Source: an uncultured virus (IMG/VR IMGVR_UViG_3300025617_000900) (taxonomy: Duplodnaviria > Heunggongvirae > Uroviricota > Caudoviricetes). Taken from it: a stretch of 57,495 bases of DNA. Numbering within the stretch: position 1 is the first letter of the stretch; every line of letters starts with the position of its first letter. Of this stretch, positions 1 through 57,495 are shown piece by piece. The DNA lies in the IMG/VR virus record IMGVR_UViG_3300025617_000900; one strand, written 5' to 3'. Position numbers and translations under genes: made by a program. Under the pieces are notes generated by a model that searched no databases, was not told where the DNA came from, and saw nothing but the letters and a program-made list of their open reading frames with translations.

Positions 1-1118
1 TACGGCAAAAATTCTTCTTTTGGTAAAATCATCATATCATACTGTAAAGGTTCTTTTAAATACGGTGTGTCAAATCTAATGCGCCGGCCATATCCTCCTG
101 GATTCATTGTTGGTTGATATTTTGTTCGCCAGTCTAAAATCTTTTGTAAAAAATCTGTAAACGAAGTCACACTTAAAATATTAAATGTACACATAATACT
201 AACAGGTGCATTTGTAGTTGCTATATAGGTTTCTAAATTTTGTTCCCACAACTCTGTTTTAAGTCCAGTACGAATATATTCGGCTTTTTTGCCCCAAGAG
301 TCTAAACTTGAAAATAATTTAAAGTTTTTAATCTTTTTATTTTCCACTAGGCTTTTTACATTTGTTGCTAGTTTTTCTACAAGTGCTGGCTTAACACCTA
401 GATTGCTATTTAAATTTAATTCTAATTTAGGCTTTGCTTCTTCTTGTAAAAGGTCAAATAGTCTCCAAGTACTACGGTGCATCAAAGGTTCGCCGCCGGT
501 GAGACGTAAAATGTTTAGTGTTTTACTAACTTCTGGCCACCATTTCCACCAAGCAGCAATATACGGATTTTCTTCTTCAGCATATGGTTTAAACCAGTCA
601 ACATTTAATGTATGATTTTTAACTGGCATTGGCCCGTGTTTTTTTATTTCTGCATCATACGAACTACTTGCCATAGGATGACAGTATCCACATTTAAAAT
701 TACATTCGTTACTAAACGCCAATTCAATATATTCAGGATTAATATTAAAATCCCAAGGACTATTAACAATTTCTTCTAATCTATGCTGATTATAAATGCC
801 TGCATTACGTTCGTGCCTATCACTAATATGTGTATCACTAAGACCTTCAACATTCCAGCAGTATTGACAGCCTTTGGGCTTTTCGCCTACCAGCATTAAA
901 GCACGTTCTTTTTTCTTTTCTATCGTATTATGAAGTGCAGAAGGATCCTTTTCAATTTCTTCAAGAGGTATATGATGAGGTGCTGGATGATAACAACTAT
1001 GTGTGTCACCAGTATGCAAATAAATTGTAGTATGATGCCACTTTGCTAAACAGAAAGTAGGACTAATCTTATTTGTAATCTCTTTAGTTTGTGTTATTCT
1101 GTCAGTTTCATTACTCAT
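1..1118 (-). CDS. Radical SAM protein with N-terminal SPASM/twitch-like Cys cluster (3' end runs off the window)
   Basis: Not in the ORF track; translated by hand from ATG at 1118, which overlaps the upstream TGA (ATGA). Sequence reads MSNETDRITQTK..FCLAKW..HSCYHP..GCQYCW..ELAFSNECNFKCGYCHP..RLTGGEPL, containing the CxxxCxxC and GGEP motifs. Confidence 0.88.
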   Translation of the reverse strand, partial: MSNETDRITQTKEITNKISPTFCLAKWHHTTIYLHTGDTHSCYHPAPHHIPLEEIEKDPSALHNTIEKKKERALMLVGEKPKGCQYCWNVEGLSDTHISDRHERNAGIYNQHRLEEIVNSPWDFNINPEYIELAFSNECNFKCGYCHPMASSSYDAEIKKHGPMPVKNHTLNVDWFKPYAEEENPYIAAWWKWWPEVSKTLNILRLTGGEPLMHRSTWRLFDLLQEEAKPKLELNLNSNLGVKPALVEKLATNVKSLVENKKIKNFKLFSSLDSWGKKAEYIRTGLKTELWEQNLETYIATTNAPVSIMCTFNILSVTSFTDFLQKILDWRTKYQPTMNPGGYGRRIRFDTPYLKEPLQYDMMILPKEEFLP

Positions 1119-2032
1119 AGTTTTTCTATAAACCTTTGATTGTCAGTTCTTGACGGATGCTGGTACACTGCTTTAAAAAATTTACTTTGCTGTGCATCTA
1201 ATGGTTGTTCTGCGATAGGTATATCTAGTTGACTGATTAACTTAATACCGTATTCTTCAATTTCATAATCGACATCTTCAATTGATTCAAACGACACTTT
1301 CCATAAATCGTTCAAGTATTCAAAGTCACGTACTTGCACGTAATCCCAGTCTGTACACATTGTCATATACAATCCTGCTCGTGTTCCAAGTATTGCCCAG
1401 TCACCGTTTTCTACATCTTTGCCTATCATACTCCATATGTATAGCCAGTGCAAGCAACGCCAGTGATTATTCTTTAGTTCTTCTTTTGAAATTCTTACGC
1501 CGCGATCAGTTGCAAGTTTAACACCTTCTCTAAAACCTGCTCTCCATGCTTGTGCAGGAGTTTCGTTGTTGTACACGTCAGAATAACAACTATTCATTTG
1601 AATGTATTGTGCATCCCAGCAAAAGTCTACTTGAGCATGTGCATTATCAGGGTCTGCATTTTCATGTGTTTTCATATTCAATACATACTCACGAGGCCAA
1701 CATTTAAGTCCGCCGTTGCCGTACATTAGTCCATTAATCTCATTACGGCCGCACCAGCTGATAACAGTATTTTTCAAATCTGCATGTTCATCGAAGTCAA
1801 TTTCTTGATTTAAAAAATCTTCACGTATACGGTTGTCACCGTCTACTGTAATAAATCTATCTGTCTCGCTTAGTTCTGCACAAGCTTTGTGTGCGGCGTC
1901 TGAGCCTTCTACACCGTGTACACGTTTAGCCCACGGAACTTTTTTACACAAGTCAGCGTAGTTTTTTTCTGCATTAGGTTCGTCATAACTAAGATAGATA
2001 ATATCGTAGTCAATTGGTTTAAATTTTGCCAT
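1115..2032 (-). CDS. Glycosyltransferase-like protein (GT-A fold)
   Basis: 305 aa with DIIYLSYDEP N-terminal strand and FITVDGD DxD motif; lies in an overlapping-gene operon with other GT-like genes. Confidence 0.6.
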   Translation of the reverse strand: MAKFKPIDYDIIYLSYDEPNAEKNYADLCKKVPWAKRVHGVEGSDAAHKACAELSETDRFITVDGDNRIREDFLNQEIDFDEHADLKNTVISWCGRNEINGLMYGNGGLKCWPREYVLNMKTHENADPDNAHAQVDFCWDAQYIQMNSCYSDVYNNETPAQAWRAGFREGVKLATDRGVRISKEELKNNHWRCLHWLYIWSMIGKDVENGDWAILGTRAGLYMTMCTDWDYVQVRDFEYLNDLWKVSFESIEDVDYEIEEYGIKLISQLDIPIAEQPLDAQQSKFFKAVYQHPSRTDNQRFIEKL

Positions 2033-3372
2033 TATATAATCTCATGAGCATAACTTTCAAAATATTTTGCTGTGTATATACTTACATCAGTATCACTACT
2101 TTCAGACTCGAATATGAACGGAATTGCCGTTAGACTATCTGATAATAATTCTCCAACAGTAAATTCTAGACTTCTAAAAAGTACATTTGGATCATATTTT
2201 GATGTTACACTAAAATATAATACTTCCGTAGGTTTATATCCACTAGTTAATAGGAATTTTTTAGTATGTGGATTTAATAAAATACTCCAATAATTTCCAA
2301 AAGTGTTTTGTTGAATAATTATGTCGTATTCTTTATCAACTTGTACTTGATGAAGTTGTTTTCCTGATAGAATAATTTGTCCATTTTTTAAATTTACCGG
2401 CATATGCAAGTCTAATTGTATATCTCGATATGTAATTTTTTCAGTTAAGTCAACTAAATCAACTTCTGCACACATATCATCAACATAATACAAAAGTGTA
2501 GTAGGATTAGAATAGAAAAAGATACTTGTTTTATCTTTACTAAAATCCTGCATTACAAGTTGTATGCTGTATATACTGTTATCGTTAAGTACAACGTCTC
2601 CAGGAGTAATAGTTTTAACTACCGGAAGTTTTTTATTTGCATCTGAATATAATTTTACATTGCTAACAACAATTTCTGCATTATCCATAGTAAATTCAGT
2701 ATATGCTGGTTGATCTTCTAAGAGTCTATAAACTACTCCGTTAATCCAAACATGCTGTCCTGACAAATGAGATAATTCCTTATACCAAACATCTACGTGT
2801 ATACCCACGTATTCTGGAATCATGGTTAGTTTTTCTGCTGAATGGGTTTGTGTAGGCAACGAAGTTATTAGTACGTCCTCTACAAAAAGAATATGTTCAT
2901 CTTTGTCAAATACCTCAGAAGGAACTAGATCTGTCTTTAATTTATAAACATTATCTTTAAACCAAACACACTGGTTTTTACTATAACTATGATTATCGTT
3001 ATACATATAAATGTCAACACCATCGTAAACTTTTTCTATAGAAAAATGCTCATCATGTGTATGCTTAATTACAGGCAATTGATAACACATTGTATCAGCT
3101 GTTCGATGAGAGTCGTCGTATGCTACTTCTTTTAGTCTTATTTCTTTAACACTGACATCATAAAAAATAGCATACTCATCTGTACGGCGTTCGCCAGTAA
3201 GTATAGACTGAACTTCGTTCGTATCAATAGGAAAAATCTTGTACTCTTCATCAGGAATATTCTTACTGCTAATTTTGTATATTTTTCCGTTATCGCTGTC
3301 ATAATAGACATAGGATTTTGTCCTATCACTGCTAACTTGTATTCTTTTAATTAAATTTTGTAAATCAGACAT
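2032..3372 (-). CDS. Hypothetical protein with internal GxxVW/VY repeats
   Basis: 446-aa ORF overlapping both neighbours; repeated short beta-motifs (YSKNQCVWFKDNVYKL, LSGQHVWINGVVYRL). Confidence 0.7.
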   Translation of the reverse strand: MSDLQNLIKRIQVSSDRTKSYVYYDSDNGKIYKISSKNIPDEEYKIFPIDTNEVQSILTGERRTDEYAIFYDVSVKEIRLKEVAYDDSHRTADTMCYQLPVIKHTHDEHFSIEKVYDGVDIYMYNDNHSYSKNQCVWFKDNVYKLKTDLVPSEVFDKDEHILFVEDVLITSLPTQTHSAEKLTMIPEYVGIHVDVWYKELSHLSGQHVWINGVVYRLLEDQPAYTEFTMDNAEIVVSNVKLYSDANKKLPVVKTITPGDVVLNDNSIYSIQLVMQDFSKDKTSIFFYSNPTTLLYYVDDMCAEVDLVDLTEKITYRDIQLDLHMPVNLKNGQIILSGKQLHQVQVDKEYDIIIQQNTFGNYWSILLNPHTKKFLLTSGYKPTEVLYFSVTSKYDPNVLFRSLEFTVGELLSDSLTAIPFIFESESSDTDVSIYTAKYFESYAHEII

Positions 3373-4207
3373 TTGTTAGACTCCTGTATCTTTCTATTGC
3401 AGGCGATTTTGTTACGAAGTCATTTTCAGTATAGTGCAGAATTCCTGTTTGTGCATAATTGCCTATTTTTATACTACCATCTTTAGAAATATACACACCT
3501 ACACGATCTTGCCAGCTAGATTGTATTTCATTCCATCCTTGGCAGTAAGGTTTCATATGTGTAAAATTAGGAAACTTAGCAATTTTATTTGTAATTGCAT
3601 CTTCACAATCTAGTATACTAGTAACGATAGCAGCACATACATCAATACTTAGATGTGTAGGGCGAGATGTAGCCACTAAATGTTGTTCGTAAAACGCTTG
3701 CCAATTGTTTACTATTAGTTCTAACCAAGCATAAAACTCTTGTGCAAATTTGCATTTCTTAAAATAATGAAATCCGCTAAACAAGTTTGGTAAATTGTTT
3801 TCTATAAATGTTTTTCTATAGTAACTAGTATCTGCTGCTTCGCCTCTATAATTTAGTACATTGCTAACAAAAAACATTTCATAATTAGACAAAAACTTCC
3901 ACCACATGTCAATGTTTTGTAACACTAACATATCTGTATCCATTACAATTGTTTCGTCATACGGACTAGCATGATATAATTTCCATCTATTTTCAATTTT
4001 CCAGTCAGTGTCTTTGGCTGCATCGTTAAACGGAATAGGAATAATTTTATCAAAGAGTTTTTGATATTCTTCTGGCACAATATTATTTGTTACTAAACTA
4101 ATAGGAGTATCATTATGCGCTCGTAAACTCATTGCTAATAATGATGCTTGTTCAACGTAGTTGTCTATTTCATTATTTTGCGCAAGAACCATTATACCTT
4201 TACTCAC
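3365..4207 (-). CDS. Glycosyltransferase-like protein (GT8/mannosyltransferase-like GT-A)
   Basis: 280 aa; SPYDETIVMDTDML DxD motif, FSGFHYF and terminal ILHY; paralog of 4200..5051. Confidence 0.7.
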   Translation of the reverse strand: MSKGIMVLAQNNEIDNYVEQASLLAMSLRAHNDTPISLVTNNIVPEEYQKLFDKIIPIPFNDAAKDTDWKIENRWKLYHASPYDETIVMDTDMLVLQNIDMWWKFLSNYEMFFVSNVLNYRGEAADTSYYRKTFIENNLPNLFSGFHYFKKCKFAQEFYAWLELIVNNWQAFYEQHLVATSRPTHLSIDVCAAIVTSILDCEDAITNKIAKFPNFTHMKPYCQGWNEIQSSWQDRVGVYISKDGSIKIGNYAQTGILHYTENDFVTKSPAIERYRSLTNV

Positions 4208-5051
4208 CAGTGAACTCCTTATCGATAATTCTATTAAGACTAATTTTATTCATGACATGAATTGTTTGTCCTTGTGTTTTTAATGCTGTGTATTCTCCAA
4301 GATAGTCTTCCTTTTCTACTAAAAACAGCATTTCATCATCTACAAGTTTCCACAAAATGTCTTTATCTGTAGTATACAACATAGTTCCTGGTAGTTGTTG
4401 TGCAAAATCTCCCTTTGTAAAGCCATTTAACATATGTATAGCGATACTAAATGCAAAATCATTCCTAAACAAACTAGAAGTAATTTGATATGCCCTTCTA
4501 TAATGATTCCATTCTTGCTCTATATGAGCAACAAGATCAAAAAACACTTTGTTTATTTCTGTTTTTCTAAAAAACACAACAGTAGCCCAGTAAAAGTCGA
4601 CACTAGGATCACTTATTTTATCAAATTCAGTTTCGTCTCTAACTTTTGCAATATCGCTGGAGTTTTTATAAATTAAAAAATCTGAGGTAGAATTAAAACA
4701 ATCTTTCAACAAACTGTTTGATACAATATAATCTGTATCCATTAATAGAGTTTCGTCATATGGCGTAAGGTCATATACACTTGCACGATTATTATTTTTA
4801 AAGTTAGCTGTTTTTTTAGTCAAGCCGCCGTCGAAAAAATATCGCATATTAGATGCGCTGGTATACTCTAATTCGATAATATTATCAAAGTCATCAGTGC
4901 CGAATGTTGTGGTTAGATATTCAGCACTATCAGTAGCAACTGTTACCGGAATATCTAAATATTTTTTTATACGCTTTGCAAGAAATACTGCTTGTTTAAC
5001 ATAGTCAATATGTCCATTATTTCGTGCAATTAAAAATACACCTTTACTCAT
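4200..5051 (-). CDS. Glycosyltransferase-like protein (GT8/mannosyltransferase-like GT-A)
   Basis: 283 aa; TPYDETLLMDTDY DxD motif, FRNDFAFS and HVMNK; paralog of 3365..4207. Confidence 0.7.
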   Translation of the reverse strand: MSKGVFLIARNNGHIDYVKQAVFLAKRIKKYLDIPVTVATDSAEYLTTTFGTDDFDNIIELEYTSASNMRYFFDGGLTKKTANFKNNNRASVYDLTPYDETLLMDTDYIVSNSLLKDCFNSTSDFLIYKNSSDIAKVRDETEFDKISDPSVDFYWATVVFFRKTEINKVFFDLVAHIEQEWNHYRRAYQITSSLFRNDFAFSIAIHMLNGFTKGDFAQQLPGTMLYTTDKDILWKLVDDEMLFLVEKEDYLGEYTALKTQGQTIHVMNKISLNRIIDKEFTGE

Positions 5052-5394
5052 AATTGACTAGTTTCTCTACACTTCTATTCTTTTTAAGTTTAGCATATGC
5101 AGTATAATAGCTGTTAGATGCTACAGTGTATTTGTTTATAATTTCGCCATAAAATTCTTCAAGATTTTCAATCATACACGGAATATTATTGTCATCAGTA
5201 ATTACAACTTCGTCTTGATCAGCAGATACCATTGCACTTACAAAGGTAATTAGTTCACGAGTAAGCGTAAACTGTGATCCTTTGTAAAAATGAATTAATT
5301 CTTCTTGATATTTTTCTGCTAACAGTCTTTTTTGATTATTGAGGGTTAGCATATAATTAGAAAAGTCTAGTGCTTTTTCTAAACGTTCGTCCAT
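5044..5394 (-). CDS. Hypothetical phage protein
   Basis: 116-aa ORF with AGGAG RBS and an upstream sigma70-type promoter; first gene of the GT/radical SAM operon. Confidence 0.75.
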   Translation of the reverse strand: MDERLEKALDFSNYMLTLNNQKRLLAEKYQEELIHFYKGSQFTLTRELITFVSAMVSADQDEVVITDDNNIPCMIENLEEFYGEIINKYTVASNSYYTAYAKLKKNRSVEKLVNYE

Positions 5395-5420
5395 AGTTAA
5401 ACTCCTAGTTTATTGTTACT

Positions 5421-5449
5421 AGTATATATTAAGTTTTAGGATTTGTCAA
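5421..5449 (-). promoter_or_regulatory. sigma70-type promoter TTGACA-N17-TATACT
   Basis: Minus strand TTGACA (5449-5444), 17-nt spacer, TATACT (5426-5421), upstream of the ATG at 5394. Confidence 0.8.
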
Positions 5450-5460
5450 GTGGAGTTTGG

Positions 5461-6444
5461 TTAAGAAAGGGTACGTATAGTAGTACCTACAGGTACATTA
5501 TCAATCACAACTGCATCGTGTAATACACCATTGATTGTTACTTGGCTATCAGGAGTCGCTGTTTCTACAACACTATTAAATGTTCCAAATACCGGTTCGT
5601 CGATGCCATAAGTAGGATCATTTGGCGCACCATCTACAAATTCTACTTTAAATTGTATAGCAGACGTATCATCTCCTGTGGCATATTCAGCAGCGTATAT
5701 ATTATATCTATTTCTAGCATACACTGCTCCGCCTGTTCTAGAATACAACAACTGATAACTTGATGTTAGATCATAATTTCCAAGATTTGATCCAGTACCA
5801 ATTCCTGCATTATTAATAGTTTCTGTTGCCTTAAAGCTCGTCGAACCCATTGCATTTAATATCGATTGCCAATCAACTGTTTTAGCTTGACTTCCTGTAT
5901 AACCTACATTAGCACTAATTCTAATTTGGCCTCCGGCATTGAAAAAGTGTCTGCGTTCAATAGCAGTATTAAATGTTATTGTAAAAATGTGAGAAATAGC
6001 ACTAACCCAGGTAGTTGTATCTGGGCGTGTGCTGGATGCTGCTGAGACTGCTGCAATTGTTAAATTATTAGGATCTACAATTAATTTATCTGTATTAATA
6101 TTAGTTGCTAAAGATTCTAACCCTTGTACATACGCTTCTTCAATTTTGTCAGCGTTTGCCAAGTTTGTGTCGTAATCTCCAATTACAAATTCATCAATTG
6201 TAACGGCGGCGCCCACTTGGTGGAATCTAGTTCTTACTAAGTCAATATATAAATCTTCATAATCTTGAGCAGTAATTTTATCAGCATCGGCTGGAGAAGT
6301 TACCGAACGTGTACCAACTACGCTATTAGTGCTGAATAATTGCCCGTAACCAAACTCAGGAGAGGCAGTATTAGATTCACCTAGAATTAAATTTACATTA
6401 TCTCGGAGAGTATTATATCTACTGGCTAATATTGTTGTTGGCAT
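5461..6444 (-). CDS. Virion structural/tail-fibre-associated protein (paralog of 6506..7429)
   Basis: Shares GYGQ, R.HQVG and RxFFNxGGxIR motifs with the adjacent gene. ATG at 6444, alternative TTG at 6447; late promoter motif upstream. Confidence 0.65.
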   Translation of the reverse strand: MPTTILASRYNTLRDNVNLILGESNTASPEFGYGQLFSTNSVVGTRSVTSPADADKITAQDYEDLYIDLVRTRFHQVGAAVTIDEFVIGDYDTNLANADKIEEAYVQGLESLATNINTDKLIVDPNNLTIAAVSAASSTRPDTTTWVSAISHIFTITFNTAIERRHFFNAGGQIRISANVGYTGSQAKTVDWQSILNAMGSTSFKATETINNAGIGTGSNLGNYDLTSSYQLLYSRTGGAVYARNRYNIYAAEYATGDDTSAIQFKVEFVDGAPNDPTYGIDEPVFGTFNSVVETATPDSQVTINGVLHDAVVIDNVPVGTTIRTLS

Positions 6445-6468
6445 CAATTATCTCTTTACTGTTAAGTA

Positions 6469-6475
6469 TATTTAT
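6469..6475 (-). promoter_or_regulatory. Putative late promoter (A)TAAATA
   Basis: Resembles the T4 late promoter TATAAATA; the motif recurs upstream of many structural genes in this window. Confidence 0.6.
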
Positions 6476-6505
6476 TTAAAAAATATTTAGAAAATTAAAT
6501 GCTGA

Positions 6506-7429
6506 TTATGTCAATGTCTGACTATTAAAATATGCAGGAGCAGGAACTGTTACGTCACCGTTAGCACGGTAATGTTGTAGTACACTTTCTAGTCTGCCGT
6601 CAACATTATTGTCAATGTTGTTATCAAACACTACATCATTGAACTCAACTCTAAAAATAATACGTGTATCGATATCCGAACGTGCTTTAACAGTGTAAAT
6701 ATTGCCTGCGTATATTGCACTATATGTGCCTGATCCTATTTTTTGATATATATCTTGATACGAGGCTGTTAAACTATAGTTGCCAATTGATGTGCCGCCG
6801 CCTGTTGTTGAAGTTGTAGAGTCTGAACCAAATTTAATTGTTCCTACTTGAGAACATAACTGGCTCCAATCTAGACCTTTAGGAGTACTTGCGCTAGTGT
6901 TATTAGCACTTAATCTAATTTCTCCGCCTGTGTTAAAAAAGAATCGTCTAGCAGATGCAGAAGAGAAAGTAACTTGAATTTCGTGTACTATTAACCCGTT
7001 CCAAGAACTTGATCTTACATTAGATATACCAGGTTCTAAAGCAGCTTGACTAGGATGTATCAATGCTTTATCTGCTTGCACCTGTGTCATTAAATTTTCA
7101 AAATCTACAATTCCTTTTTTAATACCGTCTGGATCAATTGATGTTACGCCATCATTATCTATAAAAGAACTTGTATTTTCAGCAACAATATTTAAATTTT
7201 GTAAAACTTCAGCAATTCCAATATCGCCAGGACCTACTTGGTGTACTCTTGCTTTAAGAATGTCAGTATAAATGGCATTCATATCCGCTGCTTCAACTAC
7301 ATCACCTGTATTAGAAACTGGAACACTAGTAACTACTTGTCCGTATCCGTTTTGTCCGGAGCCATTGCCTAATATAAGTGCAATGCTTGATTGCAAGTTG
7401 TTAATTCGTGCTGCTGTAATATCTGCCAT
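6506..7429 (-). CDS. Virion structural/tail-fibre-associated protein
   Basis: 307 aa; RRFFFNTGGEIRLS motif; paralog of the downstream gene; lies in the tail fibre cluster. Confidence 0.65.
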   Translation of the reverse strand: MADITAARINNLQSSIALILGNGSGQNGYGQVVTSVPVSNTGDVVEAADMNAIYTDILKARVHQVGPGDIGIAEVLQNLNIVAENTSSFIDNDGVTSIDPDGIKKGIVDFENLMTQVQADKALIHPSQAALEPGISNVRSSSWNGLIVHEIQVTFSSASARRFFFNTGGEIRLSANNTSASTPKGLDWSQLCSQVGTIKFGSDSTTSTTGGGTSIGNYSLTASYQDIYQKIGSGTYSAIYAGNIYTVKARSDIDTRIIFRVEFNDVVFDNNIDNNVDGRLESVLQHYRANGDVTVPAPAYFNSQTLT

Positions 7430-7438
7430 GATGATTCC

Positions 7439-8923
7439 TTAAACTTTTAGTACACATTCTACTAGTTTTTCGCCCTCATCGCTGTTGCTTTCTAATGCAA
7501 CACCAACTAAACTGCCGCCGTTAATTTCTGTGCTTGCACAACCATTAGCGTTGACATAAACTGCTTGCCCTTTCTTAACTGCACCTATAATGCGAACTGG
7601 TAAGCGCCCTTTAAGACCAATGTATTGACCTTCTGCTTCACTGTTCATCATTACAGCTGGATCCGTTGATACAACACCAATTGCAATTGCGCCTACACTT
7701 GCTGCTTCAACTTCGTGATCTTCGTGTGCGCACACTGTAACTACTGTACCTGGCGCTAGTTCTTCGCCTGTTGAATACTTTTCTGCAAGGTCAGCATAAC
7801 GTGCTTGTGTTGCAACACCTTGGAATAAGTTTGCTGCTATGTTTCCTGTTGCATCTCTAACTGCTACTGTATTATTAGTTGCGCTCGAACTTGCACTACG
7901 GAAATCGCTACCCACTCTTAGTGTAGCAGCTTTAGTTGCTTCGCCTGTAAAGTTAGCAGCATAAACATTTGACCATCCTAGGCTAGCACTGCCTAATGTA
8001 AATGTGTTGTCTGCTGCTGGTACAAATCCAGTTGATGTAACTGTGGCAACATGTGTTAGTACACCTGCGCCACTGGTAACTTTTAATTTAATTACACCAT
8101 TGTTAGTAATATTTTGGATTATGCCATCAAATCCATTAGTATCTATTTTAACTTGGAAATCGTTCGATTCACCAATTAACGCTCCTTCGTCTGGAAATTC
8201 AACTGCACTAGTAAATACTGTATTGCCTACTCCAGTTTTAACATAGTTATCTGCTGTAAATCCGCCGAGCTTTTCAGCGTTTGTTGCTGTTCCATGGAAT
8301 CTGTCTTCTCCAGTAGTAACACCAGCTGTTGCTAGTTTAGTATTACGCAGTGTAATACCTTTGTTAATTCTATCGAATCCTTGTGCAATTAATGCAGTTT
8401 CACTTGCATTTAGATCAAACTGTGTAGGACTAATAACAAAAATTGTTTCGTCTTCAATAACACTAGATATCAATCCTCTAGTAGCACTTGTAGAATCAAG
8501 AACTTCAAGGCTTTGCATTTGGGTTACGCCTTCACCTGCGTTCTGTGGTCCTATAAGTACAAAGTTTGTACCGTTATACACATAAAGTTGATCATTGCCA
8601 TTATCCCACCAAAAATCAGCAGTGGCTAATCCTGTTGGTTCTGTTGCACCTACTTCTGCTCCGCCTGTTGTACGCCATTGTGTACCATCATAAAACTTTA
8701 GTTTGCTTGTGCCACTGTCAAACCATACCTGACCGCTAATCGGTCTACTTGGCTGATTTGCTCCGCTAAAGTTTTCTAACAAAAACAAGAAGTTTTCGTT
8801 TTGAATTTCACCGTACCCTGCGTAGTTTTTACCGATGAATTTAAGGTCAGTTGTTTGATCAACTGTACCATCTTCCACTGTAGTTAACAGTGTGTTATTA
8901 TATCTGTCTATTGCATATGCCAT
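7439..8923 (-). CDS. Tail fibre protein with C-terminal peptidase G2/intramolecular-chaperone-like domain
   Basis: Shared N-terminal fibre-anchor domain (GKNYAGYGE..NENFL.LLENF..P..GQVWFD); C-terminal YADLAEKY..PGTVV..GVVST.P..LKGRLPV. Confidence 0.7.
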   Translation of the reverse strand: MAYAIDRYNNTLLTTVEDGTVDQTTDLKFIGKNYAGYGEIQNENFLFLLENFSGANQPSRPISGQVWFDSGTSKLKFYDGTQWRTTGGAEVGATEPTGLATADFWWDNGNDQLYVYNGTNFVLIGPQNAGEGVTQMQSLEVLDSTSATRGLISSVIEDETIFVISPTQFDLNASETALIAQGFDRINKGITLRNTKLATAGVTTGEDRFHGTATNAEKLGGFTADNYVKTGVGNTVFTSAVEFPDEGALIGESNDFQVKIDTNGFDGIIQNITNNGVIKLKVTSGAGVLTHVATVTSTGFVPAADNTFTLGSASLGWSNVYAANFTGEATKAATLRVGSDFRSASSSATNNTVAVRDATGNIAANLFQGVATQARYADLAEKYSTGEELAPGTVVTVCAHEDHEVEAASVGAIAIGVVSTDPAVMMNSEAEGQYIGLKGRLPVRIIGAVKKGQAVYVNANGCASTEINGGSLVGVALESNSDEGEKLVECVLKV

Positions 8924-8950
8924 TTATGTAACCCCTAGTGCTATTAGTAT

Positions 8951-8957
8951 TATTTAT
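8951..8957 (-). promoter_or_regulatory. Putative late promoter (A)TAAATA
   Basis: Motif in the intergenic spacer upstream of the ATG at 8923. Confidence 0.6.
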
Positions 8958-8962
8958 CGTTT

Positions 8963-10873
8963 TTACGAATACACCAGAGTTGACTGGTGTTCCCAAGCAG
9001 TGCCGCTAGATTTGTATGTCATCATTGTTCTAGCAGGAGTTAGAATAACATTACCGCTTGCGCCTTCTGCGTCAAACACCACATCCTGAACAACTGATTC
9101 GTTTTGTGTGCCGTTGCTGTCGACATCAATATAACTTATGACTTTTGCACTCTCAACATCAACACCTTCAACAGTTGCTCCAGCATATGAAGTTGTATGT
9201 ATCCTAGCAATTTTATTTGTATTAAGCGAAATAGCAGGATATAAATCATTTAAGTAAGAAGATACAGTTGATTCTAATACTGCGCCAGTACCTAAACCAG
9301 TAATATCCATACTAAATGCAATTGCTTCAGTTACAATTTCTTCATCTACGTATTCTTTTGTAGTTACAGTATTACTTACTGATTCGTCTACGGCAAGCTC
9401 TGCTGCTTTTCTAGAACTTATTGCTTTAGCAACCCCAGTAATGCTTTGATTATCTGTAATATTGATATCAGCGCCTGCTGTAATTGCAATGCCGTTTGTT
9501 GAAGTGATAGCCATATCATTCGTAGAGCTAATTATTTTGCCGTTGATGTTAATTTCGTCAACTTGCAATACAGTTAACGTGCCAATTTGATCTAGATCTA
9601 ACGCTTTAGTAACATTAACTAACGTATCATTTGTTAGTTTGTCAACTCCGCCAATTTTGTAAGTAGAAGTACTATTCAATAAATCAAAGTTTACATTTGA
9701 AGTAAACGAGTTAGTAGCAACTTTCCAAAGTATATCCTTACTGCCATTACTACTATTAACTTGTATACCCGAACTGTCGGCTTGTGCATCAGTAAGTTCT
9801 GTACTATCATTTAGCACACCAATTTCGATAATTTTATCTTCAACTCTCAGTGTTTGCACATCTAATGCAACTCTGTCGCCTTCGACAATTAAGTCGCCTG
9901 TTACTCTTAAGTCGCCTTCTACATCAAGTGTGTATTCCGGTAGCCTGTCAGTTGTAAATATACCTACTCGTGCAGTGCTTGCATCAATATAAATTGCATC
10001 TACTGAAATTGCGCCGAACTCAGTAGACTTAACACGCAGACTTAAATCGTGATCAGTAAGCTGGTTTTCAATATAAAAGCGAGGTCCAACAACTTTCTGT
10101 ACGTTGTTTTGTGACAATCCAATTGTTAAACCACCTGAGTTTTGAATTGTTAGTGTACCTGTTGTAATACCGTTTGCTGTAGATGGAAGGAAACTATCAG
10201 CTGTTCTAACTATACCGCCTGCTGTTACAAGTGCGTTTGCAGAATCTGCAATTCCTCTATATTTAAAATTATCAGTGTCAATAATATTATACCCAGATTT
10301 GATAATTCCATTTGGATTTGCATCTGTGACTAGACCTAAAATACGCTGTGCATATTGAGGTGTAAATTCAATATTACTAATAACTGCTGATAGTGTGCCG
10401 GCTACATATAGGTATACCACTGTTCTCGAACGGCTCTGGGAGTCAAGAATACTACCAACTTCAAATCCGCTCTTTCCTTGAGACTCTGTATACTGTGGAC
10501 CCATTAACATTAAGTCCGTGCCGTCAAATGCATACACCTGATTGTTTAGGTTGTCAATCCACAAGTCGCCTGCAACCATTTGTGGACGAGTATTTTGTAC
10601 AATTGGTCCGCCACTGGACTTCCATACAGTGCCGTCATAAACTTTCAAACGCTGTTCATTGCTATCCCACCAAAGCTGTCCAGTGATCGGATTGCTAGGT
10701 GCAGCAGTATTTGAGAAATTTTCTAATAGCTTAATAAAGTTTTCGTTAAAATATTCGCCGTAACCTGAATAATTTCTACCAACTAATACTAAATTAGTAC
10801 TAGTAGTATCTATTTGTCCATCAATTAGGTCTGTTAGCAGTGTGCCGTCTGTCTTATTTAATTGATAGCTCAT
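8963..10873 (-). CDS. Tail fibre protein
   Basis: 636 aa; same N-terminal domain as both neighbours (GRNYSGYGEYFNENFIKLLENF..GQLWWD) followed by beta-rich shaft repeats. Confidence 0.7.
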   Translation of the reverse strand: MSYQLNKTDGTLLTDLIDGQIDTTSTNLVLVGRNYSGYGEYFNENFIKLLENFSNTAAPSNPITGQLWWDSNEQRLKVYDGTVWKSSGGPIVQNTRPQMVAGDLWIDNLNNQVYAFDGTDLMLMGPQYTESQGKSGFEVGSILDSQSRSRTVVYLYVAGTLSAVISNIEFTPQYAQRILGLVTDANPNGIIKSGYNIIDTDNFKYRGIADSANALVTAGGIVRTADSFLPSTANGITTGTLTIQNSGGLTIGLSQNNVQKVVGPRFYIENQLTDHDLSLRVKSTEFGAISVDAIYIDASTARVGIFTTDRLPEYTLDVEGDLRVTGDLIVEGDRVALDVQTLRVEDKIIEIGVLNDSTELTDAQADSSGIQVNSSNGSKDILWKVATNSFTSNVNFDLLNSTSTYKIGGVDKLTNDTLVNVTKALDLDQIGTLTVLQVDEININGKIISSTNDMAITSTNGIAITAGADINITDNQSITGVAKAISSRKAAELAVDESVSNTVTTKEYVDEEIVTEAIAFSMDITGLGTGAVLESTVSSYLNDLYPAISLNTNKIARIHTTSYAGATVEGVDVESAKVISYIDVDSNGTQNESVVQDVVFDAEGASGNVILTPARTMMTYKSSGTAWEHQSTLVYS

Positions 10874-10874
10874 T

Positions 10875-12950
10875 TTATTCTCCGGTATATATAATGTAAT
10901 TGACTGCTAAGAAGGGATTCATTACATCGATCGGAGTGCCTAACGTAGTGTCTGTTTTTATTCCGCCGCTGCTTGCAATACCTTGTGTACCGCCCAACCC
11001 TGGTTCTATCGGCAGAGATATTGCATTATCGTCAACAGGTTCGCCTGCTCCTACTCTAACTCCGTAAAACTGTGTTCCGCTAGCACCTTCTAAATCGTGT
11101 TCGTGTTCTGGTAAATTATCTGTTGTAATTGTTTTTGTTTCTGTTCCAGCATTTCCGCCAATAGCATCAGCAGCAATGTCTGTAACACGGTTAGCAGCTG
11201 GGCCGCCCATATTGTCAAGACCTAATGCAAATCTACCTCTAAAGTCAGGCAACGTAAATTTAGCAACACCATTATCGCTTACTAAACTAGCATCTTTAAA
11301 GTTGTGTCCTATTGCTATCCATAATTCATTATAATCTGATTTATTAACTTCTTGGCCATCACAGAGCAACCATCCGTCTGGCGCTTCTTCTCCGCCGAAC
11401 GGCATCATCGCACCGGCTGGTACAAGCGGAATTGTTTTTAAGAAGTTGCGTTTGGTAATTCTATAAACACCAGTTGTTCCAGTAGTTACGTTTAATAACA
11501 ATTCGTCTGCATTTCCTGCATCGTAAGTAACATCTTTATTACTAATAAAACTATTTGCAATACTTACTGCGAAGGTTTTTGTACTACCACCAGTTTGTCC
11601 ATCAAATTCAAAGCTGTTTGGTTCTACGTCACCACTTAGTGCAAATGTAGTAGCACTAGCTAGTCTATCTGCACTACCTGCTCGTCCACTAACTGTGCCA
11701 CTTACGTTGCCTTGAATGTTTCCGAAGAATGTAGTAGCATGTATTTGTTCGTATTTGTTAATTGCTGTACCAATACTCCTTGATGCATTTTGATCTGGAG
11801 CAATATTACCTGTTTGTAATGTGCCTGCCGCAAGGTCACCGTTACCCTTCATCAGAATGTCGCCGCCTACAACTAAGTTTTGACTGATGCCTACTCCGCC
11901 CGATGTTACTAGACTACCATCACTAATAGCTGTAGTGTTTTCAGTGCTAGTAAGAGTTAATACTCCTGTTTCTGCTTCGCCAGTTTTGGGAGATATTTTA
12001 ATATTACCTTTAACATCTATTGCTTCTTCTGGAGCACTATTGTTGAAACCTACATTACCGTCGCCTGTAATACTCATAACAGTTGGTGTTAGGTTTCCGT
12101 TTCTCATTCTAATATCAATACTCGAACCACTAGTGTTGTGCTGAATAACACCAGTCTCGCCATCGATACCTAAACTTAATTGTCCGCCTGTGCCAACTTT
12201 AATACCATCATTACTTTTAACACTTAGTTGGTAATCTGTACTACTTGCTGCATTTCCTCTTAAAAAATTACTAGCTGCAATAGTTGTACTACCAACAACC
12301 AATGCTTCGGCTTTTTCAGCAGTTCCGTAATATTTTAACGGCTGTAAGTTTACAATAGCCTCGTCTGCAATATTCATGCCAGGATTTATGCCTGTTCTAA
12401 ATCCCTTGATTGCAATTTTAGGTATAAAACTTTGACTACTGATAATAATTACAGGCTGATCTTCAACCTTAATTGTTAATACGTTATAGGTTACGTCATC
12501 AATACCTACTAGTGCATCTGCTTGGGCTCCAGTTAAAAGTCCGTCACTAAAGTCTGGGCCTACTAGTACCCATGCGCTACCTGTAAACAAATATAGTTGT
12601 TGACTATCTGTATTAACCCACAAATCTCCAGCACTTGAATTTGCAACTGCTGGTGCAGAACTTGCTTTTTTAAGGCCGCCGCTTGCAACCCAATTAGTTC
12701 CGTCATAAACTTTAAGTTGATCCACTCCGTCTGTCGAATCATACCAAAGCTGCCCTTCTACAGGACGTTCAGGAGCTGTAGTATTTGCAAAGTTTTCTAA
12801 TAAATGTAAGAAATTTTCGTTTACTGCTTGACCGTATGCTGTTGTGCCACGACCTGGAAATTTTAATGTTGTTTCGTTATTAAGCGTGTTATCTTGGACA
12901 TTGATTGTACCTTTATTAACAGTGTCAGTGTAACTTATTGTATATGGCAT
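10875..12950 (-). CDS. Tail fibre protein with phage tail collar domain (short-fibre gp12-like C-terminus)
   Basis: Collar motif VPAGAMMPFGG..APDGWLLCDG..FTLPDFRGRF, a HEH metal motif and terminal NPFLAVNYII. Confidence 0.8.
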   Translation of the reverse strand: MPYTISYTDTVNKGTINVQDNTLNNETTLKFPGRGTTAYGQAVNENFLHLLENFANTTAPERPVEGQLWYDSTDGVDQLKVYDGTNWVASGGLKKASSAPAVANSSAGDLWVNTDSQQLYLFTGSAWVLVGPDFSDGLLTGAQADALVGIDDVTYNVLTIKVEDQPVIIISSQSFIPKIAIKGFRTGINPGMNIADEAIVNLQPLKYYGTAEKAEALVVGSTTIAASNFLRGNAASSTDYQLSVKSNDGIKVGTGGQLSLGIDGETGVIQHNTSGSSIDIRMRNGNLTPTVMSITGDGNVGFNNSAPEEAIDVKGNIKISPKTGEAETGVLTLTSTENTTAISDGSLVTSGGVGISQNLVVGGDILMKGNGDLAAGTLQTGNIAPDQNASRSIGTAINKYEQIHATTFFGNIQGNVSGTVSGRAGSADRLASATTFALSGDVEPNSFEFDGQTGGSTKTFAVSIANSFISNKDVTYDAGNADELLLNVTTGTTGVYRITKRNFLKTIPLVPAGAMMPFGGEEAPDGWLLCDGQEVNKSDYNELWIAIGHNFKDASLVSDNGVAKFTLPDFRGRFALGLDNMGGPAANRVTDIAADAIGGNAGTETKTITTDNLPEHEHDLEGASGTQFYGVRVGAGEPVDDNAISLPIEPGLGGTQGIASSGGIKTDTTLGTPIDVMNPFLAVNYIIYTGE

Positions 12951-12960
12951 AATTTACTCC

Positions 12961-13563
12961 TTAACCTGCTAAACTTTGTACACGCACTGTGTAATCAATC
13001 TGAATTAATCTGTTGAGTGACTTTTGTACTGGATGGAAAATAACATGAGTAATTAATCTGCCTGTACCGCTTGTACTATAACTGCGCAATCCTAATTCGT
13101 CAAATACATACGGACTGTCGGTTGCACTTGCAGTATCAAATGCATCTTGTCCATTTGGCTCTCCGTAATCTAACAAACAACTTACAACAATATCAGTATA
13201 GTTAGTACCACTTACATGACGTGTTTCTAATTTATTACGTGCAGGATCAGTATTATTCACACTTCTATCATCAACAACTTTGGTATAGGTTTGGTTGTAT
13301 AGACTTGCATTTGTGCCTGTGCTGTTAGGTGTTAGGTATGTAATAATACCTGTTGGGTCAACACTTGTGCCGCCGTTGCCAAAACTCATTTCATATATAA
13401 ATCCTTGCCCAGCATTACTTAAACTCTCTGCAAGTGCAAGACTCATATTTTCATAATGAATTGCATTGCGCTTGTCAATATATACTTTTTGTGACTCGGG
13501 ATCGAATATTTTGATATGTCCCTGAACCAATACTCCATTTGTGTCTTGCATGTTATCGCTCAT
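12961..13563 (-). CDS. Baseplate/tail-fibre attachment structural protein
   Basis: 200 aa; VFDELGL..LITHVIFHPVQKS..IDYTVR motif typical of fibre/baseplate connector domains; position between baseplate and fibre genes. Confidence 0.55.
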   Translation of the reverse strand: MSDNMQDTNGVLVQGHIKIFDPESQKVYIDKRNAIHYENMSLALAESLSNAGQGFIYEMSFGNGGTSVDPTGIITYLTPNSTGTNASLYNQTYTKVVDDRSVNNTDPARNKLETRHVSGTNYTDIVVSCLLDYGEPNGQDAFDTASATDSPYVFDELGLRSYSTSGTGRLITHVIFHPVQKSLNRLIQIDYTVRVQSLAG

Positions 13564-13582
13564 TTAATTTTTTCCTATACTG

Positions 13583-13589
13583 TATTTAT
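13583..13589 (-). promoter_or_regulatory. Putative late promoter (A)TAAATA overlapping the stop codon of the giant ORF
   Basis: ATAAATACAGT on the minus strand upstream of the ATG at 13563. Confidence 0.55.
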
Positions 13590-16500
13590 TCAGGCAGCGC
13601 ACTTGTTCCTGCACGTAAGAACCTTGCAATTGAATTTTCTGAATCACTTAATGATACGCCGTCATCTGTCCAGGCTCGGCCAACTTTTTTAACAACTGTT
13701 ACTCTTGTATCTTGTGCAGGAGCAGTAGCTAGAGTAATTTCGTTTGTATCTGCATCAAACGTAAAGTCTGCTACTATTGTTGTATCGCCTTCTGGACTAT
13801 CTAGTGCTGCGGTGTAATCAAAGACATCTAATGGTGTCTTACGCATACGTGTTCCTGCAACAAACACTTCAATTTCGTTAATTGACGATACTGGGTAACT
13901 AACTTCAAAAGTAGTTGTTAGTCCGTCTGCTGTAGTGTTAGATACCAATGTTTGATCTTTATATGGAACAGTTTTGCCTATATTTTGGTCAAACACATCG
14001 GTATTTACATCATATGTATCTTTGACTCCTGTCCCCAATGTTCCTCTACGAAGTTGACGTAATGTATTTTCTTCTTTAACAAAATATTCAATACGCTCAC
14101 CTTCGATAAAGATTACGCCTGGCAAATTTCGACTTTTATTTGGTTCTGATAAATTAAATGCATTATCTAACTCAATTCTTAAATCATAATAATTTAGTGC
14201 CTGTGCTAGTTTAGCAGTTGATTTTTCTAAACGTTTGAAATGTGTTCTATTAAGCATATCTTTAAACTGTCGGTAAGCAAACTTAGGCTTGCTTGCTGCA
14301 GATGTAAAGTGAATAACGTCTATAACAGCATCTGCATCCGGACGCCTAACTAATTGTAATTTTAATTTATCGTCTGTAATATAATAATCAACGCTAGGCG
14401 ATAATAGTTCACCATTTACAGCAACCCAGACATACTGTGCATCAATTGCAGGCGATCTTAGTGTAATTTCTCCAACTGTCAGTCTATTATAAGTGATGTA
14501 ATCTACATCTTCTGGAATCAACGTAGTTCTCGATACAACATCATAATTAATACGTTCAATTCCTAATAAATTATGATTAGTAAATTGAATTATTTCAATC
14601 GTTGAATTGTCAGCAGGAACATCGTCTAATGTAATAGTAGATCCATTTATTCTATAATCTCCATCAGTAATTACATACATTTCTAGTGTATCTCCTGGTG
14701 AGCCAATATCATCAGAAAGTGTAATATTACTATTTGCAATTTCAAAACGCCAGTCTAATGGTGTTGATAGTTCTGATCCGTTTAAAAATACCTTAACATC
14801 TTGAACATCTAAACTACCCTGTGGCATTTGGAATATCTCAAACGGGTATTCACGCTGACTATTTTGAGGTATTGTATATTTGACATTGTATCCTGCATTT
14901 AAAATTAAGTTATCAACTTTAACCAGAACGTTGTGTTCTGATGGAATTGCGTAAAGAGGAGCATTTGATAAGTTGAACTCATTGGTTACACCGTCACCTG
15001 TAAAGGTGTCTTTGGTAATTTGACTATAATTAACTTGCTCATCTGCTGAGAATACTGTGTAATTAATTACAGCACCGTCGGCAACAACTTCTTCAAATCT
15101 GATAACAGTTTTAGGTGTTGTTTCTGATGCAAATGCTGCAACTGTTTGTTGTACACCGTTAATACTTGCATACACACTTGCTCCATCTTCCCAGTCGACT
15201 GTTGTCTCAAATTCAGTAGTCGATCCGTCGCCTAGTAATTTTCCAAAGTCTAACAAATTTTGTGTGCCTTGAGATACTGTTACAATATTCAGTTCTGCTC
15301 CGACTGTTGCACTATCAAGTGTTACAGTGTTTGCACTCCAATCAATAGTATAATCAGTCTGCGGAAGTATAACATCTGCAACTTTTACAATCACTGCATT
15401 GCTGCTATTCGGAATAACACCTAAATCATAAGTTAGTGTGCTATCCATAATGTAGCTCTGACTGTTGATAACGCCTTGACCTTCACTGTCTCTTGTGTAA
15501 ACTTTAATATCTAGTGTGTCAAGAATTTGTCCTGGAACAACTTCTTCAGGACCGCTGCTTGTAGTAGGTGTAACAAATCCATCACCATCTACAATAATTT
15601 CTTCTGCTGCAATACCACGTGCTGATGTATAAGCTAAGTCGCCGCCTGTAAGTGCTGTATCGTAACTTTCTAGATCAGGTATAACACTGCCGTCGCTGGT
15701 TGTTTTTCTTACTACAAAAACATCGCCGTCTAACAAGCTTATGCCAAGATCCTGTACATATACAACGTCAGTAGTGCCGTCGCCTGTAATACTGTTTGTG
15801 ATAGCATATACGTTTGTTGGTGTTCCTTCATCATAATTTGGATCGTCAATTCTTACACCGTTCTTGTAAAGGTTATAAACAACGCCATCTTCTAAAGGTT
15901 CGCTAAGTTGTACTGCAATTGTCGATCCGTCTGCTGTAAACACTTCGTCTTCAAAAGTGTCATCAAACTCGTCCCAATTATCAGTGTACCAAGGCTGACT
16001 GTCAAACCCGCTTGGGCTCGAAAAATCAAAGCTACGCACTTCAACGCCACCGTAATCAACACCAGACATCAGTTGTGCTAAGTCATTGCCGTACATTCCT
16101 GCAATCGGAGTGTACGCAAATTTAATTCTGTCTTCTGCACTTAGCATACTCAACGGAATAACATATTCGATACGAATTACTGAATTTAATTTTGGAGGAG
16201 TTGTAAATAGTACTTTACCCTGTTCTCTAGCATAAGATTTATCAGTATTTTCAATATTTTCGTATGTATATTTGCTACGTAGTTGTAAAATATTATCCAC
16301 ATATACCTTAATTTTCGTGTTACTAAGATCCATTGGCCATTCGAGGAAGAATCTATTTTCGAATCCAGTACCTGTGAATGTTTCTGTTTTAGCAAGAGTG
16401 TCAAATGTAAATGTTCCACTTGTTCTATCGAATTTAATTTTAACAAGAGGACTTCTTACCAATCCATTACCTAACACTGCTGTTGCTCTTGCAGGTGTTC

Positions 16501-19500
16501 CAGTTTCTAACTGTGAGCCAGAAATTACAACAGTTGGTGCAGTAGTATATCCGGTTCCTGGATTGGTTATTTTGATACTAGTTATAGATCCATAACCTAA
16601 ATACGCTTTAGCAGTTGCTCCGGTGCCGCCTCCGCCTACTAATGTAATAATCGGTTCAAATGTAAATCCTGAGCCACCGTCTCCGATTTTGATTTCTGTT
16701 ATTTGATAGCCGATATTGTCTTTCCAATGTTTGCGAGGGTACGTTGTAGTATCTAAATTTTCATCAACTATTTCACCGTTAACTATTTTTGCGTTACTAG
16801 CTTCGATTGTTTTAGAAGTTTTATTGTATACTGGAGAAAGATCAAAGTCACTAATACTGCTATTTGTAGGATCAATAGCATTATATTCGCTAACAAACTC
16901 TCTAATCTTTGTCGAATACGGTTTAAATTCTTCTACAAAATCTTGATAGCTTTGTAAATTATCATTATTAAATGTTATGTCTTGCTTACTCAACGATTCT
17001 CTGTTATGTGTTGCTTTTACAAAACTAGTTTTAAACATCCAATCTACAGATTGCTGCTCTGCCATTACATAACGTAATGCAGCTATAAATAATTGATTAT
17101 ACTCTGTTTCTAAATCTCCAACAAAAATATTATCTCTAATAGTTTCAAGTATGATTCTTATTTCTATACTAGGAGTATTATCATAAAAATTACTATCAAA
17201 ACTTCTGTTGTCAAAACCTACAGTGTTTTTACCATAGTCATACAAGGTATCATTAAATTGTATTGTACCGTTTTGTCTGCCAATAACATCGTAGTTAATT
17301 GTATAATCTTCACTATCTTGATCATCTATTTTTTGCAACAATAGCCAGCCGCCGCTACCTACTGTTTCAATTTTGACAATATCGCCAATATTATTTTGTA
17401 GACTAGGCAGTTCATAAGACCCTTGAATTATATCATTAATATTAGTAAATTGATTATATCCGTCTGCAAACCAATCTGTATATCTCCAATAAGATTCTAC
17501 ATTATAACTTTGTAATTTTCTTCTATACCATTCCTTACCGTCCCACGAGTACAACGCCCACTTGTCTTGTATAGTTTCATCTGCATTTACTAATACTGTA
17601 AATGGGCGAACAGTTATTGTAGTATTACTATTATAACCTTCTCCTGTATTAGTAAGTTGCACATCGATTATTTGTCCTAAATTATTAATTTCAATATCGA
17701 AATCAACGTTTGAACCAGTGCCATTAACTTTGAAACTAGGAGCAACTTTGTAGCCTCTGCCAGGATCTGTGATATTAATTCTAGAAATACGACCATTAAT
17801 TACTACAGGTGTTAGTATTGCAGGAACAATTTTATTTGTACTTACAAATGCAAGTTCTGAGAATGTATCAATTGTTAAGTCGTACTCTCTAGAAATTTCT
17901 GTAGGCGCTGCATCTAGCTGTGTTAGTGCAGATATGTCGTATTCGTCAACTACTAAAGTTTCTAACAATTTTAGGTTTATTCTTTCAATTGTCTGCTTTA
18001 GTGCTTCAAAGCGGTTAACAAACATGCTCTGTCTTGGACGATTTTGTACGCCGTAACGATTTTTAACAGTAATAGTAGGATCTGGTACAATTCTGTTGTT
18101 GTCGTCAAAACCAATTAAACTATCAAACCATTTGCGCTCGATATCAGGATCAGGTTTGCTTGTCTTTAATCCATCTGATATTAATTTGTATTGACTATGA
18201 ACATTTTGAGTTTTCTTTGGACCCGTTGAATATTTAATGTTTAGTACTAAGTCGTCGTTGTCGACAAATGTATCAAAATTGTTAAGCACAAACTTATTGT
18301 TAGAAAGTAGACTCAAGAATGGATATCCTTGAGTTCTTGGATTTTCTATAAGAGCAGCAATATCTCTAATGCTTAACCTTCTGTTTTCCATTACAGGAAC
18401 AGTAACTTTGTTAACTACCCAGAAGTAATATTTGTTGCTAAATGTTTTGCTTACTTCATCGTATATAATTTTGGTAGAATATCTAGTATCGCCAAACAAA
18501 CTTGTTCCGCTAATTTTAGATACAATTCCACTAGGTGTATCTGCAATACTATCCCAGATACTAGGAATATAATTACTTTCAACCCATTCATAAACGTCAA
18601 TTCTTGATCCAGGCACTAGCTTATTCCAATTATTTTTTTGGAATGTTGTAGATCCTTGATACGCATGTGTAAATTTAGCAGTTCCAATATTCCACCAAAC
18701 TTGTCCTGTATGTTTATCTGTCCAAGCTCTGTTTGGATCAACTGAACTGTCCGATGTATTTCCTGTATTATATACTGCTGGATCGAAAGAAGTTTTAAAT
18801 GTAATTTCTTGATCTGCTGGGCCTGCTATTTTTCCTTGTACTGGATCAATATAATCAATATAACTTACAAGTTTATTCTCACGCTTGTTATATAAAAATG
18901 CTCCTCTAATGTTATCTACATCTACTGGAGTTATTCCTTCACTTATAACGTTCCATGCAAATGTATTTGCATTTTTTCTAAAGTCGAGTAATGTTCCTTT
19001 ATTTTCGTTGCTTACTTGGTCTGGCATTCCGATGTAAACGTGGTTGCCGTTAGCATAAACGTTTTCGCCGAATGTTGTTTGTGTTAGTGGGTATACAAAC
19101 TGCTCTGAGTATATTAAGTTTTCGTTAACAGTTTCGTAAACGTAAACAACACCTTTGTCTAGTTTAATGTTTCTAAAGTTTGTAAATTCGTTATCAAACG
19201 TAGTTGCGGTTTCTTCAGTGTCAGCATATACTGCAACGTCAAACGTAGTTGGAATTGTTTGATCGCCGTTTAAACTCGACACTACCAAGTTGTCTGCGCC
19301 AAAATCTAATCCAAATCCAAAGCCTTCGCTTTCTTCGTTGTTAGGCGGTGTTAGTGTTTGTGTCAGTACAAATACACCGTCCGTTTGTGTGTAGACATAT
19401 ACAACACCTTGATTAATTTTATTAGTATCTACTAACATTGAACTAATTGCAATCTGTGTTCCCGCAGGATTTATTGCAACTTTGTCTGCCCAGCCTGTGA

Positions 19501-22500
19501 CATTATCAGGAGCAGATATTATTTGGTCTATTTGGAACTGATCACCAACTGCACGATAAATTGCTATTTTGGTGTCTGTTGTACTATCTGTTTGTACTTG
19601 CTTAGTAGTTACAACTAATACTTGCGAATCTTCGCTTATGCTAAAACTTTTACTAAACTCGATTAAATTGTCAATCGGATCAAAGACTTCTTCATTATAA
19701 AATCTAGTGGATGTTAAGTTTGGCAAGTAACCTAAATAATCAATATTTGTACTTATTGACTCCCATAAATCATTTGTATCGGAAGGCTCAGTGGCTCCTA
19801 TTGATATGTTTGTTAGTGCTTTCCAAAGTTTATTGTTTCTTGAAACAATACTACCCAATCTGTAAGAATATGTATTATCAAATTCACCACGATAATTAGA
19901 ATCTTTTCCGTGTTTCCAACTAATTTTATCCCAATAAATCGGATCTAGTATAACATTTTGTGCGTTGCTAGTTGCTTTGCGGCAAATATAGTAATCATCC
20001 CTATATATTACAATGTCGCCGATTTGATAAGAGGTTAATTTATATTCGCCTTTAAAGCTATCTGTAGACTTAGTACCATGACGGAAAATTTCGATTGCAC
20101 CAGGATGCGTTCTTCTAAGATTGTCCGGGCCTATATCAGCAATACTGTCACTGCCTACTAATAACGTGTAATAGTTTCCTGTTTGTGTAATAGAAACTTT
20201 GGAGCCAAAATATCTATTCGGAGCTCTGTATTCAGAAACAAATAGATTTTGGAATCTATAACTACCGTCAGGCAATTTTCTATAAATTGCAACAGCGCCT
20301 TCATTTGTTAGTGCAGGACTTGTTCCAAATTTATCAGCAGGAATGTGATAAATTTGTGTATAGTCTTTATTTAAACTATACGGAGGATTAGATAGTCTCT
20401 GTATTCCAGATTCTGTAGTTTCGTCAAAGAACCAGTATTCTTCATCAAGTATACTCGGATTATCAACTATATTAAAATCACTAGTGTTTTCAAATACTAG
20501 TAATTTTCCAACTATTTGATTTCCTAATATAATATTATTGTTTATATCTGATACTGTTCCAATTGTACGATCAACATCAGTTACGCCGCGCAGTGCAGTA
20601 TTTGCTGTTCTACGTATTTGATAGCGACCAATATTAGATTGTTCTAGCCATTCTCCTGTTAGCACTTTTAGGTAAACTCTAACACTGTTAAAATTACGTT
20701 TTAAAAACACTACTTCGGCACTACTTGTAGTAATTGTAGTTAATGCTAGGCCACCTTGACCGTCACGCGGTGTTTGCACATCTTCAATTACATCTCCAAC
20801 TTGTGGCTCAAATGCAAATCCTGAGAAATCAAATTCAGTTAAGTCGAAATCAATATAACCGTCCCAAATATCAACAATTGTTTGTTGCTTGTTTAAGATA
20901 TCATATGAAAATCCTGCAGATGCAACGTCGATAATTCTATTGTCAAGATTATATAGTCTAAATTCTGTTGTGTCGCCGATTGTCGAAGTATCACTAAATG
21001 TTTTTCCTACTCTAGCTACCCATTTATTACTAAGAATATTTCGTTCAACTCCATCCTGTCCGTCAAAACCAGACGGATCACCCCTGTATGATAGTTGTTC
21101 AATATAACTTGCACGATTTTTTTCAGTTACAAATGTTCCAATAGTACCAACGGTGTTTTGGATATTATAGTATGGATTTAATTCGCGTGATGATCCTTGT
21201 AGCTTAACATCTGCATATACTAGACCCCTGCCTGTATCATAATAGACACCGTTATTGGAGTAAGAAAAACTTGTATTAATAAACCAAAATCCGCCGACTG
21301 CATCTGTTGTACTATACGTATCTTCTTCTGTATAAAAGCCTACGAAATCCAGTTCATTAATGAACAATTCTCCTGTAACATCAAATACACCATTTGTATC
21401 TTTAACATAAATTACAGCACTGTCTCGACGAGTTCCAACATATGCAACTTCTGCACTTCCTGTGTCTGTTGTTACAATAGATCCTACTAGGGGTAAAGAT
21501 ATAAATGTTTCGACAAAGAATACGTGATCAATTTTTTCAACAATTACATGGTCTTGGGACAAATAATCTGCAAATACGTTTTGAGGCGTATCTAATAACC
21601 CATCAAAAGGAATATAGTTGTCTAATGTAGGATAAGTGTAACTACGTCTATTCCAAAAAAGATTAATTGTATCTCCAGCTGAAGTGCCAAGATACATATC
21701 TTTAGGAGCACGAACTAGCAAGTGGTTAACAGTGTTGTTTTCTAGCCCAGGATCGCCGGCAACTAGTAGATTTAACGTTGTACTATCTGCATCAGCAGAA
21801 CTTGCAATATTTACATAAGTGTCAAATGTACTAAAAGGCTGACTAGCAATTTCTGGTAGTACTTCTCTATTAACTTTCCATAAGCTCTCTCTATAACGTA
21901 CAATGTCGTTTTTAATATAAGTTGCGTCTGGCTGGAAGTCGAACGTACTTTCATTAGTTACTGCATCAGTTTTATATGCTAATCGAGTATTAACATCACT
22001 AGCTTGCGGAATTCCTACAACCAAGTATTCTCCGTCAGGTGATACAGCAATACTTTTTCCAAAGTCGCTATCATTTCGAGTGAATAAATCATCATTATCT
22101 ATAACAATTTCTTGATCTAACAATAAGTTTGACTGCTCACGTGTTCTTCTATAAACAGACACTTTGCCGTTAGCGTCGTTTGGTGCGGATACAAAAACAT
22201 TGTTATTGTTTTTTGTTATTGCAACACTATCACTAAACCCTTGATCTGTACTGTCGTACTCTGATGGATTTACTATTGCTTGCGAATTTAAATAAACTGA
22301 ATTATTTTCTAATACAGCCCATTCGGTTTTATACGTATCTACCCACAGTCTTTGTTTATTATATAAATCCTGATTTATTGCGTTGTTGATTTCTGATAAA
22401 TCATCAACTCGGATAGTTCTAAGTGTCGATGCCGTAAACTTTTCATCTTCAAAATTTGAGATGTCATTGTCTAATGGAACTCTTATACGGACTGTATTTA

Positions 22501-25500
22501 AATTAATACTATCGATTTCATATAACCCATTTACTGAATACTGAGCTGCTCCACGAATTCCAAGATAATCGTTAACAGAAAATAATTCATTTGCCCATTT
22601 GTCTAATGTTAATTCTACTAATCGCAAACCGTTTTCTGCTATTTCAGTTATATCAGAATCTAAACTTAGCACATTTACATTTGGATTAATTAATTGCATA
22701 ACTGTCCAATTTTTATTGTCTGTATCAGTTATCCAAATTGTATCACCTAAGCTGATTTGATTAGTGTCAACTGCTGCTAGATCAGTCAAACTTCCTACAA
22801 TAAAATCAACATCGTTTTCGTTTGTATACCCAGATGTTCTAATATATTCACTGGCTATGGTTTTAGTAGGTAACGGTGCGTGATCATAATCTGCAGGTTT
22901 GTCAAATACTTCGTTTGGTAAAATTCTGTAGATCTTATCAAAGTTAGTTGCAGGCAATGTGCTTACAAGCTCAACTGCTTGAGGTGACTCTTGCATTTTG
23001 TCTTGTTGTAAGTTGTACTCAACCTGCTGCACATCATCAACTGCGCCATAACGTCCAACTTGAATTGCCCATTCTTCATAAAACTCTAAGTTATCAGCAG
23101 TATTGCCAAGTGCATCAAACAATTTAGTAAACACATTCATTGTGCCTTTGTCTGCAATTGCACCTCTGTAGAATTTAAACTGGCTTACATCATCATTAAT
23201 AATGTTAGAAAGGTACTGACGCTTTTGATAGCCTATCAAGTTTTGTGCAGCACGTTGCTGGTCAATATCAAAGCTGTCTGAATCTAAATCATAGAAATCT
23301 GTAAATTGTGTAACTCTATAATCAAAGTTAGTCATTAATTGTGATTCAGGCTTTTCACTAAGTCTATACCACAGATTATTATTAAATGTTTGTGAACCAG
23401 ATACATTAGAAGTTGCTACATAATAATATTGTTTGTATTTTACAATATCTCCAATAATATAATCTTTCCATTGTGTCCAGTCTGTAAATTTTGCATCGTC
23501 ATACACAAACCCAGGAATGTTAAGGCCGCCGTTCCAGTTGTCTGATCTATATCCGTTAACACGTATTCTATCTTGTCTATATCCAGTTGCTGGATTATAT
23601 ATTGTATCGTTAAAATCAGTTGTGTTGTCTATTAGTACAACATGCTCTTTTTGTACCAAAGGTAACGATACATGATATAGTCCTTCTTCGGTTCCGACTG
23701 TTTCTATTCCAAAACTGTTTTGATCTCGTAGTACACTATTAAATTCTGAATCTAAAAATAATCCATCGGCTTTAAAAATATTATATCCGTAGAAATCATC
23801 TTTAATGTTGTCTACAATGTAATAATCTTTGTTAAATTCTATTAAATTTGAAGCAGGACTTAACGAAATAAGAGATTTTTCTGCCCATCCTTGTGTTGTC
23901 CAGAATAAAAACTCTTTTGCACTTTGGCTCCAGTTTTCAACTGTATTGGACCCATCAATTACATTTTCAAACCTAAATCCAATTTCTTGTTGTCTTAAAC
24001 TATAACCTAATAAAAAGTCAACTACTTCTTGGGCTGAATTAAGTTTACTTCCGTATTGCAATCGGTCAAGTTTTGTAGTTTTAAAGTTTTTCTTAAATTC
24101 TGCTGTTCTGCCACCTGTTAAAGGAAGTTGTGGCAACTTAATAATATTGTTAGTATCAAATGTGTTGCTGCTAGTAAAAGAGTCAATAACTCGATAATAA
24201 GAATTATTATGTAGTATTACTTCTCCACTTATAAAAGAAGTATTAGGATTCCAAGAAACAGTTTTCTCTGATATTCCGCCTACAGTTACAACTGATTTTG
24301 ACGATCCTTGTTGCGGACTGTAATACTCAAAGTAAGGCTTTTCTAAATTGTAACCTCGTAACACATATCCTATTTCAGCTCTTTCTACAATTACCCCACT
24401 ATAAATTGCCAACTCAGAAGGGCTGCTGGTATTTAAAAATACTTGATAATTTTCTTGAGGTACAAATATACCGTCTTGTGTAAGATTTTGTGTCGGAGAT
24501 CTGCTATCTAATATTAAATTAAATTTTTCTTTGCTAGTAAATCCTGCAATTTTAATTCCAATCTGATTGGTTATTGAAGCAAGGTCATCTGCATAATCTT
24601 GATACACTGTAAGTATATCACTAGCTACTAAGTTATAGATATAATTTACCAAACCAGAAGTCATAGTTCTAGTTTCTGATTGAATAGTGTTCGGTAGTTT
24701 TAAATCTTTAATAACAATCGGCTTGTTTGTTTCAATGTCTGTCCATTGATTTGTTAAATTTTTAGAAATTCTAGAAATATCAAACCCTAAACTCATTGTT
24801 TTTGCAGGTTTATTTAATAATAGTGCTGCTAGTACAGAAAACGGATATTCAGCGCTTCGACGCCACGCATTTTCAACAGGTGAATAATCGCCAAATTTAA
24901 AGTTATTGGTTGCATTTCTTATGTTAAAGTTTTCAGCAATGCCGATATCTAATGGCGATAATAGTTTACCATTACTATTAACAGGAATAAAACTAGTTAA
25001 CCCGGGACGAGAATACTTTAGATCAATACGTGTATTTTTAGGGTCTGAAATACGACCTTCTTCTAGATCCTTCCATAAAACTAAATTATCTCCTGTATAA
25101 GGAGCAGGCCCGTATACTTCATTCCACCAATCAGGCTTAGATGTTAATCCTAGCATTTCCCAAGGGTGACTGTGAGGCCTATCAGTATCAAATAATCTTA
25201 CAAAAACGCCCCGCCAAAAACCTGGATTGGCATTGTTGTTGGGTGACGACGTAGATGAATAATTAAAAGTCCAATTATTATTTCTATTATAAAAAGTATT
25301 TTCAGTATAAGTTTGATTATTTAGGTTATTTTGTAACCACTTATGAAATTCACTTAATAGTGTGTTATCAATTTCTGTTTTTGTAAATTCATTGGTTCTA
25401 AAATCGCCGCCAATAAACTCGTTAATGTCTAATCTATCAGTTGAATATTCTGCTTTAATGTTATTGAATATTCTTTTTTCAAACTCTAATAATAATTCAT

Positions 25501-28500
25501 CTCTAAAGTCTTTATATGCTCTAATATAACTGCCATCGTGACCTCTAATAAATGCAACTCCAATTGGGTACTCGGTAATTTCAATATTATCGTTTCCAGC
25601 AATAGTTGCATCTAATGTAGGTATATAAAATAGCTTGTTCATTCCTACAAAGGAATAAGATTTAGACAAGTTAGCCAAACCTGCTGCACTTTTAGTTGTA
25701 TAAACAGGGTAAAACCACCCTCTTTTTCCAGTTGACTCGTCTTCTCCGTAAATTTTGAAAGGACCAGAAGAAACTGGTTCTTCTGCAAGTACAGTATCGT
25801 CAATTGTTAACTCGGGATAATACTTTGGGTATAGACCTAATTTTGTGGGAGTCGGAGGAATAAAACTACCGTCAGAATTTTCATATTCGAATATTTCAAT
25901 TAAGTCATTTTCAGTTTGGCCTGCATCGATTGAAATATAACCAGGTATATCAAAATTATAATCTTTATTGTAAGTTAGCTGGACATTGTTTAAGTAAACT
26001 ATTACACTTTTAACACTCAATTTACTTAAATTAAAATTAGTACTTAACGGGTAATCTGTTACTCTAGAATCTAAAACAGTGTATTCAATCTTGTTAGATG
26101 ATCCAAAAGGAATCATATCAGAAAAGTAAAATGGTTGAGATTTTAGTTTTCCTGCATTAATTTCTTTTAAAATTTTGTCAACGTGCTCTTTAGTAAGACC
26201 ATCAAATCCTAGTGTTGTTGCAACATCAATAAACGTCTTTTTAAATCTTGAATATTCTTTTTTAGAATACTGCAAAGCTTTAATAATATTATAATTTTTA
26301 TTAGTTATATGATACAGCGGCAAATTGATCGGACCACTATGTTTGACAAACCTCTTACCGTAACGATCTAAATCTCCTAAATCACGGAGGTTACTAGATC
26401 CTAAATATGTGCCTGTATATCCGGGCACATCTTCTAGCATACTATCAACATGATCGATTACTTCGCCTAAAGTAAATTGATTAACGTCATCATTTAATGG
26501 ATTGCGTTCTAAATTATAAGGAAATTCATAATATCCATTATTATTTTTAATACTGTTTGAAGTTGTTTTAATTTTAATAATATCGTCGGCTATCAAATCT
26601 TTTACAAACTTAATAATTGCATTTGAAGAAGATTTATCAATTATATAATCATCATCAAGTAATTGTAACTTATGATTAACGTAAACAACAGTTTTTAAAT
26701 CACTAATACTGCTTGAATTTTCATAGACGTCGATTTCAAAATCGTTAGTCTGCACAGTAGTAGCAGCATATTCTCTTATAACTTTTTGTTTGCTAATAGT
26801 TGGAGTTCGACTAAAGCCATTTTCATAAGTAAAATTAGTAAGAGAAGTATATTTTTTCAAATATCCGCTGTCTATTTTTTGAGTTAATAGTTCAGTATCT
26901 GTTTGATATGTAAAAGTATCGTTTAATAAATTAAAATCAAACGTAATATCGCCTGAATTATCAATTGACTTATAACTTAAAGGAAATCCTAATTCAGTAT
27001 CATCGATGCCATCGCCTTGTGCATATGAAAACAGCTTAGTGCCTTTAAACGTCGACGACCCGTAGTATGTTTCGTCATTGAAACTATTACCATTTACATC
27101 ACATACATCAAACATAGGCGACTGGTTAGTTTCTGTTTTTTCTTGAGCAGCAAGCCATTGACCTTTATGATAATGATAACTTTTGCCTGCGTTTTTTACA
27201 CCTTGTGTAACTAATACAGTTTCAAGATCAATTGGCATAGTATCTTCAGTTTCAATTAAACTAATTTGTCTATTATTTCCAATATTAATAAATTTAACTT
27301 GATAAATTTTTCCGTTTACTAAAATATCTGTATCTGCTGTAAACAAAATGCGCATATTTTCTGCTAGATTAATGCCATCGATATTATAACCAATTTTTCC
27401 TTCGATAGTAGAAAATACATCAGTTGTAAACGTATCAATTAAGTCAATGTCTTTTTTAGCAATTGCACCAAAATTCTCTAGTTTTAATCCTGCTTCAAAT
27501 TCGATGATAGGACGTTTAGCACGAGCCAATTCGTCAACATTTCTAGGCAAATTATTAAATTCAAAACTTTTTAAAATTACATCTTTATGATGCCATCTAT
27601 TGTAACGACTCCATGCATTTCTATCAGGCGTTGCACGGTTGATAACAACATAGTCTTTTTCAGTAGCATAAGAGCTAGCATCAGAAAACGGTAATGTATC
27701 AAAGTTATCAGAGTCAAACGCTATCTGTTTGTTATCACTGTATGCTGCTGGAATTATTAAATCTAAGTCTCGTATTAACTTAATTTTGTCGCCGACGCCT
27801 TCAACATACCAATCACTATTTGCATAAATTTCCGGAGTTACATCGCCTTGAAACTTAATTTTCATACCGTTAGACAGGCTAACATTATTAGAACTTGTAT
27901 ATGTCTTTTTACCTAAAATTTCTTCTTCAACATTTAAGAATGTGTTTTCTTCAACATCGTAAATTCTAATTTGGCCACTAGTATCAACTGCATTTTTACT
28001 AATGTAATACAATTTGTCAGGAGCATTGACTGGTATTGTGAATTCTATAGTACCTTTTTCAATATAAGCAATAGCAACTTCTTCGCCTTCTTCACCTAAT
28101 TTACGTATGCCATCAGGATAAAGTGTAGATACGTTTTCGTCATCTTCAAATGTTACGCTACCTCCACTAGGAAGTATAATAAAATCTCCTTGGTCGTATT
28201 CATTACCATATAGTGATGCACCAAATAGACCGTCGCCTCGCAACCCTTCTGTGCCTGCTGTTAATATAGCAGTGCCAGGTGTAAATGTTCTACTAATTGC
28301 AATAGCCATTGGATGTCCGGGAGCATCAATTTCAAAACGGTATGTTTGTCCTCGATATAGTTTTAAATTAGGATTTCGTGTTAGTCCATCATTAAACACA
28401 TAAGAAATATTATCGCCCTGATCTTCAGTAGTAACTGTGTACGTACTTACTATTTCTCTGCTTTGACCTTGTACAGAAATACTAATTGGGCCGTTTGGTA

Positions 28501-28951
28501 GCCAATAATATTCACGGAAGTTTACAAATTTATCCCAATCAATATTTGGGTTCCATGCATATGTTTCTTGACTGTTTAAACGACTGTGATTTTCTACATT
28601 AGCTCCGAATACATTCAGTTGCCCAATATAATCGTTGTAATCTTTATAAAAAGTTACATTGTCATATAAATCTTTAATAACTGTTGCAGGTTCTAATTGA
28701 TAGTTAGTTCTATTATTGGTGACATCATCAACGTAATTGTCCGCAGCCTTAAATGACTTAGCAGTTTTCCTACCGTAATACCCGTTAATTTTTTCGGCAA
28801 CGCCTGGTTGTATTAATTGATCTAATGTGCCTTGTAAAAACTTTTTGTTAGCTTGTGTTCTAAAAAACTTAGGTAAAAAATCACTTGCCGTGATTTTATT
28901 ATTTTGTCCTGGAACTGGAAGTGCGCTTTCGTTTTGATCATTTTTAGCCAT
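13586..28951 (-). CDS. Giant (5121 aa) virion structural protein, probable baseplate wedge component (gp7-like position)
   Basis: Uninterrupted 15.4-kb ORF directly downstream of the gp6-like gene, with CBM-like, FG-GAP/propeller-like, I..I..PG.GY and FTGDG.T repeats. Confidence 0.75.
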   Translation of the reverse strand: MAKNDQNESALPVPGQNNKITASDFLPKFFRTQANKKFLQGTLDQLIQPGVAEKINGYYGRKTAKSFKAADNYVDDVTNNRTNYQLEPATVIKDLYDNVTFYKDYNDYIGQLNVFGANVENHSRLNSQETYAWNPNIDWDKFVNFREYYWLPNGPISISVQGQSREIVSTYTVTTEDQGDNISYVFNDGLTRNPNLKLYRGQTYRFEIDAPGHPMAIAISRTFTPGTAILTAGTEGLRGDGLFGASLYGNEYDQGDFIILPSGGSVTFEDDENVSTLYPDGIRKLGEEGEEVAIAYIEKGTIEFTIPVNAPDKLYYISKNAVDTSGQIRIYDVEENTFLNVEEEILGKKTYTSSNNVSLSNGMKIKFQGDVTPEIYANSDWYVEGVGDKIKLIRDLDLIIPAAYSDNKQIAFDSDNFDTLPFSDASSYATEKDYVVINRATPDRNAWSRYNRWHHKDVILKSFEFNNLPRNVDELARAKRPIIEFEAGLKLENFGAIAKKDIDLIDTFTTDVFSTIEGKIGYNIDGINLAENMRILFTADTDILVNGKIYQVKFINIGNNRQISLIETEDTMPIDLETVLVTQGVKNAGKSYHYHKGQWLAAQEKTETNQSPMFDVCDVNGNSFNDETYYGSSTFKGTKLFSYAQGDGIDDTELGFPLSYKSIDNSGDITFDFNLLNDTFTYQTDTELLTQKIDSGYLKKYTSLTNFTYENGFSRTPTISKQKVIREYAATTVQTNDFEIDVYENSSSISDLKTVVYVNHKLQLLDDDYIIDKSSSNAIIKFVKDLIADDIIKIKTTSNSIKNNNGYYEFPYNLERNPLNDDVNQFTLGEVIDHVDSMLEDVPGYTGTYLGSSNLRDLGDLDRYGKRFVKHSGPINLPLYHITNKNYNIIKALQYSKKEYSRFKKTFIDVATTLGFDGLTKEHVDKILKEINAGKLKSQPFYFSDMIPFGSSNKIEYTVLDSRVTDYPLSTNFNLSKLSVKSVIVYLNNVQLTYNKDYNFDIPGYISIDAGQTENDLIEIFEYENSDGSFIPPTPTKLGLYPKYYPELTIDDTVLAEEPVSSGPFKIYGEDESTGKRGWFYPVYTTKSAAGLANLSKSYSFVGMNKLFYIPTLDATIAGNDNIEITEYPIGVAFIRGHDGSYIRAYKDFRDELLLEFEKRIFNNIKAEYSTDRLDINEFIGGDFRTNEFTKTEIDNTLLSEFHKWLQNNLNNQTYTENTFYNRNNNWTFNYSSTSSPNNNANPGFWRGVFVRLFDTDRPHSHPWEMLGLTSKPDWWNEVYGPAPYTGDNLVLWKDLEEGRISDPKNTRIDLKYSRPGLTSFIPVNSNGKLLSPLDIGIAENFNIRNATNNFKFGDYSPVENAWRRSAEYPFSVLAALLLNKPAKTMSLGFDISRISKNLTNQWTDIETNKPIVIKDLKLPNTIQSETRTMTSGLVNYIYNLVASDILTVYQDYADDLASITNQIGIKIAGFTSKEKFNLILDSRSPTQNLTQDGIFVPQENYQVFLNTSSPSELAIYSGVIVERAEIGYVLRGYNLEKPYFEYYSPQQGSSKSVVTVGGISEKTVSWNPNTSFISGEVILHNNSYYRVIDSFTSSNTFDTNNIIKLPQLPLTGGRTAEFKKNFKTTKLDRLQYGSKLNSAQEVVDFLLGYSLRQQEIGFRFENVIDGSNTVENWSQSAKEFLFWTTQGWAEKSLISLSPASNLIEFNKDYYIVDNIKDDFYGYNIFKADGLFLDSEFNSVLRDQNSFGIETVGTEEGLYHVSLPLVQKEHVVLIDNTTDFNDTIYNPATGYRQDRIRVNGYRSDNWNGGLNIPGFVYDDAKFTDWTQWKDYIIGDIVKYKQYYYVATSNVSGSQTFNNNLWYRLSEKPESQLMTNFDYRVTQFTDFYDLDSDSFDIDQQRAAQNLIGYQKRQYLSNIINDDVSQFKFYRGAIADKGTMNVFTKLFDALGNTADNLEFYEEWAIQVGRYGAVDDVQQVEYNLQQDKMQESPQAVELVSTLPATNFDKIYRILPNEVFDKPADYDHAPLPTKTIASEYIRTSGYTNENDVDFIVGSLTDLAAVDTNQISLGDTIWITDTDNKNWTVMQLINPNVNVLSLDSDITEIAENGLRLVELTLDKWANELFSVNDYLGIRGAAQYSVNGLYEIDSINLNTVRIRVPLDNDISNFEDEKFTASTLRTIRVDDLSEINNAINQDLYNKQRLWVDTYKTEWAVLENNSVYLNSQAIVNPSEYDSTDQGFSDSVAITKNNNNVFVSAPNDANGKVSVYRRTREQSNLLLDQEIVIDNDDLFTRNDSDFGKSIAVSPDGEYLVVGIPQASDVNTRLAYKTDAVTNESTFDFQPDATYIKNDIVRYRESLWKVNREVLPEIASQPFSTFDTYVNIASSADADSTTLNLLVAGDPGLENNTVNHLLVRAPKDMYLGTSAGDTINLFWNRRSYTYPTLDNYIPFDGLLDTPQNVFADYLSQDHVIVEKIDHVFFVETFISLPLVGSIVTTDTGSAEVAYVGTRRDSAVIYVKDTNGVFDVTGELFINELDFVGFYTEEDTYSTTDAVGGFWFINTSFSYSNNGVYYDTGRGLVYADVKLQGSSRELNPYYNIQNTVGTIGTFVTEKNRASYIEQLSYRGDPSGFDGQDGVERNILSNKWVARVGKTFSDTSTIGDTTEFRLYNLDNRIIDVASAGFSYDILNKQQTIVDIWDGYIDFDLTEFDFSGFAFEPQVGDVIEDVQTPRDGQGGLALTTITTSSAEVVFLKRNFNSVRVYLKVLTGEWLEQSNIGRYQIRRTANTALRGVTDVDRTIGTVSDINNNIILGNQIVGKLLVFENTSDFNIVDNPSILDEEYWFFDETTESGIQRLSNPPYSLNKDYTQIYHIPADKFGTSPALTNEGAVAIYRKLPDGSYRFQNLFVSEYRAPNRYFGSKVSITQTGNYYTLLVGSDSIADIGPDNLRRTHPGAIEIFRHGTKSTDSFKGEYKLTSYQIGDIVIYRDDYYICRKATSNAQNVILDPIYWDKISWKHGKDSNYRGEFDNTYSYRLGSIVSRNNKLWKALTNISIGATEPSDTNDLWESISTNIDYLGYLPNLTSTRFYNEEVFDPIDNLIEFSKSFSISEDSQVLVVTTKQVQTDSTTDTKIAIYRAVGDQFQIDQIISAPDNVTGWADKVAINPAGTQIAISSMLVDTNKINQGVVYVYTQTDGVFVLTQTLTPPNNEESEGFGFGLDFGADNLVVSSLNGDQTIPTTFDVAVYADTEETATTFDNEFTNFRNIKLDKGVVYVYETVNENLIYSEQFVYPLTQTTFGENVYANGNHVYIGMPDQVSNENKGTLLDFRKNANTFAWNVISEGITPVDVDNIRGAFLYNKRENKLVSYIDYIDPVQGKIAGPADQEITFKTSFDPAVYNTGNTSDSSVDPNRAWTDKHTGQVWWNIGTAKFTHAYQGSTTFQKNNWNKLVPGSRIDVYEWVESNYIPSIWDSIADTPSGIVSKISGTSLFGDTRYSTKIIYDEVSKTFSNKYYFWVVNKVTVPVMENRRLSIRDIAALIENPRTQGYPFLSLLSNNKFVLNNFDTFVDNDDLVLNIKYSTGPKKTQNVHSQYKLISDGLKTSKPDPDIERKWFDSLIGFDDNNRIVPDPTITVKNRYGVQNRPRQSMFVNRFEALKQTIERINLKLLETLVVDEYDISALTQLDAAPTEISREYDLTIDTFSELAFVSTNKIVPAILTPVVINGRISRINITDPGRGYKVAPSFKVNGTGSNVDFDIEINNLGQIIDVQLTNTGEGYNSNTTITVRPFTVLVNADETIQDKWALYSWDGKEWYRRKLQSYNVESYWRYTDWFADGYNQFTNINDIIQGSYELPSLQNNIGDIVKIETVGSGGWLLLQKIDDQDSEDYTINYDVIGRQNGTIQFNDTLYDYGKNTVGFDNRSFDSNFYDNTPSIEIRIILETIRDNIFVGDLETEYNQLFIAALRYVMAEQQSVDWMFKTSFVKATHNRESLSKQDITFNNDNLQSYQDFVEEFKPYSTKIREFVSEYNAIDPTNSSISDFDLSPVYNKTSKTIEASNAKIVNGEIVDENLDTTTYPRKHWKDNIGYQITEIKIGDGGSGFTFEPIITLVGGGGTGATAKAYLGYGSITSIKITNPGTGYTTAPTVVISGSQLETGTPARATAVLGNGLVRSPLVKIKFDRTSGTFTFDTLAKTETFTGTGFENRFFLEWPMDLSNTKIKVYVDNILQLRSKYTYENIENTDKSYAREQGKVLFTTPPKLNSVIRIEYVIPLSMLSAEDRIKFAYTPIAGMYGNDLAQLMSGVDYGGVEVRSFDFSSPSGFDSQPWYTDNWDEFDDTFEDEVFTADGSTIAVQLSEPLEDGVVYNLYKNGVRIDDPNYDEGTPTNVYAITNSITGDGTTDVVYVQDLGISLLDGDVFVVRKTTSDGSVIPDLESYDTALTGGDLAYTSARGIAAEEIIVDGDGFVTPTTSSGPEEVVPGQILDTLDIKVYTRDSEGQGVINSQSYIMDSTLTYDLGVIPNSSNAVIVKVADVILPQTDYTIDWSANTVTLDSATVGAELNIVTVSQGTQNLLDFGKLLGDGSTTEFETTVDWEDGASVYASINGVQQTVAAFASETTPKTVIRFEEVVADGAVINYTVFSADEQVNYSQITKDTFTGDGVTNEFNLSNAPLYAIPSEHNVLVKVDNLILNAGYNVKYTIPQNSQREYPFEIFQMPQGSLDVQDVKVFLNGSELSTPLDWRFEIANSNITLSDDIGSPGDTLEMYVITDGDYRINGSTITLDDVPADNSTIEIIQFTNHNLLGIERINYDVVSRTTLIPEDVDYITYNRLTVGEITLRSPAIDAQYVWVAVNGELLSPSVDYYITDDKLKLQLVRRPDADAVIDVIHFTSAASKPKFAYRQFKDMLNRTHFKRLEKSTAKLAQALNYYDLRIELDNAFNLSEPNKSRNLPGVIFIEGERIEYFVKEENTLRQLRRGTLGTGVKDTYDVNTDVFDQNIGKTVPYKDQTLVSNTTADGLTTTFEVSYPVSSINEIEVFVAGTRMRKTPLDVFDYTAALDSPEGDTTIVADFTFDADTNEITLATAPAQDTRVTVVKKVGRAWTDDGVSLSDSENSIARFLRAGTSALPE

Positions 28952-31900
28952 TAGTAACTATAGCCTCCGCCTGTTGTATTTGTGTTGGTATTAGTTGCTT
29001 TTGACATTTCACTTGTTATTCCTGCTGTTGTACTGGAAGCAACACTATTAATTATTGTGCCACTGGCTTGTAAATTTGTAGCTGTTAATTGGTCTATTGT
29101 TTCAATATCCGTTACTTTTGCTGCACTTGCAAACACTTCATCTGGTTCACTTTTTATTTCAAACAAACTACCAAAACTTTGTGTAGTCTGTCTAGGAACT
29201 ATTAGTATACTTACCAGTTTTGGAGATAGCTCGTTCATAATATAGGCACTAAGTTCTTGAAAGTAAAATGTCTCGCCAAAATCCCAATTTTCAATATCAA
29301 AAAACTTATTAATTGACTCAATAATTTCTGATTTAAGTTCATTATCGTTGACAACTAAATTAGGATTTTTAACAATTTTAAATTTAACCTGCAAGTCTGG
29401 AGAAGCTTTATCTCCAAATAAAATTTTGTATTTTGCTGGATGATAAATTATTTCATCACTAATTGATTTAATTTTATTAATTTCGCCGCCATAACTTCTA
29501 AACAATTCATCATTACTAGGAGGCTTAGGTTTAGAAGTTATTATACCCGAGATATACTGTTTAACTTGTGTATCATAAGTTTTTGAAAGTATGTAAGTAT
29601 CAATAATATTACTTGCACTTGGATCAATTCTATAACCGCTATCTGCAACATGAATGTAGTGGAATTTTAGACCTGCTCTGCCAAAGTATGCTTTATAATC
29701 AGTATTAAGAACTGTATTGTTTAATTCCTTGTTTAGCTTTCTAAATACACCTTCATCAATAAGATAAAAAATTTGTCCTTCTAGTCTGCTACTGTAAGGA
29801 GCAATTGCTGATTCGTTTTGCACTACAATAATTTCAGAATTTGCATTTGCAAAATATTTAAAATCTTCTACACCATCAGTAGTTGTATATTTTTTTTGAA
29901 ATACTATCTTATCTGCTGTAGAAATTTCTGTATTTTCCTCACCTACAATTTGTTCAAAAATATCAGGATCATCAATTACGCCGTCATCATCCAAATCAAT
30001 AAATTGAACTTGTATCTTACGGCTATCTAAGTATCCTTCGGCATCTCTATATGCATCAGTAATTGTCCAGTTAAAATCTCTGGTAAACGGTGTTATTTCT
30101 CCAGGTTTTCTATTAATATTTAAAATATCGATTTTATCTCTTACTATTTGACCTGTGCTAGGATCGTAAATCTTATCAGCTGCGTCAAAGAAGAATCTAA
30201 TTTCATCAGCACTTTCCATTACGTATCGTAAATTACGATGTGTAATAGTATATTTTTCGCCATCTGTTTTAAAGTACAACATCCAGCTTGCATCGAGGTT
30301 TTCGCCAGTAATGTCGCCTGCTTTACCTGTAGCAAATTTACTAAGAGTATTAATATCTTCTGCTAGTACAATCTTCCACTGTCTATCATATTGATCATAA
30401 CGCAAAGCAAAATCTTTATATTCGAATACTTGATCAATTAATTGTGTTTTGATATCGTTAATTAGTGTTCGAGAAAAATTAGGAATAATTTGTTCCAATA
30501 GTGCGCCAGTTGGAATAATATCATTTAATACTATCGGAGCAATGCCATCTTCGTCTAGTTCTGTGCCGTTTCCTGATACAGAAATTACTTTAACCCATTT
30601 ATAATCAACTTTGCCTAAATGGTCTCCAACTTCGGAATCGTTCATTAATGTGCCATCGGGCATAAAGTGTTTTCCTTCAGGTGCAACAAATTTTAGCATG
30701 GCGCCTGATTCCAATAGTCGCAAACTGTTAGCAGTGAAAGACCCCACTGTGTAAGGGTTTTCGTCTATATCACGAAATAATCCATTGGTCTGATTTGTGC
30801 TTACACTTGATTGTAACCACGATGCTGTAAGATCACTAACAATAATTTTAGGGTATTTTGCAAGATAAAAATTTTGAGAATTAACATTGCCTAAAATTCC
30901 TTCGATTGTGTTATATATAACTCCCTCGATATCTGTTTGTGTTGAAAATGTAAATGACTGTTTTTCTATAAATTCTTCTTTGTAAATTACACCATCATCT
31001 GAAAACAAACTTGTATTAGAATATTTGCCGCTGGCATCTTTTAGATCAAAAAATCGACTAATTCCGCTACTGATTCTATTTGAACTTTTGGTTTTAATAA
31101 TATCTTGGCTGATTGCAAGAGGTCCAATATTATAATCTTCACCTGTAATCAAACGGTTTTGTGTGTAATACGTAGTAGGTGCATTTTGTTTAATTTCTGT
31201 ATTAGTTTCTGATGCAGTGCCATTATTAATGGTATAATTTAATTTAAGCCCAACAGTAAGAGTATGCAACGAACCGTTTCTTGACTGGTAAGGTATGTCT
31301 ATTGTTAACGTGTTGATAGCACCCGGGGTTATTACACTTCGTAAGTTATTACTAGTTCTATAATAAGATCTAAAATTACCAGTTGGCAGATTTCCAAAAA
31401 CGCCGTCACTGAATACTAAATTAATTCTGTCGCCGATGCGAGTGGTTACAGCAAACACATCTCTAGTCTGATTAAACAAACTATTATAGATAACGTTATT
31501 GCCTTCAGTTGAGTCAATTTTCGTCCATTGATTGCTTTCTATTCCAGCACTGTTTACTGCAAATAACCAGACGTCCGAATCGTTAATATTTTCTACATCA
31601 ATTTGTACAGCTTGGTTAGGAGTAGGATTACTTACTGAAAAATTTCCTGTCTCAAGCTTGCCTTGACGGAAATGCATAAAGAACCCTGTATTATTACTTC
31701 CTGCTCCTTGGCCGTCATCTCGGAAAAGAAATGCAGGACTATTACCAGGAAGCGGAGCTTCTTCTAAAATAGAATCTTCTGATATGTCAGTACTTACAAT
31801 TTCAAATCGAGTACTTACACCTTCGATTCGTTTAGTAAACGGGTATATTGCCTGTCCTGTATTTGTAGCGTTGAATCGATATTTTTGTGTCTGAACATCT

Positions 31901-32439
31901 GCAATTAATGATGTCTTTAAAGGATTGCCAATTGAGTTAGACAGCGGCAATGCTGAATTCATAATTTTGACAAACTGCTCAAAGTAGTTTGAGTTAGTTT
32001 GATCATTCCATTTGATCGTAATACCTGATAAGTTTAGACCGTTTGAATCTAAAATATTTTCAGTTGTTTTAATTGTGTCAAATTTTAGTAAACCGTTTGC
32101 TGCTTGATTTCTGCGTGGATTGTAGGACAGCATACGTGCAAGACGTAGTACGCTTTCTCTGCGTTCTGCTGTTTCAAGGAAGTTTTCTCTAGCATTCAAG
32201 TCAATGCGGAATGATAAGTTTTGCCCAAGGAAAGCAATCATATCAATCAATGCAAGATATTCACTTGACTCAATGTAATCGTTAAAATCTTCTGGGTAGT
32301 TTTGACGCAGATAGTTAATCATTGTGCGTCTTAGATTATCAAAATCGTAGCTCTGGAAATCAGCGTTTCTAAAACTTTGGTAAATTCTCTTCCAGTCCTC
32401 AGCTACTAATAGCCTTGACTGCCTATCATTTGCAGACAT
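28951..32439 (-). CDS. Baseplate wedge protein, T4 gp6-like
   Basis: N-terminal YDFDNLR..Y.EDFND...SS..ALID..A..ENFLETA.RRESV..LA..LSY.P; FSDGVFG and QNRLIT.EDY motifs; follows the gp25-like gene. Confidence 0.85.
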   Translation of the reverse strand: MSANDRQSRLLVAEDWKRIYQSFRNADFQSYDFDNLRRTMINYLRQNYPEDFNDYIESSEYLALIDMIAFLGQNLSFRIDLNARENFLETAERRESVLRLARMLSYNPRRNQAANGLLKFDTIKTTENILDSNGLNLSGITIKWNDQTNSNYFEQFVKIMNSALPLSNSIGNPLKTSLIADVQTQKYRFNATNTGQAIYPFTKRIEGVSTRFEIVSTDISEDSILEEAPLPGNSPAFLFRDDGQGAGSNNTGFFMHFRQGKLETGNFSVSNPTPNQAVQIDVENINDSDVWLFAVNSAGIESNQWTKIDSTEGNNVIYNSLFNQTRDVFAVTTRIGDRINLVFSDGVFGNLPTGNFRSYYRTSNNLRSVITPGAINTLTIDIPYQSRNGSLHTLTVGLKLNYTINNGTASETNTEIKQNAPTTYYTQNRLITGEDYNIGPLAISQDIIKTKSSNRISSGISRFFDLKDASGKYSNTSLFSDDGVIYKEEFIEKQSFTFSTQTDIEGVIYNTIEGILGNVNSQNFYLAKYPKIIVSDLTASWLQSSVSTNQTNGLFRDIDENPYTVGSFTANSLRLLESGAMLKFVAPEGKHFMPDGTLMNDSEVGDHLGKVDYKWVKVISVSGNGTELDEDGIAPIVLNDIIPTGALLEQIIPNFSRTLINDIKTQLIDQVFEYKDFALRYDQYDRQWKIVLAEDINTLSKFATGKAGDITGENLDASWMLYFKTDGEKYTITHRNLRYVMESADEIRFFFDAADKIYDPSTGQIVRDKIDILNINRKPGEITPFTRDFNWTITDAYRDAEGYLDSRKIQVQFIDLDDDGVIDDPDIFEQIVGEENTEISTADKIVFQKKYTTTDGVEDFKYFANANSEIIVVQNESAIAPYSSRLEGQIFYLIDEGVFRKLNKELNNTVLNTDYKAYFGRAGLKFHYIHVADSGYRIDPSASNIIDTYILSKTYDTQVKQYISGIITSKPKPPSNDELFRSYGGEINKIKSISDEIIYHPAKYKILFGDKASPDLQVKFKIVKNPNLVVNDNELKSEIIESINKFFDIENWDFGETFYFQELSAYIMNELSPKLVSILIVPRQTTQSFGSLFEIKSEPDEVFASAAKVTDIETIDQLTATNLQASGTIINSVASSTTAGITSEMSKATNTNTNTTGGGYSY

Positions 32440-32463
32440 GTACGTTTCCTTGTTTACTGATAA

Positions 32464-32470
32464 TATTTAT
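32464..32470 (-). promoter_or_regulatory. Putative late promoter (A)TAAATA
   Basis: Motif upstream of the AAGGA RBS and the ATG at 32439. Confidence 0.6.
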
Positions 32471-32502
32471 CTTATAAGAAAAAGTGCGTATTTAATTATT
32501 TG

Positions 32503-32937
32503 TTAAAGCAAACCGTTTTCTTTATCAAATTTAAAACGTAATTGATCTGTTATACCGAACGGTAAGACTGTTATTTTACAGTCAATCTGTATACCTTGTT
32601 CATAAGTGTCAATTAAAATGTCTTCTGCTTTTATTCTAGGATCATAGTTTATAATACGAGTAACATCTTCAATGATTGCTTCTTGAACTTCAATTGTAAA
32701 AGGTTCGTATAAAATATCCCAAATGATTGTGCCAAATGTAGGATCACTTAGTTTTTCAGTTTGGCGTATGTGAAAGTGATTGATTAGATCTTGTTTAATT
32801 AGTTCATAATCATATATACTAAAACTTTTAGCATCTGCAACTGTAGAAAATCCTCTATATTTTCTACCAGTAGACGCTGTTTGTAATGCAGTATTAACAG
32901 TTACACGCTTGTATAAGTTTTTTTCTAATTGGCTCAT
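32503..32937 (-). CDS. Baseplate wedge subunit, gp25-like
   Basis: LIKQDLINHF..R..E...P.FGT.IW..LYEP..II.YDPRI pattern of the GPW/gp25 family. Confidence 0.85.
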   Translation of the reverse strand: MSQLEKNLYKRVTVNTALQTASTGRKYRGFSTVADAKSFSIYDYELIKQDLINHFHIRQTEKLSDPTFGTIIWDILYEPFTIEVQEAIIEDVTRIINYDPRIKAEDILIDTYEQGIQIDCKITVLPFGITDQLRFKFDKENGLL

Positions 32938-32941
32938 ACTA

Positions 32942-32947
32942 TATTTA
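32942..32947 (-). promoter_or_regulatory. Putative late promoter TAAATA, 4 nt before the ATG (leaderless)
   Basis: Minus strand reads GGTAAATA-TAGT-ATG; no Shine-Dalgarno sequence. Confidence 0.6.
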
Positions 32948-32961
32948 CCCTTTATTATACC

Positions 32962-35442
32962 CTATTCTGGCGTAGCAGAAGTTCTTACTGTCGACGTAGC
33001 AGCACTATTATCTGTCGGTTCAGAAGTTGGTGGATTGGCATTAGCTGCTGCAATTTCTTGTTCTAAACTTTTAAGTGCATCTGCTTCTTCGTTATGGAAT
33101 CTGTTAACAACAGATTGACGAATTGCAGCAGTACTACTTCGAAAATATTTGCTTCCGTTTTCTGCTCTGCGTTCAGCATATATTGCTCTAAGCAAGGCAG
33201 CATCAGTAGGCGTTGTTGCAGTTATTTCATTTGGCGGGTAACCTAAACTTGACAACGCACCACGGAATACATTTCTTGCGCCGCCTGGCCCATGTTGTAT
33301 CGATGTTGAAAATACTGCTTGCTGTACTGTTCTAGCTCTTGTTGTAGAATCAAGTCCAGTTGCTTTATTAATTAATCTATTTGCAGGAGTAAAATATTGA
33401 ATTGCAGTATATTCACTCTGTGCATTGCCGCCTTCTGCGGTTCCCATTGCCTGTGCCCATGCTGCTTTATATGCATCTGTTCCGGCTCTTCCTGCTGCTG
33501 CTCCGCCTGCTGCTGCTAACTGCGATTCTAAATCAGGATGTGCTGTTGCAAGCCAAGAATGGAATTCATTTAATGCACCTGTATTTGCTGCAAGTTGATA
33601 TTTTCCGTAGCTCCAGCCGCCTGTGCTATCCCAGCCGATAATTCCCGGATCGCCTTTAGATTCGTATTTTTCACTTAGTGCGCCAATATTAAAATCAAAT
33701 GTATGAGTACTATTATAATTTCCTGGAGGGACAGATGCTTGCCCATTGCCACTTACTCTACTTTGTACTCCAGTACTAACATTGCCTCCACTGTTCGTTA
33801 CATACGCACTGCTTGTGCGTCCTTGTAAGTTTTTATCAAACGTATCTGGTGTAACTATACGATCAGCTGATGGCAATCCACCAGGCTGTTCTCTATCTGT
33901 TTGTATTTTCTTAAATGACATCGGATCCATGTTTTCATGGTGAGGCCAAGGCTCGTGTTGAGGAGATCTTGTAAGTATAGTTTCGTATGGGCTAATAACT
34001 CCGCCTGGTCGCACACGTGGCAATGTGTGTGTACTCAGCGGTTGTACTGCTTTTGCCGGATTTGCTGTAGGTGCGTTAGGGCCATTCATATGAACATAAG
34101 TTGCTGTTTCTCTATGTTCTTTTGCACTGTTAATAAACGTGTTTGCGCCAGCAGTAAGTCTATTATCTTGTCCTGTTTTAAGATGTAACGTTTTTCCAGT
34201 TTCGATATGTTGCGTATCTTTTACTTTTATATGCTGACTTTGTCCTACAGTAATTTTACTGTCTTTGCCAACATGTAAATTAAAATTGTTTTTAGATTCA
34301 ATTTGAACTCTGCCAGTTTCTCCACCTTTGGTGTTGCGTCCTGACGCTTTAATATTAACATTTCTGCCTGCTTCCATATTAATATCGCGTTCAGCAGTAA
34401 TGTTAAGATCATTTTCCGTCATGATACTAACACTGTCTTGTGCATGAATATCAATTTTGCCATCACTGGTCATTTCGATCCATGTAGATCCACGAGCATT
34501 TCCAATGTAAATTAAATCTTCTGAATTATGCATTAGTATTTGATGACCAGTTCTAGTTCTAAAACGCATTAATTCATTTTGTGGTATAGTTCTATCGCCG
34601 CCGGATTCGTTATTGCCTTTGTTTTTATAAACAGGCGGGCCATCTTCTGCATGGGTTGTACGAACAAATCTTTCGTCGCCGTCATCCATAACAAATGCAC
34701 TGCCGCCTAATCTATTGGACGGGACAACAACCTTATTTCCTACTGTTCCAATTTCAACTGTTGGATGTCCGTCTCTTCGATCTTTAGGTCCGGGTGTGCT
34801 AATGCCAAATACTGCACTTGGCATTTCACGACGAGAGCTACTTGTAGTTGTTCCACGTACTTCATCATTAAGCAGACCTTGTATTTCTAAAGATTCTGCA
34901 AAGTCTTTGTTGTATGGTTTTGCAAACAAAGTAGGGTCTACTCTTGATCCTGTTTCGATCGATTTGTTGTATTCGCCTACTGGGAGTTTTCTGCCTTTTA
35001 AGGGAGGAGGAGTTATTCCTGTAGTATTCTCAGTCGATGCTTTGCCGTCGGGAACCATAAAGTTCATGTAATCTGCAGGAATGCATCCGATCCAGTAACC
35101 AAAGTTTGCATTACCTTCTGCAAACATTACTAGAACTTTTGTGCCTACGTCCGGCGGCACCATCCACATGCCGTATGATTTTTGTGTGTGTTCGTATCCA
35201 TCATTGGCAGTAAGTGCAGCATTTGGCGTAACACCATAAAACGGACTTAAATACCTTACGTTTAATAACTGTCCTGTACGTTCCGGTGACCCGCCTGCAC
35301 TTGTATATTTTAGTAATTCAACAACTAAGCCGCCCATGTACCTAGTATCAAAATTATTAACAACTATAGCTTCATACGGGCCGCTGTCTTTAAATCCTGT
35401 TCTTAGTGTACTTGCTGTTCTTGTGTAATTTCCGTTTGCCAT
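32962..35442 (-). CDS. Baseplate central spike, gp5/VgrG-like, with C-terminal peptidoglycan-hydrolase-like domain
   Basis: OB-fold segment YGMWMVPPDVGTKVLVMF..YWIGC; beta-helix repeats (RTRTGHQI..IEM.SDG.I); C-terminal LSEKYES..D..GG.SYGKYQLA lysozyme-like motif. Confidence 0.8.
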   Translation of the reverse strand: MANGNYTRTASTLRTGFKDSGPYEAIVVNNFDTRYMGGLVVELLKYTSAGGSPERTGQLLNVRYLSPFYGVTPNAALTANDGYEHTQKSYGMWMVPPDVGTKVLVMFAEGNANFGYWIGCIPADYMNFMVPDGKASTENTTGITPPPLKGRKLPVGEYNKSIETGSRVDPTLFAKPYNKDFAESLEIQGLLNDEVRGTTTSSSRREMPSAVFGISTPGPKDRRDGHPTVEIGTVGNKVVVPSNRLGGSAFVMDDGDERFVRTTHAEDGPPVYKNKGNNESGGDRTIPQNELMRFRTRTGHQILMHNSEDLIYIGNARGSTWIEMTSDGKIDIHAQDSVSIMTENDLNITAERDINMEAGRNVNIKASGRNTKGGETGRVQIESKNNFNLHVGKDSKITVGQSQHIKVKDTQHIETGKTLHLKTGQDNRLTAGANTFINSAKEHRETATYVHMNGPNAPTANPAKAVQPLSTHTLPRVRPGGVISPYETILTRSPQHEPWPHHENMDPMSFKKIQTDREQPGGLPSADRIVTPDTFDKNLQGRTSSAYVTNSGGNVSTGVQSRVSGNGQASVPPGNYNSTHTFDFNIGALSEKYESKGDPGIIGWDSTGGWSYGKYQLAANTGALNEFHSWLATAHPDLESQLAAAGGAAAGRAGTDAYKAAWAQAMGTAEGGNAQSEYTAIQYFTPANRLINKATGLDSTTRARTVQQAVFSTSIQHGPGGARNVFRGALSSLGYPPNEITATTPTDAALLRAIYAERRAENGSKYFRSSTAAIRQSVVNRFHNEEADALKSLEQEIAAANANPPTSEPTDNSAATSTVRTSATPE

Positions 35443-35445
35443 TTA

Positions 35446-36789
35446 TTAGCCTGCGCCTCCGCTTAATGCTGCCTGTCGTTGCTTTAATAAACTTCCTGTT
35501 GCAGCAGTAGTTGTGCCAACAGGAATGCCACCATCAACAGGAGTTACTGGAGTGGAATCAGGAGCAACTGACGTTCCTGATACATTCATACTAGGGCCGC
35601 CTGAATTAGGTGTAAAAACTTTTTTACCACTATTAAAATCGTATCTGTCAAATCCTCCTTCTAGTGGCTCGTATATATATACGTTTGGCCTACTGTTAGT
35701 CGGTGTTGTTGACTGCCCTGCTGTAGGCGTAGACGGTTCTTGAGTTACTGTAGTAGGTGCTGTGGAAGTAGCATCGGCTTGTCGTCTTGCTACTTCTGCT
35801 GCGCCGTTACCTCTACCGCCTCCAATGCCAGGAATTACTGACGCTGGTGATGCGGCTGCTGCTCTTGCTTGTCTTATAATTGCATCATCATAAGGCATAT
35901 TTGATGGCGGTGTTGCACCACTTCCATCTGCATTAGTAACTGGAGGATTGTTAGGCAGGCATGGATCAACTCCTGTACTTACGTTAGGAGAAAGACGAGT
36001 TGCTGTTGCACCGGCAGATGAACTTGCTGAAGACGAAGTAGTTGACGATGGCGTTGTTGGTCCAGGAGTTACAGACGCAGAAGCAGACGATGTTAGTGGT
36101 ATAGGAGTATCACCTTTAGAATCAAACCTACTAGTAACTTCGCCTGTAGGAGATGCAGGTTGTGTAATCGGAGCGGCACCTTTAGAATCAAATCTACTAC
36201 TAAGTTCTCCGGGTATAGTCTCACTTTCTGTAACTACACCCGCAGCACCTGGTTTAGCAGTTGTAGTAGTTACAGTAGTATTTCCTGTTGTTGCACTAGT
36301 CGTAGCTTCTGATTGTGTTTCTGGCCTACTGTCATCTCGTGCGGGGTCAGGAACATATACAGGAAGACCTTCAAATCTGTCTACTCTTATTCCGCCTTCA
36401 GGCATTCGTGTAAATTGGTCGTACTCTTTGCCCCAACGACTGCCAAAATCGTGGCGTAATGCAGAGTAATGGTCAATTAGTGGCATTATATCTGTTGTAT
36501 TATTGCGAGTATCCCACTCGCCCATGTCTACATATCGTATTACCCAGTAATTTTTGTTAGCAGGATAGGGTATATCTTCGCCTTCATTATCGATTACTAT
36601 AACTAATCCAGACTCTCCTTTTCTTAAAAATATTTGGCCGGCATGTTCATACAAATCGTCAACATTTTGAAAACAAAGTTGTCCGAGGCTATTTCTCCAA
36701 GGCGTTGTTGGACTAACTTCAACCGAACTTTCTTGATCTAAAATATTTCTTGCTTCTTCTGGTAAACCGCCGTCGTCTTCATCTGCCAT
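35446..36789 (-). CDS. Hypothetical Thr/Ser/Pro-rich protein in the baseplate hub cluster
   Basis: 447-aa ORF tightly packed between the hub and spike genes; AGGA RBS. Confidence 0.65.
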   Translation of the reverse strand: MADEDDGGLPEEARNILDQESSVEVSPTTPWRNSLGQLCFQNVDDLYEHAGQIFLRKGESGLVIVIDNEGEDIPYPANKNYWVIRYVDMGEWDTRNNTTDIMPLIDHYSALRHDFGSRWGKEYDQFTRMPEGGIRVDRFEGLPVYVPDPARDDSRPETQSEATTSATTGNTTVTTTTAKPGAAGVVTESETIPGELSSRFDSKGAAPITQPASPTGEVTSRFDSKGDTPIPLTSSASASVTPGPTTPSSTTSSSASSSAGATATRLSPNVSTGVDPCLPNNPPVTNADGSGATPPSNMPYDDAIIRQARAAAASPASVIPGIGGGRGNGAAEVARRQADATSTAPTTVTQEPSTPTAGQSTTPTNSRPNVYIYEPLEGGFDRYDFNSGKKVFTPNSGGPSMNVSGTSVAPDSTPVTPVDGGIPVGTTTAATGSLLKQRQAALSGGAG

Positions 36790-36793
36790 TATT

Positions 36794-39766
36794 TTATCCT
36801 AATAAACTTTTAATTTTAGATTTTGCTGCACCAGTAGCTGCTGCAATTCCTTGATTTGCAGCATTATTTACTGCTGATTGTGCTTGATTTGCTGCGGCTC
36901 TGGCTTGACTTTCAAGACTGCCTAGAGCAGATTGTGCATCACCTAAAGCTCCTTTTAGATCTGCGCCTGCACCTCCAAATGCATCAAGTCCTGGTATAAC
37001 TTTTGTTAAATCCGTTAATTTAGCAACACCAACATCTGCACCTTCTATCGCTTGTGTAAATTGACTTCCTACTCCAGCAACTTGTTCTTCAAGATTAGCA
37101 AGCGGAGCTGTTAACTTTGCTGCTACATCTTGTGGAACTGCCGGCATTAAATTTCTAATATCGTCTTTGGACGGAGTAGGCATACAATCTGTACTAGGTT
37201 GTCCGCTTTGTCCTACTGTGCCATCTGATTTTGTAGTTTGGTTAGCAAGGGCTGCGGCATTATCAACTTGTATTAGATTATTGTTCCCTGTAGATGCCTC
37301 GTCATCTTGACCTCGACGTCTGATCATTTTAAGAGTTTGAGTAAATTTGCCGCCACTAAAATTATTAGTCACTGCCCATATTTGAAATAACCCACTGAAT
37401 CCTGGAACAGCCTGCGGCATTTCCATAGTTGCACCTGTAACTTGATAGTCGAAAGGAGTTTTAAAATTAACCACACAAATTACAGGACCTTGAGTATACT
37501 CCATAGTTCCATCTTGTGACAGTCCTGGACGTCCACTATTTGGTGCGGTATAATTACCAGTTTGTTGTGGAAGAAAGAATGGATCTCCCATAATTTCCAT
37601 TTCAGCAGTTACCATATCAACATTCATATTTGTAATTCTGTCGTGAAAGTGTTCAGCAATCTGACGACGTACATCATTACTAAGAGTGCCTACTGGATCT
37701 GCTAGTCTATTTTTTAACGCTACTGCCGGCTGTGCTTCGTCATTGGTTTTTCTATCACTATCTTTTTTTGCAGAGGCGCCGCTTGGAGTATTATCTTGAG
37801 TAGATGCTGTTTTGCCGGCATCTACATCCATAATAGACCCTGCGCCCATACCAAAGTCTGAAGTTGCTGTCATTAAAAATGCATTATTAAAGTTAATATC
37901 AAAATTTAACACATCTTCATTTTTTCCAGTATAGATATAGTTGTATTCTTTTATAGCAGATTCTCTTAGTCCTTTGGTGTTTGCAGGAGCAGAATTTGGA
38001 GACATTGTAACTGCTTCATCAACTTCATAAGGAACAATACTATACACATAAACCTTTGGCTTGCGGCCGACCTGTTTTTCTGTACTATCACTGTCATCAA
38101 TAAACACCTGTGTATCAATTCTAAACCATTTGTTTAAACCATTAGTTGCACCTTCAGTGGAACGTTCGGCTGCATATTTAGATTGCAGTACCATTCGTTC
38201 AATAATACTAGTAATTTGTTCGCCTTGACTAAACTGAAAGTCTCTCGACACTGTTGCAGGCTGTGCAGCAACAGAAGTAGTGTCAACTAAATTAGTATCA
38301 GGATTAACTACCGCTCCTGCTTCTGCTTCGCTCGTGTTGCCAGGAGCATTAGTGTCTTCGTTGAGAGGACTTAAACCAATTTCATTCATTAAATCAGTGT
38401 TTTCAGCAAACGATTTTAATACAGCATATGTGTCTGTAGATTGTTGTATAGTTACAATTTTAGGATTAAACGAAGATCGAAGTCTTGGGTTATTTGCTCC
38501 TGCACCTGTACGCTGTGCTTCTTGTTCTTCTGGCGAAGTAGTAAATGCACTTTCGTCTATTCTTCCTGTTTTGAGTGCATCAACTAAAGAAGTTGGGTTT
38601 TTTGGGAAACATATTACATACCTGTCAAATTTTGAAAGAGCACTAGATTGTTCTAAACTTTCTATCTGGCCGTTGATTGCATTTGTTAATGAATTATCGT
38701 TAGTTTCAAGCACTTGATGCAGAAGTGTTCCGTTAGATCTTATTTGTGTGTTAATTGTATTGACATCGTCTGCAAGTCCTGATTCACTCATGGGAATTGC
38801 TTTAACTTCATACTTACTTCCTTGCCCGCTTACATTAAAATCCATATTAACAAATTTTATAGGTATAAAAATAGGACGTTGAAGGTTATTAGAATCAGTT
38901 GTGCCATCTAAATTCCAACCGTTAAAATCAATTCTTATGCAAAAAGGAGCGTTAGTATAACTACTGTATCCAGCAGCAGCCGCTGCTGTGATTATAGCTT
39001 GTATAAAATTGCCCATACTATATGGCTCAGTTACTGTGAATCTTAATGAAGTTCCAAGAGAAACCCGTGTATTAGGATTAGGAGCAACAACTGCATCCAT
39101 CTCAAAATCGTCTATATAGTATTCTGCATGATCACTGTTTCCGGCACCAGTTTCATCAAATACCTGAACACGTTTATCTAAGTTTCCGCCAGACGATTGT
39201 ATAATATAATTGGTAAATCCTCCAGAACTTCTATAACTTTCTGGATTGTTATATTCAGATGCACTGAGTACACCTAGTGTAATTGAATAATTAAATCCGT
39301 TGTGATTTCTTAACGGATTAGGTATTCTACTAGCAGAAGTGTCGTCTCCTGCATATGGAGCTCTGTTTCCCCTGTCTGCAAACTCAGTATATGCACTGCG
39401 TTCGGATAGTTCTCTATATTGTGATAGTGTTAATGCATATTCTTCGCCTGTAAGTCCAGCTAAATCTGCTATACCTCTTTCTACAATTTTTAAAGGATTG
39501 TTTGCTAATCCTGTTAGTTCTTCTGCATTAGCAATCAGGCCACCTAGTTTGTTTTGAATTCCTCCGAAAAGATCTCCGCCAAATGCTCCGCCGAGTTTGC
39601 TAGTTGCTGCACCTAATAAAGCACCTTTTACATCGCCACCACTTAATGCTGTATTAATTAACTGACCGCCTACTCCAGGAACAGCAGATCCAATACGCTG
39701 ACTAACACTGCTTACCACAGAAGATTTTAAACTACTTTTTAAAGATGCACCTAGGTTAATTGCCAT
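36794..39766 (-). CDS. Baseplate hub/tail protein (gp27/gpD-like)
   Basis: NPL...Y.ITL; F.VTEPYS; KEYNYIYTGKN.DVL.F; I.GDPF; FSGLF..V.N.FSGGKFTQ.L motifs; lies between the gp53-like and gp5-like genes. Confidence 0.65.
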   Translation of the reverse strand: MAINLGASLKSSLKSSVVSSVSQRIGSAVPGVGGQLINTALSGGDVKGALLGAATSKLGGAFGGDLFGGIQNKLGGLIANAEELTGLANNPLKIVERGIADLAGLTGEEYALTLSQYRELSERSAYTEFADRGNRAPYAGDDTSASRIPNPLRNHNGFNYSITLGVLSASEYNNPESYRSSGGFTNYIIQSSGGNLDKRVQVFDETGAGNSDHAEYYIDDFEMDAVVAPNPNTRVSLGTSLRFTVTEPYSMGNFIQAIITAAAAAGYSSYTNAPFCIRIDFNGWNLDGTTDSNNLQRPIFIPIKFVNMDFNVSGQGSKYEVKAIPMSESGLADDVNTINTQIRSNGTLLHQVLETNDNSLTNAINGQIESLEQSSALSKFDRYVICFPKNPTSLVDALKTGRIDESAFTTSPEEQEAQRTGAGANNPRLRSSFNPKIVTIQQSTDTYAVLKSFAENTDLMNEIGLSPLNEDTNAPGNTSEAEAGAVVNPDTNLVDTTSVAAQPATVSRDFQFSQGEQITSIIERMVLQSKYAAERSTEGATNGLNKWFRIDTQVFIDDSDSTEKQVGRKPKVYVYSIVPYEVDEAVTMSPNSAPANTKGLRESAIKEYNYIYTGKNEDVLNFDINFNNAFLMTATSDFGMGAGSIMDVDAGKTASTQDNTPSGASAKKDSDRKTNDEAQPAVALKNRLADPVGTLSNDVRRQIAEHFHDRITNMNVDMVTAEMEIMGDPFFLPQQTGNYTAPNSGRPGLSQDGTMEYTQGPVICVVNFKTPFDYQVTGATMEMPQAVPGFSGLFQIWAVTNNFSGGKFTQTLKMIRRRGQDDEASTGNNNLIQVDNAAALANQTTKSDGTVGQSGQPSTDCMPTPSKDDIRNLMPAVPQDVAAKLTAPLANLEEQVAGVGSQFTQAIEGADVGVAKLTDLTKVIPGLDAFGGAGADLKGALGDAQSALGSLESQARAAANQAQSAVNNAANQGIAAATGAAKSKIKSLLG

Positions 39767-39767
39767 T

Positions 39768-40067
39768 TTAGAATCCTAAAGTATTGCGCAGTGCTGTTGG
39801 ATCGGGTAGATAAATTTTTGTTCCTGCTACAAAATCAAATACAGGATCCTTTAGAACGTCCAAGTTTCTCTGTGCAAATACCCACCACAATTCTTTTTTA
39901 CCGTAAGTAATGTGTGCTAATAAATCTGGGCGATATGTATATTCTGATGTTATTTCAAAAAGAATATCTTCTCTATTAATAGGAACAGGACGCGGCGATA
40001 AAACATCTAAGTATCCGTTTTCATTAATAGGCGTTCTTGCGTACTGACTTAAACTGGTGTTTTTCAT
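39768..40067 (-). CDS. Baseplate wedge protein gp53-like (LysM/tail X-like)
   Basis: YRPDLLAH..YG...LWWVFA.RN...DP..DF..G..I.LP pattern. Confidence 0.8.
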   Translation of the reverse strand: MKNTSLSQYARTPINENGYLDVLSPRPVPINREDILFEITSEYTYRPDLLAHITYGKKELWWVFAQRNLDVLKDPVFDFVAGTKIYLPDPTALRNTLGF

Positions 40068-40918
40068 TATACAAATCCTTCCGGACCGTTAACATGGCCG
40101 CCGCCTGCGAATTCATTTAAATTAAATCCTGCTTGCGAACGTCTTGCGTACTGAGGTTGTAGTGTGACTGTTATCGCACTCTGTGTTGGTACATAGTTTA
40201 CCATTCCATTTACAGTACATTGTATATAATCTACATCTACTGGCAAGTCTGTTGTAAAGTTTGTAATTACAACAGGAATATCATTCAATACATGTTTACC
40301 GTAACCGTTTAGTCTACAAACCACTGGTGGATTACCTAGCGGAGTACTATTACCGTAAAACATTTTGGTTGCTGTTCTTAAAAAGTGCAAACAAGCAATC
40401 CAATATTTTGCATCGTTTTCATTTTCTTGATAAAATTCACCTGTAATAGTAATTGCATCAACTTGACTATTTTCATATGCATTATAGGGATAGTTAGTAT
40501 GTGTAGGTTGTATTTGGCTATAATTTGCACTGTGACTTAATAGTACTGTAGGATTGAATGGAAATATCATTCTGTTTCCTGTGTTAAACGCACTCGATCC
40601 ACTTGATTCTCTTAGAGGTGCTAGTATATCACCTTCATCTAATATCACAGAAGGAACTTCTATACTTACTCTCCAGTCGCTTGGATCGGAAACACTATTA
40701 TTAGGCGAAATAACTGCTCTAGAAATAGTTCTATTATTAATAGATGATCCGAATCCGCCAGTTTCATTAATGAAATTTGCAGCAAGTTTACCAAGAGGTC
40801 CTAAACTACCTAACTTATTGTTGATAGTTTCGCCGATGGCGCCTTTGACAGCACCTTTTGCATCATTTACAATACTGCTGACAAAATTGCTCGAATCGAA
40901 ATTAATTTTAAATGGCAT
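40067..40918 (-). CDS. Baseplate tail-tube initiator/cap protein (gp48/gp54-like)
   Basis: IFPFNP....SANY....PTH.NY; ITITGEF; HFLRT.TKMF.G..G.PP.V..L..YG...L..IPVVI.NF tube-like fold pattern; first gene of the baseplate operon. Confidence 0.65.
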   Translation of the reverse strand: MPFKINFDSSNFVSSIVNDAKGAVKGAIGETINNKLGSLGPLGKLAANFINETGGFGSSINNRTISRAVISPNNSVSDPSDWRVSIEVPSVILDEGDILAPLRESSGSSAFNTGNRMIFPFNPTVLLSHSANYSQIQPTHTNYPYNAYENSQVDAITITGEFYQENENDAKYWIACLHFLRTATKMFYGNSTPLGNPPVVCRLNGYGKHVLNDIPVVITNFTTDLPVDVDYIQCTVNGMVNYVPTQSAITVTLQPQYARRSQAGFNLNEFAGGGHVNGPEGFV

Positions 40919-40941
40919 ATTTAATTTATCTCCTACAATAC

Positions 40942-40947
40942 TATTTA
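40942..40947 (-). promoter_or_regulatory. Putative late promoter TAAATA for the baseplate operon
   Basis: CTAAATAGTAT on the minus strand upstream of the AGGAG RBS and the ATG at 40918. Confidence 0.6.
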
Positions 40948-40948
40948 G

Positions 40949-40977
40949 TTGACAAAATTAAGTATGTATATTATAAT
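40949..40977 (+). promoter_or_regulatory. Perfect consensus sigma70 promoter TTGACA-N17-TATAAT
   Basis: TTGACA 40949-40954, 17-nt spacer, TATAAT 40972-40977, upstream of the late sigma gene. Confidence 0.9.
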
Positions 40978-41002
40978 AAGTATAACATAACCGGAGATGT
41001 CA

Positions 41003-41851
41003 ATGAGACCTAAAAATTATCTAAACAATAAAGATATATTAAAAGAAATACACAAATCAAAAAATAAGTTCAACAGTTATCTTGCACCTGAATATGCAGA
41101 TTACGACATTATTCTGCCAAGTGTAGATAAAATTAATCGATTAACTGTTGCAGAGGCGAAGCGTAACAAAGCAAAAAAGCTATCATCTGCTGAATACGAG
41201 CGCAGAAAAGGGTTAGGACACAAAGTTAAACAAGCAGAATGCGAAACAAAACCTACAGAAATTACTAAAGAAGAATTAATCTTCCGTGTAATGACGTTTG
41301 ATCATATTCCTGAAGAGCCGGGACGTAAAAAGAACCCAAAGACAGTAGCAGACACTCGAGTTAAACTTCCGTTTCCTCCGTTTCATCATTACAAGTATAA
41401 CGAAGACGGTGAAATTGTTCTTGTTGGAAAAAGCCACTGGGTAGGCGGTATGGACAACGGACATTTTAGTCATCAACACGGTAAAGCAACTGACAAACTT
41501 GCTATGATGTGGTTAAAACTCGTAGATAGATATGCAACTCGTGGCAATGTTCGCGGATATACTTACAATGACGAGATGAAAGGACAAGCAATACTGCAAT
41601 TGGCGCAGATTGGGTTGCAGTTTGACGAATCTAAGTCAGATAATCCATTTGCATACTATACAGCCGCCGTTACTAACAGTTTTGTGCGTGTTATCAACAT
41701 AGAAAAGCGCAATCAAAACATTAGAGACGATATTCTAGAAATGAATGATCTATCGCCGAGCTACACAAGACAAAATCAAGGCGAATGGGAAGCAAGTGTT
41801 AAGCGGAATGAAGATGCTTCACCAACTGCGTATACAAATTCCAAAAAATAG
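41003..41851 (+). CDS. RNA polymerase late sigma factor, T4 gp55-like
   Basis: NYLNNKD N-terminus; YATRGN.RGYTY.DEM...A..FD..KS.NPFAYYT...N.F...I..EK motif. ATG 41003 has GGAG 6 nt upstream (the track starts at 40997). Confidence 0.85.
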   Translation: MRPKNYLNNKDILKEIHKSKNKFNSYLAPEYADYDIILPSVDKINRLTVAEAKRNKAKKLSSAEYERRKGLGHKVKQAECETKPTEITKEELIFRVMTFDHIPEEPGRKKNPKTVADTRVKLPFPPFHHYKYNEDGEIVLVGKSHWVGGMDNGHFSHQHGKATDKLAMMWLKLVDRYATRGNVRGYTYNDEMKGQAILQLAQIGLQFDESKSDNPFAYYTAAVTNSFVRVINIEKRNQNIRDDILEMNDLSPSYTRQNQGEWEASVKRNEDASPTAYTNSKK

Positions 41852-41852
41852 G

Positions 41853-41881
41853 TTGACTACTGTTAATTTTTGTTATATACT
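41853..41881 (+). promoter_or_regulatory. sigma70-type promoter TTGACT-N17-TATACT
   Basis: TTGACT 41853-41858 and TATACT 41876-41881, upstream of the gp47-like gene. Confidence 0.8.
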
Positions 41882-41908
41882 TTAACAAGTATATATGGAG
41901 GATACTCT

Positions 41909-42925
41909 TTGTTTAAAAAAGCTGCGGTGTTTACGGACATCCATTTTGGTCTAAAGGGCAATAGTCGTGTTCACAACGAAGATTGCGAAGAATTTATCGA
42001 TTGGTACATAGAACAAGCACAAGCTGCTGGTTGCGAGACCGGCATTTTCTGCGGAGACTGGCATCACAATCGTAATTCACTAAACTTAACTACTATGGAT
42101 GCAACAATTCGTAGTATGGAAAAGCTAGGCAAAGCATTTGAGAAGTTTTACTTCTTTGATGGCAACCACGATTTGTATTACAAAGACAAACGTGACGTCA
42201 ACTCAACTGCATTTGCTAAACACATTCCGGGTATTACGTTTGTAGACGAGATTCTTATTGAAGATGACGTTGCACTAGTACCTTGGCTAGTAGGCGACGA
42301 GTGGAAGAAGATGAGTGACATCAAAACAAAGTATTTGTTTGGTCACTTTGAACTTCCTAGCTTTTATATGAATGCCCTAGTGCGTATGCCTGATCACGGT
42401 GACTTAAAACCTGAACATTTTAAGCATCAAGACTATGTATTCAGTGGACACTTTCACAAACGTCAGAAGCAAGGTGCTATTCACTACATTGGCAATGCGT
42501 TTCCGCACAATTATGCTGATGTAGGCGATGATGATCGCGGTATGATGATACTTGACAAGGAAAATAACCTAGAACCCGAGTACATCAATTGGCCCAATTG
42601 TCCTAAGTACCGCACAGTTAAGCTAAGTGAACTGATTGACAATGCAGATACTATTATAAAGAGTAAAATGTACTTGCGTGTGACACTTGACTTGCCTATC
42701 AGCTATGAAGAAGCTAGTTTTATTAAAGAAACGTTTATTAATCAATACGGTTGTCGTGAAATTACACTCATTCCGCAAAAACAACTGGAAGAAATTAGTA
42801 CAGAGCTTGATATTGCACAATTTGAAAGTGTAGATCAAATTGTGAGTAACGAAATTGCAGAACTAGACACCAACAACTATGATAAAAGTATGTTGTTGCA
42901 AATTTATAATGGATTAGAATCGTAA
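41909..42925 (+). CDS. Recombination endonuclease subunit, gp47/Mre11/SbcD-like
   Basis: Metallophosphoesterase motifs DIHFG, GDWHH, GNHD, GHFE and SGHFH. Likely TTG start at 41909 with GGAGG RBS 7 nt upstream. Confidence 0.92.
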   Translation: MFKKAAVFTDIHFGLKGNSRVHNEDCEEFIDWYIEQAQAAGCETGIFCGDWHHNRNSLNLTTMDATIRSMEKLGKAFEKFYFFDGNHDLYYKDKRDVNSTAFAKHIPGITFVDEILIEDDVALVPWLVGDEWKKMSDIKTKYLFGHFELPSFYMNALVRMPDHGDLKPEHFKHQDYVFSGHFHKRQKQGAIHYIGNAFPHNYADVGDDDRGMMILDKENNLEPEYINWPNCPKYRTVKLSELIDNADTIIKSKMYLRVTLDLPISYEEASFIKETFINQYGCREITLIPQKQLEEISTELDIAQFESVDQIVSNEIAELDTNNYDKSMLLQIYNGLES

Positions 42926-42926
42926 T

Positions 42927-44696
42927 ATGATTAAGATCAAAGATTTAACAGTCAAAAACTTTATGAGTGTGGGCAATCAGACTCAAGCAGTAGACTTTGA
43001 CCACGAACAGCTAACACTTGTACTAGGTGAGAACCTAGATCAAGGCGGAGACGACAGTGGTTCACGTAACGGTACTGGTAAGACTACTATTATCAACGCA
43101 CTAAGCTATGCTTTGTATGGCAATGCACTTACAAACATTAAAAAGAACAACTTGATTAACAAAACTAATTCAAAAGGAATGTTGGTGACGCTTACTTTTG
43201 AAAAAGATAATAACGAATACCGTATTGAAAGAGGTCGTTCGCCTAATATCTTTAAATTCTACATGAATGATCAAGAAAAACTAGTAGACGAGTCACAAGG
43301 CGACAGTAGACAGACGCAGGACGATGTAAACACACTATTAGGTATGAGTCACGACATGTTTAAACACGTTGTTGCTCTGAATACCTACACAGAACCGTTC
43401 TTGAGCATGCGTGTTAATGATCAAAGACAGATTATTGAACAGTTGTTGGGTATTACTATCCTTTCTGAGAAGGCTGATGCACTTAAAGAACAAGTTCGTC
43501 AAACAAAAGATGCTATTACAGAAGAAACACTAAAGATTAATGCTATTCAAACTGCTAATGAGAAGATTGAAGGCAGTATTGAAGGATTAAAGCGCACTCA
43601 ACGTGCTTGGATTGCTAAGAACAAACAAGACCAAGACAGTTTAGCAAGTGCTATTGAAGAATTAGAGAAGCTGGACATTGAAGCTGAACTAGAGTCGCAT
43701 GAAAAATTAGCAAACTGGACTGAACACAACAATGCTATCCTTGCTCTTAAGAAAGAACTAAGCACACTTGAGCCTGCACTACAACGTGCCGACAAAAGTG
43801 TAACCAAAGCAGAGAAAGACATTGCAGATCTTGAAGATGCAACCTGTTACACATGTGGTCAAGAACTGCATGCAGACAAGAAAGCAGAGATTGCAGAACG
43901 CAAAGGCAAAGAACTTGCTGATGCACTAGTATATCAAACAGAAGTTGCAGGCAAACTTACTGATGTAATGAAAGCACTTGAAGAAATTGGTGACATCAAT
44001 GGTAAGCCTACAACATTTTATGACAGTGCTAAAGAAGCATACGAGCATAGAAGCAATGTAGACAATCTAAAGAAAGCACTTGAAGACAAAAAAGTTGAAA
44101 CTGATCCTTATGCTGCACAGATTACAGAATTAAACGAATCTGCTATTCAGCAAATCGACTGGAACAGTGTTAACGAACTTACAAGTTACAAAGAACATCA
44201 AGAGTTCTTGCTAAAGCTGCTTACGAACAAAGACAGTTTCATTCGCAAGAAGATTATTGACCAGAACCTAGCATATCTAAACAACAGACTTACATATTAT
44301 CTCGACAAACTAGGATTACCGCATCAAGTATTGTTCCAAAACGATTTAAATGTTGAAATTACACAACTAGGTCAGGATCTAGACTTCGATAACTTGAGTC
44401 GAGGAGAGCGCAACAGACTTATCTTAGGATTAAGCTTTGCATTCCGTGATGTTTGGGAAAGCTTGTATCAAAATATCAACTTGTTGTTTATCGATGAGCT
44501 TATTGATAGCGGCATGGACACTGCTGGTGTAGAAAATAGTTTGAGTGTCCTCAAGAAGATGGCTAGAGAGCGTAGCAAGAACATTTATCTTATCTCACAC
44601 AAAGACGAACTGATTGGTCGTGTTAATCATGTGTTGCGAGTTGTAAAGGAAAATGGATTTACAAGCTATGCAAACGATTTAGAGGTTGTAGAATGA
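42927..44696 (+). CDS. Recombination ATPase subunit, gp46/Rad50/SbcC-like
   Basis: KNFMSVG; Walker A NGTGKT; coiled coil with CYTCG zinc hook; signature LSRGE; Walker B LLFIDE; ISH motif. Confidence 0.95.
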   Translation: MIKIKDLTVKNFMSVGNQTQAVDFDHEQLTLVLGENLDQGGDDSGSRNGTGKTTIINALSYALYGNALTNIKKNNLINKTNSKGMLVTLTFEKDNNEYRIERGRSPNIFKFYMNDQEKLVDESQGDSRQTQDDVNTLLGMSHDMFKHVVALNTYTEPFLSMRVNDQRQIIEQLLGITILSEKADALKEQVRQTKDAITEETLKINAIQTANEKIEGSIEGLKRTQRAWIAKNKQDQDSLASAIEELEKLDIEAELESHEKLANWTEHNNAILALKKELSTLEPALQRADKSVTKAEKDIADLEDATCYTCGQELHADKKAEIAERKGKELADALVYQTEVAGKLTDVMKALEEIGDINGKPTTFYDSAKEAYEHRSNVDNLKKALEDKKVETDPYAAQITELNESAIQQIDWNSVNELTSYKEHQEFLLKLLTNKDSFIRKKIIDQNLAYLNNRLTYYLDKLGLPHQVLFQNDLNVEITQLGQDLDFDNLSRGERNRLILGLSFAFRDVWESLYQNINLLFIDELIDSGMDTAGVENSLSVLKKMARERSKNIYLISHKDELIGRVNHVLRVVKENGFTSYANDLEVVE

Positions 44697-44899
44697 TAGA
44701 AGATGACGCACATGATTTGCTAGTAAAAGCATATCTTGCATATTTCGAAGCAAACGAAAAGTTTATAAAAAGAAATAGTGTAAGAACACATCGCGCAGTA
44801 CGAAAGTGCTTGCGCGATATTCGTGCATTAGCAAAAGAACGTGCAGATGAAATACACGTTCATCATAACACAACAAGGCAAACCAGAAAAGACAAATAA
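44693..44899 (+). CDS. Small basic helical protein, weakly Hc1 (histone H1-like) family-like
   Basis: 68 aa, overlaps the gp46 stop (ATGA), GAGG RBS; KF..RN....RAVRK.L.DI..LAKER..EI pattern. Confidence 0.6.
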   Translation: MIEDDAHDLLVKAYLAYFEANEKFIKRNSVRTHRAVRKCLRDIRALAKERADEIHVHHNTTRQTRKDK

Positions 44900-44924
44900 C
44901 AACTTAGGCACTGGTAAGTAACTG

Positions 44925-45374
44925 ATGCAGTGGACTTACCGAGGTGAAACAATTGACACAATACCAGATGAGTATGAAGGATTTGTTTACCTTATCACTA
45001 ACAAGACCACAGGCCAAAAATACGTAGGCAAGAAACTAGCAAAATTTAAAACCACTAAGCCACCTCTAAAAGGCAAAAAAAATAAAAGACGCGGCTACAA
45101 AGAAAGCGACTGGAGAACATACTATGGTAGTTCAGACAGACTAAACGCAGATGTAGCAGCACTAGGCGAAGAACACTTTACAAGAGAAATATTATATCTT
45201 TGTAAAGGCAGAGGCGAAATGTCATATATAGAGGCAAGAGAACAATTTGATCGGCGGGTACTTGAAACAGATGAATACTACAACGGTATCATTAATGTTA
45301 GAGTAGGCGGATCAGACAAACTCAAACAGGCATTGCTAGAACATCACATCCAGGCAAAACAATCCAACACATAA
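44925..45374 (+). CDS. Stand-alone GIY-YIG (Seg-like) nuclease domain protein
   Basis: GFVYLITN..TG.KYVGKK; Y.GSS; FTREIL; conserved E (YIEARE) and YYN; only 149 aa long. Confidence 0.8.
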   Translation: MQWTYRGETIDTIPDEYEGFVYLITNKTTGQKYVGKKLAKFKTTKPPLKGKKNKRRGYKESDWRTYYGSSDRLNADVAALGEEHFTREILYLCKGRGEMSYIEAREQFDRRVLETDEYYNGIINVRVGGSDKLKQALLEHHIQAKQSNT

Positions 45375-45750
45375 GGTTAGCGGGCCAGATCGAAAATACC
45401 GCTGTGGAAAAGGCTAGGGTGATACCTGCACACGTAACATACTGATTGACTACCCAGAGGTAGGAAGCCATCAAACAAATTGGGCTCACTGGTTGGTATA
45501 GATTGATTGTTGGCAGTCGAAAAACACAAACACAGTACATAAAAACTCTTTAGCAATAGGAACGAAGCGAGAGGTAGCTGGAAACAGCGATGTCGACGTA
45601 GGTTGGGAAAGGTCAGAGCCCATTGTACTTTGTGTATAAACAATTACCTACTTCCAATGTCTCGGCTGGTGCAGACTCACATGAAGCGCATTTTGAGATT
45701 AGATGGGACCGTAACTGGTTCCGTCTGACTGAAACAATCTACATGAAACT
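45375..45750 (+). ncRNA. Candidate large structured non-coding RNA (unknown family)
   Basis: Largest gene-free gap in the window and GC-richer than other spacers. Many stems with G-U pairs on the + strand, a GAAA tetraloop (45577-45588) and long-range pairings 45481-87/45616-22 and 45499-505/45735-41. Confidence 0.6.
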
Positions 45751-45754
45751 TATA

Positions 45755-45775
45755 CATTATCACTTTGTGATAATG
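45755..45775. repeat. Perfect 9-bp inverted repeat with 3-nt loop
   Basis: CATTATCAC-TTT-GTGATAATG. Confidence 0.85.
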
Positions 45776-45839
45776 ATTATTCATATATAAATCATTTAAT
45801 CAAAACGAAGTGTAAGTAGTTTGAGCGTTAGCGAAAACT

Positions 45840-45860
45840 TGTATTAACGAAGTTAATACA
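45840..45860. repeat. Perfect 9-bp inverted repeat with C(GAA)G triloop
   Basis: TGTATTAAC-GAA-GTTAATACA. Confidence 0.85.
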
Positions 45861-45877
45861 CTAAGCACTAAAGAATA

Positions 45878-45884
45878 ATAAATA
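45878..45884 (+). promoter_or_regulatory. Putative late promoter ATAAATA
   Basis: Upstream of the AAGGA RBS and the ATG at 45914. Confidence 0.6.
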
Positions 45885-45913
45885 CATTATATTGATACTA
45901 AGGAATACTCGAA

Positions 45914-46192
45914 ATGAAGATCTCTGAATTTGCTGTTGACAAACAGGTAGATGAATTAACTGCTGGTGAAGTAGGAACTGCTGCTGGTAAAGCAACTAGA
46001 GCTGTTGGTTCTGGAATAAAAAACTTTGCTAAGGGTTTTGCAAGTGGTGTTACTGGTAAAGCTGCATCTAGTGATAAAGCTGCACCAGCAAGTCCTCAAC
46101 TCAAATCTATCAAGTCGAGTATTGCAGCACTTAATCCTAAACAACAGGCAGCACTAAGAAAACAACTTGCTAAGAAAGCAGGAGTAGCATAA
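45914..46192 (+). CDS. Small Ala/Lys-rich protein, possible internal head protein
   Basis: 92 aa; MKISEF...VDE propeptide-like N-terminus; late promoter and RBS upstream. Confidence 0.65.
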   Translation: MKISEFAVDKQVDELTAGEVGTAAGKATRAVGSGIKNFAKGFASGVTGKAASSDKAAPASPQLKSIKSSIAALNPKQQAALRKQLAKKAGVA

Positions 46193-48474
46193 TGAAACGC
46201 ACACTAATTACTGAATCGTGGAATGATCCTCGTCTTACACTTCTCGAGACAACAACTATTATCCCGTTTGTATCTAGTATTGAAAAATATATTACTGAAG
46301 CACAACTTACACCAGATCAAATCAGTCAACTATTTACTGATGTAGAAAAGGGTGCTACTGCTGCCGGCGGCAATAGAACTATGATCGGCAAAGGCACAGA
46401 CGCTGCTAAGTTTATCAATACAAAAATGAAAGAGCTTGGTCAAGCTGTTAAAAAGTCTGGACCTGTTCAAAACGCAGATGCTAAATTTGCAGAACTAAAA
46501 ACTAAAATAGGTTCTAAAGATTCTAAAGTTGTTAGTGCAATACAAGGTGTTAGTGATTGGGCAAAAGAAAATCCTGGCAAAGCAAGTATTGCTGTTGCCG
46601 TACTAACTGTTGCTGCGTCGATGGCTGCCGGACCAATGGCAGGCGCTATTGCAGGTTTTATATCTCGAGCAAGTAAAGATTTACTACAAGGCAAAGACCT
46701 TTCTAGTGCAGTTGGTAATTCACTTAAAACAGCAGCAGTCGGTGCTATTGTCGGTGCAATTGCAGATGGTATTGACTTTGGTACTCCGGATGTTGAAGGT
46801 GGTGTTAACACAGTATCAGGAGATGTGGATACTAGTCAACTACAAGATAAACTTGCAAAAGAGCTAGGCGACAATGCTAGCGATGCAAATCAATCTGTTG
46901 CAAGTGCATTTGCAGATATGGATGTATCACAATTTAAGATGAAGTATGCTGAAGAAATGTATTTGGCTCAACTTGAAAAGTTTGGCGGTGAAGCAAGTCG
47001 TAGCATGATGATGAAGATGGCCGAAAACATTGACATTCAAGGTACATATCCAGATGATTTTACTGCTAGTTTTGAAGGAAGTTTTGTTAGAGGGAATATT
47101 TTCTTAACGCCAGATGAAGCTAGAGAACTTAGTGCTGCTGGATTTGAAGGCATGGACATAATGGGCAGTGAAGCAACAGAATGGATTAAAGCAAATGTTG
47201 AAGGCGCAGACGAACAAATTCAAGCAGGAATTGATGCAAGTGCGCGAGCAGACGCAGAACTAAAAGCAAAATACGATGCAATGAGTGCCGAAGAGCAACG
47301 TGCATTTGACCAAGAGAGAGCTGCAAAATATGGCGACTTTATGGATGTCGAACCTCCGGGAACTCCTAAGTACAAAGAAAGTATCGATTTTAAAAATATT
47401 CAAATTGAAACTATTATTGAATGGTGTGACCAATCTCCTGCTGTTATACTAACAGAAGGCCCGATGGATGCAATTAAAAAAGGTGCAAGTGCTGTAGGCG
47501 GAGCAGTTAAGAAAGGTGCAGCAGCCGTAGGCGCTAAAGCAGCAAAGGTTGGCAAGAATATGACAACTAAAGTTACTGCTGACAAATTAAATAAAGCCTG
47601 GGTCAAAGCTGGAAAGCCTACTGACAGTGATAAAATTGCAAACATTCTTAGACAGCAAGGTGTAAGTGATCAAGTACTAGCACCTGTATACAAACAAATG
47701 GGTGCAAAGCTTCCTGCTGCTCCTGCAAAAGATACACAAGCAAGTAAGCCAGGATCAACAGATAAACCACAAGCAGGTAAGCCAGGTGCAACAGGCGGAC
47801 AGGCAGCTGGCGCAGCAGCGCCGATGGACTTTAAAGCTATTCAACAAGCTGTAGCTAAAATGAGTTCACAGGATGCAAAAGAATTAGTTACGCATATTGA
47901 CTCGCTCAGCGGCAAAAAAGCAGCAGCACAGCCTCAAACAGCCCCTGCACAAGGTGCAACTACACAACAGCAACCTGCACAAGGACAACAGCCTGCACAA
48001 GGACAACAGCCTGCACAAGGACAACAGCCTGCACAAGGACAACAGCCTGCACAAGGTGCAGCGCCTGGTAAACAGCAACCTGCTGCACAGAATCCTAAAA
48101 ATGCCGCAGCTGGTGATACTTATGAAAAAGCAAAAGGTGATATTCGTAAAGTACAAAGTGGACAAAAGCCTATTCCACCTAAAGCCGCAGCAGACATTCA
48201 GGGTGCAATTGCTAAACTAGCTAAGGGTGATAAAGAAAGTGGAGTATTTGCTGCACAGAAAATTATGAATCTTGCTAAAGCAGGAGTTGATGTCAGCAAA
48301 CAACAGCAAGCATGGGTTGCTAATTCTAAAGCAGCTGAACGGTTCTTAACACAGAGTGTTTACTTTGCAATTACTAAAATGTTGCGTGAGCATAATTTGT
48401 CTTGGAGTAATTTAGGTATAAGAGTGCATTTGTTAGAAGGTACTAACAAAATGTTTGGAATAAGTTACATTTAA
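46192..48474 (+). CDS. Large Ala/Lys/Gln-rich protein, possible internal head/ejection protein
   Basis: 760 aa; GGAG RBS; hydrophobic Gly/Ala segment (IAVAVLTVAASMAAGPMAGAIAGFI); QQPAQG repeats. Confidence 0.7.
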   Translation: MKRTLITESWNDPRLTLLETTTIIPFVSSIEKYITEAQLTPDQISQLFTDVEKGATAAGGNRTMIGKGTDAAKFINTKMKELGQAVKKSGPVQNADAKFAELKTKIGSKDSKVVSAIQGVSDWAKENPGKASIAVAVLTVAASMAAGPMAGAIAGFISRASKDLLQGKDLSSAVGNSLKTAAVGAIVGAIADGIDFGTPDVEGGVNTVSGDVDTSQLQDKLAKELGDNASDANQSVASAFADMDVSQFKMKYAEEMYLAQLEKFGGEASRSMMMKMAENIDIQGTYPDDFTASFEGSFVRGNIFLTPDEARELSAAGFEGMDIMGSEATEWIKANVEGADEQIQAGIDASARADAELKAKYDAMSAEEQRAFDQERAAKYGDFMDVEPPGTPKYKESIDFKNIQIETIIEWCDQSPAVILTEGPMDAIKKGASAVGGAVKKGAAAVGAKAAKVGKNMTTKVTADKLNKAWVKAGKPTDSDKIANILRQQGVSDQVLAPVYKQMGAKLPAAPAKDTQASKPGSTDKPQAGKPGATGGQAAGAAAPMDFKAIQQAVAKMSSQDAKELVTHIDSLSGKKAAAQPQTAPAQGATTQQQPAQGQQPAQGQQPAQGQQPAQGQQPAQGAAPGKQQPAAQNPKNAAAGDTYEKAKGDIRKVQSGQKPIPPKAAADIQGAIAKLAKGDKESGVFAAQKIMNLAKAGVDVSKQQQAWVANSKAAERFLTQSVYFAITKMLREHNLSWSNLGIRVHLLEGTNKMFGISYI
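47968..48057 (+). repeat. 18-bp tandem repeat x5 (CAACAGCCTGCACAAGGA) encoding QQPAQG
   Basis: Three identical central units plus two units with synonymous variants. Confidence 0.95.
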
Positions 48475-48677
48475 AAGAATGGAAGACCACTTTTCTTAGT
48501 GGTCTCTAAGTTTTCTTTTACTATATCACCGATAAGCATTCTATCTTCGTGAGATAGGTTATAACCTTCGTCTATAGTAACACCGCCACGCATATACCAA
48601 CAAAGTTTTAAGATTTCACTCTTAATTTCCTTTTGTTCGTTTTCCATATGCTTAACTTCTTCTAGGATCTCAGCCAC
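48471..48677 (-). CDS. gp51-like hub/tail assembly chaperone C-terminal part, probably expressed via -1 frameshift from the upstream gene
   Basis: L.WYMRGG.T..E...LS.EDR..I pattern; the frame stays open back to the slippery site at 48701-48707; no well-spaced RBS. Confidence 0.7.
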   Translation of the reverse strand: MAEILEEVKHMENEQKEIKSEILKLCWYMRGGVTIDEGYNLSHEDRMLIGDIVKENLETTKKSGLPFF

Positions 48678-48707
48678 GCTCCAAGCTAAGATCCTTATCC
48701 GAAAAAA
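48664..48707 (-). promoter_or_regulatory. Programmed -1 ribosomal frameshift signal
   Basis: In-frame heptamer T TTT TTC (48707-48701), 5-nt spacer, 11-bp stem AGGATCTTAGC/GCTGAGATCCT with a 10-nt loop. Confidence 0.75.
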
Positions 48708-49576
48708 TTTGACTGATCAAATGTAATTGCAACTTCGTAACTTTCAGGTGCTCCGGCTGCAATATCTTCTTCAGATGAAGTAACTTTTAGAGGTTCTAGT
48801 GCAAATAAATCTTTTTGTGATTCGATATGTTTTAGTACTTCGTTATAAAATTCTTTATCTGCGTTTTCAATAAATTCTTTTATATGTAGTGGATTTTCAA
48901 CTACAGTATCACCGATAGAAATACTAACAACACTAGCTGATAAAGAACTTATAGTTAAGTTTGTAAGTGTTTGAAAGCTTTCATTAAACTTTGCTAATTT
49001 TTCTTGATCTGGAATTTTTTCATCGTTAACAAGTGCAAATATACGTTGTTCTTCAAAAGTTTTTAAGCTTGCATCAGTAAATTCTTTGTATGTCATTGGT
49101 CTAGTAACTATAGACATATCGTTGATTACAAATTTATCATTATAGTCTTTTGTTACTAGTTTATTCAATAACTGTCGAAGATCGACAGCAAAAGATCTAT
49201 CTTCTCCAGTATTTGGAACTTTTGTAGTAACATCCATTGTGTCACCATATGTTGCAACACGAATTGCAATTAATATCGCATCTAAATCAATGCTTGGCAT
49301 GTGCCACGGATTTTTAATATTTGGAACACAACTTTTAATAATTTCAACTGTGGCTGCACCGTTTAAAAGCGCATCAGGAGTTTTCATTGTTAGCTCGTCT
49401 TTAGCTGTCATTGCAAATACTGGAAATTCTTTATTTTCAGGAATATCAATAGATCCCTCTGGATAAAATTTTCCCTTGCTAGGAAGAGTAATATAGACTT
49501 TAGGTTGTCTAAAATACTTTTTCAAAGGGTTTTGTTCAATATTACTATTAAACTTTGTTGGATCAAATTCTGGCAT
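48695..49576 (-). CDS. Baseplate hub assembly/tail assembly chaperone, T4 gp26-like
   Basis: NPL..YFRQP..YI.LPS.G.FY..MTAKDE...KTPDAL.NG..IDLDAILIAIR.ATYG pattern; ends in NFFG. Confidence 0.75.
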   Translation of the reverse strand: MPEFDPTKFNSNIEQNPLKKYFRQPKVYITLPSKGKFYPEGSIDIPENKEFPVFAMTAKDELTMKTPDALLNGAATVEIIKSCVPNIKNPWHMPSIDLDAILIAIRVATYGDTMDVTTKVPNTGEDRSFAVDLRQLLNKLVTKDYNDKFVINDMSIVTRPMTYKEFTDASLKTFEEQRIFALVNDEKIPDQEKLAKFNESFQTLTNLTISSLSASVVSISIGDTVVENPLHIKEFIENADKEFYNEVLKHIESQKDLFALEPLKVTSSEEDIAAGAPESYEVAITFDQSNFFG

Positions 49577-49587
49577 GTCATTCTCCG

Positions 49588-49595
49588 TATAAATA
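49588..49595 (+). promoter_or_regulatory. Late promoter TATAAATA (tape measure/portal operon)
   Basis: Exact match to the T4 late consensus. Confidence 0.7.
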
Positions 49596-49619
49596 CAATG
49601 TATAAGTATGTATCTCTAT

Positions 49620-49627
49620 TATTTATA
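49620..49627 (-). promoter_or_regulatory. Late promoter TATAAATA (gp26-like gene)
   Basis: Exact match to the T4 late consensus on the minus strand. Confidence 0.7.
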
Positions 49628-49653
49628 TGCGCATATAACTTAGGATTCGAATA

Positions 49654-52600
49654 GTGGCTGAAGAAGTACAAATTAGTAATGTTGGTGGCGATGGAGTAGC
49701 TAGTGAAGTTACTCTACAACGTCTCGTAACTAGTATTGAAGCAATGGCTAAAAAGTCAGGCATTGACTCAAAAAGCCAAGCTGCAAAATTACAAAAGTTA
49801 TACAACCAAGAAGTTGATAAATCTAGCAAAGCTACAAAAGATCAAACAGCAGAAACACAAAAACAGACTACTGCAACCAAAGATGCAACTCAAGAAACAA
49901 ATAAGCTTGCCCGCAGTCTTGGAGCAGCAGCAGGCAAAGGTCTAGGTGCGCTATTCCAGTCTACTGTTGGGTTAACTAAAGCATTTTACAATAATAATAC
50001 AAGTGTTGAAGCGTTTGCTTCACAATTGCCAGTATTTGGCAAAACTTTAGGATTCTTAGGCGGTATAGCCGATGAGTCGATTGATGCATTTAGAGGTCTG
50101 TCAGCAAGCGGTGCATCGTTTGGTGGCTCGATAACTAATATGCGAAATGCAGCAGCAGGAATGCAAATTAGTTTAAGTGAAATGACACAGTTGTTTGCTA
50201 GCCAAGCACCTGCACTAGCAGCATTAGGCGGAACAGTTGAGCAAGGCGCACAACGCTTTGCCAAAATGAACAAAAACATTAAAGCTACAGGCGACTTTGA
50301 CAGTCTTATGCGTATGGGCTTTGCTGTTGAAGATATTAACGAAGGCATGGGAGATTACATTGCACTTCAGGCAAGAATGGGCACACTGCAAGGCAGAAGT
50401 ACAGCAGAATTAGCAGCTGGCAGTGCAAACTATCTAAAACAAATTGACTTACTTGCAAAAGTTACTGGCAAGACAAGAGAAGAAGCTAAGGCTGCACTAG
50501 ATGCACAAGCTGCTGACTCGGTGGCACGTACATTATTAAATCAATTTGATCGAAATACAGAAGAAGGGCAGAAAAAGTTTGATAATCTAACCACCAGTTT
50601 AGCATTACTAGATGAAGTAGGCGGAAGTACTGCTGAAGCATTAAAAGGAATGCTTACAGGTAACCCAACTAAAGCAGCTGGTGAATTGTTAGCTGTACTA
50701 GGTGATGCAGGCACTCCCGTTTTAGAAGCAATGGAAGCTATCGGCGATGGCGCAGATCCTCAGGTACTATTAAATGCATTTAGAATGGCCGGCGGAGAAT
50801 TAGAAAACTTTGCAGGAGCAGATGCAGATAGCCGTGCAAGAATAATACAAGAACTTAAAGATCAAGGTAATCCATTAGGTGACTTCTTAGATAACGCTAC
50901 TGTAATGATGGATCTATCAGAACGTGATCTAGGTGCTGCTGCAAGATCACAGGCTGCTGCTGCCGAGGCAAGAGATGCAGCAACTGATGCGATGTTAACT
51001 TTTGAAAATCAACAAAGAGAACTAAGTGGAAAAATGCACGAAATATTCATTCAATCGGGTGTATTGGATGCAATTGGCGCAGGATTAACTGTATTTGGCG
51101 ATATTCTTTCTGGAATAACTGGCTACCTAACAACTTTCTCAGAAAATGTTGCAACCGGCGGCTGGTTCTCTGCAATTACTACTGTTCTAATGGATGGGCT
51201 TGGTGCTCTTTGGGATAATGCCGGAGTTGTTGGTGCATTAGTTGCAGGTATTGGCGTATTGTTTGCAAGTAAAGCAGCAGCTGGCGCACTTACTAGAAGC
51301 ATCGGTTCGAAAATTAGCGGCATGTTTGGCGGCGGCGAATCCGCCGGCGGGAAAACTGGCGGCGGCAAAACTGGCGGCGGCCTCGGAAAAGGAATAGGTA
51401 ATATAGGTAAAGGTCTTGGCAAAGGACTGGGCGGAGTACTAAAAGGTATTGCTAGTGGACTTATTTTCTTTGCAAATCCATTAGTTCCATTAGGAGCAGC
51501 AGCAGTAGGAGCAGCAATAACAGCAATCGGCGCAGGTATAGCCGGTGCAACATGGTTAATAGGTAACTCATTGCCTTCTTTGAAAGACGGATTAAAAGGC
51601 TTTGAAGAATTAAACGGGGATGCATTAATATCTGCTGGTAAGGGCATGGGCGCTGTTGCACTAGGCATGGGAGCATTTGGTGCAGGGTCAGCAGTTGCAG
51701 GTCTAGGATCATTAGTAGGAAGCGTTACATCGGGCATTGCAGGATTGTTTGGCGGCGAAACAGATCCACTGGCACAACTTGAAAAATTCCAAGAAAAGTC
51801 ATTTGACGAAGCTACGATTACAGCTAATGCTAATTCAATAGTTGCATATAGTAAAGCAATGGCTGCATTAGGAGCAGCAGAAGGATTATCAGGCATTGGA
51901 GCAGCAGTTGGAGCAGTAGGCGGAGCAATAGCAGGATTGTTTGGCGGTGATGATCCGTTAACAAAAATGAAGCAATTCGAAGCGTACACGTTTGATTCAG
52001 CAAAAATTAAATCTAATGCTGAAGCAGTAAGTGCATATGCAAGTGCAATGAAAGATTTTCCGACTAGCCCAGCTCCAAGTATTTTTGGTTCGTTTGCAAC
52101 TGGTGTAGCAACGCTGTTTGGAGCAGAAACAGATCCGTTTGCTCCAATGATGAGATTTGGAGATCTAACATTTAATACTGCTGGTATTATTGCAAACGCA
52201 GGAGCAGTTGCAGCATATGCAACAGCAATGAAAGATTTTCCTGCAACTCCTAGTGCTAGTGTGTTTACTGCATTAAAAGATGGCGTCATTGGATTACTGG
52301 GAGGCGAAACAGATCCGTTTGCTCCGATGATGAGATTTGGAAACTTAAAATTTAATTCAGAAGGCATTGCTACTAATGCAGGAGCAGTAAGTGCATTTGC
52401 AGACGCAATGGCTAATATGCCAACTATAGATGCTGAACGTTCAGGTGGCGTACTAGGTGCAATTGCAGGATGGTTTGCTGGTGACGAAGTAATGCCGTGG
52501 GATTCTGTAAAAGCATTTGGCGATGCTAATATAAGTGCAGAAGGTGTAACAGCTAATGCTGCGGCAATTAATGCTATGACATCATCTTTAAATGGTTTTA

Positions 52601-52929
52601 GTGTAGAAAAACTTGACACAACTGGAATTGTAAGCTATACTAGTGCTATGGAAAGATTGGTAGAAGTTCTCGGCGAGTTGAACGATGAACTTGCAGCAGA
52701 CAATAAAGCAGGCCTCGGCACAGGTACTAATGCAGGTGATGTAGTTAGCAAAATGGATACAATCGGCTCTGGAGGCGGAGCAGGCAGTGATCAGTTAAAT
52801 AACATTATGAATCAAGTATTACTAGTGCTAAACGAAATGCGAGATTTGGATATTGATGTTGAACGAAATACAAGAAACATAATCGGAAGTAATCTTGCAC
52901 AAGGCGGCGTAAGCAATGTCGCAAGATGA
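49654..52929 (+). CDS. Tail tape measure protein
   Basis: 1091 aa, Ala/Gly-rich and helical, with hydrophobic segments and ~60-aa repeats; GTG start with AGGA RBS; adjacent to chaperone-like genes. Confidence 0.75.
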   Translation: MAEEVQISNVGGDGVASEVTLQRLVTSIEAMAKKSGIDSKSQAAKLQKLYNQEVDKSSKATKDQTAETQKQTTATKDATQETNKLARSLGAAAGKGLGALFQSTVGLTKAFYNNNTSVEAFASQLPVFGKTLGFLGGIADESIDAFRGLSASGASFGGSITNMRNAAAGMQISLSEMTQLFASQAPALAALGGTVEQGAQRFAKMNKNIKATGDFDSLMRMGFAVEDINEGMGDYIALQARMGTLQGRSTAELAAGSANYLKQIDLLAKVTGKTREEAKAALDAQAADSVARTLLNQFDRNTEEGQKKFDNLTTSLALLDEVGGSTAEALKGMLTGNPTKAAGELLAVLGDAGTPVLEAMEAIGDGADPQVLLNAFRMAGGELENFAGADADSRARIIQELKDQGNPLGDFLDNATVMMDLSERDLGAAARSQAAAAEARDAATDAMLTFENQQRELSGKMHEIFIQSGVLDAIGAGLTVFGDILSGITGYLTTFSENVATGGWFSAITTVLMDGLGALWDNAGVVGALVAGIGVLFASKAAAGALTRSIGSKISGMFGGGESAGGKTGGGKTGGGLGKGIGNIGKGLGKGLGGVLKGIASGLIFFANPLVPLGAAAVGAAITAIGAGIAGATWLIGNSLPSLKDGLKGFEELNGDALISAGKGMGAVALGMGAFGAGSAVAGLGSLVGSVTSGIAGLFGGETDPLAQLEKFQEKSFDEATITANANSIVAYSKAMAALGAAEGLSGIGAAVGAVGGAIAGLFGGDDPLTKMKQFEAYTFDSAKIKSNAEAVSAYASAMKDFPTSPAPSIFGSFATGVATLFGAETDPFAPMMRFGDLTFNTAGIIANAGAVAAYATAMKDFPATPSASVFTALKDGVIGLLGGETDPFAPMMRFGNLKFNSEGIATNAGAVSAFADAMANMPTIDAERSGGVLGAIAGWFAGDEVMPWDSVKAFGDANISAEGVTANAAAINAMTSSLNGFSVEKLDTTGIVSYTSAMERLVEVLGELNDELAADNKAGLGTGTNAGDVVSKMDTIGSGGGAGSDQLNNIMNQVLLVLNEMRDLDIDVERNTRNIIGSNLAQGGVSNVAR

Positions 52930-52938
52930 GGAAAATAA

Positions 52939-54705
52939 ATGAGCTGGAAAAAATATTTTACTCCTGTGCCAACAGGTGATAACCAAAACGGAAGCTATAG
53001 CCCGTTAACGAGCAGAGGCAATGGAAACATGGCAGGTCCTGCTCGATCTAACTATAGTTCATATCTTCCTGATGTATATGTAGGTTCGCCAAATCGTGTT
53101 GAACGTTATGGTCAGTACAACACAATGGATCAAGATTCGGAAGTTAATGCTGCGCTTGATATTCTTGCTGAATTTTGCACACAAAAGAACAAGCAAAACA
53201 ATACTCCGTTCCTTGTAGACTACAGAGGCAAATCACCAACTAATAGCGAAGTTACTATTATTGGACAGTACTTGCAACAGTGGTGCAAACTACTGCAATT
53301 TGAAACAAAGATTTTTAGAATACTACGCAATGTATTCAAAATGGGCGACCAATTTTTTCTACGTGATCCAGAAACTAAACGTTGGTTTCATGTCGATCCT
53401 GCAAACGTAACACGTATCATTGTAAATGAATCTGAAGGCAAAGTTCCTGAGCAGTATGTAATTAAAAATATAAACTTTAATTTTAAAGACGGCATTGCAA
53501 CAACACCGTATGTAAACAACGGCAACATGAGCCCTGCAGGAGGCGGACAATATAATAGTTCAAGTACTGTAGGCGGCGGCGGCGCAAAGGGAATGGTCGG
53601 CCCGCAATCAAGTATGAGTGGAAGTCGCTTTACAACCGACGACAGTGAATTTACTGTTGACGCAGAACATGTTGTGCATTTAAGTTTAAGTGAAGGCTTA
53701 GACAACAACTATCCATTTGGTAATAGTCTACTAGAAACTATTTTTAAAGTATACAAACAAAAAGAATTACTCGAAGATGCTATTATTATCTATCGTGTAC
53801 AACGTGCGCCTGAGCGCAGAGTATTCTACGTTGATGTGGGCAACATGCCTTCACACCTTGCAATGCAATTTGTTGAGCGTGTTAAAACTGAAATACATCA
53901 AAGACGTATCCCATCGGCGACAGGTGGAGGTCAAAATGTCATAGACAGTTCTTACAATCCCCTGTCAATCAACGAAGACTACTTCTTCCCGCAAACAGCA
54001 GAAGGTCGCGGCAGTAAAGTTGAAACACTTCCGGGCGGTACTAACCTTGGAGAGATTGATGACTTACGATACTTTACTAATAAGCTGGTACGCGGATTAC
54101 GTATCCCAAGTTCGTACTTACCAACTGGAGCAGATGATTCAGCTTCACAATACAATGATGGCAGAGTGGGAACAGCTTATATCCAAGAGCTACGCTTCAA
54201 TACCTATTGTGAACGTTTGCAAAACTTAATTGTTGAAGAATTTGATACAGAGTTTAAACGTTACTTGTTAGATAAAGGTGTAAACATTGATACTGCAATG
54301 TTTGATCTCAAGTTCCAACCACCACAAAACTTTGCAAGCTATAGACAAGCTGAAATTGATAACGCTCGTGTACCAACATATACACAAATGAGTGCTATAC
54401 CTTATATTTCAAATCGTTTTGCAATGCAACGTTTCTTAGGATTGAGTGAAGAAGAACTTGCAGAGAATGAACGTCTATGGCGTGAAGAGAATGAAGAAAA
54501 CTTAGATCCAATTCCAGGAGACGCAAACGCAGAAATGCGAGACGCAGGTATTAGCAGTGCAGGAATTGCTGACGATTTAGGTGGAATCGAAGACGAAGCA
54601 CCAGATGCAGCCGGCGGAGAAGATGCAGGCGATGGCACAGCACCAGACACAGTTACAGGTCAAGAGCTAGGCGCTCCGGCACCAGGAACTGAGCAAACGA
54701 TATAA
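52939..54705 (+). CDS. Portal protein, T4 gp20-like
   Basis: Y..MD.DSEVNAALDI; LLEDAIIIYR..RAPERRVFYVDVGNMP; EDYFFP....GRGS.VETLPGG.NLGEIDD..YF..KL...LRIP.S motifs. Confidence 0.95.
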   Translation: MSWKKYFTPVPTGDNQNGSYSPLTSRGNGNMAGPARSNYSSYLPDVYVGSPNRVERYGQYNTMDQDSEVNAALDILAEFCTQKNKQNNTPFLVDYRGKSPTNSEVTIIGQYLQQWCKLLQFETKIFRILRNVFKMGDQFFLRDPETKRWFHVDPANVTRIIVNESEGKVPEQYVIKNINFNFKDGIATTPYVNNGNMSPAGGGQYNSSSTVGGGGAKGMVGPQSSMSGSRFTTDDSEFTVDAEHVVHLSLSEGLDNNYPFGNSLLETIFKVYKQKELLEDAIIIYRVQRAPERRVFYVDVGNMPSHLAMQFVERVKTEIHQRRIPSATGGGQNVIDSSYNPLSINEDYFFPQTAEGRGSKVETLPGGTNLGEIDDLRYFTNKLVRGLRIPSSYLPTGADDSASQYNDGRVGTAYIQELRFNTYCERLQNLIVEEFDTEFKRYLLDKGVNIDTAMFDLKFQPPQNFASYRQAEIDNARVPTYTQMSAIPYISNRFAMQRFLGLSEEELAENERLWREENEENLDPIPGDANAEMRDAGISSAGIADDLGGIEDEAPDAAGGEDAGDGTAPDTVTGQELGAPAPGTEQTI

Positions 54706-54708
54706 ATA
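54701..54708 (+). promoter_or_regulatory. Late promoter TATAAATA, 4 nt before the ATG (leaderless)
   Basis: TATAAATA-CAAT-ATG, overlapping the portal stop codon. Confidence 0.65.
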
Positions 54709-54712
54709 CAAT

Positions 54713-54961
54713 ATGATACTTAGAGAATTATTTTATCACGATCCAGAAACTGTTGACTCTGTAGAAGATAAACGCTACGAGGCAGACTATGATGACTCGC
54801 CTATGAAAAAAGACGATACTCGTAAAACACGACTTACTCTAAGTCAAATCAATCGAATCCGCAAAGCATCTGAGCTACATACAGAAGAAAAGCGTAAAGA
54901 ACAAGAGTTCGTAAAGCAAATGTATGGTATAGCAGCAAACGCAGAAACAGGCGGAGTTTAA
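54713..54961 (+). CDS. Small head-module protein
   Basis: 82 aa; MILRELF N-terminus; DTRKTRLTL.QINRIRK...MYG; directly follows the portal gene. Confidence 0.75.
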   Translation: MILRELFYHDPETVDSVEDKRYEADYDDSPMKKDDTRKTRLTLSQINRIRKASELHTEEKRKEQEFVKQMYGIAANAETGGV

Positions 54962-54964
54962 TTA

Positions 54965-55552
54965 TTGAAAAAAACAGTATTTGTGCTGGGCAACGGCACT
55001 AGTCGAAAATCTGTCGACTTAAATCAACTTAAAGACAAAGGAACTATATACGGTTGTAATGCACTGTATAGAGAATTTGAACCTGATCATCTAGTTGCAG
55101 TTGACACTAAAATGATTTTAGAGATTAATAAAGCTGGGTATCAGCACAATCATAGTGTATGGACTAATCCTAATCGGGCATACCATAATATGAATGGATT
55201 TAATATTTTTAATCCATCTAAAGGATGGAGCAGTGGGCCTACTGCTCTATGGCTTGCTAGTACACATGATACTACAGATATCTATATATTAGGATTTGAC
55301 TATCAAGGAATAGATGATAAAATAAACAATGTATATTCAGATACTCCTAATTATAAAAAAAGTAGCGATCGTGCAACATTTCACGGCAATTGGTTGAAGC
55401 AAACTATGACTACTTGTCAAAAATTTTCTCAAAAGAGATATATAAGAGTAGTACAGGAAGATACTCCTTTTATACCAAAAGAGTTTTCTAAACTAGAAAA
55501 CTTAACACATATTACAGTCGAAGAATTTAAAAAAATCTTCGATATTTTGTAA
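54965..55552 (+). CDS. DUF115/MptE-like (sialyltransferase/Maf-like Rossmann) protein
   Basis: VFVLGNG.SR, YGCNA.Y, D.LVAVD, SSGP.A and IYILGFD motifs; TTG start with GGAG RBS. Confidence 0.65.
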   Translation: MKKTVFVLGNGTSRKSVDLNQLKDKGTIYGCNALYREFEPDHLVAVDTKMILEINKAGYQHNHSVWTNPNRAYHNMNGFNIFNPSKGWSSGPTALWLASTHDTTDIYILGFDYQGIDDKINNVYSDTPNYKKSSDRATFHGNWLKQTMTTCQKFSQKRYIRVVQEDTPFIPKEFSKLENLTHITVEEFKKIFDIL

Positions 55553-55564
55553 TTTTTATAAAAC

Positions 55565-55586
55565 GGCCCGTTTTGGGCCTATTTCT
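55565..55586 (+). terminator. Possible weak intrinsic terminator
   Basis: GGCCC-GTTTT-GGGCC hairpin followed by TATTTCT, after the stop of 54965..55552. Confidence 0.35.
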
Positions 55587-55608
55587 ACGTACTTTTCTAT
55601 TAATAAAG

Positions 55609-55614
55609 TAAATA
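55609..55614 (+). promoter_or_regulatory. Putative late promoter TAAATA for the head assembly operon
   Basis: GTAAATATATT upstream of the AGGAG RBS and the ATG at 55679. Confidence 0.6.
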
Positions 55615-55678
55615 TATTATGACAGCCCCGTACAGGAGTTATCTTCTGTGCACCAAAAAACATTTATAGGAGTTTAAA

Positions 55679-56680
55679 ATGGCAGATCTAAATAAATTTG
55701 AACAGATGCTAGAGCTACTTGTTAACGAAAACAAGGAAGCAGCACAAGAATTATTCCACGAGATTGTGGTTGAAAAATCACGTGATATCTATGAGTCGCT
55801 ACTAGAAGACGAAGCAGATGTTGACGAAGCAACAGACGAAGAAGTTGATGAAGCAGCAGACGAAGAAGTAGATGAATCAGACGAAGACCTAGACGAAGAC
55901 GATTCAGAAGAAGTTGAAGAAAACTTTGACATGGATTCATTTGAAGTTGAAGCTGATGACGACATGGGCCCAATGGATGACACAGGCGATTTAGCTAACG
56001 ACTTAGGCATGGACATGGACGGTGAAGAAGGCGACGAAGACGAAGGCGAAGAAGGCGATGTTGAAGATCGTGTAGAAGACCTTGAAGATGCGCTAGACGA
56101 CCTAAAAGCAGAATTTGAAAAAATGATGGCTGGTGATGACGAAGGCGACGACATGGATGACATGGACGACGACGAAGGTGAAGAAGAGCCAGAAGAAGCA
56201 TTTGCATTTGAAGCAACAGACGAAGAAGTTGAAGAATCAGCTGACGAAGAAGTTGAAGAAGGCGCACATAAAAGAGAAGTAACAGCTGACATGGAAAAAA
56301 TGTCAAAAGCAGAATTTGCTAAAAAGCATGGCAAAGAAATGGCTGACGACATGTATGAAGCTGAAAAAAGCGCAGGCGAAACAATGCGTGAGTATGTAGA
56401 AAAAGTATCAGCAACAATGGGTGACAATGGCGCTAATACTAAAAGTGCAGTAGCAGGTCCAAACGATATGGGCGGAACGGCTGCAAACTTAGCACAAGGT
56501 GCAGACGAAAAAGGTGGATCAGCAGATTCAGCTAAAGAAGACAATGCAGGTAACGTAAACGTACCAGGCGCAAAAGCTTCTAAGTCAATGACACCAAATG
56601 CTAAAGGCCACGGCGCTGAGAAAAAACAGAGCGGCGGCGAAACTGGCACAAATGGTACAAAAAGTATTATTGGCCAATAA
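55679..56680 (+). CDS. Highly acidic prohead core/scaffold-like protein
   Basis: 333 aa, Asp/Glu-rich with repeated (V/L)xE motifs; lies between the portal and prohead protease genes, as T4 gp67/gp68 do. Confidence 0.7.
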   Translation: MADLNKFEQMLELLVNENKEAAQELFHEIVVEKSRDIYESLLEDEADVDEATDEEVDEAADEEVDESDEDLDEDDSEEVEENFDMDSFEVEADDDMGPMDDTGDLANDLGMDMDGEEGDEDEGEEGDVEDRVEDLEDALDDLKAEFEKMMAGDDEGDDMDDMDDDEGEEEPEEAFAFEATDEEVEESADEEVEEGAHKREVTADMEKMSKAEFAKKHGKEMADDMYEAEKSAGETMREYVEKVSATMGDNGANTKSAVAGPNDMGGTAANLAQGADEKGGSADSAKEDNAGNVNVPGAKASKSMTPNAKGHGAEKKQSGGETGTNGTKSIIGQ

Positions 56681-56697
56681 GTAGTAAGGAAATCTAG

Positions 56698-57321
56698 ATG
56701 AGAAACTTACAAGAGCATTTGACATTTGACCAAGCTAATATAGTGCTTGAGAATGCCAACGAAGGAAAAGACCTTTATCTAAAAGGTATTATGATCCAAG
56801 GCGGTGTTCGCAATGCTAATCAGCGAGTGTATCCTGTAAATGAAATAGGCAGGGCTGTCAAAACTCTCAATGATCAGATTACGAACGGGTTTAGTGTTCT
56901 CGGCGAAGTTGATCATCCAGAAGGACTTAATATTAATATTGACCGTGTAAGCCATATGATAACTGAATGTTGGATGGATGGTGACAACGGTTACGGAAAG
57001 TTGAAAATTTTACCAACACCGATGGGGAACCTAGTTAAAACGATGCTTGAAGCAGGCGTTAAACTAGGTGTCTCGTCACGTGGTAGTGGTAATGTAGCAG
57101 ATGACGGCAGTAATACCGTTTCTGACTTTGAAATAATCACTGTGGACGTTGTGGCTCAGCCTAGCGCCCCTGGTGCATATCCTACACCAATTTATGAACA
57201 TTTGATGAATGCACGTGGGGGAATGAAGGCATACGAATTAGCACAGGCAACAAAACACGACGACAAGGCACAAAAGTATCTTAAGGAATCACTAATCAGT
57301 ATGATTAGTAAACTCCAATGA
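56698..57321 (+). CDS. Prohead protease, T4 gp21-like
   Basis: LKGI.IQ..VRN.N.RVYP; LGEVDHP; RVSH.I; TPMG; LGVSSRG.G; D.VAQPSAP.A motifs. Confidence 0.95.
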   Translation: MRNLQEHLTFDQANIVLENANEGKDLYLKGIMIQGGVRNANQRVYPVNEIGRAVKTLNDQITNGFSVLGEVDHPEGLNINIDRVSHMITECWMDGDNGYGKLKILPTPMGNLVKTMLEAGVKLGVSSRGSGNVADDGSNTVSDFEIITVDVVAQPSAPGAYPTPIYEHLMNARGGMKAYELAQATKHDDKAQKYLKESLISMISKLQ

Positions 57322-57335
57322 AACAGGAGAATGTA

Positions 57336-57495
57336 ATGATAGATGCACTAAAAACTCTATTTGAAAACGACGTTGTTTCAACTGAGATTAGAGAACAAAT
57401 TGAAGAAGCTTGGGAAGCAAAAGTTCAAGAAAACAAAATGCAGGCAACTGCTGAGTTACGCGAAGAATTTGCTGAAAAGTATGAGCACGATAAGT
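57336..57495 (+). CDS. Prohead scaffold protein, gp22-like (5' part only)
   Basis: AGGAG RBS; hand translation MIDALKTLFENDVVSTEIREQIEEAWEAKV...LREEFAEKYEHDK is open to the window end; follows the protease gene. Confidence 0.75.
   Translation, partial: MIDALKTLFENDVVSTEIREQIEEAWEAKVQENKMQATAELREEFAEKYEHDK

What the first reader, a model, noticed from the sequence alone, without database searches (positions are those of the whole stretch)
44915..45750. Minimal GIY-YIG nuclease followed immediately by a ~370-nt pseudoknotted candidate ncRNA
Seen: the only large gene-free gap in a densely packed window starts at the GIY-YIG stop and is GC-richer than all other spacers. Local stems on the + strand: TAGCGG/CCGCTG (45378-83/45399-404), TAGG/CCTG (45415-18/45425-28), CTACC-CAGA-GGTAG (45450-63), CTCT/AGAG (45546-49/45570-73), GCTG-GAAA-CAGC (45577-88), GTAGGT/ACCTAC (45598-603/45646-51) and a 12-bp stem with three G-U pairs (45699-710/45717-28). 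Long-range pairs TGGGCTC/GAGCCCA (45481-87/45616-22) and TAGATTG/CAATCTA (45499-505/45735-41) cross each other and the GTAGGT stem, forming pseudoknots. ACATGAA is repeated at 45679 and 45741. The G-U pairs and GNRA loop indicate RNA and the + strand. I do not recognise it as tRNA, tmRNA, RNase P or a group I/II intron. Known: homing GIY-YIG enzymes usually carry a C-terminal DNA-binding region, which this 149-aa protein has little room for, and IscB/TnpB use adjacent ncRNAs for targeting. Inference: a co-transcribed nuclease plus RNA unit, which could be an RNA-guided or RNA-scaffolded nuclease, a new large ribozyme/scaffold RNA, or a replication primer RNA.
Basis: partly seen in the sequence, partly recalled or inferred. 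Interest (0 to 1): 0.85.

Follow-up and report, generated by a model that had tools for sequence, protein, structure and literature searches.

The report
New structured RNA beside phage nuclease
Just after a small homing-type nuclease gene, this marine giant phage encodes a roughly 370-base RNA whose folded shape is conserved in hundreds of related phages and matches no catalogued RNA family, so it looks like a new functional RNA of unknown job.

Summary
The gap 45375-45913 is real, the largest in the window, and its first 376 nt are GC-rich (0.449 vs 0.370). It is a + strand structured RNA. On 43 diverse homologues my 61-pair model is 95.0% paired (33-40% when slid) and 30 pairs show compensatory changes. 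His two long-range pseudoknots do not; the supported pseudoknot is 45524-39/45624-35 crossing 45598-603/45646-51. No Rfam 15 family, tRNA or tmRNA matches. No conserved reading frame exists. A covarying terminator hairpin ends the RNA.

The upstream gene is a SegE-type GIY-YIG nuclease. It precedes the RNA in 69 of 71 loci found through the RNA. The two are separable, though. The RNA occurs without it in small podovirus-like contigs. The nuclease's closest cultured relatives (64.6% and 48.5% identical) have no RNA. Spacing ranges from 0 to about 330 nt.

Best reading: an independent phage RNA gene with a Seg-type homing endonuclease parked beside it, as SegB sits among T4 tRNA genes. An RNA-guided nuclease is unlikely.

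Unexplained: two 7-mers (ACATGAA) are identical in 130 of 132 homologues across nine variants.

The parts
44693..44899 (+). 68-aa basic ORF, first gene of the accessory block orf68 / GIY-YIG / RNA; possible Hc1-like nucleic-acid-binding protein (lead only)
   Evidence: ORF. No Pfam hit at E 0.01 or better. Nearest ESM Atlas cluster scores 0.93, with PF07432 Hc1 on 18% of members. Present upstream of the nuclease in most loci. Absent together with nuclease and RNA in L277.
44925..45374 (+). 149-aa SegE-type GIY-YIG nuclease gene with no recognisable DNA-binding domain
   Evidence: Pfam PF19835, E 3.3e-35, profile 1-123 of 123. 597 of 600 matched stretches in viral contigs encode relatives. tblastn matches in 820 cultured-phage records. 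Stand-alone short homologues in Melnitz and S-SRM01.
45353..45374 (+). Conserved 22-nt leader (GGCAAAACAATCCAACACATAA) just before the RNA; here it supplies the last codons and the stop of the nuclease ORF
   Evidence: The same stretch precedes the RNA where it is non-coding: after ORF2 in L091, L095, L138 and L148, and in variant form in L098, L110, L119, L123, L139 and L141.
45375..45750 (+). Structured non-coding RNA: 5' domain 45375-45519, conserved 3' core 45520-45750
   Evidence: Conserved at 73-90% identity in relatives. 95.0% of cells paired, 30 of 61 pairs compensatory, 0 of 500 shuffles reach the observed values for percent paired, pairs and cells with changes on both sides, or covariation score (17 of 500 do for further pair types). 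No Rfam family. No conserved frame.
45380..45434 (+). 5' hairpins: 45380-83/45399-402; 45403-06/45431-34 enclosing 45413-18/45425-29
   Evidence: helices 1-3: 100%, 100% and 79.5% paired. Compensatory pairs include UA/AU at 45405-45432 and five of five in helix 3.
45439..45499 (+). Long-range helix 45439-45/45493-99 closing variable arm V1 (45446-92; in the window it includes hairpin 45450-54/45459-63)
   Evidence: helix 4: 97.3% paired, 4 of 7 pairs compensatory; helix 5: 92.0%. V1 has at least three alternative forms.
45501..45518 (+). Hairpin 45501-05/45514-18 with conserved loop ATTGTTGG
   Evidence: helix 6: 96.7% paired, 3 of 5 pairs compensatory. A possible loop-loop contact with 45551-55 is 93.0% paired with little covariation.
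45524..45539 (+). 5' strand of the pseudoknot helix; pairs with 45624-35 (proximal 45535-39/45624-28, distal 45524-30/45629-35 with a 4-nt bulge)
   Evidence: Proximal 5 bp are 100% paired with 3 compensatory pairs (helix 8). Both halves are replaced by other complementary sequences in the podovirus type and in L289/L300. The distal part is poorly aligned (74.5%).
45546..45573 (+). Hairpin 45546-49/45570-73 with a conserved 20-nt loop containing AGGAACGA
   Evidence: helix 9: 100% paired, 3 of 4 pairs compensatory. The stem is ATATGT/ACATAT in L205.
45577..45588 (+). Variable arm V2 (GCTG-GAAA-CAGC here); other homologues carry different hairpins or inserts here
   Evidence: Alignments. The RNA match in G002 is split into two pieces by an insert here. 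Several longer RNA regions were seen.
45598..45651 (+). Helix 45598-603/45646-51, which crosses the 45524-39/45624-35 helix to form the pseudoknot and encloses the near-invariant strand 45604-23 (TGGGAAAGGTCAGAGCCCAT)
   Evidence: helix 10: 99.6% paired, 1 compensatory pair; a further UA to CG change in L205. Invariant columns listed.
45675..45685 (+). Repeat R1 (ACTCACATGAA)
   Evidence: Its 7-mer is identical to that of R2 in 130 of 132 distinct homologues, across nine 7-mer variants.
45702..45725 (+). Hairpin 45702-10/45717-25
   Evidence: helix 11: 97.9% paired, 2 compensatory pairs, many G-U/A-U alternations.
45726..45730 (+). TGACT, a possible second pseudoknot partner of GGTCA 45611-15 (unproven)
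   Evidence: 99.1% paired but nearly invariant, so covariation cannot test it (helix 3).
45737..45747 (+). Repeat R2 (ATCTACATGAA) at the 3' end of the RNA
45755..45785 (+). Intrinsic-terminator-like hairpin (stem-loop 45755-75) and T-rich tail: likely 3' end of the transcript
   Evidence: Found by the consensus scan. The stem covaries in relatives, for example 45757-45773 UA 47 / AU 25.

Best explanation
Window 45375-45750 is the gene for a stand-alone, highly structured non-coding RNA of about 370 nt. It has a variable 5' domain and a conserved 3' core of about 230 nt built around a pseudoknot and long invariant single strands. The RNA belongs to a family carried by uncultured marine jumbo myoviruses and, more rarely, by small podovirus-like phages.

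In this window it is transcribed at the end of the gp55-gp47-gp46-orf68-nuclease block, probably read through from the nuclease gene. It ends at the hairpin 45755-75.

The GIY-YIG gene upstream is a free-standing Seg-type homing endonuclease that has settled next to this very conserved RNA gene. It would promote the RNA gene's inheritance through DNA breaks and gene conversion. This is the relation that T4 SegB has to the tRNA gene cluster.

The RNA itself most likely acts in trans, as a ribonucleoprotein scaffold, a decoy or a ribozyme, on a partner that its two identical 7-nt motifs recognise by base pairing.

Shown: the structure, the strand, the family, its distribution, and the separability of nuclease and RNA. 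Inferred: homing, trans action, and the role of the motifs.
For: Structure and strand.
- 61-pair model, 95.0% of 2367 cells paired against 33-40% in six slid controls; 30 pairs and 247 cells changed on both sides; 0 of 500 shuffles reach the observed values for four of the five measures (17 of 500 for further pair types).
- Columns dominated by G-U fix the + strand.
- An independent mutual-information scan on 102 sequences recovers the same helices.

Not coding.
- Stops in all + frames.
- 525 of 646 gap runs are not multiples of 3, and 101 of 101 relatives differ from the window by a frame-breaking indel inside the 88-aa minus-strand ORF.

Discrete gene.
- Terminator-like hairpin that covaries.
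- A TTGACA-17 nt-TATACT stretch lies between nuclease and RNA in L119 (sequence, read by eye).
- One copy per large contig in 5 of 5 records.

Family and range.
- 105 distinct full sequences were collected.
- None in 50,697 cultured-phage records.
- One chance match in genome contigs, a collection of one genome per prokaryote species.

Separability.
- The RNA occurs without the nuclease in L107/L204 and L114/L205, beside terminase genes. L206-L208 and L210, L217, L219, L220 share that RNA subtype.
- Nuclease homologues occur without the RNA in Melnitz and S-SRM01.
- Variable spacing, with an extra ORF in some loci.
- A relative (L277) lacks the whole block.

Mosaic alleles of single helices, and contig ends: 28 of 80 contigs end within 563 nt after the nuclease stop and 0 of 80 within 563 nt before its start. 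This fits frequent recombination and a sequence shared between co-occurring genomes.

Precedent.
- SegB is a GIY-YIG homing endonuclease inside the T4 tRNA cluster (PMC2330249, abstract in the listing).
- segB homologues co-localise with tRNA genes, and SegB amplifies them against tRNA-cleaving defence (PMC13096335, abstract and section 10).

Weak support: contigs from four RNA libraries of three studies cover the nuclease gene and the RNA, and bridge their junction at 45285-45576, 45300-45489 and 45359-45567. The tool warns that this does not prove transcription.
Against: - Within the myovirus lineage the nuclease gene precedes the RNA in 69 of 71 loci. That is tighter than expected for a casual neighbour and could equally mean a functional pair or simple common descent.
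- No nuclease-free allele of the RNA was found in that lineage, so homing is not demonstrated.
- The nuclease has no DNA-binding domain, which is unusual for a site-specific homing enzyme.
- The function of the RNA is not shown by any result here, and no partner for the 7-mers was found.
- Transcription is not proven.
- Single-sequence folding energy is ordinary.
Confidence: 0.6

Rival explanations
1. Nuclease and RNA work as one ribonucleoprotein. The minimal GIY-YIG protein, which lacks a DNA-binding domain, uses the RNA as scaffold or guide to find its DNA or RNA target.
For: Adjacent and co-oriented in 69 of 71 loci found through the RNA. The protein is only 149 aa, and the SegE domain fills residues 3-123. 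No + strand promoter-like site lies between them in the window. RNA-library contigs bridge the junction (weak). The two concerted 7-mers could be short targeting seeds.
Against: The RNA occurs without any GIY-YIG gene in the podovirus-like loci that could be tested, and these keep the concerted 7-mers. Equally short homologues of the nuclease stand alone elsewhere: Melnitz at 64.6% identity followed by a 148-nt gap, and S-SRM01 at 143 aa. Spacing runs from 0 to about 330 nt, with an intervening ORF or a promoter-like stretch. There is no variable single-stranded segment of guide length. L284 has the nuclease followed by a different non-coding stretch.
Confidence: 0.12
2. The RNA is a ribozyme: a self-cleaving or self-processing RNA, or a degenerate or unusual relative of group I introns that has lost its exon context.
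For: Size, pseudoknot, invariant unpaired strands and variable peripheral arms that tolerate large inserts are what large ribozymes look like. A GIY-YIG gene next to an RNA core recalls T4 td / I-TevI. A-rich joiners flank the pseudoknot helix. The two identical 7-mers could be two reaction sites read by one guide.
Against: No Intron_gpI or other ribozyme hit even at E up to 10. In the same mode the 3' core of the T4 td intron scores 40.3 bits, E 2.5e-08. The helix order does not fit P3-P7-P3'-P8-P7': 20 conserved nt separate the two crossing strands and there is no P8. No interrupted gene exists and a terminator follows. The nuclease gene is outside the RNA, not in a loop.
Confidence: 0.12
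3. The RNA is a cis-acting element: a 3' untranslated structure that stabilises or processes the nuclease mRNA, or a sensor that controls the terminator at 45755-75 and so read-through into the downstream genes.
For: It sits between an ORF and a terminator, on the same strand as the downstream genes. The R2 motif lies 7 nt before the terminator hairpin.
Against: About 370 nt with a pseudoknot is far larger than known stabilisers. The same RNA sits in a different gene context in podovirus-like contigs. The 3' core is far more conserved than either flank. No riboswitch family matches.
Confidence: 0.1
4. The conservation is at the DNA level: a replication origin, packaging site or recombination site, not an RNA.
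For: Many contigs end inside it. In the small phages it lies near a contig end and before terminase genes.
Against: Pairs are kept through G-U, which would be C-A on the other strand, and by compensatory changes in helices up to 90 nt apart. That points to a folded single strand of + polarity. Contig ends are scattered from 24 to 517 nt after the nuclease stop rather than at one base.
Confidence: 0.04

Closest known systems
T4 SegB homing endonuclease within the tRNA gene cluster (and segB-tRNA co-localisation in myoviruses)
   Same: A free-standing GIY-YIG Seg-type gene lies directly beside genes for highly conserved structured RNAs in a large myovirus. The homologues are patchy and mobile. 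Sources: PMC2330249, abstract seen in the listing; PMC13096335, abstract and section 10 read.
   Different: The RNA here is not a tRNA but an RNA of about 370 nt with no known family. The nuclease matches the SegE, not the SegB, Pfam model and has no C-terminal domain. Cleavage and homing are untested.
Mobile group I intron carrying a GIY-YIG gene (T4 td intron / I-TevI)
   Same: A GIY-YIG gene is associated with a pseudoknotted RNA core that has variable peripheral arms (for the T4 annotation).
   Different: No exons. The nuclease gene is outside the RNA. There is no RF00028 match, although the control finds the td core. The helix topology differs. A terminator follows.
HEARO / IscB omega-RNA and TnpB guide RNAs
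   Same: A large structured RNA is encoded next to a small nuclease gene of a mobile element. This resemblance is recalled from memory; only the listing of PMC13565253 was seen.
   Different: The nuclease fold differs (GIY-YIG). There is no guide-length variable segment. RNA and nuclease each occur alone. No Rfam match.
GOLLD and ROOL, large orphan RNAs often found in phages
   Same: A large, ornate, phage-borne RNA of unknown function with strong covariation. The abstract of bioRxiv 10.1101/2024.12.08.627333 was seen in the listing; the rest is recalled.
   Different: No sequence or structure match to their Rfam models. It is smaller, found in marine jumbo phages, and sits next to a homing endonuclease rather than tRNAs.
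T-box leader RNAs (tRNA-sensing)
   Same: Each 7-mer can be read as a codon followed by an invariant A, as in a T-box specifier. This is my own reading; the T-box features are recalled.
   Different: No T-box Rfam hit. No T-box sequence or antiterminator was recognised. There are two copies instead of one, in a phage context. tRNA binding is wholly untested.

Membership tests
Group I intron (Rfam RF00028) | Match to the family covariance model | tested here: not met
   No hit at gathering score nor at E up to 10 on 44800-46000; none in 11 related loci at gathering. Control: the T4 td intron is missed at gathering but found in E-value mode at 40.3 bits, E 2.5e-08.
Group I intron (Rfam RF00028) | Interrupts a gene; exons join into one product | tested here: not met
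   Stops in all + frames. The sequence after the RNA is a covarying terminator hairpin, not a conserved frame.
Group I intron (Rfam RF00028) | P3/P7 pseudoknot with P7 5' strand directly followed by P3 3' strand, then P8, then P7 3' strand | tested here: not met
   The two crossing helices are separated by a 20-nt invariant strand, and no hairpin lies between 45636 and 45646.
IscB/TnpB-type RNA-guided nuclease with omega-RNA | RuvC (and HNH) nuclease of the IscB/TnpB family | tested here: not met
   The only Pfam match is SegE_GIY-YIG.
IscB/TnpB-type RNA-guided nuclease with omega-RNA | Variable guide segment of about 15 nt or more at one end of a conserved scaffold | tested here: not met
   The variable parts are hairpin arms V1 and V2 and a short linker. 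The only concerted variable element is 7 nt.
IscB/TnpB-type RNA-guided nuclease with omega-RNA | Nuclease and RNA always together | tested here: not met
   69 of 71 loci have both, but L107 and L114 have the RNA alone. Melnitz and S-SRM01 have the nuclease alone.
Seg-type free-standing GIY-YIG homing endonuclease | GIY-YIG catalytic domain of the Seg type | tested here: met
   PF19835, E 3.3e-35, full profile length.
Seg-type free-standing GIY-YIG homing endonuclease | Own gene between conserved genes, not inside an intron or intein; patchy distribution at different loci | tested here: met
   It lies between orf68 and the RNA. Homologues sit next to a ribonucleotide reductase gene in Melnitz and next to endolysin genes in S-SRM01. 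The block is absent in L277.
Seg-type free-standing GIY-YIG homing endonuclease | C-terminal DNA-binding domain | tested here: not met
   Only 26 residues follow the catalytic domain and no second Pfam match exists. In L091, L095, L098 and L138 a separate ORF of about 100 aa starts where the nuclease match ends; two of the four ORF2 sequences scanned gave sub-threshold PF12843 hits.
Seg-type free-standing GIY-YIG homing endonuclease | Site-specific cleavage of the nuclease-free allele and gene conversion | not testable with these tools
   Needs an enzyme assay and mixed infections.
tRNA / tmRNA | Cloverleaf or tmRNA architecture found by ARAGORN | tested here: not met
   0 genes in the 57,495-nt window.
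Any Rfam 15 family (including RNase P, GOLLD, ROOL, HEARO, riboswitches, small ribozymes) | Score at or above the family's gathering threshold | tested here: not met
   0 matches in the window and in 11 related loci. In E-value mode there were only two chance-level hits, E 1.8 and 9.7, to unrelated families.
T-box leader | Specifier codon plus following purine; T-box sequence pairing with the tRNA 3' end; antiterminator | tested here: inconclusive
   A codon-plus-A reading fits all nine 7-mer variants and the L204 form TCATCAA seen. No RF00230 hit, and no conserved UGGN bulge was recognised in the alignment.

The most novel reading that the evidence does not exclude
The RNA is a phage-encoded tRNA-reading RNA. 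Its two identical 7-mers are codon-like specifiers (AUG in most; AUA, GUG, AGG, AGA or AUC in others). Each is followed by an invariant A and preceded by a pyrimidine, which makes it the complement of an anticodon loop with U33 and a purine at 37. The conserved pseudoknot core would then hold, sense, shield or chemically act on two copies of one chosen tRNA, for instance to protect it from host anticodon nucleases. The neighbouring Seg-type endonuclease would spread or amplify the gene, as SegB does for tRNA genes. More broadly, this would be a new class of large trans-acting phage RNA, possibly a ribozyme.
Probability: 0.08. Interest if true: 0.92.

Novelty: new variant of a known kind. Interest (0 to 1): 0.72.

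Why it matters
Large, intricately folded RNAs with invariant unpaired strands are rare. Those whose function is known are mostly ribozymes or cores of ribonucleoproteins, and orphans such as HEARO later proved to be guide RNAs (this point is recalled, not taken from a call).

This family matches no Rfam 15 model, and I could not check whether it is in print. It is carried by uncultured marine jumbo phages and shared with unrelated small phages, so it is probably an accessory function that moves between phages of one habitat.

The pairing with a Seg-type endonuclease extends the recently described link between such nucleases and structured RNA genes beyond tRNAs.

The concerted 7-mers give a concrete, testable handle on the RNA's partner.

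Tried and rejected
- Single-sequence folding: z = -1.01 (+) and +1.17 (-); not informative.
- tRNA/tmRNA scan: none.
- Rfam: nothing real. The gathering mode also misses the T4 td and nrdB introns, so only the E-value mode counts against a group I identity.
- Further candidate pairings: 45604-08/45660-64 and 45677-80/45695-98 have no support. 45611-15/45726-30 and the loop-loop pairing 45508-12/45551-55 are compatible but nearly invariant.
- Coding on the minus strand: stop-free stretches are long (median 79 aa; 88-aa ORF in the window). This was rejected because 101 of 101 relatives have frame-breaking indels there.
- Host homologue: one match in genome contigs (L202), a chance match in a GC-rich contig.
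- Metagenome scan for the podovirus-type core: 12 stretches, of which only 4 are homologous.
- Cultured phages: no RNA match.
- A cis partner for the 7-mers: none at a fixed place in the RNA. No convincing complementary site in the window.
- RNA-library contigs: they leave 46008-46400 uncovered.
- Literature: the paper search for structured RNA / phage / homing endonuclease / marine / covariation and for the core 11-mer as text found no description of this RNA. The candidate list of PMC10690425 could not be checked, because its two large supplement files were not searchable, so the RNA may be among its unnamed candidates.
- No fold of the nuclease and no complex prediction were run.
Full report
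**Setting**

The window is part of a large, distantly T4-like myovirus.
- PHROGs and Pfam name a gp55-like late sigma factor (40997-41851), a gp47-like phosphoesterase (41870-42925), a gp46/Rad50-like ATPase (42927-44696), baseplate, portal and prohead protease genes.
- The best cultured relatives of gp46 are Pseudomonas jumbo phages of the PA5oct type, at 51% identity.
- Related contigs of 169 and 236 kb are rated 46% and 66% complete, so these are jumbo phages.
- The four RNA libraries that were laid are labelled marine.
- After gp46 come a 68-aa basic ORF (44693-44899), the 149-aa GIY-YIG ORF (44925-45374), the gap, and then a 92-aa and a 760-aa ORF, all on the + strand.

The gap 45375-45913 is the largest in the window at 539 nt. 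Its first 376 nt have GC 0.449, against 0.155-0.375 for the other spacers and 0.370 overall. All three + frames are closed. The ORF is a SegE-type GIY-YIG nuclease (PF19835, E 3.3e-35).

Folding the single sequence gives nothing unusual (z = -1.01), so chance stems could not be excluded from the window alone.

**Comparative evidence**

A protein-anchored scan found that 597 of 600 matched stretches in viral contigs encode relatives of the nuclease; 80 were kept. In these the non-coding stretch is conserved at 73-90% identity as far as about 45750-45860. All 54 loci with at least 470 nt downstream align through it.

From all loci I extracted 105 distinct full-length RNA sequences.

A mutual-information scan and a search for stacked, mostly canonical column pairs on 102 of them (three longer than 500 nt were left out) recovered a consistent set of helices.

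On a MAFFT alignment of 43 sequences chosen to be under about 88.5% identical, plus two podovirus-type members (A1), the tool count gave:
- 61 pairs, with 95.0% of 2367 cells paired, against 33-40% when the partners are slid by 1-3 columns.
- 30 pairs and 247 cells changed on both sides.
- 0 of 500 shuffles reaching the observed values for percent paired, pairs and cells with changes on both sides, and covariation score; 17 of 500 do for further pair types.

Several columns are dominated by G-U, which fixes the + strand.

**The fold (window coordinates)**

- Hairpin 45380-83/45399-402.
- Helix 45403-06/45431-34 enclosing hairpin 45413-18/45425-29.
- Long-range helix 45439-45/45493-99 closing a variable arm V1.
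- Hairpin 45501-05/45514-18.
- An A-rich joiner.
- The 5' strand of a long-range helix (45524-30 and 45535-39).
- Another A-rich joiner.
- Hairpin 45546-49/45570-73, whose 20-nt loop is conserved.
- Variable arm V2 (45577-88).
- The conserved GATGTCGAC.
- Helix 45598-603/45646-51.

That last helix encloses the near-invariant strand TGGGAAAGGTCAGAGCCCAT and the 3' strand (45624-35) of the long-range helix, so the two helices cross and form a pseudoknot.

After that come repeat R1, a variable linker, hairpin 45702-10/45717-25, TGACTGAAAC, repeat R2, and a terminator-like hairpin at 45755-75 whose stem also covaries.

Divergent members strengthen the helices.
- In the podovirus type the pseudoknot helix reads CACC..GTGCA/TGCAC-GGTG and the 45546 stem reads ATATGT/ACATAT.
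- In L289 and L300 the pseudoknot helix is ATGCTAC/GTAGCAT, and the whole 5' domain is replaced by other hairpins.

So the conserved unit is the 3' core, and the 5' domain, V1 and V2 are interchangeable periphery.

Most of his local stems are right. His TAGG/CCTG register, the variable GCTG/CAGC arm and the outer 3 bp of the 12-bp stem are not supported.

His two long-range pairings fail. TGGGCTC/GAGCCCA is 73.7% paired with no compensatory change, and its 5' half is missing in many homologues. TAGATTG/CAATCTA is 86.6% paired with none, and clashes with a covarying hairpin.

**Not coding**

The minus strand has long stop-free runs (an 88-aa ORF here; median 79 aa). However, 525 of 646 gap runs are not multiples of three, and 101 of 101 relatives carry a frame-breaking indel against the window inside that ORF.

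**Known families**

- Rfam 15 gives nothing at gathering score in the window or in 11 related loci, and only two chance-level hits in E-value mode.
- ARAGORN finds no tRNA or tmRNA.
- As a control I scanned the T4 td / nrdB region. Gathering mode misses both introns, so that mode alone is weak evidence. E-value mode finds the td core behind I-TevI at 40.3 bits, E 2.5e-08, whereas the same mode finds no intron signal here.
- The helix order also does not fit a group I core, there are no exons, and a terminator follows.

I therefore do not file it as a group I intron, RNase P RNA, HEARO, GOLLD, ROOL or any riboswitch.

**Where the RNA occurs**

- No cultured phage among 50,697 records has it.
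- The one match in genome contigs (one genome per prokaryote species) is a chance match.
- Each of five large or fairly complete contigs has one copy.

**Relation to the nuclease**

Among 80 loci found through the RNA, 71 have at least 900 nt upstream, and 69 of these carry the nuclease gene. The two exceptions (L107 = L204, L114 = L205) are small podovirus-like contigs where the RNA lies upstream of terminase genes. Three more viral loci and four metagenome loci carry this RNA subtype, but I did not test them for the nuclease.

Anchoring on gp46 instead (80 loci) gave:
- 40 loci with nuclease and RNA by the 21-mer.
- 27 loci with too little downstream sequence.
- 13 loci flagged for a closer look.

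nhmmer then found the RNA in 7 of the 13 (L248, L250, L289, L292, L295, L298, L300). Four of the rest end at or just after the nuclease gene. L284 has the nuclease followed by a different non-coding stretch of about 600 nt. L277 has neither orf68, nuclease nor RNA, but hemE-like genes.

The distance from nuclease stop to RNA start is 0 in the window type. It is about 90-130 nt in L119, L139 and L141, where L119 has TTGACA-17 nt-TATACT. It is about 270-330 nt in L091, L095, L098, L110, L123, L138 and L148, which carry an extra ORF of 87-104 aa there. In L091, L095, L098 and L138 its ATG sits at nucleotide 419 of the nuclease ORF, in the +1 frame; its family is unclear (sub-threshold PF12843 hits for two of the four scanned).

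The 22 nt before the RNA stay conserved whether or not they are coding. The window's last nuclease codons therefore belong to the RNA's leader.

The closest cultured homologues of the nuclease are Melnitz phages (64.6% identity, annotated ORF of 441 nt) and Synechococcus phage S-SRM01 (48.5%, 143 aa). Both are equally short, sit at other loci, and are followed by gaps of only 148 and 87 nt with no RNA match.

Nuclease and RNA are thus separable modules, tightly linked only within one phage lineage.

**Signs of recombination**

Individual helices and arms occur as a few discrete alleles in many combinations, with the two strands of each helix always matching.

Of the 80 nuclease-anchored contigs, 28 end within 563 nt after the nuclease stop and none within 563 nt before its start. 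The ends are scattered, not at one base. This fits assembly breaks at a sequence shared between co-occurring genomes, not a physical genome end.

**The concerted repeats**

R1 (ACTCACATGAA, 45675-85) and R2 (ATCTACATGAA, 45737-47) share a 7-mer that is identical within a sequence in 130 of 132 distinct homologues. Nine different 7-mers occur among them: ACATGAA 99, ACATAAT 10, ACATGAT 6, ACGTGAA 4, ACAGAAA 3, ACAGGAA 3, ACATGAG 2, ACATAAA 2 and GTATGAA 1, plus two discordant sequences. The script took the NCTC-preceded 7-mer nearest to R2 as R1. L204 has TCATCAA in both copies.

The stretches before the repeats also resemble each other (TTCC..GTCT.G.CTG..): compare 45652-85 with 45719-47.

No complementary partner sits at a fixed place in the RNA or stands out in the window. 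Identity rather than complementarity means that both copies probably meet the same outside partner.

Read as positions 3-5 plus 6, the variants are AUG, AUA, GUG, AGG, AGA or AUC, followed by an A that never changes. That is the complement of an anticodon loop. This is my own untested reading and is the basis of the novel case.

**Expression**

Contigs from four RNA libraries of three studies, at 85% likeness or more, cover the nuclease gene and the RNA and bridge their junction. The tool warns that contigs in an RNA library do not prove transcription, so this is weak support only.

**Most likely mechanism**

The RNA is an independent gene for a trans-acting structured RNA. The GIY-YIG gene is a Seg-type homing endonuclease lodged beside it.

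The precedent is T4 SegB in the tRNA cluster (PMC2330249, abstract). A more recent report finds that segB homologues co-localise with tRNA genes and amplify them to escape tRNA-cleaving defence (PMC13096335, abstract and section 10).

What the RNA does is not shown. Its size, pseudoknot and invariant strands argue for a ribonucleoprotein core or a ribozyme, and its transfer between unrelated phages argues for an accessory, perhaps anti-defence, role. The ribonucleoprotein model with the nuclease remains possible (about 0.12) but is disfavoured by the separability data.

**Novelty**

At the level of the system (a Seg-type nuclease next to a structured RNA gene) this is a new variant of a known arrangement. 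The RNA family itself matches nothing in Rfam 15, and I found no description in two literature searches. The unnamed candidate lists of PMC10690425 could not be searched.

Noticed in passing
window 45806-45860: Downstream of the terminator there are small conserved hairpins: AGTTTGAGCGTTAGCGAAAACT (45818-39) and GTATTAACGAAGTTAATAC (45841-59). The second has a CGAAG loop whose stem changes while the ACGAAGT centre stays in relatives. Similar ACGAAGT repeats follow the RNA in the podovirus-type loci.
   Followed up: no
window 45786-45792: TATAAAT lies just after the terminator and about 120 nt before the 92-aa ORF. It resembles the T4 late promoter box (consensus recalled from memory), and the window encodes a gp55-like late sigma factor at 40997-41851.
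   Followed up: no
L091, L095, L098, L110, L123, L138, L148 (between nuclease gene and RNA): An extra ORF of 87-104 aa lies between nuclease gene and RNA. In L091, L095, L098 and L138 it starts at nucleotide 419 of the nuclease ORF in the +1 frame. Two of the four sequences scanned (L138, L098) give sub-threshold matches to PF12843 (E 0.0057 and 0.0016). It may be a detached partner domain of the nuclease.
   Followed up: partly
L284:3790-4400: This relative has the nuclease followed by a different GC-rich non-coding stretch of about 600 nt. It shares only a 5' hairpin (CCAGCCGAGGTAATGCTCGTGGCCGGTGG) with the L295-type RNA, and has no nhmmer or Rfam match. It may be a second RNA family at the same site.
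   Followed up: partly
L277:3094-4859: In a relative with 85% identical gp46, the orf68 / nuclease / RNA block is replaced by two ORFs (326 and 261 aa). By eye they look like haem-pathway enzymes (hemE-like); this was not tested.
   Followed up: no
window 13586-28951 (- strand): A single ORF of 5121 aa lies among tail and baseplate genes. It was too long for the family scan and was not examined.
   Followed up: no
window 44693-44899: The 68-aa ORF has no Pfam hit, but its nearest ESM Atlas cluster carries PF07432 (histone-like Hc1) on 18% of members. It is a small basic protein encoded next to a large RNA.
   Followed up: partly
window 46192-48474: The 760-aa ORF contains a run of PAQGQQ repeats near residues 590-620 and has no Pfam or PHROG match.
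   Followed up: no
window 39767-40066, 48475-48694, 54706-54964: Three further spacers of 220-300 nt with GC 0.357-0.375. They were not examined for RNAs beyond the negative Rfam scan of the window.
   Followed up: no
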